Assembly (NCBI RefSeq): GCF_032191835.1
Contig: NC_083234.1
Span: 59,892,001 to 59,956,000 of the forward strand
Length of the DNA: 64,000 nucleotides
Origin: Heteronotia binoei
Lineage: Eukaryota
Reading direction: 5' to 3'
Below, in pieces: positions 1 through 64,000 of this stretch. How positions within the stretch are numbered: the stretch's first letter is position 1; each line of letters starts with the position of its first letter. Made by a program: the position numbers and the translations under genes. Under the pieces are notes generated by a model that had not been told where the DNA came from, searched no databases, and saw nothing but the letters and a program-made list of their open reading frames with translations.

Positions 1-2134
1 ATTCTCAATGTGATGTAGTCTTATACTCCTCCTGCTTCCATCCCTTCCCCCTCCCCACTACAGCTACCTGACTTAGTGCAGCTATTATTATATACAAGAC
101 TGGATCATTTTTCCGCGGATCTGTGCAAAGGGTGAGAAAGATTTTAGCCCATCCAGTCATTCTACAGGTGCTTCACAGGATCCAAGTCACTGTTTATGTC
201 CAGATATACAGAAACAATGAAATATTGCTGTCCACAGATCACTTAAGACTCCCAGACAGGATAGCGAAAGAATGCTGCAAAGGAACTGAGAAACTATGCA
301 TGCCATACACCAAAGAGAAAGAGAGAGAAAGGAGAGGTGGCAGCAAAGGTTACTGCTGCAGCCCTTTCTGTTATGGTTTAGCATTATGCGTGTATCCAGA
401 TTTTTTTTTAATGGGTGGAGAGTCTCAACATCATGCAGTTGACAGCAAATCGACCAGCAGATATGTAACAAATGCTCACCTGTGAGGAAGGAGAATCACA
501 GCGAAAGCAAGAAGGACAGTGTGCTGATTCTACTGTGCTGGTAAAAGCTCTGTTGCCAGCACAAATGAACATAATCGCAATCAAGTACAAGACAGAAATG
601 GAAAATCCCTTCTACGTGGAAGCACCCCAACATGAAACCCTATCAAGGATTATTAAAACCAAGTGGATAATAGCATTAAAATGTATGCCCACAGCACAAA
701 GCTTTGTGTTTGGGCCATGTGTCTCATGTGCAGTCTTGTGAATGCTCTTGGGAAAAGAGAGCTTGGATGCACTTTATCCCTAAGGGGTAGCTTCCTAACA
801 TTTAGCATTAATTAGTGTTTCTCCTACTGTTTGTTGAATTATGCTGGCTTTCAAGCGGATTCTTCCTTTTCCAACCTCATCACCGCTATTCCATTTACTT
901 CTACAACTCATACAAATCAAAACTATGGCCAGTGCATTTCTTCCAATGAAAGCAGGATCTAAAATATCAGCATCTCAATTAGCAGGATGTGCCTTCTTGC
1001 ATAAGATAATGAGAGAATAACATACCAGTGATGAAAGTGATGGAATAACTTGCCAGGATAATGAATATGCATGTTTTGGGGAAAGGGAGTAAACTTATGC
1101 AAATGATCTTTGACTAATTCTAACCAGTTTGTCCCAAGATTAATCTAAAGATTAGTTCCTTACAGGGCATCTTCTCAAAGTTTCTTCTGTTCCTCTTTCT
1201 AATTGCTGAATCATTTTGCTATTCTTGGGGTTTTTTAACAGAACCTTTGTGTTTCTTGCAAAGGTGATGTGAATATTTGTGTGTGCTTATGGAGGGGGAA
1301 AGATGCTTCTGCCTTCACAATGATCTTGCTGTCGAGCTCATTCTCCATTTCAATCCTCGGTTTGCCTGACTTTATCTCATTCTGTTTTTATTCCTTTTTG
1401 AATAAACATCCAAAAATGACATCTCATCATATTGCCTGCGTTAATTATAGGCTATCACTCGGAGAAGTGGATGTCTTTTATAAATATGCTCATTCACTGT
1501 GATGATTTGTGTATAAAATTGTGATGTTCTCTGGTGATGGAAAACCTTTGGTCATAAAAATAGTAGTGATCTGTTTTCCATAACTAAGCAGCCTCAATGT
1601 AAGGTTGTTAAAGATTCCTTGTAAGATATATGGGGTTCCCTGTCAAAGAAAGGGACAGGCTTTCTGACTCTGTCTGTGATCTAAAGTTGCTGCTATGTAC
1701 ACAGGAACAGGTTTTCATTTGTGGGCATCCATAGTACATACCTGCCAATCTCACATTCAGAATTAATGTGTATAAATTAATTCATAGGCTCTGCAGAGAG
1801 GCAAAACAAAGGGGCCTCAGTATCATTTGTTCTATATATTACTATACAAATTTACTATTTTGTTCTTCTCACTATAGAAATAGCTATGATATCGTGAAGT
1901 AGAACCAAAAAGAAAGACATTTCCTGGAACTGATTCAGATTGCCAGAAACTGATTTTCTGGCAAATTGTGTTGGCCTGAGACAAGATCTACCTATATACA
2001 TTTCACAGTGGGGTTTATAGAGCCATAAACTTTTATATAATGCCTGCTGTGCCAGAATCTAACCAAGATCAGTCTGTCCTTATTGTGTGTGTTTCTTAAC
2101 TAGCTGATATTTGAAGTAAAGAATGTGGCGACTC

Positions 2135-2251
2135 CAGGACTTTTTAAACAGAAAATGCCCAGCAGGAACTCATTTGCATGTTAAGCCACATCCCCTGGTG
2201 TTACCATTGTTTCACACAGAGTTTTTTTTTTTTTTTGTAGAAAAAGCCCTG
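2135..2251. mobile_element. Short hAT-like MITE (CAGGGCTTTTT-type termini)
   Basis: caggactttttt...aaaaagccctg termini; flanks ggcgactc/ggtgactt (6/8). Same family as 40901-41091 and 52139-52281. Confidence 0.6.
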
Positions 2252-2439
2252 GGTGACTTCATTGCTCTTAGAACATAAAGTAGTGCCTGCTGGATAAAAC
2301 CATCCAAATCCAGCATCCTGTTTCACACAGCAGCCAACCAGTTGCCCTGGAGGGCCAAACAAGTGGTATAGAGGTCAAGGCCCATATATATATATAAACT
2401 TAGTCACCTTTCTACTTTATAGGAACTCAAGGCAGCTTA

Positions 2440-3010
2440 CAGTGTAAACAACAATATAATAAAGTACATTAAAAACCATACTTTAAAACCGCCAGTAGGC
2501 AAAAGAACAGAAGCAAACTGAATGCCATCATTAAAAAAAAAGTTTTCAGCTGCCTCCTGAAGGTCAAGGGAAGGGGCAGGTTCCCTGGTGTTACCAGCTT
2601 CCTGGGGAGCTGGTTCCATAAACGTGGTGCTGCTGTTGAAAAGGCTCTGGGCCCCCAGATAAGCTTCTTTGGTCAATGGGACAGTCAAGAGAGTCTCTCC
2701 TCATGATCTTAGTTCCCGGGCAGAAACCTATGAGAGAAGGCAATCCTTCAGATGCCCCATTCCCAAGCCATGTGGAGATTTAAAGGTCAAAAACAACACT
2801 TTGAATCAGACTCAGGAGTGGATCAGAAGCCAGTGTAATTGTTATTGTATTGGTGGTCACATAATCCTGACCTCAACCAGCAGTCTAACGTTTGTATTCT
2901 TCCCGAGCCATGACTTCCAAACACTCGTCAAGGTTCGCCTCAACTACAGCACATTACAGCAGTCCTGTCTACATGTTACTGAAATATGAATCACTATGGC
3001 TAAATCAAAC
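2440..3010 (-). mobile_element. L2 LINE 3' fragment
   Basis: Minus strand resembles the L2 ORF2 C-terminus/3' end (ttccataaacgtggtgctgc, gaaaaggctct motifs shared with the other L2 pieces); degraded. Confidence 0.65.
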
Positions 3011-3645
3011 TGAGCTTGGGAACATCTTGAGTGTTTAATGACTAGATTTTAGTTATTAGAGTCCTCTTGATCCTGTTTATTGAAGGTGAAGGGTTTGTTT
3101 TTCACTCGATGTCATTTTAATAGAATAGCCTCACCCAGTTTGCTAATAATTTAACTGGCACATGTCACTTTATGGCAATTTCATATAACTTTGGCCGTCA
3201 TAACTTTTAAACAACAGCAGTTCGGCTTAATCCTGCTCATATATATATTCTCTTAATCACAGCAGTTCAGTTAATTGTTTAAAGCACATTTTGTCTGGTA
3301 TCTACAGTGATGATGTCTCTGTTGGCATCTTGAAACCTTGAATGTCCTTGAAGTTCTGCTGTGAACAGAAATCTTTTCTGTTCATTGTTCTCAGAATTTG
3401 GTCATTGTGCTTTCATGTTTCTTTGGTCTGAAGATCAAAATATTTATATCGTTAATGCTGTGGCAGAAACAGCTTTAATAATTGGGAAAATCTGGCAAAT
3501 CCTACCAATGGGAATCAAATAGTCTTCCGTTATGCTAATCATCACTCTCAATAGCTCATATAAATAAAGGGGAAGATAAGTATTCAGGAACCCAGTCAAG
3601 AACAGTATTGGTTGCTTAAAGTAAAGCAGGAGAAATCTGTGAAAC

Positions 3646-4003
3646 AGAGTTGCCAACTCCCCAGTCCAGGCGGAGGGTGCTGGTTTTGCGGGCTCTTCCC
3701 TGTCGCTGGCCACCTGGGGGAGATCCTGCCTGCAACTGCCCCAAATGCAACATACTGTCACCCAGAAGTGACATCATCACATTACCACCGTCACACAACA
3801 CTCTAGTTTTTGGGCAAACCTCTACAGTAAATTTGGGCTCAAACCATGGAGCTTTACCCAAAAACTAGACATCACCACATGACATTGGCAGTGCGATGAT
3901 GTCACTTCCTGTGTGACATCACCATGCCATACACACAGCAGAACATTTCGGCAAGACCCAAAAATCCCCCCACCAGGAAGAAGATTGGACCTGGAAACCC
4001 TAC
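3646..4003. mobile_element. Old hAT-like non-autonomous element (TAGGGTTGCCA-type ends)
   Basis: gagttgccaac...tggaaacccta degenerate TIRs with internal gtgacatca repeats; related piece at 31340-31470. Confidence 0.55.
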
Positions 4004-4074
4004 TGTGAAAGCTTTTTATTATTTTTTTCCATTTTTATCTGCTTCTACCAACATGATGATATTTGTCGTTTCAG

Positions 4075-4180
4075 TCCAACAGGGGCTTGTAGCTGCACAT
4101 CAGGGAGTTCCATGGGAGTTGTTACCATGGAAGGGCCATTAAGAAGGAAGACGTTACTAAAGGAAGGCAGGAAACCTACG
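4075..4180 (+). CDS. RALGPS1: RALGPS1 coding exon (start of PH domain), first of five visible exons
   Basis: tttcag acceptor and gtaaga donor. Translates (S)[35 protein letters not shown], matching recalled human RALGPS1 [36 protein letters not shown]. Phase 2 in, phase 0 out. Confidence 0.93.
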
Positions 4181-4729
4181 GTAAGAGTGGTTTTAGCTGT
4201 GGCCATTATTATAGTTTGTAGGGATGACTATGGTCGCTACTGAGGGTGCCAAAGAAAATGCTGCAAATAGCTCTGAACCATCAAGTAGAACAATGGGATA
4301 TATGTCTCATGCTGTCCTACTACGACGGTTAAGAAACTCACTTGTGAGGGGCATTACTTAAAGCCAGCCTTGTGGAAACTAAAAAAAATCTCTTTTGATG
4401 GCTCAAGGCAACTCACTAGTCCACATTGCTGTGAAGAGAACAACCATTCCCTCTAACTATCACCCTTATATGCCAGGGCTTTTCCACATTCTCAGCCAAG
4501 AATCACTGTGTTGTATTTAAAACGTTTAGGTAAAATTAATTTAATTATTCTTTACATGAGCAAGTAAACAAGAATCACAAATGTACAGAAAATACTAACT
4601 TATATCAAAGAGTAAAAACAGGCATATTTAAATTAAATTTAAAATGAATAGCCATTTCTAAGATTCTTACCAGAGAAGATAAGATAGTCTCGCTGAATTC
4701 CAGATCTGAGAAATTCTGTGATTTTTTTA

Positions 4730-4922
4730 GGGTATGGTTAGCTCAGTGGTGGTGGAAAGTACCATCAGGTCTCAGGCAAAAGGCATTCAGATATGGTTTG
4801 CCATTGCCTGCCTCTGTGTCACAACCCTGGCATTTTCTTGGTGGTCTCCTATCCAAATGCTGACCTTGCTTAGGCTTCTAAGATCTGATGATATTAGACT
4901 AGCCTGCGTCATCCAGGTCAAG
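4730..4922 (-). mobile_element. 5S rRNA-derived SINE (SINE3 type)
   Basis: Reverse strand reads gatcttagaagcctaagcaaggtcagc...ttggataggagaccacc, similar to the 5S internal region, followed by a ggcaatggcaaacca body. Confidence 0.7.
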
Positions 4923-4979
4923 ATGTGGCTTGTTTATATGGCAGTCACATGATGCAACAAATGACAAAATTAAACCTGA

Positions 4980-5600
4980 TTTGTAATCCCACTGTACACT
5001 GGCCTACCCTTGAGACTGACCCAGAAACTCCAGCGGGTCCAGAATGTGGTGGTGAAATTCCTATTGGGAATGCCACAGACAGCACATAAACAACCTATTC
5101 TGCACCAGCTACACTGGCTTATGGTTGAGTACTGAGTCAGGTCCAAGATTTTGGTTACGCAGGACCATCTCCTCCGCTGCTATATCCCTGGGAGAGTGTT
5201 ATGCTCTGCTGGTAACAACTTATTGGTGATCCCCAGCCCTAAAGAGGTCTGGCTGTCCTCGACCTCAACCTGGTGGAATGCTCTGCCGGACGATGTCCAG
5301 GCCCTGCAGGATCTTTTGCAGTTCCACAGGGCCTGTAAGGCAGAGATGTTCCACCAGGCTTTCAACTGAGGACAGCAACAGTTGTTGCCTTTCCTCTTGC
5401 CCACCCCCCTCCAGCAGTGTTCTCCCCACCCCCTCCGGTACACTCCAACAGTCTGATGAGAATGAACATAAGTTAGCAGGACACCATTAGGATTGGAATT
5501 TGTATTGTTTTAAATTAATTGTTTTAATCCTTGTGTGTTTCTACCTGTTGTACTTTGCCCAAAGCCCGGCCTTGGCTGGGATGAGGCAATCAAATCTAAT
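4980..5600 (+). mobile_element. L2 LINE 3' fragment
   Basis: Encodes degenerate LHWL...WWNALP...FHRACKAEMF, typical of the L2 ORF2 end; AT-rich 3' tail. Confidence 0.75.
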
Positions 5601-7180
5601 AAACAAATAAGTTGTTGTTGATGATGGTGGTGGTGTTGTGGTGGTGATGTGATATACTTCTTAGCATAAAATGATACTTCCCCAATACACTATTTGTAGC
5701 AAACCATGTTCTGTCCTTAGAATTTTTTCTTGGCATTCAATGAACTTTCGTAACTCAGTATAGTGGACTACCCTCTGGTTCTTGCCATTCTTTGAGTTGT
5801 TTCTTTAAGGCCTATATTGTGATAAAATACATTGTTCCTATTTTGCACTGGAAGCAAAAAGCAAATCCTTAGACCTTCTTAACACTAAGCACTAAGGATT
5901 CCTAACATGTCTTCATAACCTCAGATTCCACAATGCTTTAACAGTTTTCTACTGATGGATCTGGATACACGTTTTCATCTGTTGATGAAAGAGGAGGCAG
6001 GCACAGATACGGTTTAAAAAAATGAACAGTGGGCCACACTGTGAAGGAATGGGAGGGGGATCTGAAGAAGATACTATTTCTGGTTTTGTTTGGAGGACTT
6101 GTATATAATTCAGTTTTCCTCTAAATTTCAATATTAGTGGGTTGTTTAAATTTCAGAGCCACATTTTCGGCCCCTCCTCCCCCCCTCCCCCCCAATTTCT
6201 TCTGGAGACTATAAAAGATGGCCTCAGTGTAATAGGAGTAGAACAGTTTCAGGCCAATTACTTGTGAATAGCAGTTCTTGCCTAGTTTTCAAACCTTTTG
6301 TGAGGAAAGCTCTGGCCTGAACCAAGTAAGACCCACAGAACCAGCTTGTCCAAAAAACCACAATAGTGTTTATAGTATAAGAGCATTTATGGTATGCTTG
6401 GCCTCATGGCTGGACCCAAAAAGTTTAGAGTTGCGGAAAATAAGTTTGAGTCATAACACATGTCCACCAGCAGATGGCAGCACGCATCCTTGTTTTCAAT
6501 TGTGAAGGTGGGACAAAGCAGTAGATTTTCTTCAAACTAAATTATGGCCTCATAGACACTAGCCTATTTTCAGTGACATTACAAACAAAACAGTTGTGTA
6601 ATTCCTTTTTATTAGAATCAGCCATAAATAATCACAATATAGAGCGGCACACATTTTCAAGTTCCCCGGAACTCATCATTAGGCTGGATCTTCAATACAA
6701 AAAATAGTAATGAAGAGCTGTTGCAGACTTAATCAAATTAGATAAGATTTTTGGTGCAAAACAGATTTCAAATAGGGTTTCTAATAGGCCTGGAGAAAGA
6801 AATGTCCTTTCTCTATCATAGAGGCTTAATGTGTGGAAATGGGCAGCTTTTCATTTGAAGTTTTACGTTAGATGGAGGGTAAATAATATTCTCATTAAAG
6901 AGGCAGGATTTTTTTAAATCTAGGCAATTGGAAAATCTAGTTTCTAGATGCACCAAAGACTAAGAGTATAGAGAAGACAAAGAAATGACCACAGGTTTGA
7001 AAACGCAGAAGTCAGCAACTGGAAAGACATCTCTTCATCATATCGGTCCTTCATTTTCATTGAGCTGCCTTAAAGTGCTCTTTTTTCCTGAGCATTCCCT
7101 ATTTACTCACTTTAGTAGTTCTGCATGTATATGCAACATATGGGTTTAAAGTTTCCCTAATTTTCTTCTTTGTTCTTCAG

Positions 7181-7273
7181 CTTTCCTCGTGGACTAGATA
7201 TTGGGTTACCCTTTCAGGATCGACTCTGATCTACTTCGGAGCAAAGTCTTTAAGAGGCACTGAAAGAAAGCAC
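7181..7273 (+). CDS. RALGPS1: RALGPS1 coding exon (PH domain)
   Basis: Polypyrimidine tract ending ttcag, donor gtaagc. 93 nt = [31 protein letters not shown]; closer to RALGPS1 than RALGPS2. Confidence 0.96.
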
Positions 7274-7478
7274 GTAAGCAAAGAAGTGGTTTTCGTCTGT
7301 AGAACAAACACATGGTTTACAATGGATGGCATGCAATACCGACAGGGTGTTTACTCAATGGCTTTTGTTTCTGGAAAATTATCTTTATCCCCAGTTACAA
7401 TGCTAGCACTCTTGGTAGATACAGAAAGCTATCTGGAATAGTTCTCATTCATCTTCCTTCTTGCTTTTTCTCTCCTAG

Positions 7479-7584
7479 TATAAATCTACTCCAGGAAAAA
7501 GGGTTTCCGTTGTTGGGTGGATGGTAGCACTGCCTGATGATCCTGAACATCCTGATATTTTTCAGCTAAATAATCCTGATAAAG
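7479..7584 (+). CDS. RALGPS1: RALGPS1 coding exon (PH domain)
   Basis: ctcctag acceptor, gtaagt donor. [35 protein letters not shown] plus 1 nt, in frame with its neighbours. Confidence 0.96.
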
Positions 7585-8069
7585 GTAAGTACTTGTCCTC
7601 AGTCAGTCAGAATGTTCATTCTGGTAGGTAATAATAATACTAGTTTTGACTAATGGTGTTTCCCCTGGTTGAACTCAAAAACTGAAAGTGCAAAGGGAAT
7701 GAAAGGGTTATCGGAGATGCTTTATTTAATACTGCAGTACAGTAATATTCCTCTTTTAACAACAGTAACAACTCATAGTGTAGATTCAGTGAAGCACAGA
7801 AGCCTAGCAGAAAACAGGTCATGCCCTATTAATAAAGTTTTTAAAATGTGAAAATCACATTATGTTCTTGTTAGGAATAAGGCCCGTTGTGAAGGAAAAT
7901 ACAATGGGTTCTAGAAAGAGGCTCTGGGTGAGTGCCCCCCCTTGCTGTCTTCCACCCACCCAAGTGAAGGCATTCACTCTCCCCCCACCTCCAGGGGAGA
8001 TCATCATCTGGAGAGCAGTTTTAATCTATCATCTGGAGAGCAGTTGTAACCCTGAGTGATCTCCAGCCC

Positions 8070-8500
8070 TTAACTGGAGATTGGCAACAGTGGTTCCCCA
8101 GGAGGAAATGGCTGGTTTGGAGGACTGAGTCTATGGAATTGTACGTGTCTGAGGTCCCACCCCTCCTACAAACCCACCCTCTCCAAGCTCCAACCCTAAA
8201 ATCTCCAGGAATTTCCTATCCTGGAGTTGGCAACTGCTAAGTCACACTGACCATCATGGGGGCTGCTGCTGCTGAATAGGAGCAATCAGCTAGGCCTAGA
8301 TAAGTCATGCCAGTCAGGTGGCATCAAGTCACCCAGAGAGTGCTGCCAGGCCTGGGGTAGCCAACCTCCACATGGAGCCTGAAGATCTGCTGGGATCACA
8401 ACTGAACTCCAGACAACAGATCTCTCTCCCCATCCTGGAGAAAATAATTGCTTTGGAAGGTGGACTGTATCCCATTCTATTCACCTGAGGACTCTCCATT
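8070..8500 (+). mobile_element. Two partial copies of a ~215-bp TAGGGTTGCCA-type MITE
   Basis: Shares gagaaaatggctgctttgga(a/g)ggtggact and ctggcaacccta motifs with the full copy at 32387-32600. Confidence 0.6.
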
Positions 8501-8872
8501 TACTGACAGAAGTTGGTTGTCTAGCAACAGCCTCTGACTAGGAGCATGACTGAGGGAGAGAGGGAGTGACAGGAAAGAAACTGCAGCCATGCAAGGCCAG
8601 GCCTTGCGACCTAGTTGCATTATGGCAGCGACAGCTCTCTGGCTATTTCGAGGCTGCATGTGCTGGGAGGCCACCTGTGTGGGCCATTGATGTGGCGGCA
8701 AAGGTCTGTTTCTGGCAATGCTTTTTGTGAGGCTGGTTAACAGAAAGGACACAGTGAAGAGTTGGAGATGTCTCTTTCTAAGGTAAGACTGTTTTGGTGG
8801 TTTGTTCAATATTCCCAGGCCTGCAATAGGCAGGGGCAGGGGAATCAGCCATTGGGAAGCAAGAGACACTGA

Positions 8873-9159
8873 GGGTGTTTTCGCACTCACGTTTTACTGG
8901 CGCCACGACCCTCCTGACGCCGGCGAATCTGCATGGATTTCGCAACAGAAGCGCCGGCGCTCCCAGAAGCGCCGGCGCTTTCCGTCGCTAAGCCAGCGCA
9001 AACGTTTTCCTGCATCTTTGCGATTTCCGTTTGCGCTGGCTTAGCGACGGAAGTAGCCGGCGCTTCTGGGAGCGCCGGAGCTTCTGGTGCGAAATTCATG
9101 CAGATTCGCCGGCGTCAGGATGGTCGTGGCGCCAGTAAAACGTGAGTGCGAAAACGGCC
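8873..9159. mobile_element. Foldback PIF/Harbinger-like MITE
   Basis: About 130-bp inverted arms (gttttcgcactcacgttttactggcgccacg.../...cgtggcgccagtaaaacgtgagtgcgaaaac), ~23-nt loop, 3-bp TSD TGA/TGA. Confidence 0.85.
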
Positions 9160-9907
9160 TGACTGAGCCATGATAGGCCAATGGGTTGTAGTGTACACCT
9201 CTAAGTCAATGAGAGAGTGCTCCATTTGGCTATCACCATAGGGGAATTATTACCTATGATGATACTGGCTGTTTCCACATGGGTTATTTGCTCCGTGTTT
9301 GCTTTTATTGAGGAGGTGGGGAGGGGTGCTTCCCCACACCATTGTGCTATGTTTATACATCTCCCAGCTCTTCCCCAGTGTTTCTCCAATGTTTTCTAAA
9401 CCTGCTTTACCTGATCCCTGTATCCACAGCAGCCATTTCTTCCCCCTGCCACTGGGAGGCTGTGAGGGATTTTTAAATTGGCTGTTGAATATTTATAGCA
9501 ATCTGTGTATCAGACCCTCTGAATTCCAATTTTACTTTAAAAAAGTAACTATCCTCTTTCACTATGGAGATAAGAAGGGAAAGGCATATCTTCATAAATA
9601 AAGAAGGGAGGAGCTTTTTAAAAATAATGAACACTGGGAATTGCAAATGCTTGATAAAACATATTGTTATGACGATTACTAATTTAAAAACTGAAAAGAC
9701 TCTGATGATGTGTGTGGCAGGGTGGCCACTGCAAGGGAACTGGGGCAAAGAAACTGCAGGGAAAACTGCCATATGGAAGCCCCATTGCTGTTGCTTGGTA
9801 TCAGCAGCTACAGGTAACCATATAAGCCAGCCACCTTGTGGAAAACACCACTGTCTCCTTTGATGGATGGCAGCACTCCATGGCCTCTGCCAGGGCTGTC
9901 CCAGTCC

Positions 9908-10179
9908 AGAGCCAGTTTGGTGTAGTGGACTCTTATCTGGGAGAACTGGGTTTGATTCCCCACTTCTCCACTTGCAGCTGCTGTAATGGCCTTGGGTCAG
10001 CCATAGCTATCGCAGGAGTTGTCCTTGAAATGGCAGCTGCTGGGAGAGCCATCTCAGCCCCACCTACCTGTTGTGCGGGTGGGTGCCTGTTGTGCGGGGA
10101 GAAGATATAGGAGATTGTAAGTCACTTTGAGTCTCTGATTCAGAGAGAAGGGTGGGGTATAAATCTGTAGTCTTCTTCT
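9908..10179 (+). mobile_element. tRNA-derived SINE (gagagccagtttggtgtagtgg family; Squam3-like name tentative)
   Basis: A/B-box head ggtgtagtgg...ggtttgattcc, shared body, tcttc tail; at least seven copies in the window. Confidence 0.85.
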
Positions 10180-10753
10180 GTTGCCTGAGATCCGTTTTAC
10201 TTGAGATGTCATGGGTGTGGATACTTTGCATTCAAATCTTTGCATTCAAATCATGTGCTGTGCCATTTAGCCATGGCCTCTCCCCTAACTCAGGTATTTT
10301 GCTCCCAAAATAACTTCAGTATTTCCATGTAATCATGTGTTTTCTAAGATTCTTACTCGGTACTTTTTAAAAGAGAAAATGCCCTTTGCTGAACACCCTG
10401 TTACCACCACTCAGATGAGACAGCCATTGAAAGAGAGCAAAATTTTAATATAGTCTCCCGCTGCTTCATAGATTATAGTCTTCAATTGAGAGAGGCCTGG
10501 CATTTCTTAAGCATTAGCACCAAGGCAAAGGCAATGAGTCAGACCTGGAATTTCAAATTAGTTAGCATTCAAGTCAGTTTGTCTTGAGTGCGCTAGCCTT
10601 GCCCTGCTCTACTGCAGCTGCCCAGTTCTTCCCTAGCATTATTAAACCCTGCTTTTCCCACAAATAATATTGAGCTTTCAGTTAATTGCTCCCTACGGTT
10701 GTCTTTGTGTCTCAAACTCAAAGGCCTCTGCTTTCTTACCAACAATTTTGTAG

Positions 10754-10845
10754 GCAATGTTTACAAGTTTCAGACTGGTTCAAGATTTCATGCAATACTG
10801 TGGCACAAGCATTTGGACGACGCATGCAAAAGCAACAGGCCTCAG
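10754..10845 (+). CDS. RALGPS1: RALGPS1 penultimate coding exon
   Basis: ttttgtag acceptor, gtatgg donor. (G)[30 protein letters not shown]. Confidence 0.96.
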
Positions 10846-11465
10846 GTATGGTTTCCGCTTTTGTTTTTTGAGCTAGAAGGAAGCCACGTGAAACCACTGC
10901 AGAGCTCTTGTTTTCTCTGAGTTGTGGTTTTTGTCAATGGCTGTCATATAGCTGAGAAAAAGAGAGATAGCACTACCACAGACACTGGGGGTGTTGATTT
11001 AGGATTCTCACTCTTCTGTGCCTTGTCTGATCAAAGAATCAGATTAATGTTTTCGCAGCTAGTAGTGGTTTAGTGTTTAGCTGTGCAACACTGCACACTC
11101 TGATTATATATCCTTTGTCACACTGCTGATGTAGCTACCCATGCTGCTCAAGGGTCCTGCATCCTCTTGAGTGCAGTTTCTGTGGCTTCAGTTCAAATAA
11201 GGGATAGAGATGTTGCCTGGGATATGTAGAAAGAAATCTACCTATGCTTCAAGAAGGGTAGGAATGTGATTTATAGCCATACATGAACGTGGTAAGCACT
11301 TGAAGCCAGGATGATTACATTTAATTCCTTTAGTCAAAGGCAGTATCCACTCAAATGCCTTTTGCTTGGCAGCAACAGAGGGGAATATCTGCTATTTTTC
11401 TCATTCTGCTTGAGCACTATCTGAAGGCATCTGGTTTGCTTCTGTGGTCAACAGGATGCTGGGTT

Positions 11466-11600
11466 AGATCCAGGTGGGCAGCCATGTTGGTCTGAAGCAA
11501 TAGAACAAAGCTGGAATCCAGTGACACCTTTAAGACCAACAAAAGTTTATTCAGAGTCTGAGCACGCACTTTATTCAAAGTGTGAGCATGCACATTTCCT
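11466..11600 (+). mobile_element. Penelope-like element terminal fragment
   Basis: tccagtgacacctttaagaccaacaaaag motif; related reverse copy at 43060-43150. Confidence 0.5.
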
Positions 11601-11868
11601 CAGACAGAATGAAACAGAAATAACATTCTTACATATTGAGGGCAGGCAGTAAATTAGCATACAGAATAATGAAGCTTAGTTATATGGCTACAATTATTTC
11701 TAATGCACAAAACAATCCAAGTCTCTTCAAAGCTCTCACTTGCAAGTGTACTTTCACTGACACAGAAAGCAGATTTAGGTATGGATCTTTGACTCAGGGT
11801 ACGTTAACAGTTTGGTTTCCCAGTGCTTCAAGAAGATTAATTCTGCTGATTTCCATTTCTTGCATCAG

Positions 11869-11898
11869 GTACCTGCAAACCTTATGTCATTCGAGTAA
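11869..11898 (+). CDS. RALGPS1: RALGPS1 terminal coding exon (VPANLMSFE*)
   Basis: ttccatttcttgcatcag acceptor, then GTACCTGCAAACCTTATGTCATTCGAGTAA, the recalled RALGPS1 C-terminus. Confidence 0.95.
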   Translation, partial: VPANLMSFE

Positions 11899-14800
11899 CA
11901 TGCTTCAGTGTGTGGTGTAACTTCAAGTGCCAAACTGCAGGATAAGGAATTATTCCCACAGGAGAACAGAAGAAGGAGACTCCAGAATGAGCCAGCTGTC
12001 TGTAACAGCAACTTCAGCACTTTTCTATTTAACTTGAAAGTAATTATGACAGAGCTTCTAAAAGCAGAAAGTGAATGTTGTCCTTAGAACAGGATCCTAA
12101 CCCAATGCACTGGTGAGAGAAATGAATTTAGACTGATCCAAGATACATCCTGCCCCCAACGCAGGATCCTCGAGTCCTTGACTTTAGCTTTGTGGTCACA
12201 GACTGCCGTGGATTTCTGTTCTGCCACAAACTGTGCATCACATCTTCTGCAGATTCTTTTTTTTTTTACTGCTCTTTTTATTGTTGAGCTGCTTTATGTG
12301 ACTGAAGAACATTTAGCCCATGTTGGGTTTTTCAATTATTTCTAATGCACAAAACAATTGACAGTGTTAACATGCTGCAAAGTGTCGATTAGAATAGGAC
12401 ATTGTGGAACAACGTTTTTCTAACCTTAAGTGCACTGAGTTGCTTGACAATGTGGCTGCCTCAGATTTTGTATCAAACCTAGGGATAAAACTGATGTTCA
12501 TCCCTGAGCTATTTGGGAAATGTGTATTTTGGCACAAGATAAACCACCTGTAATTTAGTGTTTCTTTCTTGGAATTGGTTCTGCTGCTTTGTTTTAATGT
12601 ACAGGAGGTGCCCGGTGATGTGAAGAGTATTTTGCTGCTGAAATCCACTTGGTATTTAAGGCTCTTTCTGGGCTCCTTCACCCCAAAATAAATGTTTGCC
12701 TTAAATTATTTGAGATTTCCCCCCTCCCTTTTTAACTATGGGTGCTATTCATCTAAAATGTTTAGCGGTGCAAAAGTCCCTTGCACCCACAGAGCTGTGT
12801 CAAGATATTCCTGGTTCAGATATTCCTGGTTGTCAGTGCAGATGAGCAGGGAAAGCATTCTTGCCTCGTTGGAAGGGTTCTTACCATCCCAAGACTTTCC
12901 TTTTGATATTTCACACCCTCCTGTAAGCCAACAACATGTTAATGTTTTTGCTTCATTAACCAAGGAAAGCATAGCTGGATTAAGCTCCACATTTCCTTAG
13001 TTCCTGGTTACCTGATCTCCTGAACAGAATCCCTTCAGCATATATTCAGACCTGCAAGAGCGAGGCTGCACGGCACAGCCTTCAGTCACTATGGGAAGCC
13101 AGCAGATATTTTGGATGAACGGAGCCCCAGATTTGAAGAACTGCCCTGTCAAGGGACATTATCTACTGATATGGTTGAATCTTTATATTTTTTTGAACCT
13201 TAAAAATACATATATAATGTGGGTTTTTTTCTTTAATGTTGAGTATGTCGTTGATTGTAATCTGCTTTAATTGTCACGCTGTATGTTTTGTGTCATAGTC
13301 CTGAGAACGAAACCCAGTATGAAACCAGCTCACAAATCTTGTCATCTCCTTACAATGGGAGTCAGGCAGCTTCTCATGCAGATACGTCCTTCAGCCTCCT
13401 TTTTAACTGGTCAGGTTGACTGGGTACTGTACAATTGCTCTGTCAACCCAAAAGCTAACTTGGTATGAGTGAGGCCATACAAAGGAGTTTCTGTAGGTCT
13501 AAGAACAAACACCCACAGTGGCAGATGAATAGTGGGATTTTGTTCAATCATCACCTTGGGCATTTTCTGATCAAGTGTTCTCTTGCACAAGGAGATGCTG
13601 GCAGTTTATACATTTTGATTTTTCTCCGGGATGAAACATTTGTCTGGATTTGCATCTAAAGCAAAAAATGTAAGAATGTGATTTTGCAGGGTCTGTGTAT
13701 GTGTGTGCTGATGATACTCCATTCTTCTTCAGAACACAGAAGGAGAAACATCTTGGCAGCTACAGGCTGTAATGGAAAGGTCCAGCCTCCAGACCTACTA
13801 GTGGATGTAAACAATTCAACATGATTGTTTGGGGGGATTTTTAATTAGGAAAGGACCCCATCCTAGCAGCATTCCCTGTTTTGAATTCTCGTTTCATGAA
13901 TTAAAGTGAGAGTCTCATTATAGCACTAAGGAGAAAAGAATGGCTCATTTTACACTTGTATTATATTAACGCAGTCCTCTTTGTTCTCTGAACTCTTATC
14001 TTCTACAACTTTTAAGGATGCCAAAAAAAAAAAAAATGCAAGGAGTGCCTGACTTGAATCTGAGAAATTATAATGCTGAAATGGTTAAAACAAGAACTGG
14101 GCCTTCCTCTGCTGCCAAAATGCTAAAAGCAACACAAAGGGAATTAGGTCATGCATAATTAATTTCCATCACATCAATCGAACAATATTACGGTAGAGTT
14201 CAGGTTGCCATTCTGGAGAAGAGAACAATCGGTACAGTAAGTTTGACCTCGCTTAGAGGTCAAAATATATATATCAACTAGAGTGTTGATGTTTTAGTTT
14301 TTCTCCCAAAGTAGATTTAAACTAAATACATTCAGACCATCCAGAGCAGGATCTTCCAATGTGATGATGATTAGTCCAGCTGCTCATGATTAAATTCACA
14401 ATAGTTGCATATTTAAATCTTGCAGCAAAAGCCCTGTGCTTACTCTCACTTTCCAGGTCAGTGGAAGGTACACATCAAAACAACAGTGGCAATTATGGGG
14501 CAGGCAGTCAAAGGGATGTTTGATCATTTTTCAATACCTGAGTGGTAGCAGATGCAGCTCTCAACCATTTGTAGCAATGGGGAATATGAAGGTTACAGTC
14601 TAAGCATAGGAAGTAAGTCCCACTGAACTCAGTGGGATTTACTTCTGAGTAAGGATATCAGTATTTAACTGTCAGAGCGAACATTCCAAGAACAGCAAAT
14701 CCCTAGTTTGCCTTTGGTTTAATTTTGTACTTCCTGAAGGAACAAGGCTATGTATTTTGGCCTTTGAAAAATAATCTCATCTGATAAGAGGGAAAAAAAG

Positions 14801-16560
14801 GTCTCCCCAATCCTCACCGGCCTCCATCATTATACATCTGTCTCCTCAGCCACAAAGAATTTAGACCCCAAACCAGCAGGGGCCTTGATCTGACAAGACA
14901 TGAATGAAAAGGACACTTGTGGTGGTGGCGCCCATGAGGCAGAAATCTCTCCTTATGTAGTGAATGAAACGTGCATGTGTCTGTAGGGGGAAGAAAATAA
15001 CCTGGAATTTAGCTACTCGAAAGTCCCTCTGCAAATTTGCATTTGGAATGTCTAGTTTTTCAAGAAAAGAAAACAACTGATGATACCAATGACTGATCTT
15101 GATTTTAATTTGATGTATAAAAAGTATGGAGTCTGGACATGAACTTGGAAAATTGTATACTAATGACTTGTGTGATAATGGAGTAACATGGTGCAGTATT
15201 CAGCAATAGAGGCAGCTTTGCTGTACAGTGTTTCAAGAAGATGAAATAAATGAGCATATGGATATTGTTGTTAGCATAATCCACATTTAAATGGTTTCCT
15301 ATAAAAGCATGAACTCCACTTAGCTACTGGATTTTTTGTGTGTGTGCACCTTTTACTAGGAATTAAATAATAACGTAAAGCATATTGGTACTGTTTAAAA
15401 TATCACCTCTATCATAGGGTATTATAAACTGTGATGCAGAGGCCTCGTGCATCTCTGGTGCACATACAGAGCTTTTGAGCTTACTGGCTCCCCCCCCCCC
15501 CCGCCACTCATTCCAGCAACGGCAACAGATCCATGTGTGCAAAGGCAGAGTTGTCTGTATCAGCCTTCTTTATGGAAGGGCTTTTACAGATAAGTTCTCT
15601 CTGTGTGTACATTTGGCATCGGACTCCTAGGGTGTAACTACACAATACATTTGACTAGTGCCACTTCATGAGTGTGTGACCAGACTCACAGTCAGACATA
15701 CATCAGGGGAACCCACCTTAAAAAGTACTTGTTTGCTCAGCACTGCAAGGAGATAGATGGAGCTTTGGGCTCCCTCTCATTCCACTTTCCGTAGTAGAAG
15801 GAGAGAGGACCTTTTCACCACTTTCCTCTGGCTCCGTATGTCCTTTCTAGGACATACAGGAAGCTGCTTCTGCCCCCTAGCAGCGCCAAGCCAATGAGCA
15901 CTTATAAGATGAGTTTCCCTCAAGTCCCGTCGCACACCCTTGACCCAGTATGTGTGGGCATATTGTGTAGCTTGACCCTCAGACTACTACTCCAGGGATA
16001 ATCTATTTACCCAGCTAACCTCTTTGTTCAGCAACTTTATGAAAATTGTTCCTGTCAGTTGTTTTCAGGATGACTGTTTTAATGACATGTGAAGCTATCA
16101 GCTATATTGCAGCAATATTATTTATTGTTAATTTATTAGAGTGTAATTTTAAAGTAAACTTAGTGCCAAAATGCATGTTTTTCCCTATTAGCACTCAGTT
16201 GAGGCATACACAGTAGCACTCAATTTTTGACCCATTTGTCACATTGTGATGTAAACCAGTTTTCTATATTTCAATTTGTTTCTTGTGAAAATTGTTGCAC
16301 TATTTTTTTTGGCCGTATTCCAGCAGCCCACTGCATGCCATTTATGTAAGGCCTCTTTCTAAAACAAACAGAAAAATAATACTTCTTGTGAATTGTCTCA
16401 CTCATGATAACCACTGAAATTCTAACCCTTGCGTGGGAGTCGTTTAGGTTTTTGGCAAAGTATTTTGTTACCTCAGTCTTCTATCAGGTTGCTGTATTTT
16501 TCAGCTTGTTACATTGATAATGATTGTTTCACTAATTAAAAAAACTTTAATGTAAAAATA
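11899..16560 (+). other. RALGPS1: Probable long 3' UTR of RALGPS1
   Basis: Follows the stop codon; AT-rich with no repeat family I can recognise. Candidate poly(A) signals: AATAAA near 15245 and ATTAAA near 16535 followed by a U-rich tract. The end point is inferred. Confidence 0.5.
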
Positions 16561-17169
16561 AGCATAATTTTATTTCTTTAGTACCTGCGGGAGAGAAGGT
16601 GCATGTGTAAGACCCAAAACTGGAAGCATTATTCCCCCTAAAGTTCTGCTGTGCTCAACACACACTGCTGTGGAACTTTAGTGCAAAACTAATATTCCAG
16701 TTTTTCCAGGAAATTTTCAATTGGGTGAGGCTTTATGTGACACTGTACAGGAAGCATCTGCGAAAGCACCTGCAGAAATGAAGATGTTTAGGCCAAATTC
16801 TGAGATTATATAAAAAAAACAGTTCTATAAAGATTTTGTTTGGCTAAAATAAAAGAGGAAAACAGGTATCCCATAATAAACAAATAGGAACACCGGAGAG
16901 AGAGTGGTGTGTGTGTGTGTCTGGGAATTAAAGTTTTTCTTATACTTATCTGTCAGTCCCACATATCTACTGCCACTGTGTATATAACTACTCCCTAGGT
17001 ATTATTCTCACTAAATGAGTAGGGAAGGGTAATATCAAATGTGTTTACATGTCTCTGGTGAAGCTGTCAAAGGTTTGCACACAAATTGTGGTAATCACAG
17101 CCTAAGGCTTCCTGGCTAAAATTGGTATCAACTCCAGTCTCTTCCCAACACATAGATCACATGTATAAA

Positions 17170-18570
17170 ACACAGGAAAGAAGCGCTTCCTGTTTTTCAA
17201 AAATGGGGCTACCCAGCTGACGATGTCTTCATGACCAGGCACAATAAGAAGGGCCCAGACTTCTGCTTCAGAGCAGGGATGGACCCATCACCAGGGGTGG
17301 GCTCCTTTACCCCTGGACCCATTGACATCTGTACCTGTTCCCGCCTCTGCCTCTCATCACCAGGGTCATCATGCAGGAGTCGTTGCTGGACACCCTGGTC
17401 TCCCACTGGTGACCAAGACAGCAGTGGTTCCCCACGCTCTTACGGCTGGCTCAGGGTCAATTCCACCATCTTCCCCTGGCGTCAGATTTGTTGTTAGCAC
17501 CCCAGGGTCAAGTACTATACCACAATGTCCCACGCTTGAAGGCTTATGGCATGTCAGCTTCACTAACGCTCAGTGAACGGATAGAACACGTTTTGTTGAG
17601 CAACCGTAAGCCTTAAACAAAGACTTCTTATGCTTATAAATGGAAGAAATTCCTCACTTACCTGAACTCTGGGCTCAGCCATTCTTCGGTTCATGTGTAC
17701 TCTCATTGATGGGTTCTCTGTGTTCTCACACCTGTCAACTAAGCAGTTTCTAAAGGGCCTTCTTAGACTGTTTCCACCATCATGACATCTCACTCCGGCA
17801 TGGGATCTACCTCTCATGATCCACAGACTGATGGCTAAGTCATTTGAGCCTTAAGCTACCTGTGATTCCAAATTGCTCTCCCTTAAGACTACCTTCTTGC
17901 TGGCTATCACCTCCTCTAGAAGGGTAAGGGAGTTCCAGGTCTTGCGCTGTAACCAACCATATCTGACTTTCCTTCTGGACATGGTCTCTTTGGCCCTAGA
18001 TGTCTCCTTCCTTCCTAGGTTTCTCTCAAGAGTTTCACCTGCCTGTGGACATAGTTCTACCTTCATTTTTTCCTAGCCCTAAAGACGATGCTGAACACAG
18101 ACTACATGCTCTGGCTGTACAACGAGCATTATCCTTCTATCACCATAGGACCTGAGGCTATCATTAGAAACCTTCTCTGTTTGCATCTTATGCCACGTCA
18201 ACTCTGGGGCAGCAGTTTCTGCCAGAGACTAAGTGGATAGTGGAAACTATTGAGCTGCACTACTTGTGGGCCGAAAAGCCCCCCTGCAAGGACCAATCCA
18301 CACCCATTCCACTACAGCAATGGCATCATCTACAGCTTTCCTTAGGGGAGTTCCACTTCAGGACATCTGCAAAGCTGCTACATGAGCTACTCCTCACACT
18401 TTCATCGAGCACTACGCCCTGGATGTTCATTGCTCACAGAGGGCATTAGTGGGTCATGCTGTTCTGAAAGCTGCTTGTGCCCGAGTCCCTACAGCACCTT
18501 CCTCCAGGTAGGACTTTTTTGCTTGCTAATCTCCCATGGGTGTGAAGCACAGAGACCATGAAGAAGGAAG
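17170..18570 (+). mobile_element. DIRS retrotransposon fragment A (methyltransferase-like domain, tyrosine recombinase, start of terminal region)
   Basis: Degenerate frames WGYPxxDVF..NKK..FC, LFPPL, KTSYAYKWKKFL, LSLKTTFLLAITSSRRVRE, and gcacagagaccatgaagaag terminal motif. Confidence 0.85.
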
Positions 18571-18739
18571 GAGATCTCCTGAGAAAGAAATTAGGAAGAG
18601 GGTGCTCTTTCTGCACACTCCTCATTTCTTTCTCAGAAGATCTCCCTTCTGTCCCAGGAAGCTATTACTAAACTGTCCCTGAATGCTAAGGACCCTTCCT
18701 GGACCTCAGGACCCTAAATAAACATGTACATGTTTCCCA

Positions 18740-21230
18740 GTGGACTTTATTGGGGCCACACTGGATGCATTTTTGCCTTTTGGAAGGGCACACTGCATCA
18801 TTAGTCTAGTTAAGATGGTCTCTGCAAATAGATCCCAACCTGCCAGAGCCTTATCAAAACTCTTCGAATACATGGCATCTACCACAGCTGTTGTACCTTT
18901 TGGTAGGCTGTACATGAAGCCTCTCCAAAACTGGTTCCTGTGGATGTTTAATCCTACATTGAACCCCCCCCCCCCCCCCGCCAATGGAAAAGGCTGTCCA
19001 TCCCCAAAGTAATTGTTAGGAGTCTGACCTGGTGGTTGTTTACCTAACCTGGTGGTTTTGCACTCAACCACGTGACATTCACAGCTTAACAGATGCCTCT
19101 CTGATGGGGTGGGGAGCTCATTGCCATACCCATAGCGTACCGGAGGCTTGGTCTAGATCTGTATCTAAACCGCACATTAACTTATTGGATTTGTTAATTA
19201 CTAACAGTGATTAGACTTGCTCTCACTTATTTTTCAGAGCCTCTCTGCTGTCGTCATGTTCTGCTAGCAACAGAGAGCAACACAGCCAAGTTCTGTTTAA
19301 ACGAACAGGGAGGCATGGGCTCCATTTGTCTCTGCAGAGAAGTGTGTCTAGTTTGGCGATGGGCAAAACCACGGGTTGCAAATAACCCCCATTCACATTG
19401 CAAGCCAGGACAATAAACTAGCAGACACACTAAGCAGGGACATAGACATGAACCAGAAATGGTCTGTAGCTGATGGCTACCTTCAGGCAGTATTCAAGGA
19501 ATAGGGAAGTAGAACTTTTTGCTTCCAGGGTCAACAAGAAACACCTTCTCTTCTGCTCCAGAGCACTGGCAGGCAGAGAATCACTGGGGATGCCTTCCAG
19601 TTGCAGTGGCTTGGCCACCTGTTCTGTGGGTTCCCTCCCTTAGGGATTTTACACAGGGTAATAGCCAAAACAAAGGCAGACAGAACCACCTGCATTCTTC
19701 TCACCCCATTTGGGGGCACAAAGAATGTGGTTCCCAACGATCTGGAGACACTCCAGGGAAGTGCACAGGGTCCTGCCACCAGCACATAGCTTTTTACAGA
19801 TAGGTCCCATTCTTCATCCACCTGACAGCGTGGTTCATTCTTCCCTGACTAGTTTTTCTCAGCAAGAGATGTCATTAGCACCTATAGGCCACCTTCCACA
19901 TGAAAGTCCTTTGCTTCTAAGTGGGAAAAAAATTAGCTGGGTTGTCTATCAGGGAGTTGACCTTGCCACTTGTTCTTTACCTAAAATTTTTGATTATTTA
20001 TTATTGTTAAAAATAGAAGTTTAGCCTCCTCATCTAATAAGGTTCATTTAGTGGCCATTTCAGCTTTTCACACTGGTGTTGATACTTTCTCAGTGTTCTT
20101 TGCTCCAGAGTCCCATCAATTCTGCCTGCCCTGTTCCACAGTAAAATGCATCCTTACTCTTATCTAAGTTTATGTATAAATCTTTAGAACCCATAACAAA
20201 GTCTGACTTGTCATTCCTTTTTTACAAGACTGCCTTTCGCACGCAAGGTGGGAAAGCTGAGCGCGACCCACCTTTTACCAAATTCCATGCAGACAAGGTA
20301 GCGTTAAGACCGGTATGGATTTTTTGCTCAAAGTAGTCCCTAGGTTTCATATCAATCAGGATACAGTCCTTCCAGCCTTTTTCCCATCCCCACCTCCACC
20401 GCTGAACAAACACTACAAACATTGGAGCACTCCTTTTTAAATTTAAAACAAACAGAGGAGTTTAAGAAGGAAAGGAAGCTCTTTGTTTTAAAGGTCAAAA
20501 TAAGGGGAAAGCAGCAGAATCCCAATCAGTGTCTAAGTACTGGCGACGATAAAAACTATGTGGCCCAGAGACCAACGTGAGCCGGGATAGAGTGATGAAT
20601 TAAGTCCAATAAATAATAATAAATAAAAATGGCACACAGTGAAGCAGGTTTTCCTTGCTCCATTGAACTGAAGGCCCATTCCACCGGAACTCAGGCCTTG
20701 TCAGTAGCTTTCCTGTCCCTTGATGACAAAGCAGCTATTTGGTCAACACCATCCACATTTGTTTGTCAATATTCTTATGGGTGTGGATGGTTGGAATGAG
20801 GCAGCTGTTGGGAAAGCAATCCTACAATCTGTCTTTCACTGATCAACCCACACTCTCCTCCTAGGGTGGGTGAGCTTGCTATTCTCCCATGTGGGGCTGC
20901 ACAATAGCCACAGCGATGAAAATGGGGTTACACTTACCTGTAACTGTTGTTCATTGAGTGGTCTTTGGTGCAGGCACACACCTCTCCTTCCTTTCCTCAC
21001 TATGGGCTGATCTGCTATGGTCTCTAGATCCTTATGGCAGTGAAGGGAGAACTGATCCTCAAGCATGTGATCTTTTGGGTGGGAAAAAGGATACACTGAG
21101 GGTGGAGGGGAAGAGGAAAGGCATAGTATCTCTGTCCACAGTTAGCCTGGGACTGCATAGTCACATGTGTGCCTGCACGGAAGACCACCTGATGAACAAT
21201 AGTTACAGATAAGTGCAACCCTGTTTTCTG
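18740..21230 (+). mobile_element. DIRS retrotransposon fragment B (RT tail, RNase H, MT, YR, right terminus)
   Basis: MASTTAVVPFGRLYMKPLQNW; LTDASLMGWGAH..HINLL (RNase H); FPPLGILHRV (MT); TKFHADKVALRP..FHINQD and AHSTG (YR); terminal inverted repeat 20920-20980/21166-21226. Confidence 0.88.
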
Positions 21231-21374
21231 TGCCGTCTTGCTTCTTCATTAAGAGCTGTATAGCCTCTTAATGAGATTGTTCAAAAGTTTGGAGTGGGGT
21301 ATCATCAATATGCAGATACCCAGGGCTATCAAGCGTCACCATGGTGGGACCCCAGAAGAAGATGCCATCAGTCC

Positions 21375-21780
21375 TATCACCATCAAATCAAATCAAATCA
21401 AATTTTATTCTTATATCCCGCCCTCCCCCACCAGAAGGCGGGCTCAGGGCGGCTCACAGACATGACACATCATGATTTAATTAAGACAGATAAACAACAT
21501 TTTAAATATAGTACAGTTACATAAATAGATTAAAATAGATAAAAATAGGTGCTATAAATTCTGTCATCCCAATTACATACTATCAAACATCAGTTTCAGT
21601 TACCCATAAGATGGCTAAAGTTACGATGATTTAATCAGTTTAGTCTGGTCCTAATTCAAATGCGAGCTGGAAAAGAGAGGTTTTGCAAGCCCTGCGGAAC
21701 TGGTTCAGGTCCCGCAGGGCTCACACCCCCTCTGGAAGTTGGTTCCACCAGCGAGGGGCCACTAATGAAAAGGCCAAACT
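21375..21780 (-). mobile_element. L2 LINE 3' end with pentamer tail
   Basis: (aaatc)n tail and gggcggctcacagac; reverse complement of the family at 46690-47035. Confidence 0.75.
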
Positions 21781-21942
21781 AATCATCAAAAGAAAGCAAA
21801 TCACACGACTGGCTGTTACCATAAATAGATTGATAATTGTTTATCAGGTAAAAAACATTAAAGGAGAACAACAGGATTTAAAATTTAATTGTGCCTGCTG
21901 TAGCTTCATCATTATCGAGGTCAGTGTCGTTAATTTGCCGTG

Positions 21943-22080
21943 AACTGGATGTTCCAGGATAACCCAGTGTCATCAGATCTTATAAGCTAAGGAAAGTCAG
22001 CCTTGGTTAGTACCTGGATGGAAGACCACCAAGGAAGTTCAAGTTATTATGCAGAAGCGGGCAATGGCAAACCATGTCTC
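21943..22080 (+). mobile_element. 5S rRNA-derived SINE, truncated by an adjacent tRNA SINE
   Basis: gatcttataagctaaggaaagtcagccttggttagtacctggatggaagaccacc matches the 5S internal promoter region. Confidence 0.7.
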
Positions 22081-22084
22081 TTTG

Positions 22085-22410
22085 GAGAGCCAGTTTGGTG
22101 TAGTGGTTAAGTGTAGTGGTGTAGTGTTAAGTGTAGTGGTGTAGTGGTTAAGTGTGCGGACTCTTATCTGGGAGAACCGGGTTTGATTCCCCACTCCTCC
22201 ACTTGCACCTGCTGGAATGGCCTTGGGTCAGCCATAGCTCTGGCAGAGGTTGTCCTTGAAAGGGCAGCTGCTGTGAGAGCCCTCTCCAGCCCCACCCACC
22301 TCACAGGGTGTCTGTTGTGGGGGAGGAAGGTAAAGGAGATTGTGAGCCGCTCTGAGACTCTTCGGAGTGGAGAGCGGGATATAAATCCAATATCATCTTC
22401 TTCTTCATCT
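22085..22410 (+). mobile_element. Young tRNA-derived SINE with tandemly expanded head
   Basis: Body nearly identical to 42103-42405; head has repeated gtagtggttaagt units. Confidence 0.9.
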
Positions 22411-22519
22411 TCTTTGTCTCTTGTCGTCGAAACCCTATAGGGTTGCCATAAGTTGACTGCAACTTGATGGTACTTTCCACCTTCACCACCTTCAATTTCA
22501 AGGTCAAACATGATTCTCA

Positions 22520-23850
22520 CAAGCTAGATGTAGTGATGGCCACAGGAATAAAGGGGATTAGATAGATAGATTCATGGAGGATGTCTATCAGAGGCTTAGT
22601 GGCTATAAAGCCAAGAGGCTTTGCTTTATAGCCTTGGAATTTCGAAAGGCTTTTGACGAAATACCTCACCAAAGACTCCTGAGTAAATTTATCAGTCATG
22701 GGATAAGAGAACAGGTTCTGTTATAGATTTAAAAATGACTGGAAGCAAAGAATAGAAATAAATGGATTTCTATTCTCACAATGGAGGGAAGTAAGCAGTG
22801 GGGTCCCGCAAGGATCATTATTGGGGCCAGTACTATTTAATTTATTTGTAAATTATCTGGAACTAGGGGTGAGTGGTGTGGTGGCCAAGTTTGCAGATGA
22901 CACAGGATTGTGAAAACCAAGTTCTGAGAGGATCTCCACAAACTTGGTAAATGGGCAGCAATGTGACAAATGAAATTCAATGTTGGGAAGTGTAAGGTGA
23001 TGCACATTGGGACAAAAAAATCCCAACTTCAAGTATAGTCTAATGGGATCTGATCTGCTGAGACTGAGAGGGGGAAAGATCTTGGGGTCATAGTTGATAG
23101 CTCAACCCAGTATGCTGCAACAGTGAAAATGTAAACTCTGTGTTAAGGGTGATCAGGAAAGGGATTGAAACTAAAATGGCTGATATTATAATGCCCCAGT
23201 ATAGATCTATGGTGCAGCCTCATTTGGAAGACTGTATACAATTCTGCTCACTGTATCTCAAAAAGGACACTGCAGAGCTGGAAAAAGTACATAGGAGGCC
23301 ACCAAGATGACTAGGAGGTTGCAGCACCTTTCCTATGAGGAAAGCTGAAGAGTCTGAGACTTTTCAGTTTAGCAAAGAGAGGACTAAGGGGGACATGACA
23401 GACATAAACTGATGCATGGGTGGAGAGAGTTGTCAAAGAGAAATTTCCCTCCTCTTCCAAAGTACTAGAACTCAGGGGCACCGAATGAAGCTGATGGGCA
23501 GTAGATTCAAGATGGACAAAAGGAAATACTTCTTTACACAGAGAGTGATTAGTATGTGGAATTCACTGCCAGAGGATGTAGTGGTGGCCATAGGAATAAA
23601 GGGAATTGGGTAGATTCATGGAAGATAAGTCTATCAGAGGCTATGAGCTGTGGTGACTGAGGGGAATCACCACATTCAGAGGCACTAAACCTCTGAATCC
23701 CAGAACCAGGAGGCAACGTTAGGGGAAGGTCTCAGCCTCTATGCTTTGTTGTTGGCCCTCCAGAGGAACTGGTTGGCCACTGTGTGAAACAGGATGCTGG
23801 ATCAGATAGACCAATGGTCTGATCCAGCAGGGCCGTTATGTTCTTATGCT
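22520..23850 (+). mobile_element. CR1 LINE 3' portion (RT C-terminus and 3' UTR), preceded by a short second CR1 3' piece
   Basis: FDEIPHQRLL, KFADDT, KYFFTQRVISMWNSLP in broken frames; ends ttatgttcttatg. Confidence 0.88.
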
Positions 23851-23854
23851 TTCT

Positions 23855-24300
23855 GTGTTCACAGGAAAGCTTCTTTCAGGAAAGACCCTCATTTCTGTAT
23901 GTTACGTCTTGAGAAGGGCATAAGTAGCCTTCACAATGCATCAAGCACTGGGTCTCTGCTGCCATCACATTCTGCTATGAATTAGCATGCAAGCCTTTGC
24001 TAGGAATTGCTAGAGGCCACTCCACTGGAACTCTACAGCTTTTTACAAGGGAGTAACCTTTACAGAGAGTCTGCTTGGTCTCAGCCTTCCACAGTCACAA
24101 GGCACTATATTTTTAATGTTAGAGTCAGGAAAGCCTTTGGAAGAGCAGCACTCAACATTCTGTTCTTATGATCTCATCTGTTCCTACCTCCTGGGTGGTC
24201 AATTTGCTAATAGTATCCTATTAGTGCAATACATGGAGAACATGAAGAACAGGTTGCTTATCTCTAACTGGTTTATTTGAGCAGTTATTTCTGCAATTGC
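23855..24300 (+). mobile_element. DIRS fragment C (YR C-terminus and terminal motif)
   Basis: AAITFCYELACKPL..RGHSTG, TRHYIF.V...FGRA and catggagaacatgaagaacaggttgcttatc terminal motif. Confidence 0.7.
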
Positions 24301-25067
24301 ATGACCTGCCTGCCCCCCCCGCCAAATCCTTAATAGTATCAGTCTCCTTAGATAGGACCTTTCCAACGGAAAGCTCTAGAGATGTGCCCTATCGAACTAA
24401 AATGGAGGGTCTCCTTTTTCTTTTCCTCACCCTGAAACAGGCTGCAAGCTCTTTTAGCACCTCCATTGATCCTAAATGGCTGCAAGCTGCAAGCTGCTTT
24501 GCTCACACACCAAACAGGACTAAAGGGGGACTGGGTGTCTGGAATTGCGCCCCCCCCTCCTGGAATCCCTAGGCGGGGTACTGGAGGTGGGAACGACCCC
24601 TGCTGCGGAAGATATGGCCACCACCAGGTGTCCCGCCAGGACTTCCAGTTCCTCGGCCCCACCCTGTGGTTTACCTGCGAGTGAGGCTCAAGAAAGCAGC
24701 CCAAAGCGAAACACCTGTGCCCTGCAGGGATTGGCTGGGGGCAAGGGCAGAGATAGCGGGGATGGGGATTTAGCCACAGGTTACAGGGGCAGCTGGGGAG
24801 AATGCGCCCGGAGCTTATCACGAGGCAGCTACCCAGAGAGAGGGAGAGAAGAGAACAGTGGTAAGTCCCAGGAGCAGGCAGCAAAGGACGATGGGTGAAG
24901 CCAATCCCGCTTCCACCCTCCATTCTGAGGGCACACCAAACCCAGTGTCAGATCCCTGCCCTGGAGACGGCACCCCCGCCTCCAGCCAGCGCAGACCTCC
25001 ATACACCAGACACTGGTATTCCTCAGAAGGGAGCAGGGCCTGTGCCCATCTGTCACACAATACTCTG

Positions 25068-25443
25068 TGTTGTGTCCTAGGTTCAAATGGAGAACTGTTA
25101 CTTTTGGAGGGAACTGTTACTTTTGGAGGGAAGCTGAACAAGCCAAGCTTGTACTCCACACCAGGGTTCCAGAGAAGGCCTAAGCGTGCCCAATCAGGGG
25201 AAGGATTGAAACATAAGTAGCCAATCAACATCTAGGCTCATACTGTACCCTGATAGGCCCTTAGGCCTCTGTAAATAGCCAATCCATGTACATAGTTAAG
25301 GTCCAATCAGAAGGGGGCAAGAATTGTATAAAGGAGCAGGAGGTTTGAATAGAGCTCAGTTTGTGTTGGTGTTCCTGAAGTAAAGCTTGCTGAAATCACT
25401 CTCCGACTCTGGTCTCTTACTGCGCCGACCCCAGTACTTTACA
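25068..25443 (+). repeat. 5' LTR
   Basis: TGTTGTGTCC...CTTTACA; contains two tandem copies of gaactgttacttttggagg, four CCAAT boxes and TATAAA at 25327. Confidence 0.97.
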
Positions 25444-25444
25444 C

Positions 25445-25462
25445 TGGCGACGAGGATGGGAT
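25445..25462 (+). promoter_or_regulatory. Primer-binding site for tRNA-Ser(GCU)
   Basis: TGGCGACGAGGATGGGAT is the complement of the recalled vertebrate tRNA-Ser(GCU) 3' end ATCCCATCCTCGTCGCCA. Confidence 0.85.
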
Positions 25463-25584
25463 ACCAGTAAGAACCAGCAACAGAACCAGGAACACGGAAA
25501 GGTGGCTAAATCCAAGCCATCTGGGTCCCCACCTCCGCTCTGCGCACACCCCATCTCTCAAGCCGCCCAGACACGCTGCCAAGA

Positions 25585-28500
25585 ATGGAGGCTTCAGCTA
25601 ACCTCCTGCAGCCCTTTAGCATCGATCGCCCCGAGCTGTGGGACTCGTGGGTCGAAGGCTTCCAGTCATACCTGACCTTCCAGAAGATTACAGAGACTAC
25701 CATGCAGAGAGCTCTGCTTATCAGTACGTGTGGCACGGAGACCGTGGACTTAGCCAGGGCTCTTCTCCAACCCAGGAAGCTCTCAGAGACGCCGGTGGAC
25801 GACATCATCAGCGCTCTGGAGAAGTATTTCCAGCCCCAGCCAACCAAGCTCACCCGGCACTGGGACTTCCGACAAAGGACACAGAAGGCAGGCGAAACCA
25901 CGATGGCGTTCTTGACAAGCCTGCGCCGGGTGGCAAGCCGATGCAGTTTCGCAGACCTCAATGAAGCCCTTCTTGACCAGTTTGTATGGGGCTTGAGGGA
26001 CGAAAAACTAGTACAGAAACTCCTGTCCCTCTCCGAGTGCGACCTAACAAAGGCAATCGATGTGGCCACCAGCTGGGAGAAGGGCAGATCAGCAGAGCCA
26101 CGGCTGACAAGACAGGCTGCGGCACACCAGATCAACCCTGAACCATCTACAGAGGACTCAGACGAGGACAAAGCTCTACAAACCGGCTATCGTTCAGCAG
26201 GAAGGAAGACCACCCATGCCCCACAGGGCATGAGACACAAGACACCACCTGCATGTGCAAGCTGCGGGGGCCAGCACGAGCGAAAGACCTGCCGATTCCG
26301 GAATGCCACCTGTCGACTCTGCAACAAGGAAGGCCACATCGCCTGTGCCTGCAGATCCACATCCCGAGCACGCGTCCCGCAAAGATCTGCGCACTCCGAG
26401 GGCCAGCCAGACTTCGAGACCGACGCTCTCCACGCCCACCCATACCCGGTACAGTACCTACCCTCGCCAGTCAGGCCCTCCAAAATCCGGGTCAATGTAG
26501 GGATCGGGGGGGTGCCCTGCCAAATGGAGGTGGACTCTGGGTCAGCATCATCTATTATAGCGGCAGAGACATTTTTTAAAATCCCCACCAGGCTGAGGCC
26601 TCGTCTCAGGGACCCGGGGTTTACCTTAGTGGACTTCCAGAAGAATAAGGTGCCTATCTTGGGAGTGGGCCCGGTCCCAGTCCAATACAAGGGGTTCAAG
26701 GGCCAGCTACAAGTGCTAGTGGTCAAGAACCACCTTACAAACCTTTTGGGTCTCGACTGGTTCAAGCCCCTGGGAATAGAGATCAGGGGGGTCAATAAGA
26801 CTGTCGGAGTGGACTTTAACAAGGTTTGCGAAGAGTTCCCGGCCGTTTTCGATGGCACCTTGGGCTGCTACACGGGTCCCCCGGTTACACTACACCTCGA
26901 CCCCACAGTGCGGCCTATTAGGCTTAAAGCGCGGCGAGTTCCATTCGCGCTCAAGCCTAAAATTGAGGAGGAACTGGATAAACTGATTGCACAGGGAATA
27001 CTAGAGCCTGTCACCCACGCAACCTGGGAAACTCCCATCGTGACTCCAGTCAAGCCCAGTGGGGAAGTGCGAATTTGTGCAGACTATAAGTGTACCCTCA
27101 ACAAGGCTCTTCAGGCCCACGCATACCCTGTGCCCATCGTCAGCCACGTTCTAGCCACCCTAGCCGGCGCAAAAATTTTTGGCAAGTTGGACTTGGCCCA
27201 AGCTTACCAACAGCTGCCGGTGGATGAGGCCACGGCCAACGCCCAAACAATTGTGACCCACCGGGGGGCCTTTAGAGTAAAGCGGTTGCAATTTGGCGTG
27301 AGTGTGGCTCCGGGGTTGTTCCAGGAACTCATGGACTCTCTTTTAAAAGGACTTCCCGGAGTCACTCCATTCTTCGATGATGTGCTGATCGCGGCAGCCT
27401 CGCCTGAAGAATTCGCCGCCCGCCTTAGAGGAGTCCTACAACGTTTTGAAACAGCCAGCCTCAAGGTCAAACGGGAGAAGTGCCTCCTGGGCGTGGATCG
27501 GGTGGAATTCCTGGGGTTCTCCATCGATGCCCAGGGGGTCCATCCCTCCGACGCCAAGCTGCGTGCCATCAGAGATGCTCCAGCGCCCACCAACAAGCAA
27601 GAACTCCAGGCCTTCCTCGGCCTCCTAAACTTTTATCATGCTTTTCTCTCCCACAAGGCAGCGGTGGCCGAACCCCTGCACCGGCTTCTAGACAAGAACC
27701 GACCCTGGGCATGGGGCCGCCAGCACGCTAAAGCCTTCCAAGATATCAAGGGCCTCCTGATGTCCAACTCCGTCCTTGCCCATTTCGACGAGACCCTGCC
27801 CTTGGTCCTGGCATGCGACGCATCCCCTTATGGCGTGGGGGCAGTTCTGGGCCACCGACTCCCTGATGGGACCGAAGTCCCTATCGCGTACTACTCGCGG
27901 ACCCTCTCATCAGCAGAGCGGAACTACGCCCAAATCGACAAAGAAGGGTTGGCAGTTGTGGCCGGTGTCAAAAAATTTCATGATTACATCTACGGCCGGC
28001 CCTTTACCCTCTATACGGACCACAAACCCCTCTTGGGCCTCTTTGCATCAGACCGGCAGACCCCTCAGGTGTTGTCCCCACGGGTCCTCCGTTGGTCCAT
28101 TTTTCTAGCCGGCTACACTTACACCCTAGTGCATCGCCCGGGCAAGGCAATGGGCCATGCTGACGCCCTGAGCCGCTTGCCCTTGCCTGACGTGGATCCC
28201 GATCCAGCCCCGGCTCATCAGATCCTACTGATGGACATGCTTCCGGACAGGCCATTGCTCGCCCGCGACGTTGCTGCCCGCTCCGCTCGTGATCCAGTCC
28301 TCTCCCGTGTCTTGGACTGGGTGGGGAGGGGGTGGCCCAAGGGCTCGACTGGGCCGGAATTTACTCCGTTTGCAGCCCGGAAAGACGAACTATCCACCCA
28401 CAAAGGCTGCCTACTATGGGGCAACAGAGTCGTCATCCCCAAACCCTTGCAAGACCAAGTGCTTAGAGCCCTGCACGAGGCACACCCGGGCATAGTCCGC

Positions 28501-29610
28501 ATGAAGGCTCTCGCACGGAGCTATGTCTGGTGGCCCGGCCTCGATGCAGAAATTGAGGCTTGGGTTAAAAGGTGCCCGACATGCCAGGTGTCAAGGCCTG
28601 ACCCCCCACGTGGCCCAGTGCAACCATGGGAATCCACCAAAACCCCCTGGTCAAGACTGCATATGGACTTTGCTGGCCCCTTCCATGGGCGGACTCTACT
28701 CATACTAGTGGATTCATACTCCAAGTGGTTGGAGGTGGTCCAGGTGCCCTCGCCATCATCGCAGGCGACCATCACGGCTCTGAGGGCCATCTTTGCAACC
28801 CACGGGTTGCCGGAGACCATCGTCACCGACAACGGCACAGCATTCACGTCCGCAGTGTTCCAGGACTTCTTAGCCAGGAACCTCATCAGGCACATTCGCT
28901 CTGCCCCGTTTCTTCCAGCCACCAATGGCCAGGCAGAGTGGATGGTGCGCACGGCAAAGGAGGCCTTGAACCGTCTGGGCCCCTCAGACTGGCCCAAAGA
29001 CTTGGCGTGTTTCCTAATGGCCTACCGGACCACATCCACCGCCTCCACAGGTCGCAGTCCAGCCGAACTCCTCATGGGCCGCCGCATCACCACCCTGCTG
29101 GACAAGCTGCACCCTGACCGAGCCCCAGACAGGCGACCGGCCCCGGAACACCTTAAAGCCCCCAGAGGGTTCTACCCAGGTGAGACAGTGTGGGCACGGA
29201 ACTATGCCACCACTGGCCCCGCCTGGCTCCCTGGAAAGGTGGACCACGTCACCGGACCGGTCTCCTATGCAGTGACTTTGGAGGGTGGACATCTCCTGAG
29301 GCGACACATCGACCAACTCCGTGGTCGCCTGCCTGCCGGGGAGCCAAGGTCAGAGGCTCCAGATCCGGACAACGTAAGTCCCCGTGAGCCTGACACAGAA
29401 CAGGGTTCCGTGGAGCCCGCTTCGGCCCAGCAGGAGGAGACCCCCGACCGAGCAGCTGAACCCAGGTCTCCCGGGGCCGCCGTCCCAGATGTCTCCAGCT
29501 CTGCAGCCGCGGAACCACCAACCGAGTCGGAACGCCCAGTCCCCTCGGAGCTCCGACGCTCGACACGAGACCGCCGCCCTCCGGCATATCTCCAGGACTA
29601 TGTCACCTGA
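25585..29610 (+). CDS. Gag-Pol polyprotein (gag with two Zn knuckles, protease, RT, RNase H, integrase)
   Basis: 1341 aa uninterrupted: CASCGGQH..C and CRLCNKEGH..C; VDSGSA; FFDD; LACDASPYGVG; H-H-C-C zinc finger; MDF/TDNG/AE DDE triad. Confidence 0.96.
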   Translation: MEASANLLQPFSIDRPELWDSWVEGFQSYLTFQKITETTMQRALLISTCGTETVDLARALLQPRKLSETPVDDIISALEKYFQPQPTKLTRHWDFRQRTQKAGETTMAFLTSLRRVASRCSFADLNEALLDQFVWGLRDEKLVQKLLSLSECDLTKAIDVATSWEKGRSAEPRLTRQAAAHQINPEPSTEDSDEDKALQTGYRSAGRKTTHAPQGMRHKTPPACASCGGQHERKTCRFRNATCRLCNKEGHIACACRSTSRARVPQRSAHSEGQPDFETDALHAHPYPVQYLPSPVRPSKIRVNVGIGGVPCQMEVDSGSASSIIAAETFFKIPTRLRPRLRDPGFTLVDFQKNKVPILGVGPVPVQYKGFKGQLQVLVVKNHLTNLLGLDWFKPLGIEIRGVNKTVGVDFNKVCEEFPAVFDGTLGCYTGPPVTLHLDPTVRPIRLKARRVPFALKPKIEEELDKLIAQGILEPVTHATWETPIVTPVKPSGEVRICADYKCTLNKALQAHAYPVPIVSHVLATLAGAKIFGKLDLAQAYQQLPVDEATANAQTIVTHRGAFRVKRLQFGVSVAPGLFQELMDSLLKGLPGVTPFFDDVLIAAASPEEFAARLRGVLQRFETASLKVKREKCLLGVDRVEFLGFSIDAQGVHPSDAKLRAIRDAPAPTNKQELQAFLGLLNFYHAFLSHKAAVAEPLHRLLDKNRPWAWGRQHAKAFQDIKGLLMSNSVLAHFDETLPLVLACDASPYGVGAVLGHRLPDGTEVPIAYYSRTLSSAERNYAQIDKEGLAVVAGVKKFHDYIYGRPFTLYTDHKPLLGLFASDRQTPQVLSPRVLRWSIFLAGYTYTLVHRPGKAMGHADALSRLPLPDVDPDPAPAHQILLMDMLPDRPLLARDVAARSARDPVLSRVLDWVGRGWPKGSTGPEFTPFAARKDELSTHKGCLLWGNRVVIPKPLQDQVLRALHEAHPGIVRMKALARSYVWWPGLDAEIEAWVKRCPTCQVSRPDPPRGPVQPWESTKTPWSRLHMDFAGPFHGRTLLILVDSYSKWLEVVQVPSPSSQATITALRAIFATHGLPETIVTDNGTAFTSAVFQDFLARNLIRHIRSAPFLPATNGQAEWMVRTAKEALNRLGPSDWPKDLACFLMAYRTTSTASTGRSPAELLMGRRITTLLDKLHPDRAPDRRPAPEHLKAPRGFYPGETVWARNYATTGPAWLPGKVDHVTGPVSYAVTLEGGHLLRRHIDQLRGRLPAGEPRSEAPDPDNVSPREPDTEQGSVEPASAQQEETPDRAAEPRSPGAAVPDVSSSAAAEPPTESERPVPSELRRSTRDRRPPAYLQDYVT

Positions 29611-29623
29611 TAGCTGGAACTAT

Positions 29624-29634
29624 GGGGGGAGGGG
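29624..29634 (+). promoter_or_regulatory. Polypurine tract
   Basis: GGGGGGAGGGG immediately before the 3' LTR. Confidence 0.9.
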
Positions 29635-30010
29635 TGTTGTGTCCTAGGTTCAAATGGAGAACTGTTACTTTTGGAGGGAACTGTTACTTTTGGAGGGAAG
29701 CTGAACAAGCCAAGCTTGTACTCCACACCAGGGTTCCAGAGAAGGCCTAAGCGTGCCCAATCAGGGGAAGGATTGAAACATAAGTAGCCAATCAACATCT
29801 AGGCTCATACTGTACCCTGATAGGCCCTTAGGCCTCTGTAAATAGCCAATCCATGTACATAGTTAAGGTCCAATCAGAAGGGGGCAAGAATTGTATAAAG
29901 GAGCAGGAGGTTTGAATAGAGCTCAGTTTGTGTTGGTGTTCCTGAAGTAAAGCTTGCTGAAATCACTCTCCGACTCTGGTCTCTTACTGCGCCGACCCCA
30001 GTACTTTACA
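29635..30010 (+). repeat. 3' LTR
   Basis: Same length and sequence as the 5' LTR. Confidence 0.97.
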
Positions 30011-30729
30011 CTCTGGATATCAGAGCTGTCTGCTCCACCTTCCAGAACTTAGCTATATGATAGATATGACATGAGCAAGGTCAGCAGTCTCCTGGCCCAG
30101 CCTTACTGACAGACACATGTACCATTGGGGGACTCACCATACAAACTGTCCTTGCTGAGGCTTGGAGCTCACTGAGGGGAGAGGAGGGGCTTCTGCCTCT
30201 CCTCATATGCTGTTTTCCCTAGCGGAAATGGCCGCAGATGGACCTGTTTGCCCCTTTCTCAGATCCCATGTGTTCTCAGTCACATGATTCCAGGTCACTT
30301 GGGGCCCAAGAAAGGGGCAAATAGAGGAGGGGGGCTCCATGTCCATTTCCTCTTGGGAAAATGGTGCACAAGGGAAGGCAAAAGTCTCTCCTCCTCCCTC
30401 ACAGCATTCTGAACCACACCAAGCAATGGAAAGGTTTGTAAGGTGAGGCTCTCAATGGTACATATGACTGCAAGTCAGGCCAGGGAACCCTCACCCAGCT
30501 TGCGTCACATCTACCCTATAGCTAGGCTACCCAGTTTTTCTCTTTATACTCACACAAAGACAGAGCTCCTCCTTGCCACTGGCCAGCTGGCCAGCAGTGG
30601 AAGCTCTATCCCCAAGCCCTGCCTCCAAGAGTGACCACTGGAGCTCAGGTGTGTGGCCAGTGGCCACCCCTCTCTCTCTCCTGCTGGGAGATTAAAGGGC
30701 CCTCCAGCTGGTTTGGCAGGAGAATACTA

Positions 30730-31000
30730 TCCCATCTGCAGTCTATGCAGATATAATAAAACTCCATATTCAGCAAGACTCTGTGTATGCAATTTAAAAC
30801 AGCTTGATTCAGTTTCTCATATTCTTCTTGACGGTCCCCCAATATGATGATATACGCCTTAATATTTTAGATTCAGTTTTGCTCAACATAACAGGTTGTT
30901 CAGACGCCAAGAAGGTGCGTCGTCTCCTGAATGATTCATCAACCGAAATAACTGAAAAGGTAGCCTTGTTTTTAAGTCTGGTAATTAAGGATTGATTGCT
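30730..31000 (+). mobile_element. RTEX-like LINE extreme 3' fragment
   Basis: RYNKTPYSARLCVCNLKQLDSVSHILLD parallels GRFRQIPLQNRLCPC...SHIILECP of the element at 34357-39227. Confidence 0.65.
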
Positions 31001-31974
31001 TAAAGTTTAGATGTATATGATTGACATACCCTTTCTCCTTGTTACCTCTATACCTGTTCATTGTTTTATTTACTATCTGATATATTCCAGTAAAGGTTTG
31101 TGTGTGTGTGTGTGTGGTTTGCAGGAGCACATGGCCTACCGATAAGCTGGAGAGCCCTTTAAACCTCACAGGAGGAAGGGAGAGGGGTGACTTCTGGCTG
31201 CACACCTCCAGTTCAGGTGTACATGGCCCCTGCTTCTTGTAAACAGCATGTAAAGAGTGTCTTTAAATTCTGCTTCCAAGAAGCAAGGGCAGAAGAGCAC
31301 CTGAACTCCAGCAGCAAATTTGGCACTTGGAGTTCAGGCATTTGGGGCACTGGTCCCTAACATGATGTTATCACTTCTGTATGACACCATCATGTTGGGG
31401 ACATCCCCACTCCTCCAGGAGCACCCCCCAAAAGTCCCCCACCAGGGAAGAGACAGGACCTGGCAACCCTAAGGAGAAAGCATGTTCATTTTTCTTTGTT
31501 TGTTGGTTCAGCTTATGCAATGCAGAGTCCTACAAGGTAAAGCACCTCGCTTGGGAACTCTTGCTTGTCTCTAGAGCAATTCAATCTAGATCCACAAGCA
31601 AATACACATGTAGACTAGCCACTTGGTTGGTAAACATTGCAGGATTGTTGTTCTGCTTCAGCTAGGTCCACCTTTCATCAAAGAGTGCTACAGGAGCTGC
31701 CAGAGCAGCATGTAGAGGTATCTGGTGTTGTTCTGTAACACCTGTTATTTTTGGACCATTATGAGGTAAAGGAATGGGGTTATTTGTATATGCTCCTCCT
31801 ACTTGCTCATAATTCAAGTAACTCTTAACTTGGCCTTGCTGTTTCTTTCTGTGATGGGGATTGTAGGTAGGGTGGCTTACCCAAGGTTGACATCTTTGGC
31901 ATTGTAGCCAAATTATTTGAAAATGATAATGTTAGTGCTTTGCAGTGGAGAAACTGGATGGTTGGAGATCTGGC

Positions 31975-32345
31975 AGAATTGCCCCGTGGTGCAGACTGGT
32001 AAAGCTGCAGTACTGCAGTCCAAGCCCTCTGCTCATGACCTGAGTTTGATCCCAGTGGAAGTTGGGTTCCAGGTAGCTGACTCAAAGTTGACTCAGCCTT
32101 CCATCCTTCTGAGGTCAGTAAAATGGATTCCAGTTAGCCGGCTCAAAGTTGACTCAGCCATCCACCCTTCCAAGGTCAGTAAAATGAGTACCCAGCTTGC
32201 TGGAGGGAAAGTGTAGATGACTGGGGAAGGCAATGGCAAACTGCCCCATAAAAAAGTCTTCCGTGAAAATGTCATGATGCGACGTTACCCCAGAGTCGGA
32301 AATGATTGGTGCTTGCACAGGGGACTACCTTTACAATTTTTTACT
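31975..32345 (+). mobile_element. Sauria SINE with an internal ~60-bp duplication
   Basis: gactcagccttccatccttc, ggaaggcaatggcaaac and gagtcggaaa BovB-like tail. Confidence 0.85.
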
Positions 32346-32386
32346 GTGGTTAAATCACTGATGGCCAGCATAGGACACAGGGTAAG

Positions 32387-32600
32387 TAGGGTTGCCATCC
32401 TCCAGATGGTGGCTAGAGATCTCTCATTATTACAACTGGTCTCCATATGACAGATATTAGTTCACCAGGAGAAAATGGCTGCTTTGGAAGGTGGACTCTC
32501 TAGCATTATACTCCAGTTAAGTCCCTCCCTAAACCCTGCCATCCTCAGGTTACACCCCCAAAACTTCCAGGTGTTTCCCAACCTGGAGCTGGCAACCCTA
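32387..32600 (+). mobile_element. hAT-like MITE (214 bp)
   Basis: TAGGGTTGCCA...TGGCAACCCTA perfect TIRs; degraded copy at 46320-46524. Confidence 0.85.
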
Positions 32601-34262
32601 GATCAGGGGAATGCAGGCTGGAATCACCAACTGTGTTGGCCAGTCCACTCCTCTCGACCTCATATACTGCACACAGTAGTTGCTTTGAGGAAAAAAAACT
32701 GAGGAAGGAGAACAATGTTCTTGGGCACTTTTTGTCACCACTGGGAGGGAAAATGGCATAAACATCATGTAGGGTTGCCAGGTCCACCTCAGAAAATATC
32801 TGGGGACTTTGGGGATGGAGTTGCAAGACTTTCCCATTCCCTAAAATAAACAAATAGAAATACAGCAGTTCCCCTGAATATAGTCTTCATTTTTTCAGCC
32901 CCCAGCAGCTGCACTTTCACTAAATGAAAGTAAACACAGAAACACACACACAAAGCAGCCAAAATAAACAGTTTGCAAGCACATGCTTTTGTAATCTTAC
33001 TGGGGCAATTTACTCAAGGGAGTTGCTGAATGTAACCATCTGCTGTATTTCAACCAACTTCTTCAGACTAACAGGAAAATTAAAGGGAGCGGTCTAGGGC
33101 ATGGAGTTTCCCTCCATCCCATAATCAGGTTCTAGTTACCTCCATTTTACTATACAACTTCTGAAACAAATGCAAAACAAACGGAGGGACTGGGCAGCCT
33201 TACATTCTCACAGCATCTCACGCTGGGAAAAGTCACATGTCTTTGCCTGCTCATCCTGCCCATCCAGCTTTCCTCCTACTGAGATTTAAAGACACACATA
33301 CCTTCCAAAACACAGCAATTTCCAAGCTTCTTCTAAGTCTGTCTAGTTTTAAAGACACATGGTGGCTGTTAGGGCAGGGAGGAACCTGCAAAACTGAGGA
33401 AATTCCCCACTGGGATCTTGGGCCTGGCAAGCCTAAGTTTGCTTATTTAACCCTGCCTTTCCTGCTATCCACTGTGGCTCAAGGCAGCATACAAACTGGT
33501 GTTATTATAAAGGTTGCTAAGTAATTTAGGATCGGTTTAAAGACACACTGTGCTGTGTTTACATCATGGATTTTAATATTTTACATTGTCTTTTTTTTTG
33601 CTTGGGATATTCACTTTTTCTATGGTTGTCTGAACATTTATTTAATAAAGATATATTTAAAAAAAAATTAAACTGCACTTTCATATAGATTTATTCATTT
33701 ATTCTTGGTTTGCCTTTTACCATGTTTGCTGGCTGCCAAAAGGTCTGTGCTTCAGACATCCCATAGTCCTCGTTGTCCAAACAGTACCCAATACAAACCT
33801 CTTTGCTATTGTTAGAGATGTTGATTCATTATAGGCACATCCAGACACCTGTTGTACTAAAAGCAGATGTGTTCCATATATCCAACCATCACAAAAGCGC
33901 TTCTGAGAAAGAGGGAAAAGACTGCCCTCTGGCAGTGAATACCCCGTGCCGTCTGATGACAACCACACCCTTTGTTTTTTAATCTTATACATTTAGACCG
34001 TCCCTTTCCTTCCTTCCATTCATTGCTTTTACCAAGATCAGGCAGTGCTACGCCGACTCCTGTTCTTTGTGCTTCATCGTTTGTTTTCTACATTATGTGC
34101 AGCCAGATAAATATCACATAGACATGATCTCCATTGTTTTTCGTCTTTTTAATTTGTTCGTCTTTTTAATTTGTTTGTTTTCTTTCATCATAACGATCCG
34201 GAGATGGGAGCTGTGAGCTCCTGTGGCTGATCTCTCTCCCTTTCTCTCCCTGTCTTTCCCAG

Positions 34263-34280
34263 GCATGAAAACCCGCACAA
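34263..34280 (+). other. Candidate 18-nt microexon
   Basis: ctgat branch-like site, ~30-nt pure pyrimidine-rich tract, cag acceptor, GCATGAAAACCCGCACAA, gtgagt donor. Confidence 0.5.
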
Positions 34281-34356
34281 GTGAGTATGAATACTGTAAC
34301 TGTTCAAATTAATTTAGCAGCTCTCTCTTGTTTTAATATTTGAAGGATACTTTCAT

Positions 34357-37300
34357 AGTTCAGACCTTTATTGTCATAAGAGCAATAATGATTCACAATC
34401 AAAAGTAGGTACAAAGGCCTGAAATCTGGTAAGAACAATACACAAACAATCAATTAAAATAGCAGCCAATAATACTAATCAAAAGTAGACACCCAGCAAT
34501 TAAAATACAGTACTATGCCTAGATTTAATTTTATAGGCTTCTACTAAGAAGTTCTCAACACATGTAGTAATAGGGGGATTAACATCTAAAAGGTAGAATA
34601 GAATTTTCCTTTTAGTAAATACATTGTGTTGGAGATATTCAGCTAAAAATTGTCTACGTTGTGAGGCCAGGAGAGGACATTCTAAAATAATATGGGATAT
34701 AGCATCAAGGACTCCTAATTCACATGGTCATAATCTATTTTGGAGAGGTATCTGTCTAAACCTACCATAGAGAACTGTTGATGGGAAGGCATTTAAACGC
34801 GCCAAAGTAAAAGTCCGACGATGGAATGGGGAGTCTAAAGTAAAAAAATAATGGGGTATCTTCCCATGTCTTTGGGGTATACCTAGATTAGCTGCAGAGC
34901 AAACAGGGAGATGTGAGGGGAACACTTTTTGGTATTCGTGATCCATAAGACTTAGTTGGATTGTTCTTAAAATATATAATTTGTCATATAAGAAAAAAGT
35001 GTTCACCTCAATACCAAGTTTTTGTAGTTTGTGAGTAAATGTAGAGAGCCAAGTAATACTATGCTTGTCTTTCATCAGGTAGTATAATAAACTTCCTGAA
35101 TCCGTTCTGAAATGAATTTTTAACCAGAACTTAAAAGCCATAATCCAGGCTCTGGTTTCTAGAAGGTGTAAACCTAGCTCTGCACAAATGGATGAGTAGG
35201 GGACACATTTGAGAGCACCTAAAATCTGACGGCAGAATGATGATTGCACATTCTCCACGCAGGGACTAAAGGCTCCAATCCACAAAGGTATTCCATATAG
35301 CAACTGAGGGAGGATTTTAGCATTGTAAATTTTCAGAGTTGCTGGAATGAACTGGTTACCTCCTAAGAAAAAGAACTTTTTAATTTGCGGCAGAGAAAAT
35401 CTTTCTAGACTTACAGCTTTATTACGATGCATTGACCATCTAAGGTTGTAGTTAAAGGTAATTCTCAAATACTTGTAAGCCTTCACTTGTTCAATTTCTT
35501 TTGTACCAATGCACCATTTACATAGGTGCCAGCTCTTTGAAAAAAACCAGGATTTTTGATTTTTCATAATTAATTACTAGTCGATTCAATCTACAGTATT
35601 GATGAAAGGCTTTCAAGTATTTTTGGAGGCCAGTTCTGGTACGTGAAATAATAACAGTGTCGTCAGTGTATAGCAGTAAAGGCACTGCTAATTGTTCTAA
35701 GAAGGGAGGGTGGCCATTCACAATGGACATATGTTGGTTCAAATCATTCAGAAACAGATTAAAGAGATAAGGGGCAAGAACACAGCACTGTTTTACTCCC
35801 TTAGCAACTGGGAAACTGGAAGAGAGTTGACCATCAGGGGATACTTTAATAACACCTGAGATAGCATCATGTAGTTTCTTGATTAAGAAAAGTAGGCGTG
35901 GTTCCATCCCCAGAGTTATAAGTTTTCCCCATAGCAGATCTCTGGTGACTGAGTTAAAAGCGCCCTTTAAATAGATAAAGGCTGTATACAGTTTCCCTCT
36001 TTTAGGCTTCAATATATTTATCTGACAAGAAGGCAAGAGTGGAGCAATGATCAATTGTAGATTTCCCTTTGAGGAAACCAATTTGTTCCAGGCCAATGAT
36101 CTTTTCTTTAGTTAACCAATTTAATAGGTGACGTTCAAGATGTTTAGAATACAGCCTACATGAGATGGAAAGTAGGCTGATTGGATGATAGTTTCTAGGG
36201 GATTGGGCATATTAATGATCTTAACCAGGACCCAGGGATGTTTTCGTTCTGATCAATAAGAGCAAATAGGTTTGCCAGTGGAATGGCCCACCAGTCCACA
36301 TACTTCTTAAAGGGTTCAGCTGGAATCCCATCTAAACCAGGGGCCTTGCCAGTCTCCAATTCAGAGATTAGATCAATTATTTCCTCAGGACTCACAGGAG
36401 GCCATTCTGGATTGGTTGAAAAGGTAAATTCTTCTCTGCACGCTATTGAAATATCTTGGTCATTAAATATTTCAAAATAATAATCCATTTTTGGGGAGTA
36501 GGTGTAATCACAGCCAGGGCTGAATTATTTTTCAAGTAACCAGAGACCATTTGCCAAAATAGTTTACAGTCTTTGATTTTAATTGTATTCAGCAAATGGT
36601 CCCATTTTTGTTTCTAAAACTGGTTTTTTTTCTCGGTGATAAGGCTATGATATATCTCCTTGTGTGCAGAGTAAATTTTTAGGTTGCAGGAATTATTGTC
36701 TTGCCTAAAAGTTCTAAATGAGTCCCTGAGAAGTTTTTTCATAATCCTGCATTCTGAGTCAGGTGGGATTAGGAAGACAAATTGATTTAGCTACAGAAAT
36801 ACATGAAGCAATTATCTGAGCATAGGCTAAATTGGCCTGAGTGGGCATCAACGTGGCAGATAAGGTTCAATGTGGCCAAGTCCAAAGTAATGCACATTGG
36901 GGCCAACAATCCCAGCCACTAATACAAGTTGATGGGGTGTGAACTGGAGAAGAATGATCAAGACAGAGATCTTGGGGTCGTGGCAGATAACTCACTGAAA
37001 ATGTCAAGACAGTGTGCGATTGCAATAAAAAAGGCCAATGCTATGCTGGGAATTATTAGGAAGGGAACTGAAAACAAATCAGCCAGTATCATAATGCCCC
37101 TATATAAATAGATGGTGCGGTCTCATTTGGAATAGTGTGTACAATTCTGGTCACTGCACCTCAAAAAGGATATTAGCATTAGAAAAAGTCCAGAAAAGGG
37201 CAACTAGAATGATTAAAGGGTTGGAACACTTTTCCTATGAAGAAAGGTTAAAACGCTTGGGGCTCTTTAGCTTGGAGAAACGTCGACTGCGGGGTGACAT

Positions 37301-39227
37301 GATAGAGGTTTACAAGATTATGCATGGGATGGAGAAAGTAGAGAAAGAAGTACTTTTCTCCCTTTCTCATAATACAAGAACTCGTGGGCATTCGATGAAA
37401 TTGCTGAGCAATTGGGTTAAAACGGATAAAAGGAAGTACTTCTTCACCCAAAGGGTGATTAACATGTGGAATTCACTGCCACAGGAGGTGGTGGCGGCTA
37501 CAAGCATAGCCAGTTTCAAGAGGGGGTTAGATAAAAATATGGAGCAGAGGTCCATCAGTGGCTATTAGCCACAGTATGTATATATATAATTTTTTTTTGC
37601 CACTGTGTGACACAGAGTGTTGGATGGGCCATTGGCCTGATCCAACATGGCTTCTCTTATGTTCCTCCATAGAACACGTTTTGGCAATAATTGTTCTAAA
37701 CTCCAACATTCTGTCTGATTGAAATAAGCAGAGTAACTCTTTGTCAGTTTGGGTAGTCCATTTAATTCTTTTAACAGGGTCCTGGGAAACACTATCGGGG
37801 ATATAGATACTGGCATATGAGTTAAAAAGAGAGTTGCTATGAAGTGTCAGGAGGAGGGGCAGATGGTCACTCTCAGTGCGGATTCCAATGGAGAAAGAGC
37901 TAACTAGATTTGAGGAACAAAGGCAATAATCGATAACACTACTACCTCTTGTTGAGGAGTTGGTAAATTCATTTGCATTTGGGAAACTGGGTGACTCATT
38001 TAGGATATTAAGATCATAAGTAATACAAAATTCCATAAGTTGTAAACCCGCCTTATTATATAATGTATCTTTAGAAATTCGTATGTCGGCAAGGGGTACG
38101 TGTAATTGGTCAAATCCTTCAAAGCCTAAAGCAGAAATAAGGTTTTGGTTACTTGGTCCTATCCGTGCATTCATACCACCAATTATAAGGAGTGGGGTAC
38201 ATGGGAAACGTTTAAGCAAAGAAATAATAAAATCAGATAGTTTGTTCCAATTGCTCAAAAGCATTAAATCATCCTCAGGTGGAGGAAGATAAACATTTAC
38301 CAGAATCAGCATAGAAATAGTTAAGTGAATTAACAGAGCCTGTGCTAGGGGAGGGGAAGAGTCAAGTAAAGTTACGTCGGAACATATATTTGCTTTAATC
38401 ATAATTGTTAATCCAGCTTTAAATCTGCCCCTGGAAGCATTTCTATGAGCAGCAAGGTTGAATGGAAGAAATCCAGGGATATTGATTTCTAATTCTGACC
38501 AAGTTTCTTGAAGTAGAATACAATCATAATGGGTAAGGAAATCGATAAAGTCAGGGTCACATGATTTATTCAGCCAGCCAGCAATATTCCAAGATAAGAA
38601 GTGAAGATCTCTAGTTGAAGACTTTTCGGACAGTCAGTCCAGCTCTGTAATTTGGTCGTGTAGTTTTTGAGAGTCTTGATATTTACACCCATTGGATGGA
38701 AAAGCTGGATGGTGTAGAATTAGAGGCCAAATTGTCAGAGTTAAAATTGGTCTGAAGAGAATGATTGGAGATTATAGAAGTACAGGCTTCTTCTTGTTGA
38801 TCTGAATTTGTTGGTAAGTTGTCCTGTGAAATTTCTATTTGATTATTGGGAATCCCTTGAATTCTCTTTTGGAATTCAGTCTGTTTTAATACAAGATTTT
38901 CCCTCAATAGATCCAGTCTCTTTAGGATATCCTGTTGTTCTTGCGCTTGAAGTGATTGGAAGTGATCTCTGATATTATCTTCCAGAATATTATTTCCTGC
39001 TACTATGTCCATAGTTTCATCAAAATTATTAGGCGGGGAACGGCAGTTGGTTAAATCAGTTGGCTCTTCCCTATTTGAATTATTGTTGTCGACCTTTGTA
39101 GTCAGGGGATAATTCTGTTGAGTTGGACACTTCTTGATGGATAGTAGTGGAGAGACCATCTCATTCTTAAAAACAGGGGATAGGAAGACTCCCTTAGATG
39201 CCAGATAACCTTTAGATCGTAATAGAA
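34357..39227 (-). mobile_element. Decayed near full-length non-LTR retrotransposon, RTEX-like (ORF1, APE, RT, C-terminal Cys/His motif)
   Basis: ORF1 remnant 38683-39200; APE SWNIAGW..LLQETW, NARIG, GSSVIDY, SDHLP; RT LYTAF..AF.SV.RDLLW, GVKQ, LLYTDD; CPC..SHIILECP; aataaag near the 3' end. Clade assignment is inferred. Confidence 0.8.
36838..37664 (+). mobile_element. 5'-truncated CR1 nested in the RTEX-like element
   Basis: [16 protein letters not shown]...KYFFTQRVINMWNSLP; ends gcttctcttatgttc; same family as 47035-50700. Confidence 0.92.
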
Positions 39228-39393
39228 GCAGAGGTTGTCCTTGAAAGGGTGGCTGCTGTGAGAGTCCTTTCAGCCCCACCCACCTCACAGGGTGTCTGTT
39301 GTGGGGGGAGAAGATATGGGAGATTGTGAGCTGCTCTGAGTCTCTGATTCAGAGAGAAGGGTAAGGTATAAATCTGCAGTCTTCCTCTTCTTC
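39228..39393 (+). mobile_element. 3' part of tRNA-derived SINE
   Basis: gcagaggttgtccttgaaaggg...ataaatctgcagtcttc. Confidence 0.8.
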
Positions 39394-39629
39394 AAACAGC
39401 CATCACACCTTAGGTCACAGCAACTATCAACTCAGAGTGGGGGGGGAATCAATGAATAATTTCCCCACTCTGATACCCAGTCCTTTCTTTTTGACCTCCA
39501 CAGGCACTCCATACCATTTTGGGCCATGCACAACACACCCCAGAATGCAATGGAAAATGTCTATTGGTTCAGTCTTGCTTTGTGTGTGTGTGTGTTTTGG
39601 ATAGACATCCTACTCCAAGCTCTTCTCAC

Positions 39630-40140
39630 AACCTGAGTTCAATCCTGGTGGAAGCTGGATTCAGGTAGCCGGCTCATGATTGACTCAGCCTTCCATCCTT
39701 ACGAGGTCGGTAGAATGAGTACCCAGCTTGCTGGGGGTAAAGTGTAGATGACTGGGGAAGGCAATGGCAAACCACCCTGTAAAAAAGTCTGCCGTGAAAA
39801 CGTTGTGAAAGCAACGTCACCCCAGAGTCGGAAACAACTGGTGTTTCCACAGGGGATTAGAAAGGTAAAGGTAGTCCCCTTTGCAAGCACCAGTCGTTTC
39901 CGACTCTGGGGTGACGTTCCTTTCACGTTTTCACGACAGACTTTTTATTGGGTGGTTTGCCATTGCCTTCTCCAGTCATCTACACTTTCCCCCTAGCAAG
40001 CTGGGTACTCATTTTACTGACCTCGGAAGGGCGGAAGGCTGAGTCAACCTTGAACCGGCTACCTGAACCCAGTTTCCACTGGGATCAAACTCAGGTCATG
40101 AGCAGTACTGCAGCTTTACCACTCTGTGCCATGGGGCTCA
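39630..40140. mobile_element. Two Sauria SINEs tail-to-tail (+ at ~39630-39858, - at ~39862-40140)
   Basis: Reverse-complementary bodies separated by only a few bases. Confidence 0.88.
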
Positions 40141-40324
40141 GCAGATTTACCTTAAAAGGGAACTTCCTGTCCCTGGAAATCCTTGGAAATGCAGGTGACA
40201 TGAAGACATGAAGGTGCCTTAGGCTGAGTCAGACCATTCATCCCTCAAGGTCAGTATTGTCTACTCAGGCTGGCAGCAGCTCTCTGGACAGAGGTCTTTC
40301 ACATCCCCTCCTACCTGATCTGTT

Positions 40325-40523
40325 GACAGCCAGTTTGGTGTAGTGGTTAAGTGTGCATACTCTTATCTGGGAGCACCAGGTTTGATTCCCCACTCCTCCA
40401 CTTGCACCCTAACCCTAACCTCACAGGGTATCTGTTGCGGGGGAGGAAGATAAAGGAGTTTGTGAGCTGCTCTGAGATTCGGAGTGGAGGGTGGGATATA
40501 AATCCAATATCATCATCTTCTTC
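40325..40523 (+). mobile_element. tRNA-derived SINE, internally deleted
   Basis: Head and tail match the family; middle missing. Confidence 0.8.
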
Positions 40524-40900
40524 TGTTTAATTGGAGGTGGTGGGGATTGCATCTGGGACCTTCTGCCTCCCAAGCCCACCACTGAGCAATACCCTCCCCC
40601 CCAAACAGCTCCCAAAGAAGAAAGTTTTTGTCATCTTTTGCCAAGTCGAGATGCCTGCTTGGAAAGAAGGCAGGAAATCTGAAGGCTGTGTAAGTGTTGT
40701 AAAGCAGTGACTGTTTTTAATTGGTTTAGATTGCTGTTGTATTTCTTATCATAGCAGTGTCATGTACCTCTATAATTAATTTTACTGTCCTTTGCTGTCC
40801 TGTACCTTGATTAGGTCAATAAAGGTTCTTTCTGGTTAAGGAGGAGTCTCCCTTCCTTTTCTCCTTACGTGGGAGATTTATGTTCACCTCACTTGTGCAT

Positions 40901-41091
40901 CAGGGCTTTTTTTTAAGCAGGAACGCAGTTCCGGCTGGCTTGGCATCAGGAGGTGTGGCCTAATATGCAAATGATTTCCTGCTGGGCTTTTTCTACAAAA
41001 AAAGCCCTATGTGAAACAATGGTGACATCAAGGGGTGTGGCTTAAGATGCAAATGAGCTCCTGCTGGGCATTTTCTACCAAAAAAGCCTTG
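40901..41091. mobile_element. hAT-like MITE (CAGGGCTTTTT termini)
   Basis: TIRs plus 8-bp TSD ttgtgcat/ttgagcat (7/8). Confidence 0.8.
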
Positions 41092-41711
41092 TTGAGCATA
41101 CAACAGACTCAAAGAATCCCAGTCCCAGAATATATGTTTAGCTTTACACATGCATTTCTCCAACACAGGGACAGATTTGGATAATACTTGGTCCCAAATC
41201 AGTTACATCTCATGCACAAAAAGCCATCATTTGAGGGATGAACCAGGCATAACAATTCTATGAACTGTTCCCCGAAGCTACTTCAGGACAGGGAGACGGC
41301 ATGATAGACAAGGGTTACACTGGTCTCTCCTTTCTCACTGCCCTGCGCGCCCTGACTGAATTCATCACACACACACACTGCCACTCACAAAGTTCGCAGC
41401 AGCACGTGTGGCTTAGACTTTAGTTGGCCCACCACAAAGAAATATTATTAGGAGTTTTCTGCCCCATCCAACATTCTGTTAGAATCCATTTGCCTGGAAG
41501 AAAAGATAAAGAATTATTACCTTGCAGTAAAACAAAATTTTGAATTATTAATAGAAATGAACAACTGGGGGAGGGGCTCTGTTTTGTTGAATTATTTCGA
41601 GAAGAATGTTCAGAGAACAGGAATGGATTTGGGAGAAAGTGAAATTTGGAACACTAACCATATGCTTTAAAAAAATAATTTATCTATGAGGGAAAGAGGC
41701 AGCTGGGTTTG

Positions 41712-41941
41712 ACCTCATATATGAACATATGAAGCTGCCTTCTACTGAATCAGACCCCCCTCGGTCCATCAGTCAGTCTTGTCTACTCAGACTGTCAGTG
41801 GCTCTCCAGGGTCTCAAGCTGAGGTTTTTCATGCCTACTTACCTGGATGCTTTTTTTTTTTTAGTTGGAGATGCCGGGGATTGAACCTGGGACCTTTTGC
41901 TTACCAAGCAGATGCTCTACCACTGAGCTACCGTCCCTCCC
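41712..41941 (-). mobile_element. tRNA-head SINE with CR1-like tail
   Basis: A-box TAGCTCAGTGG and B-box GGTTCAATCC on the minus strand; tail aaggcagcttcatatgttc; sister copy at 42820-43020. Confidence 0.85.
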
Positions 41942-42102
41942 TTCAGTAGGAACAGATGCAAGATGATCAGCATTTTTAGAGCCCAAACACATATTCCCCC
42001 CCTCCCCTTTATTCATATTGCATCTTTGTAAAGGAGGTGATTTGGAGTGGAGAAGCAGTACAGAGGGAACAAGTTAAACACCTCTTGCTTGGCTCCTTGC
42101 TT

Positions 42103-42405
42103 GAGAGCCAGTTTGGTGTAGTGTTAAGTGTGTGGACTCTTATCTGGGAGAACCGGGTTTGATTCCCCACTCCTCCACTTGCACCTGCTGGAATGGCCTT
42201 GGGTTAGCCATAGCTCTGGCAGAGGTTGTCCTTGAAAGGGCAGCTGCTGTGAGAGCCCTCTCCAGCCCCACCCACCTCACAGGGTGTCTGTTGTGGGGGA
42301 GGAAGGTAAAGGAGATTGTGAGCCGCTCTGAGACTCTTCGGAGTGGAGGGCGGGATATAAATCCAATTTCTTCTTCTTCTTCTTCTTCTTCTTCTTCTTC
42401 TTCTT
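42103..42405 (+). mobile_element. Young tRNA-derived SINE with (TTC)n tail
   Basis: Near identical to 22085-22410. Confidence 0.9.
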
Positions 42406-42819
42406 CCTTTTGAAGCTGCAGTCTTAAAAATATGATCAATCAGGCATCTTTTGCAAAAAAAGGGCTTTCTTACGTAACCTCTGCACTTATTTTAAATTAG
42501 GTAGAACAACTGTAATACCTCAGGTAATGCTCGAGATGATGTACATTGCAGCAAGAAGGAATTTGGGGCTCGGCTGGAGACCCTCATTCAAATCAACCAG
42601 ACCAACAAAGGCCATGTAGCAACCATGAACAAGCCTGGGAACCAAAGGCTCACCCAGGATTGGCTTCTCTGCCTTCCTTCAAAGGGCTGGATCCTGTAAT
42701 TACTTTAGTCCTCCACTGGAAAGAAACATCTCTCTATTAGATGACACCAAATAAATAAATTTAAGAGTACATTCCACAAGCAACAGCCAAGAAACATAGA
42801 AAAGCAACTATTTTCTTCT

Positions 42820-43020
42820 AGAGCATCTGCTTGGTAAGCAGAAGGTCCCAGGTTCAATACCCGGCGTCTCTAACTAAAAAAAAGGGTCCAGGCAAATAGG
42901 TGTGAAAAACCTCAGCTTGAGACCCTGGAGAGCTGCTGCCAGTCTGAGAAGACAATGCTGAGTTTGATGGACCAAGAGTCTGATTCAGTATAAGGCAGCT
43001 TCATATATGTTCATATATAT
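42820..43020 (+). mobile_element. tRNA-head SINE with CR1-like tail (5' clipped)
   Basis: Reverse complement of 41712-41941. Confidence 0.85.
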
Positions 43021-43345
43021 ATATATTCTTCTTTTGACCCTTTACCTATATGGATGGACGGGTAAGTTCAGTTTCAACACATCTGAAGAAGTATGCATGT
43101 ACACAAAAATAAAACTTTGTTGGTCTTAAAGATGCCACTGGACTTAGACTCTGTTCTGGTTAAGCGCACAAGGGGTAAACAGTGTACTTTTTTCTTGTTA
43201 AAAACTGAGCCTCCAATGTGAATTATTTCAGTGGTCTGTGGCAGTGAATGTTAATGATTTCTAGCTACCCTCAATCACCTTTGATATTTTACCATAAAGT
43301 TATCATCTCCTGTAATAAAAACTTGAACCTAAAAAAATAACTCAA

Positions 43346-43608
43346 GACCGATTTCGCACTCACCCTATGCTGCTCTGACGTTCCTCTTTTCAGTGCAGCG
43401 TCCTTCCGATTTCCCACTATCTGCCCCGGGGCTTCAGCTTGCATTGGCGTTTTTGCATGGAAAAGCGAAACCACTAAAAACCAGTTTCTCTTTGCCATGA
43501 AAAACGCCGATCTTTGTTGAAGCCCAGGGGCAGATAGTGGGAAATCTGAAAGAAGCCATGTTGAAAAGAGGAATATCAGAGTGGCGTAGGGTGAGTGGAA
43601 AATCGGTC
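43346..43608. mobile_element. Foldback PIF/Harbinger-like MITE
   Basis: GACCGATTTCGCAC...GTGGAAAATCGGTC TIRs, long internal inverted arms, 3-bp TSD CAA/CAA. Confidence 0.8.
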
Positions 43609-43910
43609 CAAGAGACAAAAATCTAGCTCACGTCAGAAATCTACTTCCTTCTTTCTCTTTTCCATGGGTTTCTTTTTATGTCAACACCCAAGAGTTTACA
43701 GCAAAGCCTGGAGCTTCTTATTTTCTCTGATCCATCTATAACTTTCCATCAAATATTATCCCCCTTATTCTTTCTGTTGGTTTCTCTGAGTCTAGTACAT
43801 CCCTTCCCCCTGCAATTGCTGCCACACAAAGGATCTTTTGCCAGCACCATTAATGTTCTCAAAGGTACCCCAGACTGTTGGGATGGGGGATACCACTGGG
43901 AGATTATTCA

Positions 43911-44183
43911 GAGAGCCAGTTTGGTGTAGTGCTTAAGTTTGTGGACTCTTATCTGGGAGAACTGGGTTTGATTCCCCACTCCTCCACTTGCACCTGCTGG
44001 AATGGCCTTGGGTGAGCCAGAGCTCTGGCAGAGGTTGTCCTTGAAAGGGCAGCTGCTGTGAGAGCCCTCTCAGCCCCACCCACCTCACAGGGTGTCCGTT
44101 GTGGGGGGAGAAGATAAAGGAGATTGTAAGTCTCTCTGATTCAGAGAGAAGGGCAGGGTATAAATCTGCAATTCTTCTTCTTC
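43911..44183 (+). mobile_element. tRNA-derived SINE
   Basis: Full-length family match. Confidence 0.88.
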
Positions 44184-44476
44184 AGAGGTAAAACAGTATG
44201 CAGGTTGAACAAAAGAATCTAGTTTATGTGACCTAACTATGCCAGGTACATCTGGACTGTGCAAACTGATGTAGACACAAGAAATAAGTGGAACCATTGT
44301 TGTGCATGACACAATTTTTTGTCAACCCAACTGGCTTTCCTTTTTAATGAAATGGGATGGGGGGTGGAACCGGAAAGAGAGATGCAAATGGAATTATTCT
44401 TCCAGTTGAACCAACTACAAAGCACAAGCAGGCCAGCAGGCCAGACACAGACTGTTCCATTAGCCCCAATAAAATG

Positions 44477-45868
44477 TCATTTGTTTATAAAGGCCCTACA
44501 AATGCTGGAAATACGCAGACATATGATGATCAGCATTAGTAGAATAAAGAAATAGTTTCCTGCTTGATTTCCTGGGTCCTCTCCCGTGTCCCACGCTATT
44601 TGTTGTAGAACTTTGCTGACATTTCCAATTAATGACATATTGTACCTCCAGAGAGTTGTGTCCTTAATTAGGAGAAGTCGAGAGAGATTTTCTTGAAGGG
44701 GAGCCCGGCAATGATAGACCAAAGCAACATCCATTGGAATCCATTTACTGTCCCCATAGGCCTGGAGAATGGAGTGGACCGATGTCTGAACCACTTTCCT
44801 TGGATCAACAATCATTTTCCGAGGATTAACAATGTGTTTTCGGTCTGGTTCTCGGAGGACATGCTGCAATATGTTCACCCCAGGTATTGTGTTCCAAGAG
44901 GAAGTGTTGAATTTGTAAGTGAGGGTGAACACGGTTTTAGGGAAGACGTGAGTTTCAAAGCGGAAGACACCAGCCATTGGGTTTTGCTCTTGAAGATCCT
45001 GCATCATGGTTTTCCAATCTGGATACTTCCCTGGTAGAATAATTTCATCTACATCGTTGAGGAGCACATATTTGCTCCTGTACATGTTGCGATAAATGCA
45101 GTCATTCAAGGCTGTGATTTGTCCATAGTAGCCAATGTCCTTGGGATCCATTGAGTGATGCCACCGAGATGAAACATTGAGGTGTAAGTCAATGGGCCAG
45201 GGAATTATCTCGACAATCCCTTCTGCAATATAGTAATCCAGCACTTTCTCTATCAGTGGGCTGCAGCTGTTCTTGTAGATCACCACTCGGCCCACCCCAA
45301 GGATTTTATACATCTCCATGCTCTGCAGAAACTGCAGGACGTTGTTGTACTCTCCAAACATGGTGGAGATGCAGACTGTGAATTCCACAAGGGAACCTTC
45401 AGGATCACGGTTTCTTATTTCAAACCGTGGTAGCTGGTCGATATCTCCTGTAGGAGACCAATGTATTGACATGTGACGTGGTTCCCAGTCTTCTGGTTCC
45501 AGACATTTCAAGTCTGTGGCCCCATATGGGAAGTCAAATCTATCGGAATGGACATCTATTTCAGCTTTGGAGATGTATATTCGACCATTAGCTGGGTGAC
45601 AGAACCAGCAGTAAAGTTGCTTGACATCCTTGTGGTGGACTATAGCAATCACTCGTGTCATATTGTTCTTTCTGTTGTCAAAGTATGGAGCAATGATGAA
45701 GGTTCGATTATCTGTTAAGGGTGTGATGGTGTTATTGGCAGGAATCCCTCCACAGAGCTTGATTTCTGGCATGGACAGTTTTGCTCTCTGAAAGTAGGAA
45801 ATAATCACTATTGAAGCGCAGGCAGCAATGCAAACAGGAACCACAAGGTGTGATTTTTTCCTAGACAT
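44477..45868 (-). CDS. Glycosyltransferase family 92 protein (GALT-1-like, DUF23), single coding exon
   Basis: 463-aa intact ORF; N-terminal TM LVVPVCIAACASIVIISYF; FTVCISTMF, VVIYKNSC, EIIPWP, YYGQITALNDCIYRN, LLNDVDEIILP (DxD) and HYC-like LVYHCR motifs; splice acceptor ctttcccatccag before 45919. Confidence 0.88.
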   Translation of the reverse strand: MSRKKSHLVVPVCIAACASIVIISYFQRAKLSMPEIKLCGGIPANNTITPLTDNRTFIIAPYFDNRKNNMTRVIAIVHHKDVKQLYCWFCHPANGRIYISKAEIDVHSDRFDFPYGATDLKCLEPEDWEPRHMSIHWSPTGDIDQLPRFEIRNRDPEGSLVEFTVCISTMFGEYNNVLQFLQSMEMYKILGVGRVVIYKNSCSPLIEKVLDYYIAEGIVEIIPWPIDLHLNVSSRWHHSMDPKDIGYYGQITALNDCIYRNMYRSKYVLLNDVDEIILPGKYPDWKTMMQDLQEQNPMAGVFRFETHVFPKTVFTLTYKFNTSSWNTIPGVNILQHVLREPDRKHIVNPRKMIVDPRKVVQTSVHSILQAYGDSKWIPMDVALVYHCRAPLQENLSRLLLIKDTTLWRYNMSLIGNVSKVLQQIAWDTGEDPGNQAGNYFFILLMLIIICLRISSICRAFINK

Positions 45869-46689
45869 CTCAGGCTCTCTGTTATCTTCTTGAAAGAATA
45901 TTTAGCAGCTGCTTTGCACCTGGATGGGAAAGAACACCCAAAATGGAGTAGGTGAGCTAACGTTGGCATTGAGTTTGACATTGAGTAGATGGCCTTACAG
46001 AATCTTGTTTTTTGAGAACAAAATGGTCAGGGCTGAAAATTAACATTGAGGAGAGGAGGATTATGTACCTCCAGAGCTCTTTGGAAGAAAGAACTGTAAT
46101 AGTCAGTAAACTCAATATTGATCAGACAAACATTAGTGCTTTCCACATGAGTTGTCTGCCCCAAGTTCAATGCTTTTGGGAAGCAGCATTTTTTTCTACC
46201 CCACAGCATCACGATGCATTTATGTACCTCTAGAATTTCCCCAGCTTTTCTCCAGTCTTTCTCAAACCTACTTTGCTCTGAAGTTGTTGAACCTGTCCAC
46301 ATGGCAGCCATTTCCTCTGCCTACCAGGTGGGGCCTGGAGATCTCCTGGTGATACAATTGATCTTCAGATGACAGAGATCAGTTTCCCCAGAGAAAATGC
46401 CTGCTTTGGAGGGTGGGCTCTATGGCATTATACTCCATGAAGTCTCTTCCCTCCTCAAACTCCACCCTCCCCAAAGTCCACCCCAAAATATCTAGGAATT
46501 TCCCAACCCAGAGCTGCCAACCCAAGCAACATTCTCAGAATTCCTGGTTTTCAATTTTTTTTTTTTTAAAGTAAGTCTCTAGCTGCCTCCTGCTGCTTGT
46601 GGAAAAACAAAGAAAACGGCAAATCTCTGCAAGGGAAAGGGGCGGCCAAACTTCCTTAACATAAGACCCACATAGAATGAACATCAGAT

Positions 46690-47035
46690 GTTCCAGAAAC
46701 GATGTGAGCCCTGCGGGACCTGAATCAATTCCGCAGGGCTTGCAAAACCTATCTTTTCCAGCTGGCTTTTGAGATAGAACCTGGCTAAATTGAAATTAGA
46801 ATTGACCTGTAACCATCTAGCCATCTTATGTTTGATTGTAATTTTATAGCACCTTATAACATCTGTTTTTTATTTATTTTAACTAATTTGTGTATTTGAA
46901 CTGTATTTTAAAATTCGTGTTTACATTGTATTGTATTTTATGTAAATCATGGTTTCCATGTCTGTGAGCCGCCCTGAGCCCGCCTTTGGCGGGGGAGGGC
47001 GGGATATAAAAATAAATTTGACTTGACTTGACTTG
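46690..47035 (+). mobile_element. L2 LINE 3' end with (ttgac)n tail
   Basis: gcagggcttgcaaaacctatcttttccagc and tgtgagccgccctgagccc...aataaa. Confidence 0.78.
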
Positions 47036-50000
47036 AGATGTTTAAGAGCCACAAGACATTATTATCATGAATGTCAGATGTGTGTGAGAGCCACAAGAGA
47101 GGAAGGAAGGAAAGAAGGAAGGAAGTTGGTAGTTGGTGATTCGATCCTTAGGCAAGTAGACAGCTGGGTGGCAAAACCGCATACTGACCATATGGTGACT
47201 TGCCTGCCTGGTGCGAAGGTAGTGGACATTACGCATGTTGTAGATAGGCTGATAGACAGTGCTGGGGAGGAGCCAGTGGTCATGGTGCATGTTGGCACCA
47301 ACGATGTGGAGAAATGCAGTCGTGAGGTCCTGGAGGAAAAATTTCTCCTGCTAGGCAGGAGACTTAAGGCCAGGACCTCCAAGGTAGCCTTCTCAGAAGT
47401 GCTACCTGTTCCACGTGCAGGGCTGGAGAGACATGCACAAATTAGAAGTCTCAATGTGTGGATGAGACGATAGTGTAGGGAGGAAGGGTTTAAGTTTGTT
47501 AGGCACTGGGATGCTTTCTGGAACAAGTGGGAGCTGTACAAAAGAGATGGTCTTCACTTGTCCCCAGATGGAACCAAGCTGCTGGCGCTTAAAATCAAAA
47601 AGGTGGCAGAGCAGTTTTTAAACTAAATCTTGGGGGAAAGCCGACGGAGATGAAATGTCTCTTGTTCGGGAGGACTCATCTCAAAGAGATGAAGGGTTAG
47701 CTGTTACTTTTCGGGTAATGGATCAGAGTTGTCCACTGAGATGGTGACAAACAGTATGGAGTGTCTGCCAAAGTCTCGAGGCAGCAGGAGGAAGGTTGCG
47801 GGCCTAACTTGCCTGGGAAATTATAGATGTTTGTATACAAATGCTAGAAGTGTTCGAAGTAAAATTGGTGAGTTGGAATGTTTAGTGTTGGGGGAAAACA
47901 TAGACACTGTGGGAATTTCAGAAACTTGGTGGAATGAGGAGAATCAGTGGGACGTGGTGATTCCTGGATATAAGTTATATCGGAAGGATAGGGAGGGAAG
48001 GGTTGGAGGTGGGGTGGCTCTGTATGTCAGAGAGGGTATACAGTCCAGTAAGACTGAGGTCAAAGAATTAGATTCCCTTCTAGAAATGCTTTGGGTCGAA
48101 ATAGAGGGTCCAAAAGAAAATTTAACTATGAGAGTTTGTTATCGCCCACCAAATCAAAAGATAGAGGATGATCATAATATGATGGAAGGATTAAAGATAG
48201 CGGCTAAACGTAAAAACTGTGTCGTAATAGGTGATTTTAACTACCCGCAGATTGATGTGTTCAGGTCGAGAGACAGAGATTGAGTTTTTAAATGTTCTCA
48301 ATGACTGTGCTATGGAGCAGATGGTCACATAACCTACCAGGGGTGGGGCAATCCTGGATTTGGTCCTAAATTATGCCCAAGACTTGGTGAGAAATGTAAA
48401 AGTGATTGCACCGCTTGGGAGTGGTGACCATAACATTATTGATTTCACCATTTGTATAAATAGGGAGTTGCCCCAAAAGACCAACACAACCACTTTTAAC
48501 TTTAAAAGAGGTAAATTCTCTGAGATGAGGAGGCATGTGAAGAGGAAACTGAAAGGAAAGATAAATAAAGTCAAAACCCTTGGGGAAGCTTGGAGGCTAT
48601 TTAAAACTACAATCCTAGAAGCTCAGATAAAACATATACCACAAGTTAGGAAAGGCACAAACAGGTATAAGAAAAGGCCTGCATGATTAACTAACAAAGT
48701 AATGGAAGCTGTAAAAGGAAAGAAGGACTCCTTTAAGCGGTGGAAAGCTAGTCCAAGTGAGATTAATGAAAGGGAACACAGGCTGTGGCAAATCAAATGC
48801 AAGACTGTGATCAGGCAGGCAAAAAGGGACTATGAGGAGCATATTGCAAAAAACATAAAGACCAACAATAAAAATTTCTTCAAATATATTAGAAGCAGGA
48901 AACCAGCCAGGGAGGCAGCGGGGCCCTTGGATGACCAAGGGGTAAAAGGATTACTGAAGGAGGATAGGGAAATGGCTGAGAAGCTGAATGCATTTTTTCC
49001 CTCAGTCTTCACTGTGGAAGATGAGAAGTGTTTGCCTGCTCCAGAACCACTAATTTTGGAAGGGGTGTTGAAAGACCTGAGTCAGATTGAGGTGACAAAA
49101 GAGGAGGTCCTACAACTGATTGACGAATTAAAAACTAATAAGTCACCAGGTCCGGATGGCATACATCCAAGAGTTCTGAAAGAACTCAAAGATGAACTTG
49201 TGGATCTCCTGACAAAAATATGTAATCTTTAATTGAAATCTGCCTCCGTTCCTGAGGACTGGAAGGTAGCAAATGTCACCCGCATCTTTAAAAAGGGTTC
49301 CAGAGGAGATCCGGGAAATTACAGGCCAGTCAGTCTGACTTCAATACCAGGAAAGTTGGTAGAAAGCATTATCAAGGACAGAATGAGTAGGCACGTTGAA
49401 GAACACAAGTTATTGAGGAATACTCAGCATGGGTTCTGTAAGGGAAGATCTTGCCTCGCTAACCTGTTACAGTTCTTTGAGGGGGTGAACAGACATGTGG
49501 ACAAAGGGGACCCAATAGATGTTTACCTTGACTTCCAGAAAGCTTTTGATAAAGTTCCTCATCAAAGGCTCCTTAGTAAGCTCGAGAGTCATGGAGTAAA
49601 AGGACAGGTCCTCTTGCTGATCAAAAACTGGCTAATTAATAGGAAGCAGAGAGTGGGTATAAATGGGCAGTCTTCGCAGTGGAGGACAGCAAGCAGTGAG
49701 GTGCCACAGGGCTCAGTACTGGGTCCCATGCTCTTTAACTTGTTCATTAATGATCTGGAGTTGGGAGTAAGCAGTGAAGTGGCCAAGTTTGCAGATGACA
49801 CTCAATTGTTCAGGGTGGTGAGAACCAGAGAGGATTGTGAGGCACTCCAAAGGGATCTGTTGAGAGGCTGGGTGAGTGGGCATCAACGTGGCAGATGAGG
49901 TTCAATGTGGCCAAGTGCAAAGTAATGCGCATTGGGGCCAAGAATACCAGCTACAAATACAAGTTGATGGAGTGTGAACTGGCAGAGACTGACCAAGAGA

Positions 50001-50700
50001 GAGATCTTGGGGTTGTGGTAGATAACTCACTGAAAATGTCAAGACAGTGTGTGATTGCAATAAAGAAGGCCAACGCCATGCTGGGAATTATTAGGAAGGG
50101 AATTGAAAACAAATCAGCCAGTATCATAATGCCCCTGTATAAATCGAAGGTGCGGTCTCATTTGGAATAGTGTGTACAATTCTGGTCACCGCACCTCAAA
50201 AAGGATATTATAGCATTGGAAAAAGTGCAGAAAAGGGCAACTAGAATGATTAGAGGTTTGGAACACTTTCCCTATTAAGAAAGGTTAAAACGCTTGGGGC
50301 TGTTTAGCTTGGAGAAACGTCGACTGCGAAGTGACATGATAGAGGTTTACAAGATTATGCATGGGATGAATCGTGGGCATTCAATTAAATTGCTGAGCAG
50401 TCAGGTTAAAATAGATAAAAGGAAGTACTTCTTCACCCAAAGGGTGATTAACATGTGAAATTCACTGCCACAGGAGATGGTGGAGGCTACAAGCATAGGC
50501 AGCTTTAAGAGGGGATTGGATAAAAATATGGAGCACAGGTCCATCAGTGGCTATTAGCCACAGCATATATATATATATATGTGTGTGTGTGTGTATGTGT
50601 TTGTGTGTATACACACATATATTGGCCACTGCGTGACACAGAGTGTTGGACTGGATGGGCCATTGGCCTGATCCAACATGGCTTCTCTTATGTTCTTATG
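47035..50700 (+). mobile_element. Near full-length, inactivated CR1 LINE (ORF1 SGNH esterase, ORF2 APE-RT)
   Basis: VVGDSIL..HVGTND (ORF1); LYTNARS, GISETWW, GDFNYP, LDFQKAFDKVPH, KFADDT; several stops and frameshifts; ends cttatgttcttatg. Confidence 0.95.
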
Positions 50701-51186
50701 AAGGGAAGGAGGGAGGGAGGGAAATAGGAGGGAGAAGTTGAAAGAAAGCAACTTTAAAAGCATTCTCCATGCTGCTGGCTGGCTTGGCTTGGAGAAGTGA
50801 TTTCAAGAGAGAAATGCCTTCTCCAGGTTGGCTTACAGGGTAATTGGGGCTTCAAGAGCCACAAAATATATGTGAAAGAGCCACATGTGGCTCCTGAGCC
50901 ACAGTTTGGCCATCCCTTGATTAGACTGTCTTTTTTTTAATTAATGAAAGCTATGAATTTAGAGAAACTGTTGCACCTATGTTACAATGGTAAATTGATA
51001 TACCCATCTTTTTGTACTGACTTTTTTATTGCAAAAGCCTTGTTGACTCAGTGAAGAGTCTGGCTACTTCTGGGGGTTTGGGGCATGGAAACTGGCCATG
51101 TGGAAGCCCTGTCGCTTCAGTACTTAATCTGTAGCCTCACCTGCAACTGGAAAAGCACAAAATCCTCTCCCTGTATCGTAGTGGAC

Positions 51187-51455
51187 GAAGAGGAGGAGAT
51201 TGGATTTATACCCACCCTTGACTCGCAGTCTCAGAGCAGTTTACAATCTGCTTCCCTTCCTCTCCCCACAACAGACACCCTATGAGATAGGTGGGACTGA
51301 GAGAGCTTTTTCAACTGCTGTTGAGAGAACAGCTCTGAGAGAACTGTGTCTGACCCAAGGCCACCCAGCTGGCTGTATGTGGAGGAGTGGGGAATCAAAC
51401 CTAGTTCTCTGGATTAGAGCCCACTGCTCTTCACCACTACACCCAACTGGCTCCC
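51187..51455 (-). mobile_element. tRNA-derived SINE (older subfamily)
   Basis: Reverse complement of the gagccagttg(g)gtgtagtgg family. Confidence 0.8.
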
Positions 51456-52138
51456 CATCATTGAAGGCACCACTGTTGGCATACGAAGAAGGGCATGCGT
51501 TGCATTGTCAGGTGGGGACAGCCACAGATATATGGTTATGGGGAAAGCTGCCTGTGAAGAGGCTCCATCATTTCATCCTGGGCAATTGCAAGGCAAGTGA
51601 ACCTGGGCCGCGGTCAGACGTGCATTTATCTCCAACATAGCCATGGATGCCTGTCGGATTTAAAGTGCACATCCAGACAGAAAGAGCTGGGAATGGTCTG
51701 TGAGTCGCAGGCAACCCATCCTGCCCCGACTCAGTTTCACACATAAAGTCCGGTCCTAAATGCCTGATGATGGGCAACGGATGGATTTTCCCTGCCTGAT
51801 TGCTCCAGCATTATCAAACTGTTGCAATTTGCATCCCTGGATCAGCGCCATTTATTTTAATCTCAGTGATATGCACATAACCACTTAATCGGTGAAAGGC
51901 GGCAGGGGCCCACAGGGGTCTTAAGGCAGTGATTCACAACCCAACTACATAAGTGAATGAATAGTTACCATATAATTCCAGATGTGACCTTTTATGGAAT
52001 TCAAGGAACAGGCGTTTACTTGGAATCCTGGGTTAACAACAGACTGATTACTTTTGAAGGTCTTAAATACATCTAAAAATATTTTCATCAATTCTAAAAG
52101 AACACAACAAAAGGACGCATTAAATATATAATGCTATC

Positions 52139-52281
52139 CAGGGCTTTTTGGGGTTGAAAAAGTCTAGCATATTAGGCCACACCCCCTGAGGTCACCATTG
52201 TTTTTAGAAAAAGCCCAGCAGGAGCCCAAACCCCTGACACCAAGCTAGCCAGAACTGTGTTCCTGATTTTAAAAAGCCCTG
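52139..52281. mobile_element. hAT-like MITE (CAGGGCTTTTT termini)
   Basis: cagggcttttt...aaaaagccctg; no matching TSD. Confidence 0.65.
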
Positions 52282-52282
52282 G

Positions 52283-53250
52283 GTTTTTAATTTCCCCAGT
52301 AGGTCTAGAACTTCATCTCTGGTCACTTCAATTTGGCCCAGTTCTTCAGGCTCCCTTCCTGAAAAAAGGGGCTGTGGCATGGGTACATGCCTTACACTTT
52401 CCACAGTGAACACAGAAGCAAAAAATGTCATTGAGCTGCTTTGCCATCACCTCAACTTTCTTTAGCAATCCCTTTATTCCTTTGTCATCCAAAGACCCCA
52501 CTGTTTCTCTGGCTGGATTCCTGCTCTCTCTCTCTCTAAATTATTGTTTGTCTTGAGGCCTTTAGCAACCTGCTGCTCAAAACCTGTTTTTGCATGCCTA
52601 ATTATTGACTTCCATTTCTTTGGCCAGGGCCTGTGGTCCCTGCTGTCCAATACATTGGGGCAGACCTTCCAGTTTTTAAAAGAAGCCTCTTTACTTTTTA
52701 AAATTTCCTTTTCTTGCATTGTTAGCCATGCAGGCCTTATTTTTAGACTTGGCAGTGCCGTTCCTAATCTGTGGAGTGCATTCTATTTGGACTTCAGACA
52801 GTGTGGTTTTAAATAGTATCCTCTAGGGATCTCACTCACTTGTGTTTCCCCTTCAGCTTCTTTTTTACTATTCCCTTCTTTTTTTGTAAGGTTCCCTCTT
52901 TTGAAATCAAATTTGACAGTTTTGGACTTTAGGAGTAAGTTTCCATTGACCGGAATGCTGAACTTAATAGCATTATGGTTATTGTTCCTAACTGGTACAA
53001 CAACTTCTGGATTTCTCATGAGGTCTTGAGACCCACTTAGAACCAAGTAGAAGATCACTACCCCTCTGGTTGGCTCTGTGACCAACTGTTCCAGCACACA
53101 GTCATATATGATATCTAGGAATCTCATTTCTACAACATGACTCAAGCACATGTTTACCCAGTCAATGCGGGTGTAGCTGAAATCTCCTAGTTTAACAACA
53201 TTATCTGCTTTAGGCACCTTCCTTATTTCCTTCTCCATCTCAAGATCAGC
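52283..53250 (-). mobile_element. Old CR1 internal fragment (APE end to RT start)
   Basis: LGDFSYTRIDW, LEQLVTEPTRG, AWLTMQ in broken frames. Confidence 0.85.
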
Positions 53251-53625
53251 CACAAGGGTTTGATTAGGTGGTTAATAGTTCACCCACACTTTTAGGTAAT
53301 CTGTAGGGCTCAGTATTTCTAAATGTATCTCTTCCTTCTGGGATTAATTCCCCATAAATTTTCACGAAAAAACATTAATAATTGCTAACAGTATTTGGTC
53401 TGGTTTTTTCTACATCAATATCATATCTTCCTGTGGTGATGTAAATGTTATTCAGGTTATTATGCTTCCTTATCCCCAAGACATTTTCTCTGGGTAAGAA
53501 AACCACCCCAGTGGCAAAATCAGTAGATTACTGGGGTTGGGATGTTGGTTTTTTAACCCTTTTTATTGATAGAAAGGTGGTAACAAGAAAAGTGGCTGTA
53601 CTTTGGGAGTGCATTACTAATGTAG

Positions 53626-54122
53626 TAGGGTTGCCAGGTCTGACTGAAGAAATATGTGGGGCTTTGTGGGGTGGAGACGGGGAGCAAGGGTTTGGCAAGC
53701 ATGACTGAACTCCAAAGGGAGTTCTGGCAATCACATTTAAAGGGGCCCACACACCTTCTAAATGCCTTCCTTCCATTCAGCAATAATGAAGAATAGGGGC
53801 AGCTTCTTTTGGGGCTCATAAATTGGACCCACTGGTCCAATCTTTTTTTAAACTTAGGGGGTGTTTTGGGGAGAGGCACTGGATACTATGCTGAAAATTT
53901 GGTGCCTCTACCTCAAAAAAATAGCACTCCCCCCCCCCTCAAGCCCCAGATACCAACAGATCAATTCTTCATTATACCCTAAGGGAATCAGTCTCCATGA
54001 AGTATAACGGAATGCCCAGCAAACATTTCCCTCCCCACCCCTGCTTTCTGATGACCCAGAAGTGGGGGGAGGGCCTCCAAACTGGGGGATCCCCTGCTAC
54101 CACCTGGGGATTAGCAATCCTA
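53626..54122 (-). mobile_element. hAT MITE family A
   Basis: TAGGGTTGCCA/tagcaatccta ends; perfect 8-bp TSD TAATGTAG. Confidence 0.92.
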
Positions 54123-54972
54123 TAATGTAGTGGTTCATTGTTTACTCACGTTAACATGATCCTGGGCATAGTTAGGCCTACAAGCTTCAGGGAAGCCTGT
54201 AGTAAAGTAGCTGCAGGGCCTACATGTCCCTTCTGTTCCTCTGATTGGATGGGCGGCAGTTTGGAGGGAAAATAGCCTGAAGGTGTGGGACCTGGGAGCA
54301 AAACATTAAAAGGCCAAGCTACAGATGGGGTTGTTCTCTGTAGAAAGGCTGAGCTGGAGGCAGGTTCCAGCCCCAGAGGGATGGAGGTTGAGTTGGTTTG
54401 AAATTAGAAGAAGGAAACATCTAGTTAGTCACATCAGGGCTTCTATTTCTTTGTACCAACCTTTACTGTTTTTTGTATTCACTGCTGCATTTTTACAAAC
54501 CTCTAATTGTTTTTGAGCACTTACAACAAACCTGTTGTTGTTACACAGTTAAAAGGTACTAGCTAATAAGATATAGGGGTCATGTGGGTGCTCTCGGCCC
54601 TCCCAGACAGACACTTACCAGAAAGCAGTGTTGCCAAGTCCCAACAATTTCCTATAGGGGGAATTTGGGGGCGTTCTGAATGGGGTGGGGCTGTCCTCAA
54701 TGCAATGACATCATGTAGAATGATGTCATCACTCTGGGGACACAGTGCCGTGCATGCATGCCCTCCCCAATTTCCAAGAGAGTGAGTGCCAAGCGCTGCT
54801 GTTCTTCCAAGCCCCAACTGATGCTTGGAAAGCGGAAGCAATCGGCTTCCGCTCTCTCTGAGAGAGCAGGCGCTAGGCGCACTTGCTTCACAAGTTGCAA
54901 ATTTGTGGCTGAGGAGGTAGGCGCACCCTGCACCCATGAGGCCACAGAGTACTATTGGAGGGCAAGTCTTTC

Positions 54973-55506
54973 TAGGGTTGCCAATCCCCAGGTGGGGGCA
55001 GGGGATCCCCCGGTTTGAAGGCCCTCCCCCTGCTTCAGGGTCGTCAGAAAGCGGGGGGAGGGGAGGGAAATGTCTGCTGGGAACTCTGTTATTCCCTATG
55101 GAGACTTATTCACATAGGAAATAATGGAGAATTGATCCGCGGGTATCTGGGGCTCTGGGGCGGCTGTTTTTTGAGGTAGAAGCACCAAATTTTCAGTACA
55201 GCATCTAGTGCCTCTCCCCAAAATATTCCCCAAGTTTCAAAACGATTGGACCAGGGGGGGGGGGCAATTCTATGAGCCCCAAAAGAAGGTGTCCCTATCT
55301 TTCATTATTTCCTATGGAAGGAAGGCATTGAAAAGGTGTGCCGCCCCTTTAAGTGTGATGGCCAGAACTCCCTTTGGAGTTCAGTTAGGCTTGTCACACC
55401 CTTGTTCCTGGCTCCGCCCCTAATGTCTCCTGGCTCCACCCCCAAAGTCTCCTGGCTCCACCCCCAAAATCCCCAGATATTTCTTAAATTGGACTTGGCA
55501 ACCCTA
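54973..55506 (+). mobile_element. hAT MITE family A
   Basis: Perfect TIRs TAGGGTTGCCA; perfect 8-bp TSD AGTCTTTC. Appears nested in an older related element (~54628-55597). Confidence 0.94.
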
Positions 55507-56605
55507 AGTCTTTCCCTGCCGGGCAGCTGGCTTAGGATGGGAAGGAGCCCCCCAAATTGGGGGAAAACCCAGCCAGACCTGGAGGCTGGCAGCCCTACCA
55601 GAGAGCTGGCAATCAGTAGAGGCCCTCCCTGGTCCCCTGCTGCGTGACAAATGTAAAGGTGACAGTGTTGCAAGAAGAAAACATCTTAGCACCATTTCTG
55701 TCAAAAATGTGCAACCAGGATTAAAATTCACTCCAGAGCAAGGATATGTTTTAATGCCTATGATTAGTGGGTCAACATGTATTTTGCTGTTACTTTCATT
55801 GTTATTAGTAGCTGAGTTTTGTTATGAACAGTTCATAACCATTTCTGTAGCCTGTATTTGGCATTTCTGTGGCCTGTATTTGGCATCCCACACCGCTAGT
55901 GATGAGTTTTATTTCTGTTTGCATACGTTTAACTTTTTTGTCAATGGTTTCCATTGCTCAACATTCACCATTTTGTGAACACATTTGCATTGTATTTACA
56001 TATTCTGTTCTTAAAATATGCATCTTATATGGTATTTATAAAATGTTGATTGTGCAGATGCACAAGATATACACAACTTGGGTTTATGAATGCACCAAAA
56101 CTGCTTGGCAAATGCATATACATTACAGAAAAGTTCAGAATGAGGAAACAGAAAATGGCACCGCAATAAGAATGACTAGTCACTTTCTTTCATGCCCTGA
56201 TAAATGCTGATTGCCACTTTGGGGTTGGTCATCATTTAAGTTACAGGTAAATGTTTGGCAAGGGATCCTGGAGGTTTTTGCCATCTTCAGGGCATGGAGC
56301 AGGGGATGTGGGGAGGGGGTGGTGGTGGAGGTATTTGAGAAGTTCCTGCACTATGCCAGGGGGTTGGACTAGATGACCCTGGAGGTCCCTTCCAACGTTA
56401 TGATTCTGTGATTCTCAAAACCAAAACAGAGGGTTTTGATTAAAACAGCAGGGATGAGAGTTTTGAAATTATCTCTAAGACAAGCATGCATTCTAAGCAT
56501 GGATTTTTTTCTGGCAAAAGAGGTGTGGGAGCTTTCAAGAGGGAAATGAGGGAGAAACACACAGAATTATTTAAAATGACATTATTTTCATGAACTGCAG
56601 ACTTT

Positions 56606-56888
56606 TATTGTTGTTCAGTTGCACAGTCGAGTCCGACTCTTTGTGACCCCATGGACAAAGTCACCCCAGGCCCTCCTGTCTTCCACAGTCCTCTGAAGTC
56701 TGCTCAAATCCGTGTTAGTTACATCAGTAACACTGTCCAGCCATCTCATCTTTTGCCATCCCCATCTTCTTTTGCCTCTGTCTTTCCCAGCATCAGGGTC
56801 TTCTCCAGTGAGTGCTCCCTTCTCATTTGGTGACCAAAGTATTTGAGCTTCAGCTTCAGCATCTGACCTTCTAGGGAACAGTCAGGGA
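56606..56888 (-). mobile_element. BovB (RTE) LINE 3' fragment
   Basis: SLEGQMLKLKLKYFGHQMRREHSLEKTLMLGK and gagtcggactcgactgtgcaactgaacaacaa tail. Confidence 0.9.
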
Positions 56889-57714
56889 GTTTAAAACAGT
56901 TTCCAAACATCAGACATGTCACTAACTTCCTCTTTTCTTCTTTGGGTCTTGCTTTTGTTTTCTTACACTGAATGATGACTTGGAAGCAACCATGTTTTAA
57001 CATACTTTGTTGAGTCAAAGTTTGTTACAGGACAGGGGCATCCCCTCACTTAAATTTTACTTTCTAATTTTTATTTTAATATTTTATGGTATCACAAATG
57101 ACATCATGCTTCCCCCCCATGCCCCTCATGAACTTTTTATAATAATTTTGTTTCCACAAAGAGGTTCTGGAACTCCATTCTGCCACATTCCACCAGGAAA
57201 AAAAGCCCTGATTCTAAGTATGATGCAAAAGTGGTTTCTTTTCCTTGAAAACAAACACCTTGGAATGCAACTAATATGTGTTCAGATAACTTCTGTTGCA
57301 CTTTAGAACGTCTGTCTTGACCCTTTGGAAAGCAAGTTATAGAGTTCAAGTGCCTGTTTTGCCCTGATATCTAAAAAACTGTAGGTGGGCCATTCTCTCT
57401 GCTCCAGTCATTCATAGAGTGGCTTATGGAAATAAGATAAATGCATAAGCTGGTAGCACAACCGAAAACTTTCTCTACTGCATTGTGACTCAAAAAACAA
57501 AGTGAGTTGCTGCAATATGAAATCTGCCCTTCTCTTTCCGATCTGCCTCCATTCGGGGCCCAGGAGCAAAAAGCTAAAGGTACCTTGATTGCAATGGGGT
57601 GGTACTGGGTGATGTACACTGAAAAGTCTTAATGCAAAGACACCGCTGGGCAGACTATACCTATCTAGTGGCAGTGAGGCAGAGTGAGATATTTTATTTT
57701 GATTTATTTAAAAC

Positions 57715-58161
57715 TAGGGTTGCCAACCCCTGGTTGGGGACAGGGGATCCCCTGGCTTGGAGGCCCTCCCCCCACTTCAGGGTAATGGGGGAGGGAGGGA
57801 AATGTCTGCGGGACATTCCATTATACCCTATGAAGACCGCTTCCCATAGGATATAATGGAGAATTGATCCATGGATATCTGGGGCTCTGGGGGCTGCTTT
57901 TTTTAGGTAGAGGCACCAAATTTGCAGCATAGCATACAGTGCCTCTCCTCAAAACACCCCCCAAGTTTCAAAAATATTGGACCAGGGGGTTCAATTCTGT
58001 GAGCCCCCAAAGAAGGCACCCCTATCCTTCATTATTTCCAAATGGAGGGAAGGCATTTAAAAGGTGTGTGGTCCCTTTAAATGTGATGGCCAGAACTCCC
58101 TTCGGAGTTCAGTCATGCTTGTCAAACCCAGATATTTCTTGAGTCGGACTTGGCATCCCTA
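57715..58161 (+). mobile_element. hAT MITE family A
   Basis: TIRs plus perfect 8-bp TSD TTTAAAAC. Confidence 0.92.
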
Positions 58162-58521
58162 TTTAAAACACTTATATACTATGTTTCTGTCATCCTCAGG
58201 ATGGTTAAGATGCTTTGCTTAACAGAAGTCAGTGGCTGGTTCCATACAGCAGGTACCCCGGTCATGGCAACTGACAGTGACCACACAAACCTGTTCCCAA
58301 GTTGCTTGCCGGTGCTACTTCCACTCAAACTTCCTGGAACACCCCTCTTTTACCTCCTCACTTTCTCTTTCTTGGTTGAGATGTGCTGTAACACTACAGA
58401 GTAGCTTGGTAATGGAACCCAAAAAGCCTTGTAAAGGGAGGGATGGCCACATGCTATTTTAAAAGATGATCTAAACTCTTCCCCCTCATAGTGATAGCGA
58501 AAATGTCAGTAGACACATACA

Positions 58522-58773
58522 GACCGATTTCCCACCAGCCTTACCTCGCTCTCATTCTCCTCAGCGGATTTCACACCATCTGCTCTTCTTCTGTCGGATT
58601 TCACACTCTCTGCTTACTCCACCTATTTCGCGCAGCAAACAAGATCCTCTAAAAACCAGTTTCTGTTTGCCGTGCAAAAAAGGCGAAGCTAGTTGCAGAT
58701 AGTGTGAAATCCAAAGGCAGCCCTGTGGAGAAGAGGAGCATGACATTGGCATAAGGCTAGTGGGAAATCAGTC
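58522..58773. mobile_element. PIF/Harbinger-like MITE
   Basis: GACCGATTTCCCAC...GTGGGAAATCAGTC; 3-bp TSD ACA/ACA; family of 43346-43608. Confidence 0.8.
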
Positions 58774-58801
58774 ACAGTCTCTTGTAGATTTGCTCTTTGA
58801 G

Positions 58802-61458
58802 TAGGCTTCCCGACCCTCCCGCCCTGGCGGGGGACCCCAGGATTTCCACCCTCTTCCCCCGCTCCCCCAAAAAACAGAAGCGGGGGAGGGGGAAACGGTG
58901 CCGGGGAGCATGGCGAGCCGCCCCATCCCGGAGCGGGCGAGGCCGCCGTGCCACCGCCCCCTCCCCGCCCACCGCAGCTGATCCTCCGAGATGGGCCCAG
59001 GCAGAGCCCATCTCGGAGGAGCAGCCAAGAGGCGGCAGCAGCGCAGGCAAAACCAGGGGAGGGCGGAGGCAGGCCAGGAGCATGGCAAGCCGCGAATCCG
59101 GGCCCTTCTAGGACCCGGACTCGCGGCTTGCCACACACCCGGCCCGCCTCCACCCCCCCTCCGATTCCACCCCAGAGGCGGAGCAGGCGAGGCCGCCGCG
59201 CTGCGGCCGCCTCTTCTCCGCTCGCCGTGGCTGCTCCTCCGAGATGGGCTCAGCTTGAGCCCATCTCGGAGGAGCAGCCACGGCGAGCGGAGAAGAGGCG
59301 GCAGCTGCGCAGCGGCGTCACCCGCTCCGAGACAAGGAGGAGCAGCCCCATAGGGAATGATGGGGAATTGATCTGCGGGTATCGGGGGCTCTGGGGAGGC
59401 TGTTTTTTGAGGTAGGGGTGCCAATTTTTCAGTATAGCATCTAGTGCCTCTCCCCAAAATACCCCCAAGTTTCAAAAGGATTGGACCAGGGGGTTCAATT
59501 CTACGAGCCCCAAAAGAAGGTGCCCCTATCTTTCATTATTTTCTATGGAAGGAAGGCATTTTAAAAGGTGTGCTGTCCCTTTAAATGTGATGGCCAGAAC
59601 TCCCTTGGAGTTCAATGATGCTTGTCACACCCTTGCTCCTGGCTCCGCCCTCAATATCTCCTGGCTCCACCCCCAAAGTCTCCAGATATTTCTTGAATTG
59701 GACTTGGCAACCCTATCAGATTCCCTTCCTGAAAAAAGGGTCTGTGGCATGGGTACATGCCTTACACTTTCCACAGTGAACACAGAAGCAAAAAATGTCA
59801 TTGAGCTGCTTTGCCATCACCTCAACTTTCTTTAGCAATCCCTTTATTCCTTTGTCATCCAAAGGCCCCACTGTTTCTCTGGCTGGATTCTTGCTCTGTC
59901 TCTCTCTCTAAATTATTGTTTGTCTTGAGGCCTTTAGCAACCTGATGCTCAAAACCTGTTTTTGCATGCCTAATTATTGACTTCCATTTCTTTGGCCAGG
60001 GCCTGTGGTCCCTGCTGTCCAATACACTGGGGCAGACCTTCCAGTTTTCAAAAGAAGCCTCTTTACTTTTTAAAACTTCCTTTTCTTGCATTGTTAGCCA
60101 TGCAGGCCTTATTTTAGACTTGGCAGTGCCTTTCCTAATCTGAGGAATGCATTCTATTTGGACTTCAGTTAGTGTGGTTTTAAATAGCTTCCAAGTATCC
60201 TCTAGGGATCTCACTCACTTGTGTTTCCCCTTCAGCTTCTTTTTTACTATTCCCTTCTTTTTTTGTAAAGTTCCCTCTTTTGAAATCAAATTTGACAGTT
60301 TTGGACTTTAGGAGTAAGTTTCCATTGACCGGAATGCTGAACTTAATAGGATTATGGTTCTTTTTCCTAACTGGTACAACAACTTCTGGATTTCTCATGA
60401 GGTCTTGAGACCCACTTAGAACCAAGTAGAAGATCACTACCCCTCTGGTTGGCTCTGTGACCAACTGTTCCAGCACACAGTCATATATGATATCTAGGAA
60501 TCTCATTTCTACAACATGACGCAAACACATGTTTACCCACTCAATGTGGGTGTAGCTGAAATCTCCTAGTTTACCAACATTATCTGCTTTAGGCACCTTC
60601 CTTATTTCCTTCTCCATCTCAAGATCAGCCACAAGGGTTTGATTAGGTGGTTAATAGTTCACCCACACTTTTAGGTAATCTGTAGGGCTCAGTATTTCTA
60701 AATGTATCTCTTCCTTCTGGGATTAATTCCCCATAAATTTTCACGAGAAAACATTAATAATTGCTAACGGTATTTGGTCTGTTTTTTCTACATCAATATA
60801 ATATCTTCCTGTGTGATGTAAATGTTATTCAGGTTATTAAGATGGTCTGTATCTCTCCAGAGAACTAAAAATGCTTCCTTATCCCCAAGACATTTTCTCT
60901 GGGTAAGAAAACCACCCCAATGGCAAAATCAGTAGATTACTGGGGTTGGGATGTTGGTTTTTTAACCCTTTTTATTGATAGAAAGGTGGTAAAAAGTGAC
61001 TGTGGATGAGCCCATCTTGGAGGAGCAGCCAAGAGGCGGCAGCAGCGCAGGCAGAACCAGGGGAGGGCGGAGGCAGGCCAGGAGCATGGCAAGCCGCGAA
61101 TCCGGGCCCTTCTAGGACCCGGACTCGCGGCTTGCCACGCCCCCGGCCCGCCTCCACCCCCCCCTTCGATTCCACCCCAGATGCGGAGCGGGCGAGGCTG
61201 CCGCGCTGCTGCCGCCTCTTCTCCGCTCGCCGTGGCTGCTCCTCCGAGATGGGCTCAGCTTGAGCCCATCTCGGAGGAGCAGCCACGGCGAGCAGAGAAG
61301 AGGCGGCAGCTGCGCAGCGGCGTCGCCCACTCCGAGATGGGGCGGCTCGCCATGCTCCCCGGCGCCGTTTCCCCCCTCCCCCTTAGCTCCACCCCAGTGT
61401 CTCCTGGCTCCACCCCCAAAGTCCCCAGATATTTCTGGGGTTGGACTTGGCAACCCTA
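58802..61458 (+). mobile_element. Composite hAT-ended unit carrying a duplicated local genomic segment
   Basis: Left end TAGGCTTCCC, right end TGGCAACCCTA; flanks tctttgag/cctttgag; subterminal inverted repeats; internal MITE-A half and 1.29-kb copy of 52346-53599. Confidence 0.75.
59716..61003 (+). repeat. Direct duplicate of 52346-53599 (CR1 fragment plus flanking sequence)
   Basis: Collinear high identity at offset ~7370, with small indels (for example an extra ~32 bp near 60840). Confidence 0.95.
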
Positions 61459-63098
61459 CCTTTGAGCCAGATTAAAACAAATTTTCTCAGAGTCAAAAGT
61501 AGATAACTTTATGAGTCATGCTCAGAATGAGTACAAGGTTATATGGGCATTTCCCTTTGATCTAGGGACTTCTGCTTTCCTTGCTTTCTGCAAGGCCTTG
61601 ACGGGGTCATCTCTGCTCCCCCATGTTTCCTTTTTTCCTTCCCTGAAAGCCCCCAATAGCCTCTCTCCCTCTCCTGCTTGCTTCTCTCCTTCCCAGCCAC
61701 CAGCTAACCTACCTTTTTTTGCCATCTTTTTCTCTCCTTCCCTCCCCAGGCAACCTCCCCCTGAGAAAACTGGCCCAGTTGCAAAAGTGCCATTTGCTGG
61801 GCTGAACCCAGTCAAATGGTACTGGCTGAGTTGGGCCCAGTTGTGTGGTGCCAGCCACCTAGGCCCAATTGCAAAGTGGAGATCCTGCAAGTACTTGTGG
61901 GGAGCATCTCACTTTCCCATGTATCACCCTCTTCACAATATTTCCTATTTCCTTCCTCCTGGCAGTGCCCATACCCTCAATTTTCTCTGTTTCCTTCTCT
62001 CTTTCCCACTCACTAACCAACCTGCCTTTTACTTGAACCTGGGACTCCCAGATCCTACCATGACAGAATACTGGTTTTTATGAGGTGGCAACAACCGTTG
62101 AACAGTAGCAAGCAGCCAGCCCTGGGTGTGTTGTGCAAGTTGTATGGTATCAGATCACCTACGGTTTCAGGTCTGTAGAAAAGTCTGTCTTATCTGCCCA
62201 TTGCCCCAGTCCACAGCCAGCATTTAAGTGTCCACAGATGGGAACCACTATGAGAGTTAGATATGTTGATGATGGCTGATATACTTAAAGTAATATACAT
62301 ACCAATATCATGATTTAATATGGAACTTAAATAGAAAATCCAGTTTAAAAACTGGAAAACAGAACTAGAGCTACTGTGTTTGAAGATGAAGGCTGAATTT
62401 TCTGAACTTTGCATTATTTTTAGTTTAAGGCTTAATTTCCTTTTGGAGGTATTGTTTTACTGTGGGAAGTTACTTTTATTTGGTTCACTGCCCTTTCAAC
62501 TAGAGCACCTTCGGGCTGTTAATTTGCTGTCTCTTTCTACTCTAGCTACTATTTCTTGGTTTAAAAATTCACTTTTCCACAATGATTATTATAACATTCG
62601 TTTATAACATTAGTAGCATGTATCTGTTCTAAAGCGTTAAGCTTGCTTAAGTCTTCAAAAGAGAGGGTGGAGATGTCTGCTGATTCCTTTCTCCCAGTAC
62701 AGACCCTCATTTTGTTACCAATGATACCCCAGAATCATTGGGGGTGGGGTGGGAGGGCTCAATGGGCTACAGCAGTAGGGAGAAGTAGGAAGATCTCACT
62801 CCACAAGGCCCATGGATCACTGGATACATCCCAACAGTTTGAACATCAAGCACATGGATGCTAGATTTCTGTTCCGAATTTGGTGCATTTGAATGAGAGC
62901 GTTAGCATGACAATGGGGCTGTGGCTCAGCCATAATAAATCACACACTTCCCATGCATAACATCCCAGATTCACTCCCTGTCATGCCCAGTTAAAGTATT
63001 CAGGAAGCAGATGTTGGGGGAGATCTTTCTGCACCTGAGACCCTGGAAATCTACTCCCAATCTGAAAGGACAATAACAACCCAGAAGGACCAATAGTC

Positions 63099-63313
63099 GA
63101 AGGGCAGCTTCTTTTAGGGAGCAGTGGTAGAGTACAGAAGGTTTCAGGTAAAACGTCTGGCAGCTTCTGCTATCAAGTACAGAGAAAGGCCCTTCTCTGC
63201 CTAGCAACTTGGAGACCCAGAAAAGGGCCTTTCCCTTGATAGCAGACGCTGCCAGACATTTTACCTGGAACCTTCTGTACTCTCCCACTGCTTCCTTAAA
63301 GAAGCTGCCCTTC
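63099..63313. repeat. Foldback inverted repeat of uncertain origin
   Basis: ~80-bp arms gaagggcagcttc...ctgctatcaag / cttgatagcag...gaagctgcccttc with a few mismatches; inner gaaaggccctt/aagggcctttc stem. Confidence 0.85.
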
Positions 63314-63604
63314 AACCATATCAATAGCTGAGAGAGAAGACTTCCCAGAATGTTTTGGTGCAGGCAGACCCTTGGGAGCAGAGGCTGTCCTACCCAGCTC
63401 AAGGGAGAGAGAGCACAAGGGGGGGAGGCTGTCACTCCCCACCCATTTATCTTGTTGTGGTTTTGGTGTTCAAACACTATTTTCTTCTTCTTTATACTCT
63501 GAGGGTTCTGTCACTGTAAGTTCCCACACTGGGAAGTTTCTTGCCCCACTTGGCTGGCGTATTTTGTTTCCTTTTACATTCAATGATTGTCATTTCCTGT
63601 CCAG

Positions 63605-63688
63605 CTTGCAACTTCACATTCAAAAATTTCCTGTCCATCTTGCAACTTCCCAGTTAAAACTGAAGAGCAGGCTGCATCCGAGTCCAAG
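63605..63688 (+). other. Candidate orphan exon (84 nt)
   Basis: tcatttcctgtccag acceptor and AAG/gtaagt consensus donor; open in two frames; no family recognised. Confidence 0.3.
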
Positions 63689-64000
63689 GTAAGTCCTGGG
63701 TTTGCAATATGAGGTTTGATTCATTCCCAGTCCCTCCCTTCTATCCAGAATGTCCTCATCCTCAAAGTGTGAGTTTACAAAGATGGTAGGTGGATGAACA
63801 GGACAGGACAGGAAATTGCAGAAAGACAAAAAAAAGCAATGAAGGAAGGAAGTGGCTGAGATGAAACAACATCTGAATGTCTCTTGTGTAGGCAGCAGTT
63901 GCTGCAGAAGTATCCCAGGCGAAGCTGGCTTCCCCTCATTCACCCACATGAAGGAGTCTTCATGGTCAGTTTCTGTATTCCATTCTCTGTCATTGGATGA

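What the first reader, a model, noticed from the sequence alone, without database searches (positions are those of the whole stretch)
58802..61458. Composite hAT unit that captured a 1.29-kb neighbouring segment (alternative-transposition-like structure)
Seen: outer ends resemble hAT TIRs and are flanked by tctttgag/cctttgag (7/8 TSD), and the subterminal sequences are inverted copies of each other. Inside, the GC-rich body breaks at 59332 and switches to the right half of MITE family A (59347-59715). That internal TIR abuts, with no gap, a copy of 52346-53599. A 4-nt filler follows, then the GC-rich body restarts at the 59004-equivalent position (59004-59332 duplicated at 61008-61337). The donor site at 52346 has no MITE-A end next to it. 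Established: maize Ac/Ds alternative transposition and gap repair with template switching produce composite insertions with re-copied local DNA, and Pack-type elements capture host DNA. Inference: a vertebrate hAT system generated a local duplication by such a route, and the unit could move as a cargo carrier.
Basis: partly seen in the sequence, partly recalled or inferred. Interest (0 to 1): 0.8.

Follow-up and report, generated by a model that had tools for sequence, protein, structure and literature searches.

The report
hAT element with copied neighbouring DNA
A small hAT-type DNA transposon whose GC-rich core folds into hairpins was broken and mended by copying 1.3 kb from a site about 5 kb away, a known way for transposons to pick up host DNA, so it is a clear but ordinary example.

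Summary
One hAT-type non-autonomous element ("G", 58802-61458) has an 8-bp target duplication matching at 7 of 8 positions. Inside it are a 14-nt junction patch, the right 369 bp of the very abundant "MITE-A", a 1288-bp copy of 52346-53599, a 4-nt filler, and a 329-bp re-copied stretch of the element's own core.

New here:
- The cargo is a LINE fragment plus 283 bp of low-copy, non-LINE flank. It shares 23 of 25 private substitutions with the neighbour, so it is a DNA-level copy of that locus and not an independent repeat insertion.
- The two duplications are the same age.
- Both core breakpoints sit at hairpin landmarks: one in a loop, one 3 nt past a stem base.
- The left junction carries a 12-nt motif templated from the element itself.

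This fits template-switching repair or replication inside a resident element, the "gap-filling" route to single-copy Pack-TIRs (Tan et al. 2021). Alternative transposition is not supported: the donor site is intact, with no transposon end and no footprint. Read depth gives no sign that the unit has moved or multiplied. The origin of the MITE-A half, joined exactly at its terminus, is unresolved. Other unchecked notes from this scan describe similar elements elsewhere in this genome.

Verdict: new member of a known kind, modest interest.

The parts
58794..58801 (.). Left target-site duplication, TCTTTGAG
   Evidence: It matches 61459-61466 at 7 of 8 positions.
58802..59332 (+). Left part of element G (positions 1-531 of an inferred 652-bp simple form). 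It holds the TAGG... terminus, subterminal arm 58882-58963, and three hairpins at 58977-59025, 59055-59160 and 59179-59329. GC content is 72.5%.
   Evidence: Repeats. Folding as DNA gives -178 kcal/mol, z = -17. Read depth is about 1200x at the left end and 85-400x (about 100-200x over most of it) in the body, so G is a multi-copy family.
59333..59347 (+). Left junction patch: CAA, then the 12-mer GGAGGAGCAGCC (59336-59347). The 12-mer's last two bases (CC) overlap the start of MITE-A homology.
   Evidence: In the 64-kb window the 12-mer occurs only in G hairpin arms (five + strand sites, this patch copy among them, and two - strand sites). About 0.008 occurrences are expected by chance.
59347..59715 (+). 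Right 369 bp of a MITE-A copy, ending at the exact element terminus ...CAACCCTA.
   Evidence: Alignment with three in-window copies. 15,534 reads diverge into unrelated flanks exactly after 59715. The best in-window match is only 85-91% identical, so the source is not in the window.
59716..60720 (-). Cargo part 1: a copy of donor 52346-53341. It is an internal fragment of a LINE (C-terminal half of the endonuclease domain plus the linker before the reverse transcriptase) on the minus strand.
   Evidence: tblastn to the older LINE at 47801-50455, which carries Exo_endo_phos and RVT_1. Identity to the donor is 97.7%. Read depth is 10-35x. 23 of 25 private positions are shared with the donor.
60721..61003 (+). 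Cargo part 2: a copy of donor 53342-53599. This is low-copy DNA with no LINE homology, the donor LINE's 5' flank.
   Evidence: Depth drops to about 0-1x per run in organism C and to 0-4 (word depth) in organism D. No LINE homology was found with relaxed tblastn, and no other copy exists in the window. Identity to the donor is 98.0%.
61004..61007 (+). 4-nt filler, GGAT. Under another equally good alignment it is a 2-nt filler with a GAG microhomology.
61008..61458 (+). Right part of element G (positions 203-652). 61008-61337 repeats 59004-59332. 61386-61458 is a MITE-A-type right end.
61459..61466 (.). Right target-site duplication, CCTTTGAG
52346..53599 (+). Donor segment. It is longer than the copy on both sides: the LINE continues left to about 52279, and unique DNA continues right.
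   Evidence: The LINE frame is continuous across 52346. The donor later lost 8 bp that both the copy and the older LINE retain.
53626..54122 (-). MITE-A copy with a perfect 8-bp target duplication, TAATGTAG. One of three in-window copies that define the family as hAT-like.
54973..55506 (+). MITE-A copy with a perfect 8-bp target duplication, AGTCTTTC.
57715..58161 (+). MITE-A copy with a perfect 8-bp target duplication, TTTAAAAC.

Best explanation
A single non-autonomous hAT-type element (G; simple form about 652 bp) inserted at a CTTTGAG-containing target. Its 72% GC core folds into three long hairpins.

The core then suffered a break or a stalled fork at those hairpins. Repair or replication synthesis left the element, copied ectopic templates, and returned to the element 329 bp upstream of where it had left. 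This is the transposition-independent or excision-induced 'gap-filling' route to single-copy Pack-TIRs.

The result, left to right, is: G 1-531, a short templated patch, a MITE-A right half, 1288 bp copied from a locus 5.2-7.4 kb upstream (about 1 kb of LINE fragment plus 283 bp of unique flank), a GGAT filler, and G 203-652.

Shown:
- The parts and their junctions.
- That the cargo is a DNA copy of the neighbour.
- That the two duplications are equally old.
- That the breakpoints lie at hairpin landmarks.
- That the patch is templated from G.

Inferred: the repair mechanism itself, and that it happened in place.

Unresolved: the MITE-A half. Its junction with the cargo is blunt and lies at the exact transposon terminus, which points to a transposase-made joint. 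I rate two routes about equally likely.
(a) The template was a donor allele carrying a MITE-A insertion at 52346 that the reference haplotype lacks.
(b) A MITE-A inserted into the cargo after capture, and a later deletion with the templated patch removed its left half and the cargo to its left.
For: - One element: a 7/8 target duplication at TAGG...CCTA ends. MITE-A, which shares G's right end, has three perfect 8-bp duplications in the window.
- Copy of the neighbour: the LINE part and the non-LINE part are equally diverged, 97.7% and 98.0%. The non-LINE part is low copy and has no LINE homology. 23 of 25 private substitutions are shared with the donor. The donor extends beyond the copy on both sides.
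- Same age: non-CpG divergence is 1.5% for the core duplication and 2.1% for the cargo, Fisher p = 0.66.
- Hairpin breakpoints: 59332 is 3 nt past the base of the 59179-59329 hairpin. 59004 lies in the 58997-59005 loop.
- Templated junction: the 12-mer at 59336 occurs elsewhere only in G hairpin arms. There is a 4-nt filler at the other junction.
- Literature match: 370 Pack-TIRs in 100 animal genomes, 208 of them hAT. 57% lie within 15 kb of the parental copy. Fillers and microhomology are common, most are single copy, and they are attributed to gap filling with template switching (PMC8277862).
Against: - Two nascent strands overlapping by 329 nt should normally anneal rather than both be kept. 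I can only suggest that self-folding of the hairpins blocked annealing.
- Template switching alone does not explain the blunt joint at the exact MITE-A terminus, so a second (transposase) event has to be added.
- Microhomology is weak: 2 nt at the left junction and 0-3 nt at the right.
- No pre-capture state (a simple G at this site) and no junction-spanning long reads could be examined.
- The short reads come from 'organism C', whose identity with the window's species is not established. At about 1x per run, their copy-number estimates are rough.
Confidence: 0.65

Rival explanations
1. Alternative (reversed-ends or sister-chromatid) hAT transposition with re-replication made an Ac/Ds-style composite insertion. 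Two transposon ends from separate elements inserted together and carried their flanking DNA with them.
For: An 8-bp target duplication flanks the whole unit. An internal transposon terminus (59715) abuts non-transposon DNA with no gap, as in 'element plus its flank'. The internal joint has a 4-nt filler, as in end-joined composite insertions (model in PMC4270019).
Against: - The model needs a progenitor element sitting at 52346. The donor has none, and the LINE reading frame is unbroken there, so there is no excision footprint.
- There is no reciprocal duplication or deletion at the donor.
- Both outer ends run into one element's own interior, with a 329-bp overlap, and not into progenitor flanks.
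- The only MITE-A near the donor (53626) is 77% identical to the internal half, whereas the cargo is 97.8% identical to the donor.
Confidence: 0.08
2. The composite formed at another nearby G copy by fork stalling and template switching, and then transposed into this site as a unit (the FoSTeST model). It would be a genuine mobile cargo carrier.
For: The target duplication flanks the complete unit and the ends are nearly intact. G shows few private substitutions at family-invariant sites (3 in the 202-bp unduplicated left part), so insertion and rearrangement may be close in time. hAT elements tend to reinsert locally (own knowledge). The model is described in PMC8277862.
Against: The low-copy cargo part has a depth of about 0-1x per run, no more than expected for the donor plus this copy, so there is no sign of other copies. 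Formation in place needs one step fewer.
Confidence: 0.12
3. The structure is a pile-up of independent insertions: a LINE of the same family inserted into G, followed by a MITE-A and then deletions. No copying from the neighbour was involved.
For: The LINE family is multi-copy (10-35x depth) and MITE-A is extremely abundant (14,000-25,000x depth), with four copies within 8 kb here. A third, 67%-identical LINE copy lies at 48301-49135.
Against: The copy includes 283 bp of non-LINE, low-copy donor flank and ends short of the LINE's 3' end. It shares 23 of 25 private substitutions with the donor.
Confidence: 0.03
4. Assembly artefact: a false join or a collapsed or expanded repeat at the high-copy MITE-A or the palindromic core.
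For: Palindromic GC-rich DNA and a repeat with more than 10,000 copies are both error-prone for assemblers. No long reads were available, and no indexed run holds the unique flank.
Against: The duplicated parts differ by 2-4% and by indels, and are not identical. The outer target duplication matches across the whole unit, which a chimeric join would not give. The divergence of the two duplications agrees.
Confidence: 0.04

Closest known systems
Single-copy Pack-TIR / Pack-hAT elements of animals formed by gap filling with template switching (Tan et al. 2021, PMC8277862)
   Same: A TIR transposon with a target duplication holds an internal copy of DNA from a parental locus on the same chromosome less than 15 kb away. 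There are filler or short microhomology at the breakpoints, internal rather than terminal breakpoints, and a single copy.
   Different: - The element is not shortened. Instead, 329 bp of it is duplicated on both sides of the insert (a 'negative gap').
- The filler is compound: a templated 12-mer, half of another transposon joined at its exact terminus, and the neighbour's DNA.
- The cargo is a LINE fragment plus intergenic DNA, with no gene piece.
- Both breakpoints map to hairpin landmarks of a palindromic core.
Abortive gap repair after Ac or P-element excision, which gives Ds-type derivatives with filler DNA and copies sequence from ectopic sites (own knowledge: Rubin and Levy 1997; Yan et al. 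1999; Nassif et al. 1994. The P-element case is cited as proven in PMC8277862.)
   Same: Synthesis proceeds from both ends of the element, synthesis is interrupted, the template is switched, and there is filler at the joint.
   Different: Those events usually delete the interior, with breakpoints near the ends. Here the interior is kept and partly doubled. Whether excision started the process cannot be told.
Maize Ac/fAc composite insertions from reversed-ends transposition with re-replication (Zhang et al. 2014, PMC4270019)
   Same: Transposon termini with an 8-bp target duplication enclose a segmental duplication joined by end joining.
   Different: The progenitor geometry is not seen: no pair of elements at the donor, and no re-replicated flanks attached to each end. 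The donor is intact. The size is 2.7 kb, against the kilobases to tens of kilobases described for maize composite insertions (5 to 19 kb among those read).
FoSTeS/MMBIR complex rearrangements and palindrome-centred breakage (own knowledge: Lee et al. 2007; Hastings et al. 2009)
   Same: Serial template switches to nearby sequence, a duplication created by re-entry upstream, templated insertions, and breakpoints at secondary-structure-forming DNA.
   Different: It is confined to the interior of a 652-bp transposon. One joint is at a transposon terminus.

Membership tests
hAT-superfamily non-autonomous element (G and MITE-A) | 8-bp target-site duplication | tested here: met
   MITE-A shows three perfect 8-bp duplications: TAATGTAG, AGTCTTTC and TTTAAAAC. 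G matches at 7 of 8 positions.
hAT-superfamily non-autonomous element (G and MITE-A) | Short terminal inverted repeats | tested here: met
   MITE-A has the perfect 12-bp repeat TAGGGTTGCCAA. In G, 9 of 12 positions match in this copy, and 10 of 12 once the family base at 58812 is used.
hAT-superfamily non-autonomous element (G and MITE-A) | Mobilised by a hAT transposase (an autonomous partner with matching ends) | not tested
   The ORF list for the window was not searched for a hAT transposase. The rest of the genome was not available.
hAT-superfamily non-autonomous element (G and MITE-A) | Target preference nTnnnnAn | tested here: inconclusive
   Of four target duplications, one fits fully (TTTAAAAC) and two fit in part (TCTTTGAG; CTACATTA on the reverse strand). 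Four sites are too few.
Pack-TIR (transposon-captured duplicate; Tan et al. 2021) | A TIR element with a target duplication enclosing non-transposon DNA that has a separate parental copy | tested here: met
   60721-61003 is low-copy, non-LINE DNA copied from 53342-53599 along with the adjoining LINE fragment.
Pack-TIR (transposon-captured duplicate; Tan et al. 2021) | Gap-filling signature: parental copy nearby on the same chromosome | tested here: met
   The donor ends 5.2 kb upstream of the element. The paper reports 57% within 15 kb.
Pack-TIR (transposon-captured duplicate; Tan et al. 2021) | Gap-filling signature: microhomology or filler at breakpoints | tested here: inconclusive
   The left junction has a templated 12-mer plus a 2-nt overlap. 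The right junction has a 4-nt filler or a 3-nt microhomology, depending on the alignment. The MITE-A/cargo joint is blunt.
Pack-TIR (transposon-captured duplicate; Tan et al. 2021) | The same transposon without cargo at the orthologous site of an outgroup (capture after insertion) | not testable with these tools
   No related assembly was reachable. The only locus fetched is the window's own genome. No indexed run holds the flank.
Ac/Ds-type composite insertion by alternative transposition (Zhang et al. 2014) | Termini from two separate neighbouring elements, each carrying its own progenitor flank into the insertion | tested here: not met
   Both outer ends continue into one element's interior, with a 329-bp overlap. 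The flank attached to the internal MITE-A end has no element at its origin.
Ac/Ds-type composite insertion by alternative transposition (Zhang et al. 2014) | Reciprocal rearrangement or footprint at the progenitor locus | tested here: not met
   The donor is collinear with the copy and with the older LINE, and its reading frame is continuous across 52346.
Ac/Ds-type composite insertion by alternative transposition (Zhang et al. 2014) | 8-bp target duplication around the whole insertion | tested here: met
   7 of 8 positions match. An ordinary insertion shows this too, so it does not discriminate.
LINE (endonuclease plus reverse-transcriptase retrotransposon), for the cargo | Homology to the endonuclease/reverse-transcriptase ORF2 of a LINE | tested here: met
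   tblastn of the older in-window LINE (Pfam Exo_endo_phos 3e-10, RVT_1 1e-29) hits 59708-60713 and 52279-53334 on the minus strand. The fragments alone did not reach Pfam thresholds.

The most novel reading that the evidence does not exclude
The three-hairpin GC-rich core of the G family acts as a built-in fragile site. It repeatedly stalls forks or breaks, and re-entry upstream leaves cargo flanked by duplicated hairpin units. This gecko-type genome would then hold a recurrent hairpin-driven Pack-hAT 'capture engine', some products of which are still mobile. Unchecked notes from this scan describe, on other pieces of the same genome, hAT MITEs with three hairpins and one 'carrying 1.7 kb of cargo between duplicated GC-rich units'. 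If those prove to be the same family with the same breakpoint logic, the unsettled origin of Pack-type elements could be tested on many natural replicates.
Probability: 0.15. Interest if true: 0.6.

Novelty: new member of a known kind. Interest (0 to 1): 0.3.

Why it matters
How DNA transposons pick up host DNA is still debated. This locus is an unusually readable example. The donor, the copy, three junctions, a templated patch and an overlap duplication are all preserved at about 2% divergence, and both breakpoints fall on hairpin landmarks. That points to secondary structure inside the transposon as the trigger.

On its own it adds one more vertebrate Pack-hAT-type case, with cargo that contains no gene piece. 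It would matter more if the same family shows the same pattern repeatedly across the genome.

Tried and rejected
- Independent LINE insertion: rejected, because the copy shares non-LINE flank and private substitutions with the donor.
- The MITE-A half copied from a MITE-A in the window: rejected. The best identity is 85-91%, and 77% for the copy beside the donor, against 97.8% for the cargo.
- Excision footprint at donor 52346: none. The LINE frame is continuous.
- RNA-mediated capture of a LINE transcript: unlikely. The copy includes DNA upstream of the LINE's truncated 5' end and lacks the LINE's 3' end.
- Mirrored (compensatory) changes between the two copies of the hairpins: none among 12 substitutions.
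- Public runs: no indexed run holds the unique flank, and only small shares of the repeat part are held. Short reads of 'organism C' gave depth and termini, but the output did not list reads across the three junctions.
- Orthologous or allelic locus through neighbouring ORFs: the 190-aa ORF at 61511 is not on record. The glycosyltransferase ORF returned only the window's own assembly, GCA_032191835.1 CM063336.1, at 100% identity, and it ends short of the element.
- Earlier scan notes by place near the finding and by sequence: blank.
- One literature search was swamped by 'hatchling' matches and gave nothing.
- Pfam on the LINE pieces of the cargo alone: no hit.
Full report

Yes. Self-comparison of 51-63 kb and of the whole window reproduces every element of the description.

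- The unit runs from 58802 (TAGGCTTCCC...) to 61458 (...GGCAACCCTA). It is flanked by TCTTTGAG and CCTTTGAG. The chance of 7 or more matches out of 8 at fixed positions is about 4e-4.
- The subterminal stretches 58882-58963 and 61300-61381 are 85% complementary.
- 59004-59332 recurs at 61008-61337 with 96.4% identity.
- 59347-59715 is the right part of a repeat ("MITE-A") present three more times in the window.
- 59716-61003 is a copy of 52346-53599: 97.75% identity over 1246 aligned bases, with seven indels including ones of 8 and 32 bp.
- GGAT fills 61004-61007.

**2. What the two transposon families are**

The three complete MITE-A copies are 53626-54122 (minus), 54973-55506 and 57715-58161. 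Each has a perfect 8-bp target duplication and a 12-bp terminal inverted repeat, TAGGGTTGCCAA. That is the hAT pattern.

The outer element ("G") carries a MITE-A-type right end (61386-61458, 89% identity) and a diverged version of the left end.

Short reads of a same or closely related species ("organism C") were laid at 90% identity or more, at about 1x per run on the unique flanks. Depths were as follows:

| Region | Depth |
|---|---|
| MITE-A part | 14,000-25,000x |
| G left end | about 1200x |
| G body | 85-400x, about 100-200x over most of it |

Both are therefore real multi-copy families. In addition, 15,534 reads run off into unrelated sequence exactly after 59715, so the internal MITE-A piece stops at the true element terminus.

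Joining 58802-59332 to 61338-61458 gives an inferred simple G of about 652 bp. Its 72.5% GC core folds as single-stranded DNA into three long hairpins (58977-59025, 59055-59160 and 59179-59329). The energy is -178 kcal/mol, z = -17 against shuffles.

**3. What the cargo is**

On the minus strand, 59716-60720 encodes the C-terminal half of an endonuclease domain and the linker that precedes the reverse transcriptase of a LINE. It aligns by tblastn to an older, nearly full-length LINE at 47801-50455, which has Pfam Exo_endo_phos and RVT_1. A 67%-identical DNA match lies at 48301-49135.

Three results nevertheless show that the copy was made from the neighbouring locus at the DNA level.

- Depth falls abruptly to about 0-1x at 60720 in organism C, and to 0-4 in organism D. 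This is exactly where protein homology to the LINE stops. So 60721-61003, which equals donor 53342-53599, is low-copy non-LINE DNA: the flank of the donor's 5'-truncated LINE.
- The LINE part and the flank part are equally diverged, at 97.7% and 98.0%.
- At 25 positions nearly all family reads differ from the composite's copy. The donor shares the composite's base at 23 of them.

The donor is the longer version on both sides. Its LINE continues left to about 52279, and unique DNA continues right. The direction of copying was therefore donor to composite. The donor later lost 8 bp that the copy and the older LINE still have.

**4. The junctions**

- J1: G ...CCGAGA (59332), then CAA, then GGAGGAGCAGCC, then MITE-A from about 59347. 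In 64 kb, that 12-mer occurs only in G hairpin arms, with about 0.008 occurrences expected by chance. The nearest copy is 68 nt upstream. It is a templated insertion.
- J2: the MITE-A terminus ...CCCTA (59715), then TCAG... (equal to 52346). The joint is blunt, with no microhomology.
- J3: cargo ...CTGT (61003), then GGAT, then GAGCCC... (equal to 59004). An equally good alignment gives a 2-nt filler with a GAG microhomology.

The two breakpoints in G are not arbitrary. 59332 lies 3 nt beyond the base of the largest hairpin, and 59004 lies in the 9-nt loop of the first hairpin.

**5. Timing**

Non-CpG divergence is 1.5% (5 of 329) for the G duplication and 2.1% (26 of 1246) for the cargo, Fisher p = 0.66. 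The two duplications are the same age, as expected if one process made both.

**6. Mechanism**

The best fit is template-switching synthesis inside a resident element. A break or a stalled fork arose at the hairpins. Synthesis left G at the base of hairpin 3 and picked up a short G-templated patch. It then copied ectopic DNA and re-entered G at the loop of hairpin 1, that is 329 bp upstream of the exit. This doubled the stretch between those two points.

This is the gap-filling route proposed for animal Pack-TIRs. Tan et al. (PMC8277862) report:
- 370 cases in 100 genomes, 208 of them hAT;
- mostly single copy;
- 57% within 15 kb of the parental copy;
- filler or microhomology at breakpoints;
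- breakpoints biased to the interior of the element.

Whether transposase excision or the palindromes themselves started the event cannot be told. The hairpin positions favour the latter.

One step is not explained by template switching. J2 sits on the exact last base of MITE-A, a chance of roughly 1 in 370, so it was most likely made by a normal MITE-A integration. There are two candidate routes.

- (a) The template was a donor allele with a MITE-A inserted at 52346. The reference donor shows no insertion and no footprint, because its LINE frame is continuous.
- (b) A MITE-A inserted into the cargo after capture, and a later deletion created J1.

The MITE-A half differs from near-invariant family positions at only 5 listed sites out of 369. 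It is therefore not an old copy, but this fits both routes.

**7. Rivals**

- *Alternative transposition with re-replication* (PMC4270019). This predicts that each terminus carries its own progenitor flank, and that the progenitor locus has the paired elements and a reciprocal rearrangement. The donor is intact, and both outer ends lead into one element's interior. The only MITE-A near the donor is 77% identical to the internal half. I give this 0.08.
- *Arrival of a ready-made composite.* This cannot be excluded (0.12), but read depth of the low-copy cargo gives no sign of further copies.
- *Independent nested insertions.* These are refuted by the shared flank (0.03).
- *Misassembly.* This is unlikely, given the 2-4% divergence between duplicated parts and the matching outer target duplication. 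It is unverified for want of long reads (0.04).

**8. Novelty and score**

This is a new member of a known kind. Three features are less usual: the overlap duplication in place of a deletion, the compound filler, and the coincidence of both breakpoints with hairpin landmarks. The cargo contains no gene piece.

First-stage notes from this scan on other pieces of the same genome (unchecked) describe three-hairpin hAT MITEs, and one with 1.7 kb of cargo between duplicated GC-rich units. So the scan has seen similar things before on other DNA. If these prove to be the same family with the same logic, interest would rise.

The window matches assembly GCA_032191835.1, record CM063336.1, at 100% identity over the 21.4-kb locus fetched.

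Noticed in passing
window 25067-30012: Two 379-bp direct repeats (25067-25445 and 29634-30012) are 100% identical. They flank an uninterrupted 1341-aa ORF (25585-29610, +) with reverse transcriptase, RNase H, integrase zinc-finger and integrase core domains. This looks like a very young, apparently intact Ty3/Gypsy-type LTR retrotransposon. Described only.
   Followed up: partly
window 44477-45868 (-): A 463-aa uninterrupted ORF with a Glyco_transf_92 domain (1.5e-39). It is called as a gene in the public assembly and looks like an intronless host gene among the repeats.
   Followed up: partly
window 47201-50700 (+): An older, nearly full-length LINE with endonuclease and reverse-transcriptase domains. 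An upstream ORF1-like stretch carries GTNDV and DGLHLS motifs, which look esterase-like from my own knowledge. It is 67% identical at the DNA level to the cargo's LINE family.
   Followed up: partly
window 52139-52293: A small MITE of about 155 bp with CAGGGCTTTTT...AAAAAGCCCTG ends lies inside the donor LINE, 52 bp left of the point where the copied segment starts.
   Followed up: no
window 53626-58161: Three MITE-A copies lie within 4.5 kb, two direct and one inverted. The inverted pair 53626-54122 and 54973-55506 could form a large stem with an 850-nt loop, starting 26 bp beyond the donor's right edge. It may be relevant to where copying stopped.
   Followed up: no
window 32769-32820: A solitary 52-bp MITE-A-type right end (minus orientation) with no element body attached.
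   Followed up: no
window 58542-58783: The 240 bp just left of the element have a read depth of about 110-260x and a 72% match to 43471-43608. The element therefore sits in or beside another, unnamed repeat.
   Followed up: no
window 59004-59332 vs 61008-61337: Seven of the 12 substitutions between the two core copies are CpG transitions. This is consistent with the GC-rich core having been methylated in the germ line.
   Followed up: partly
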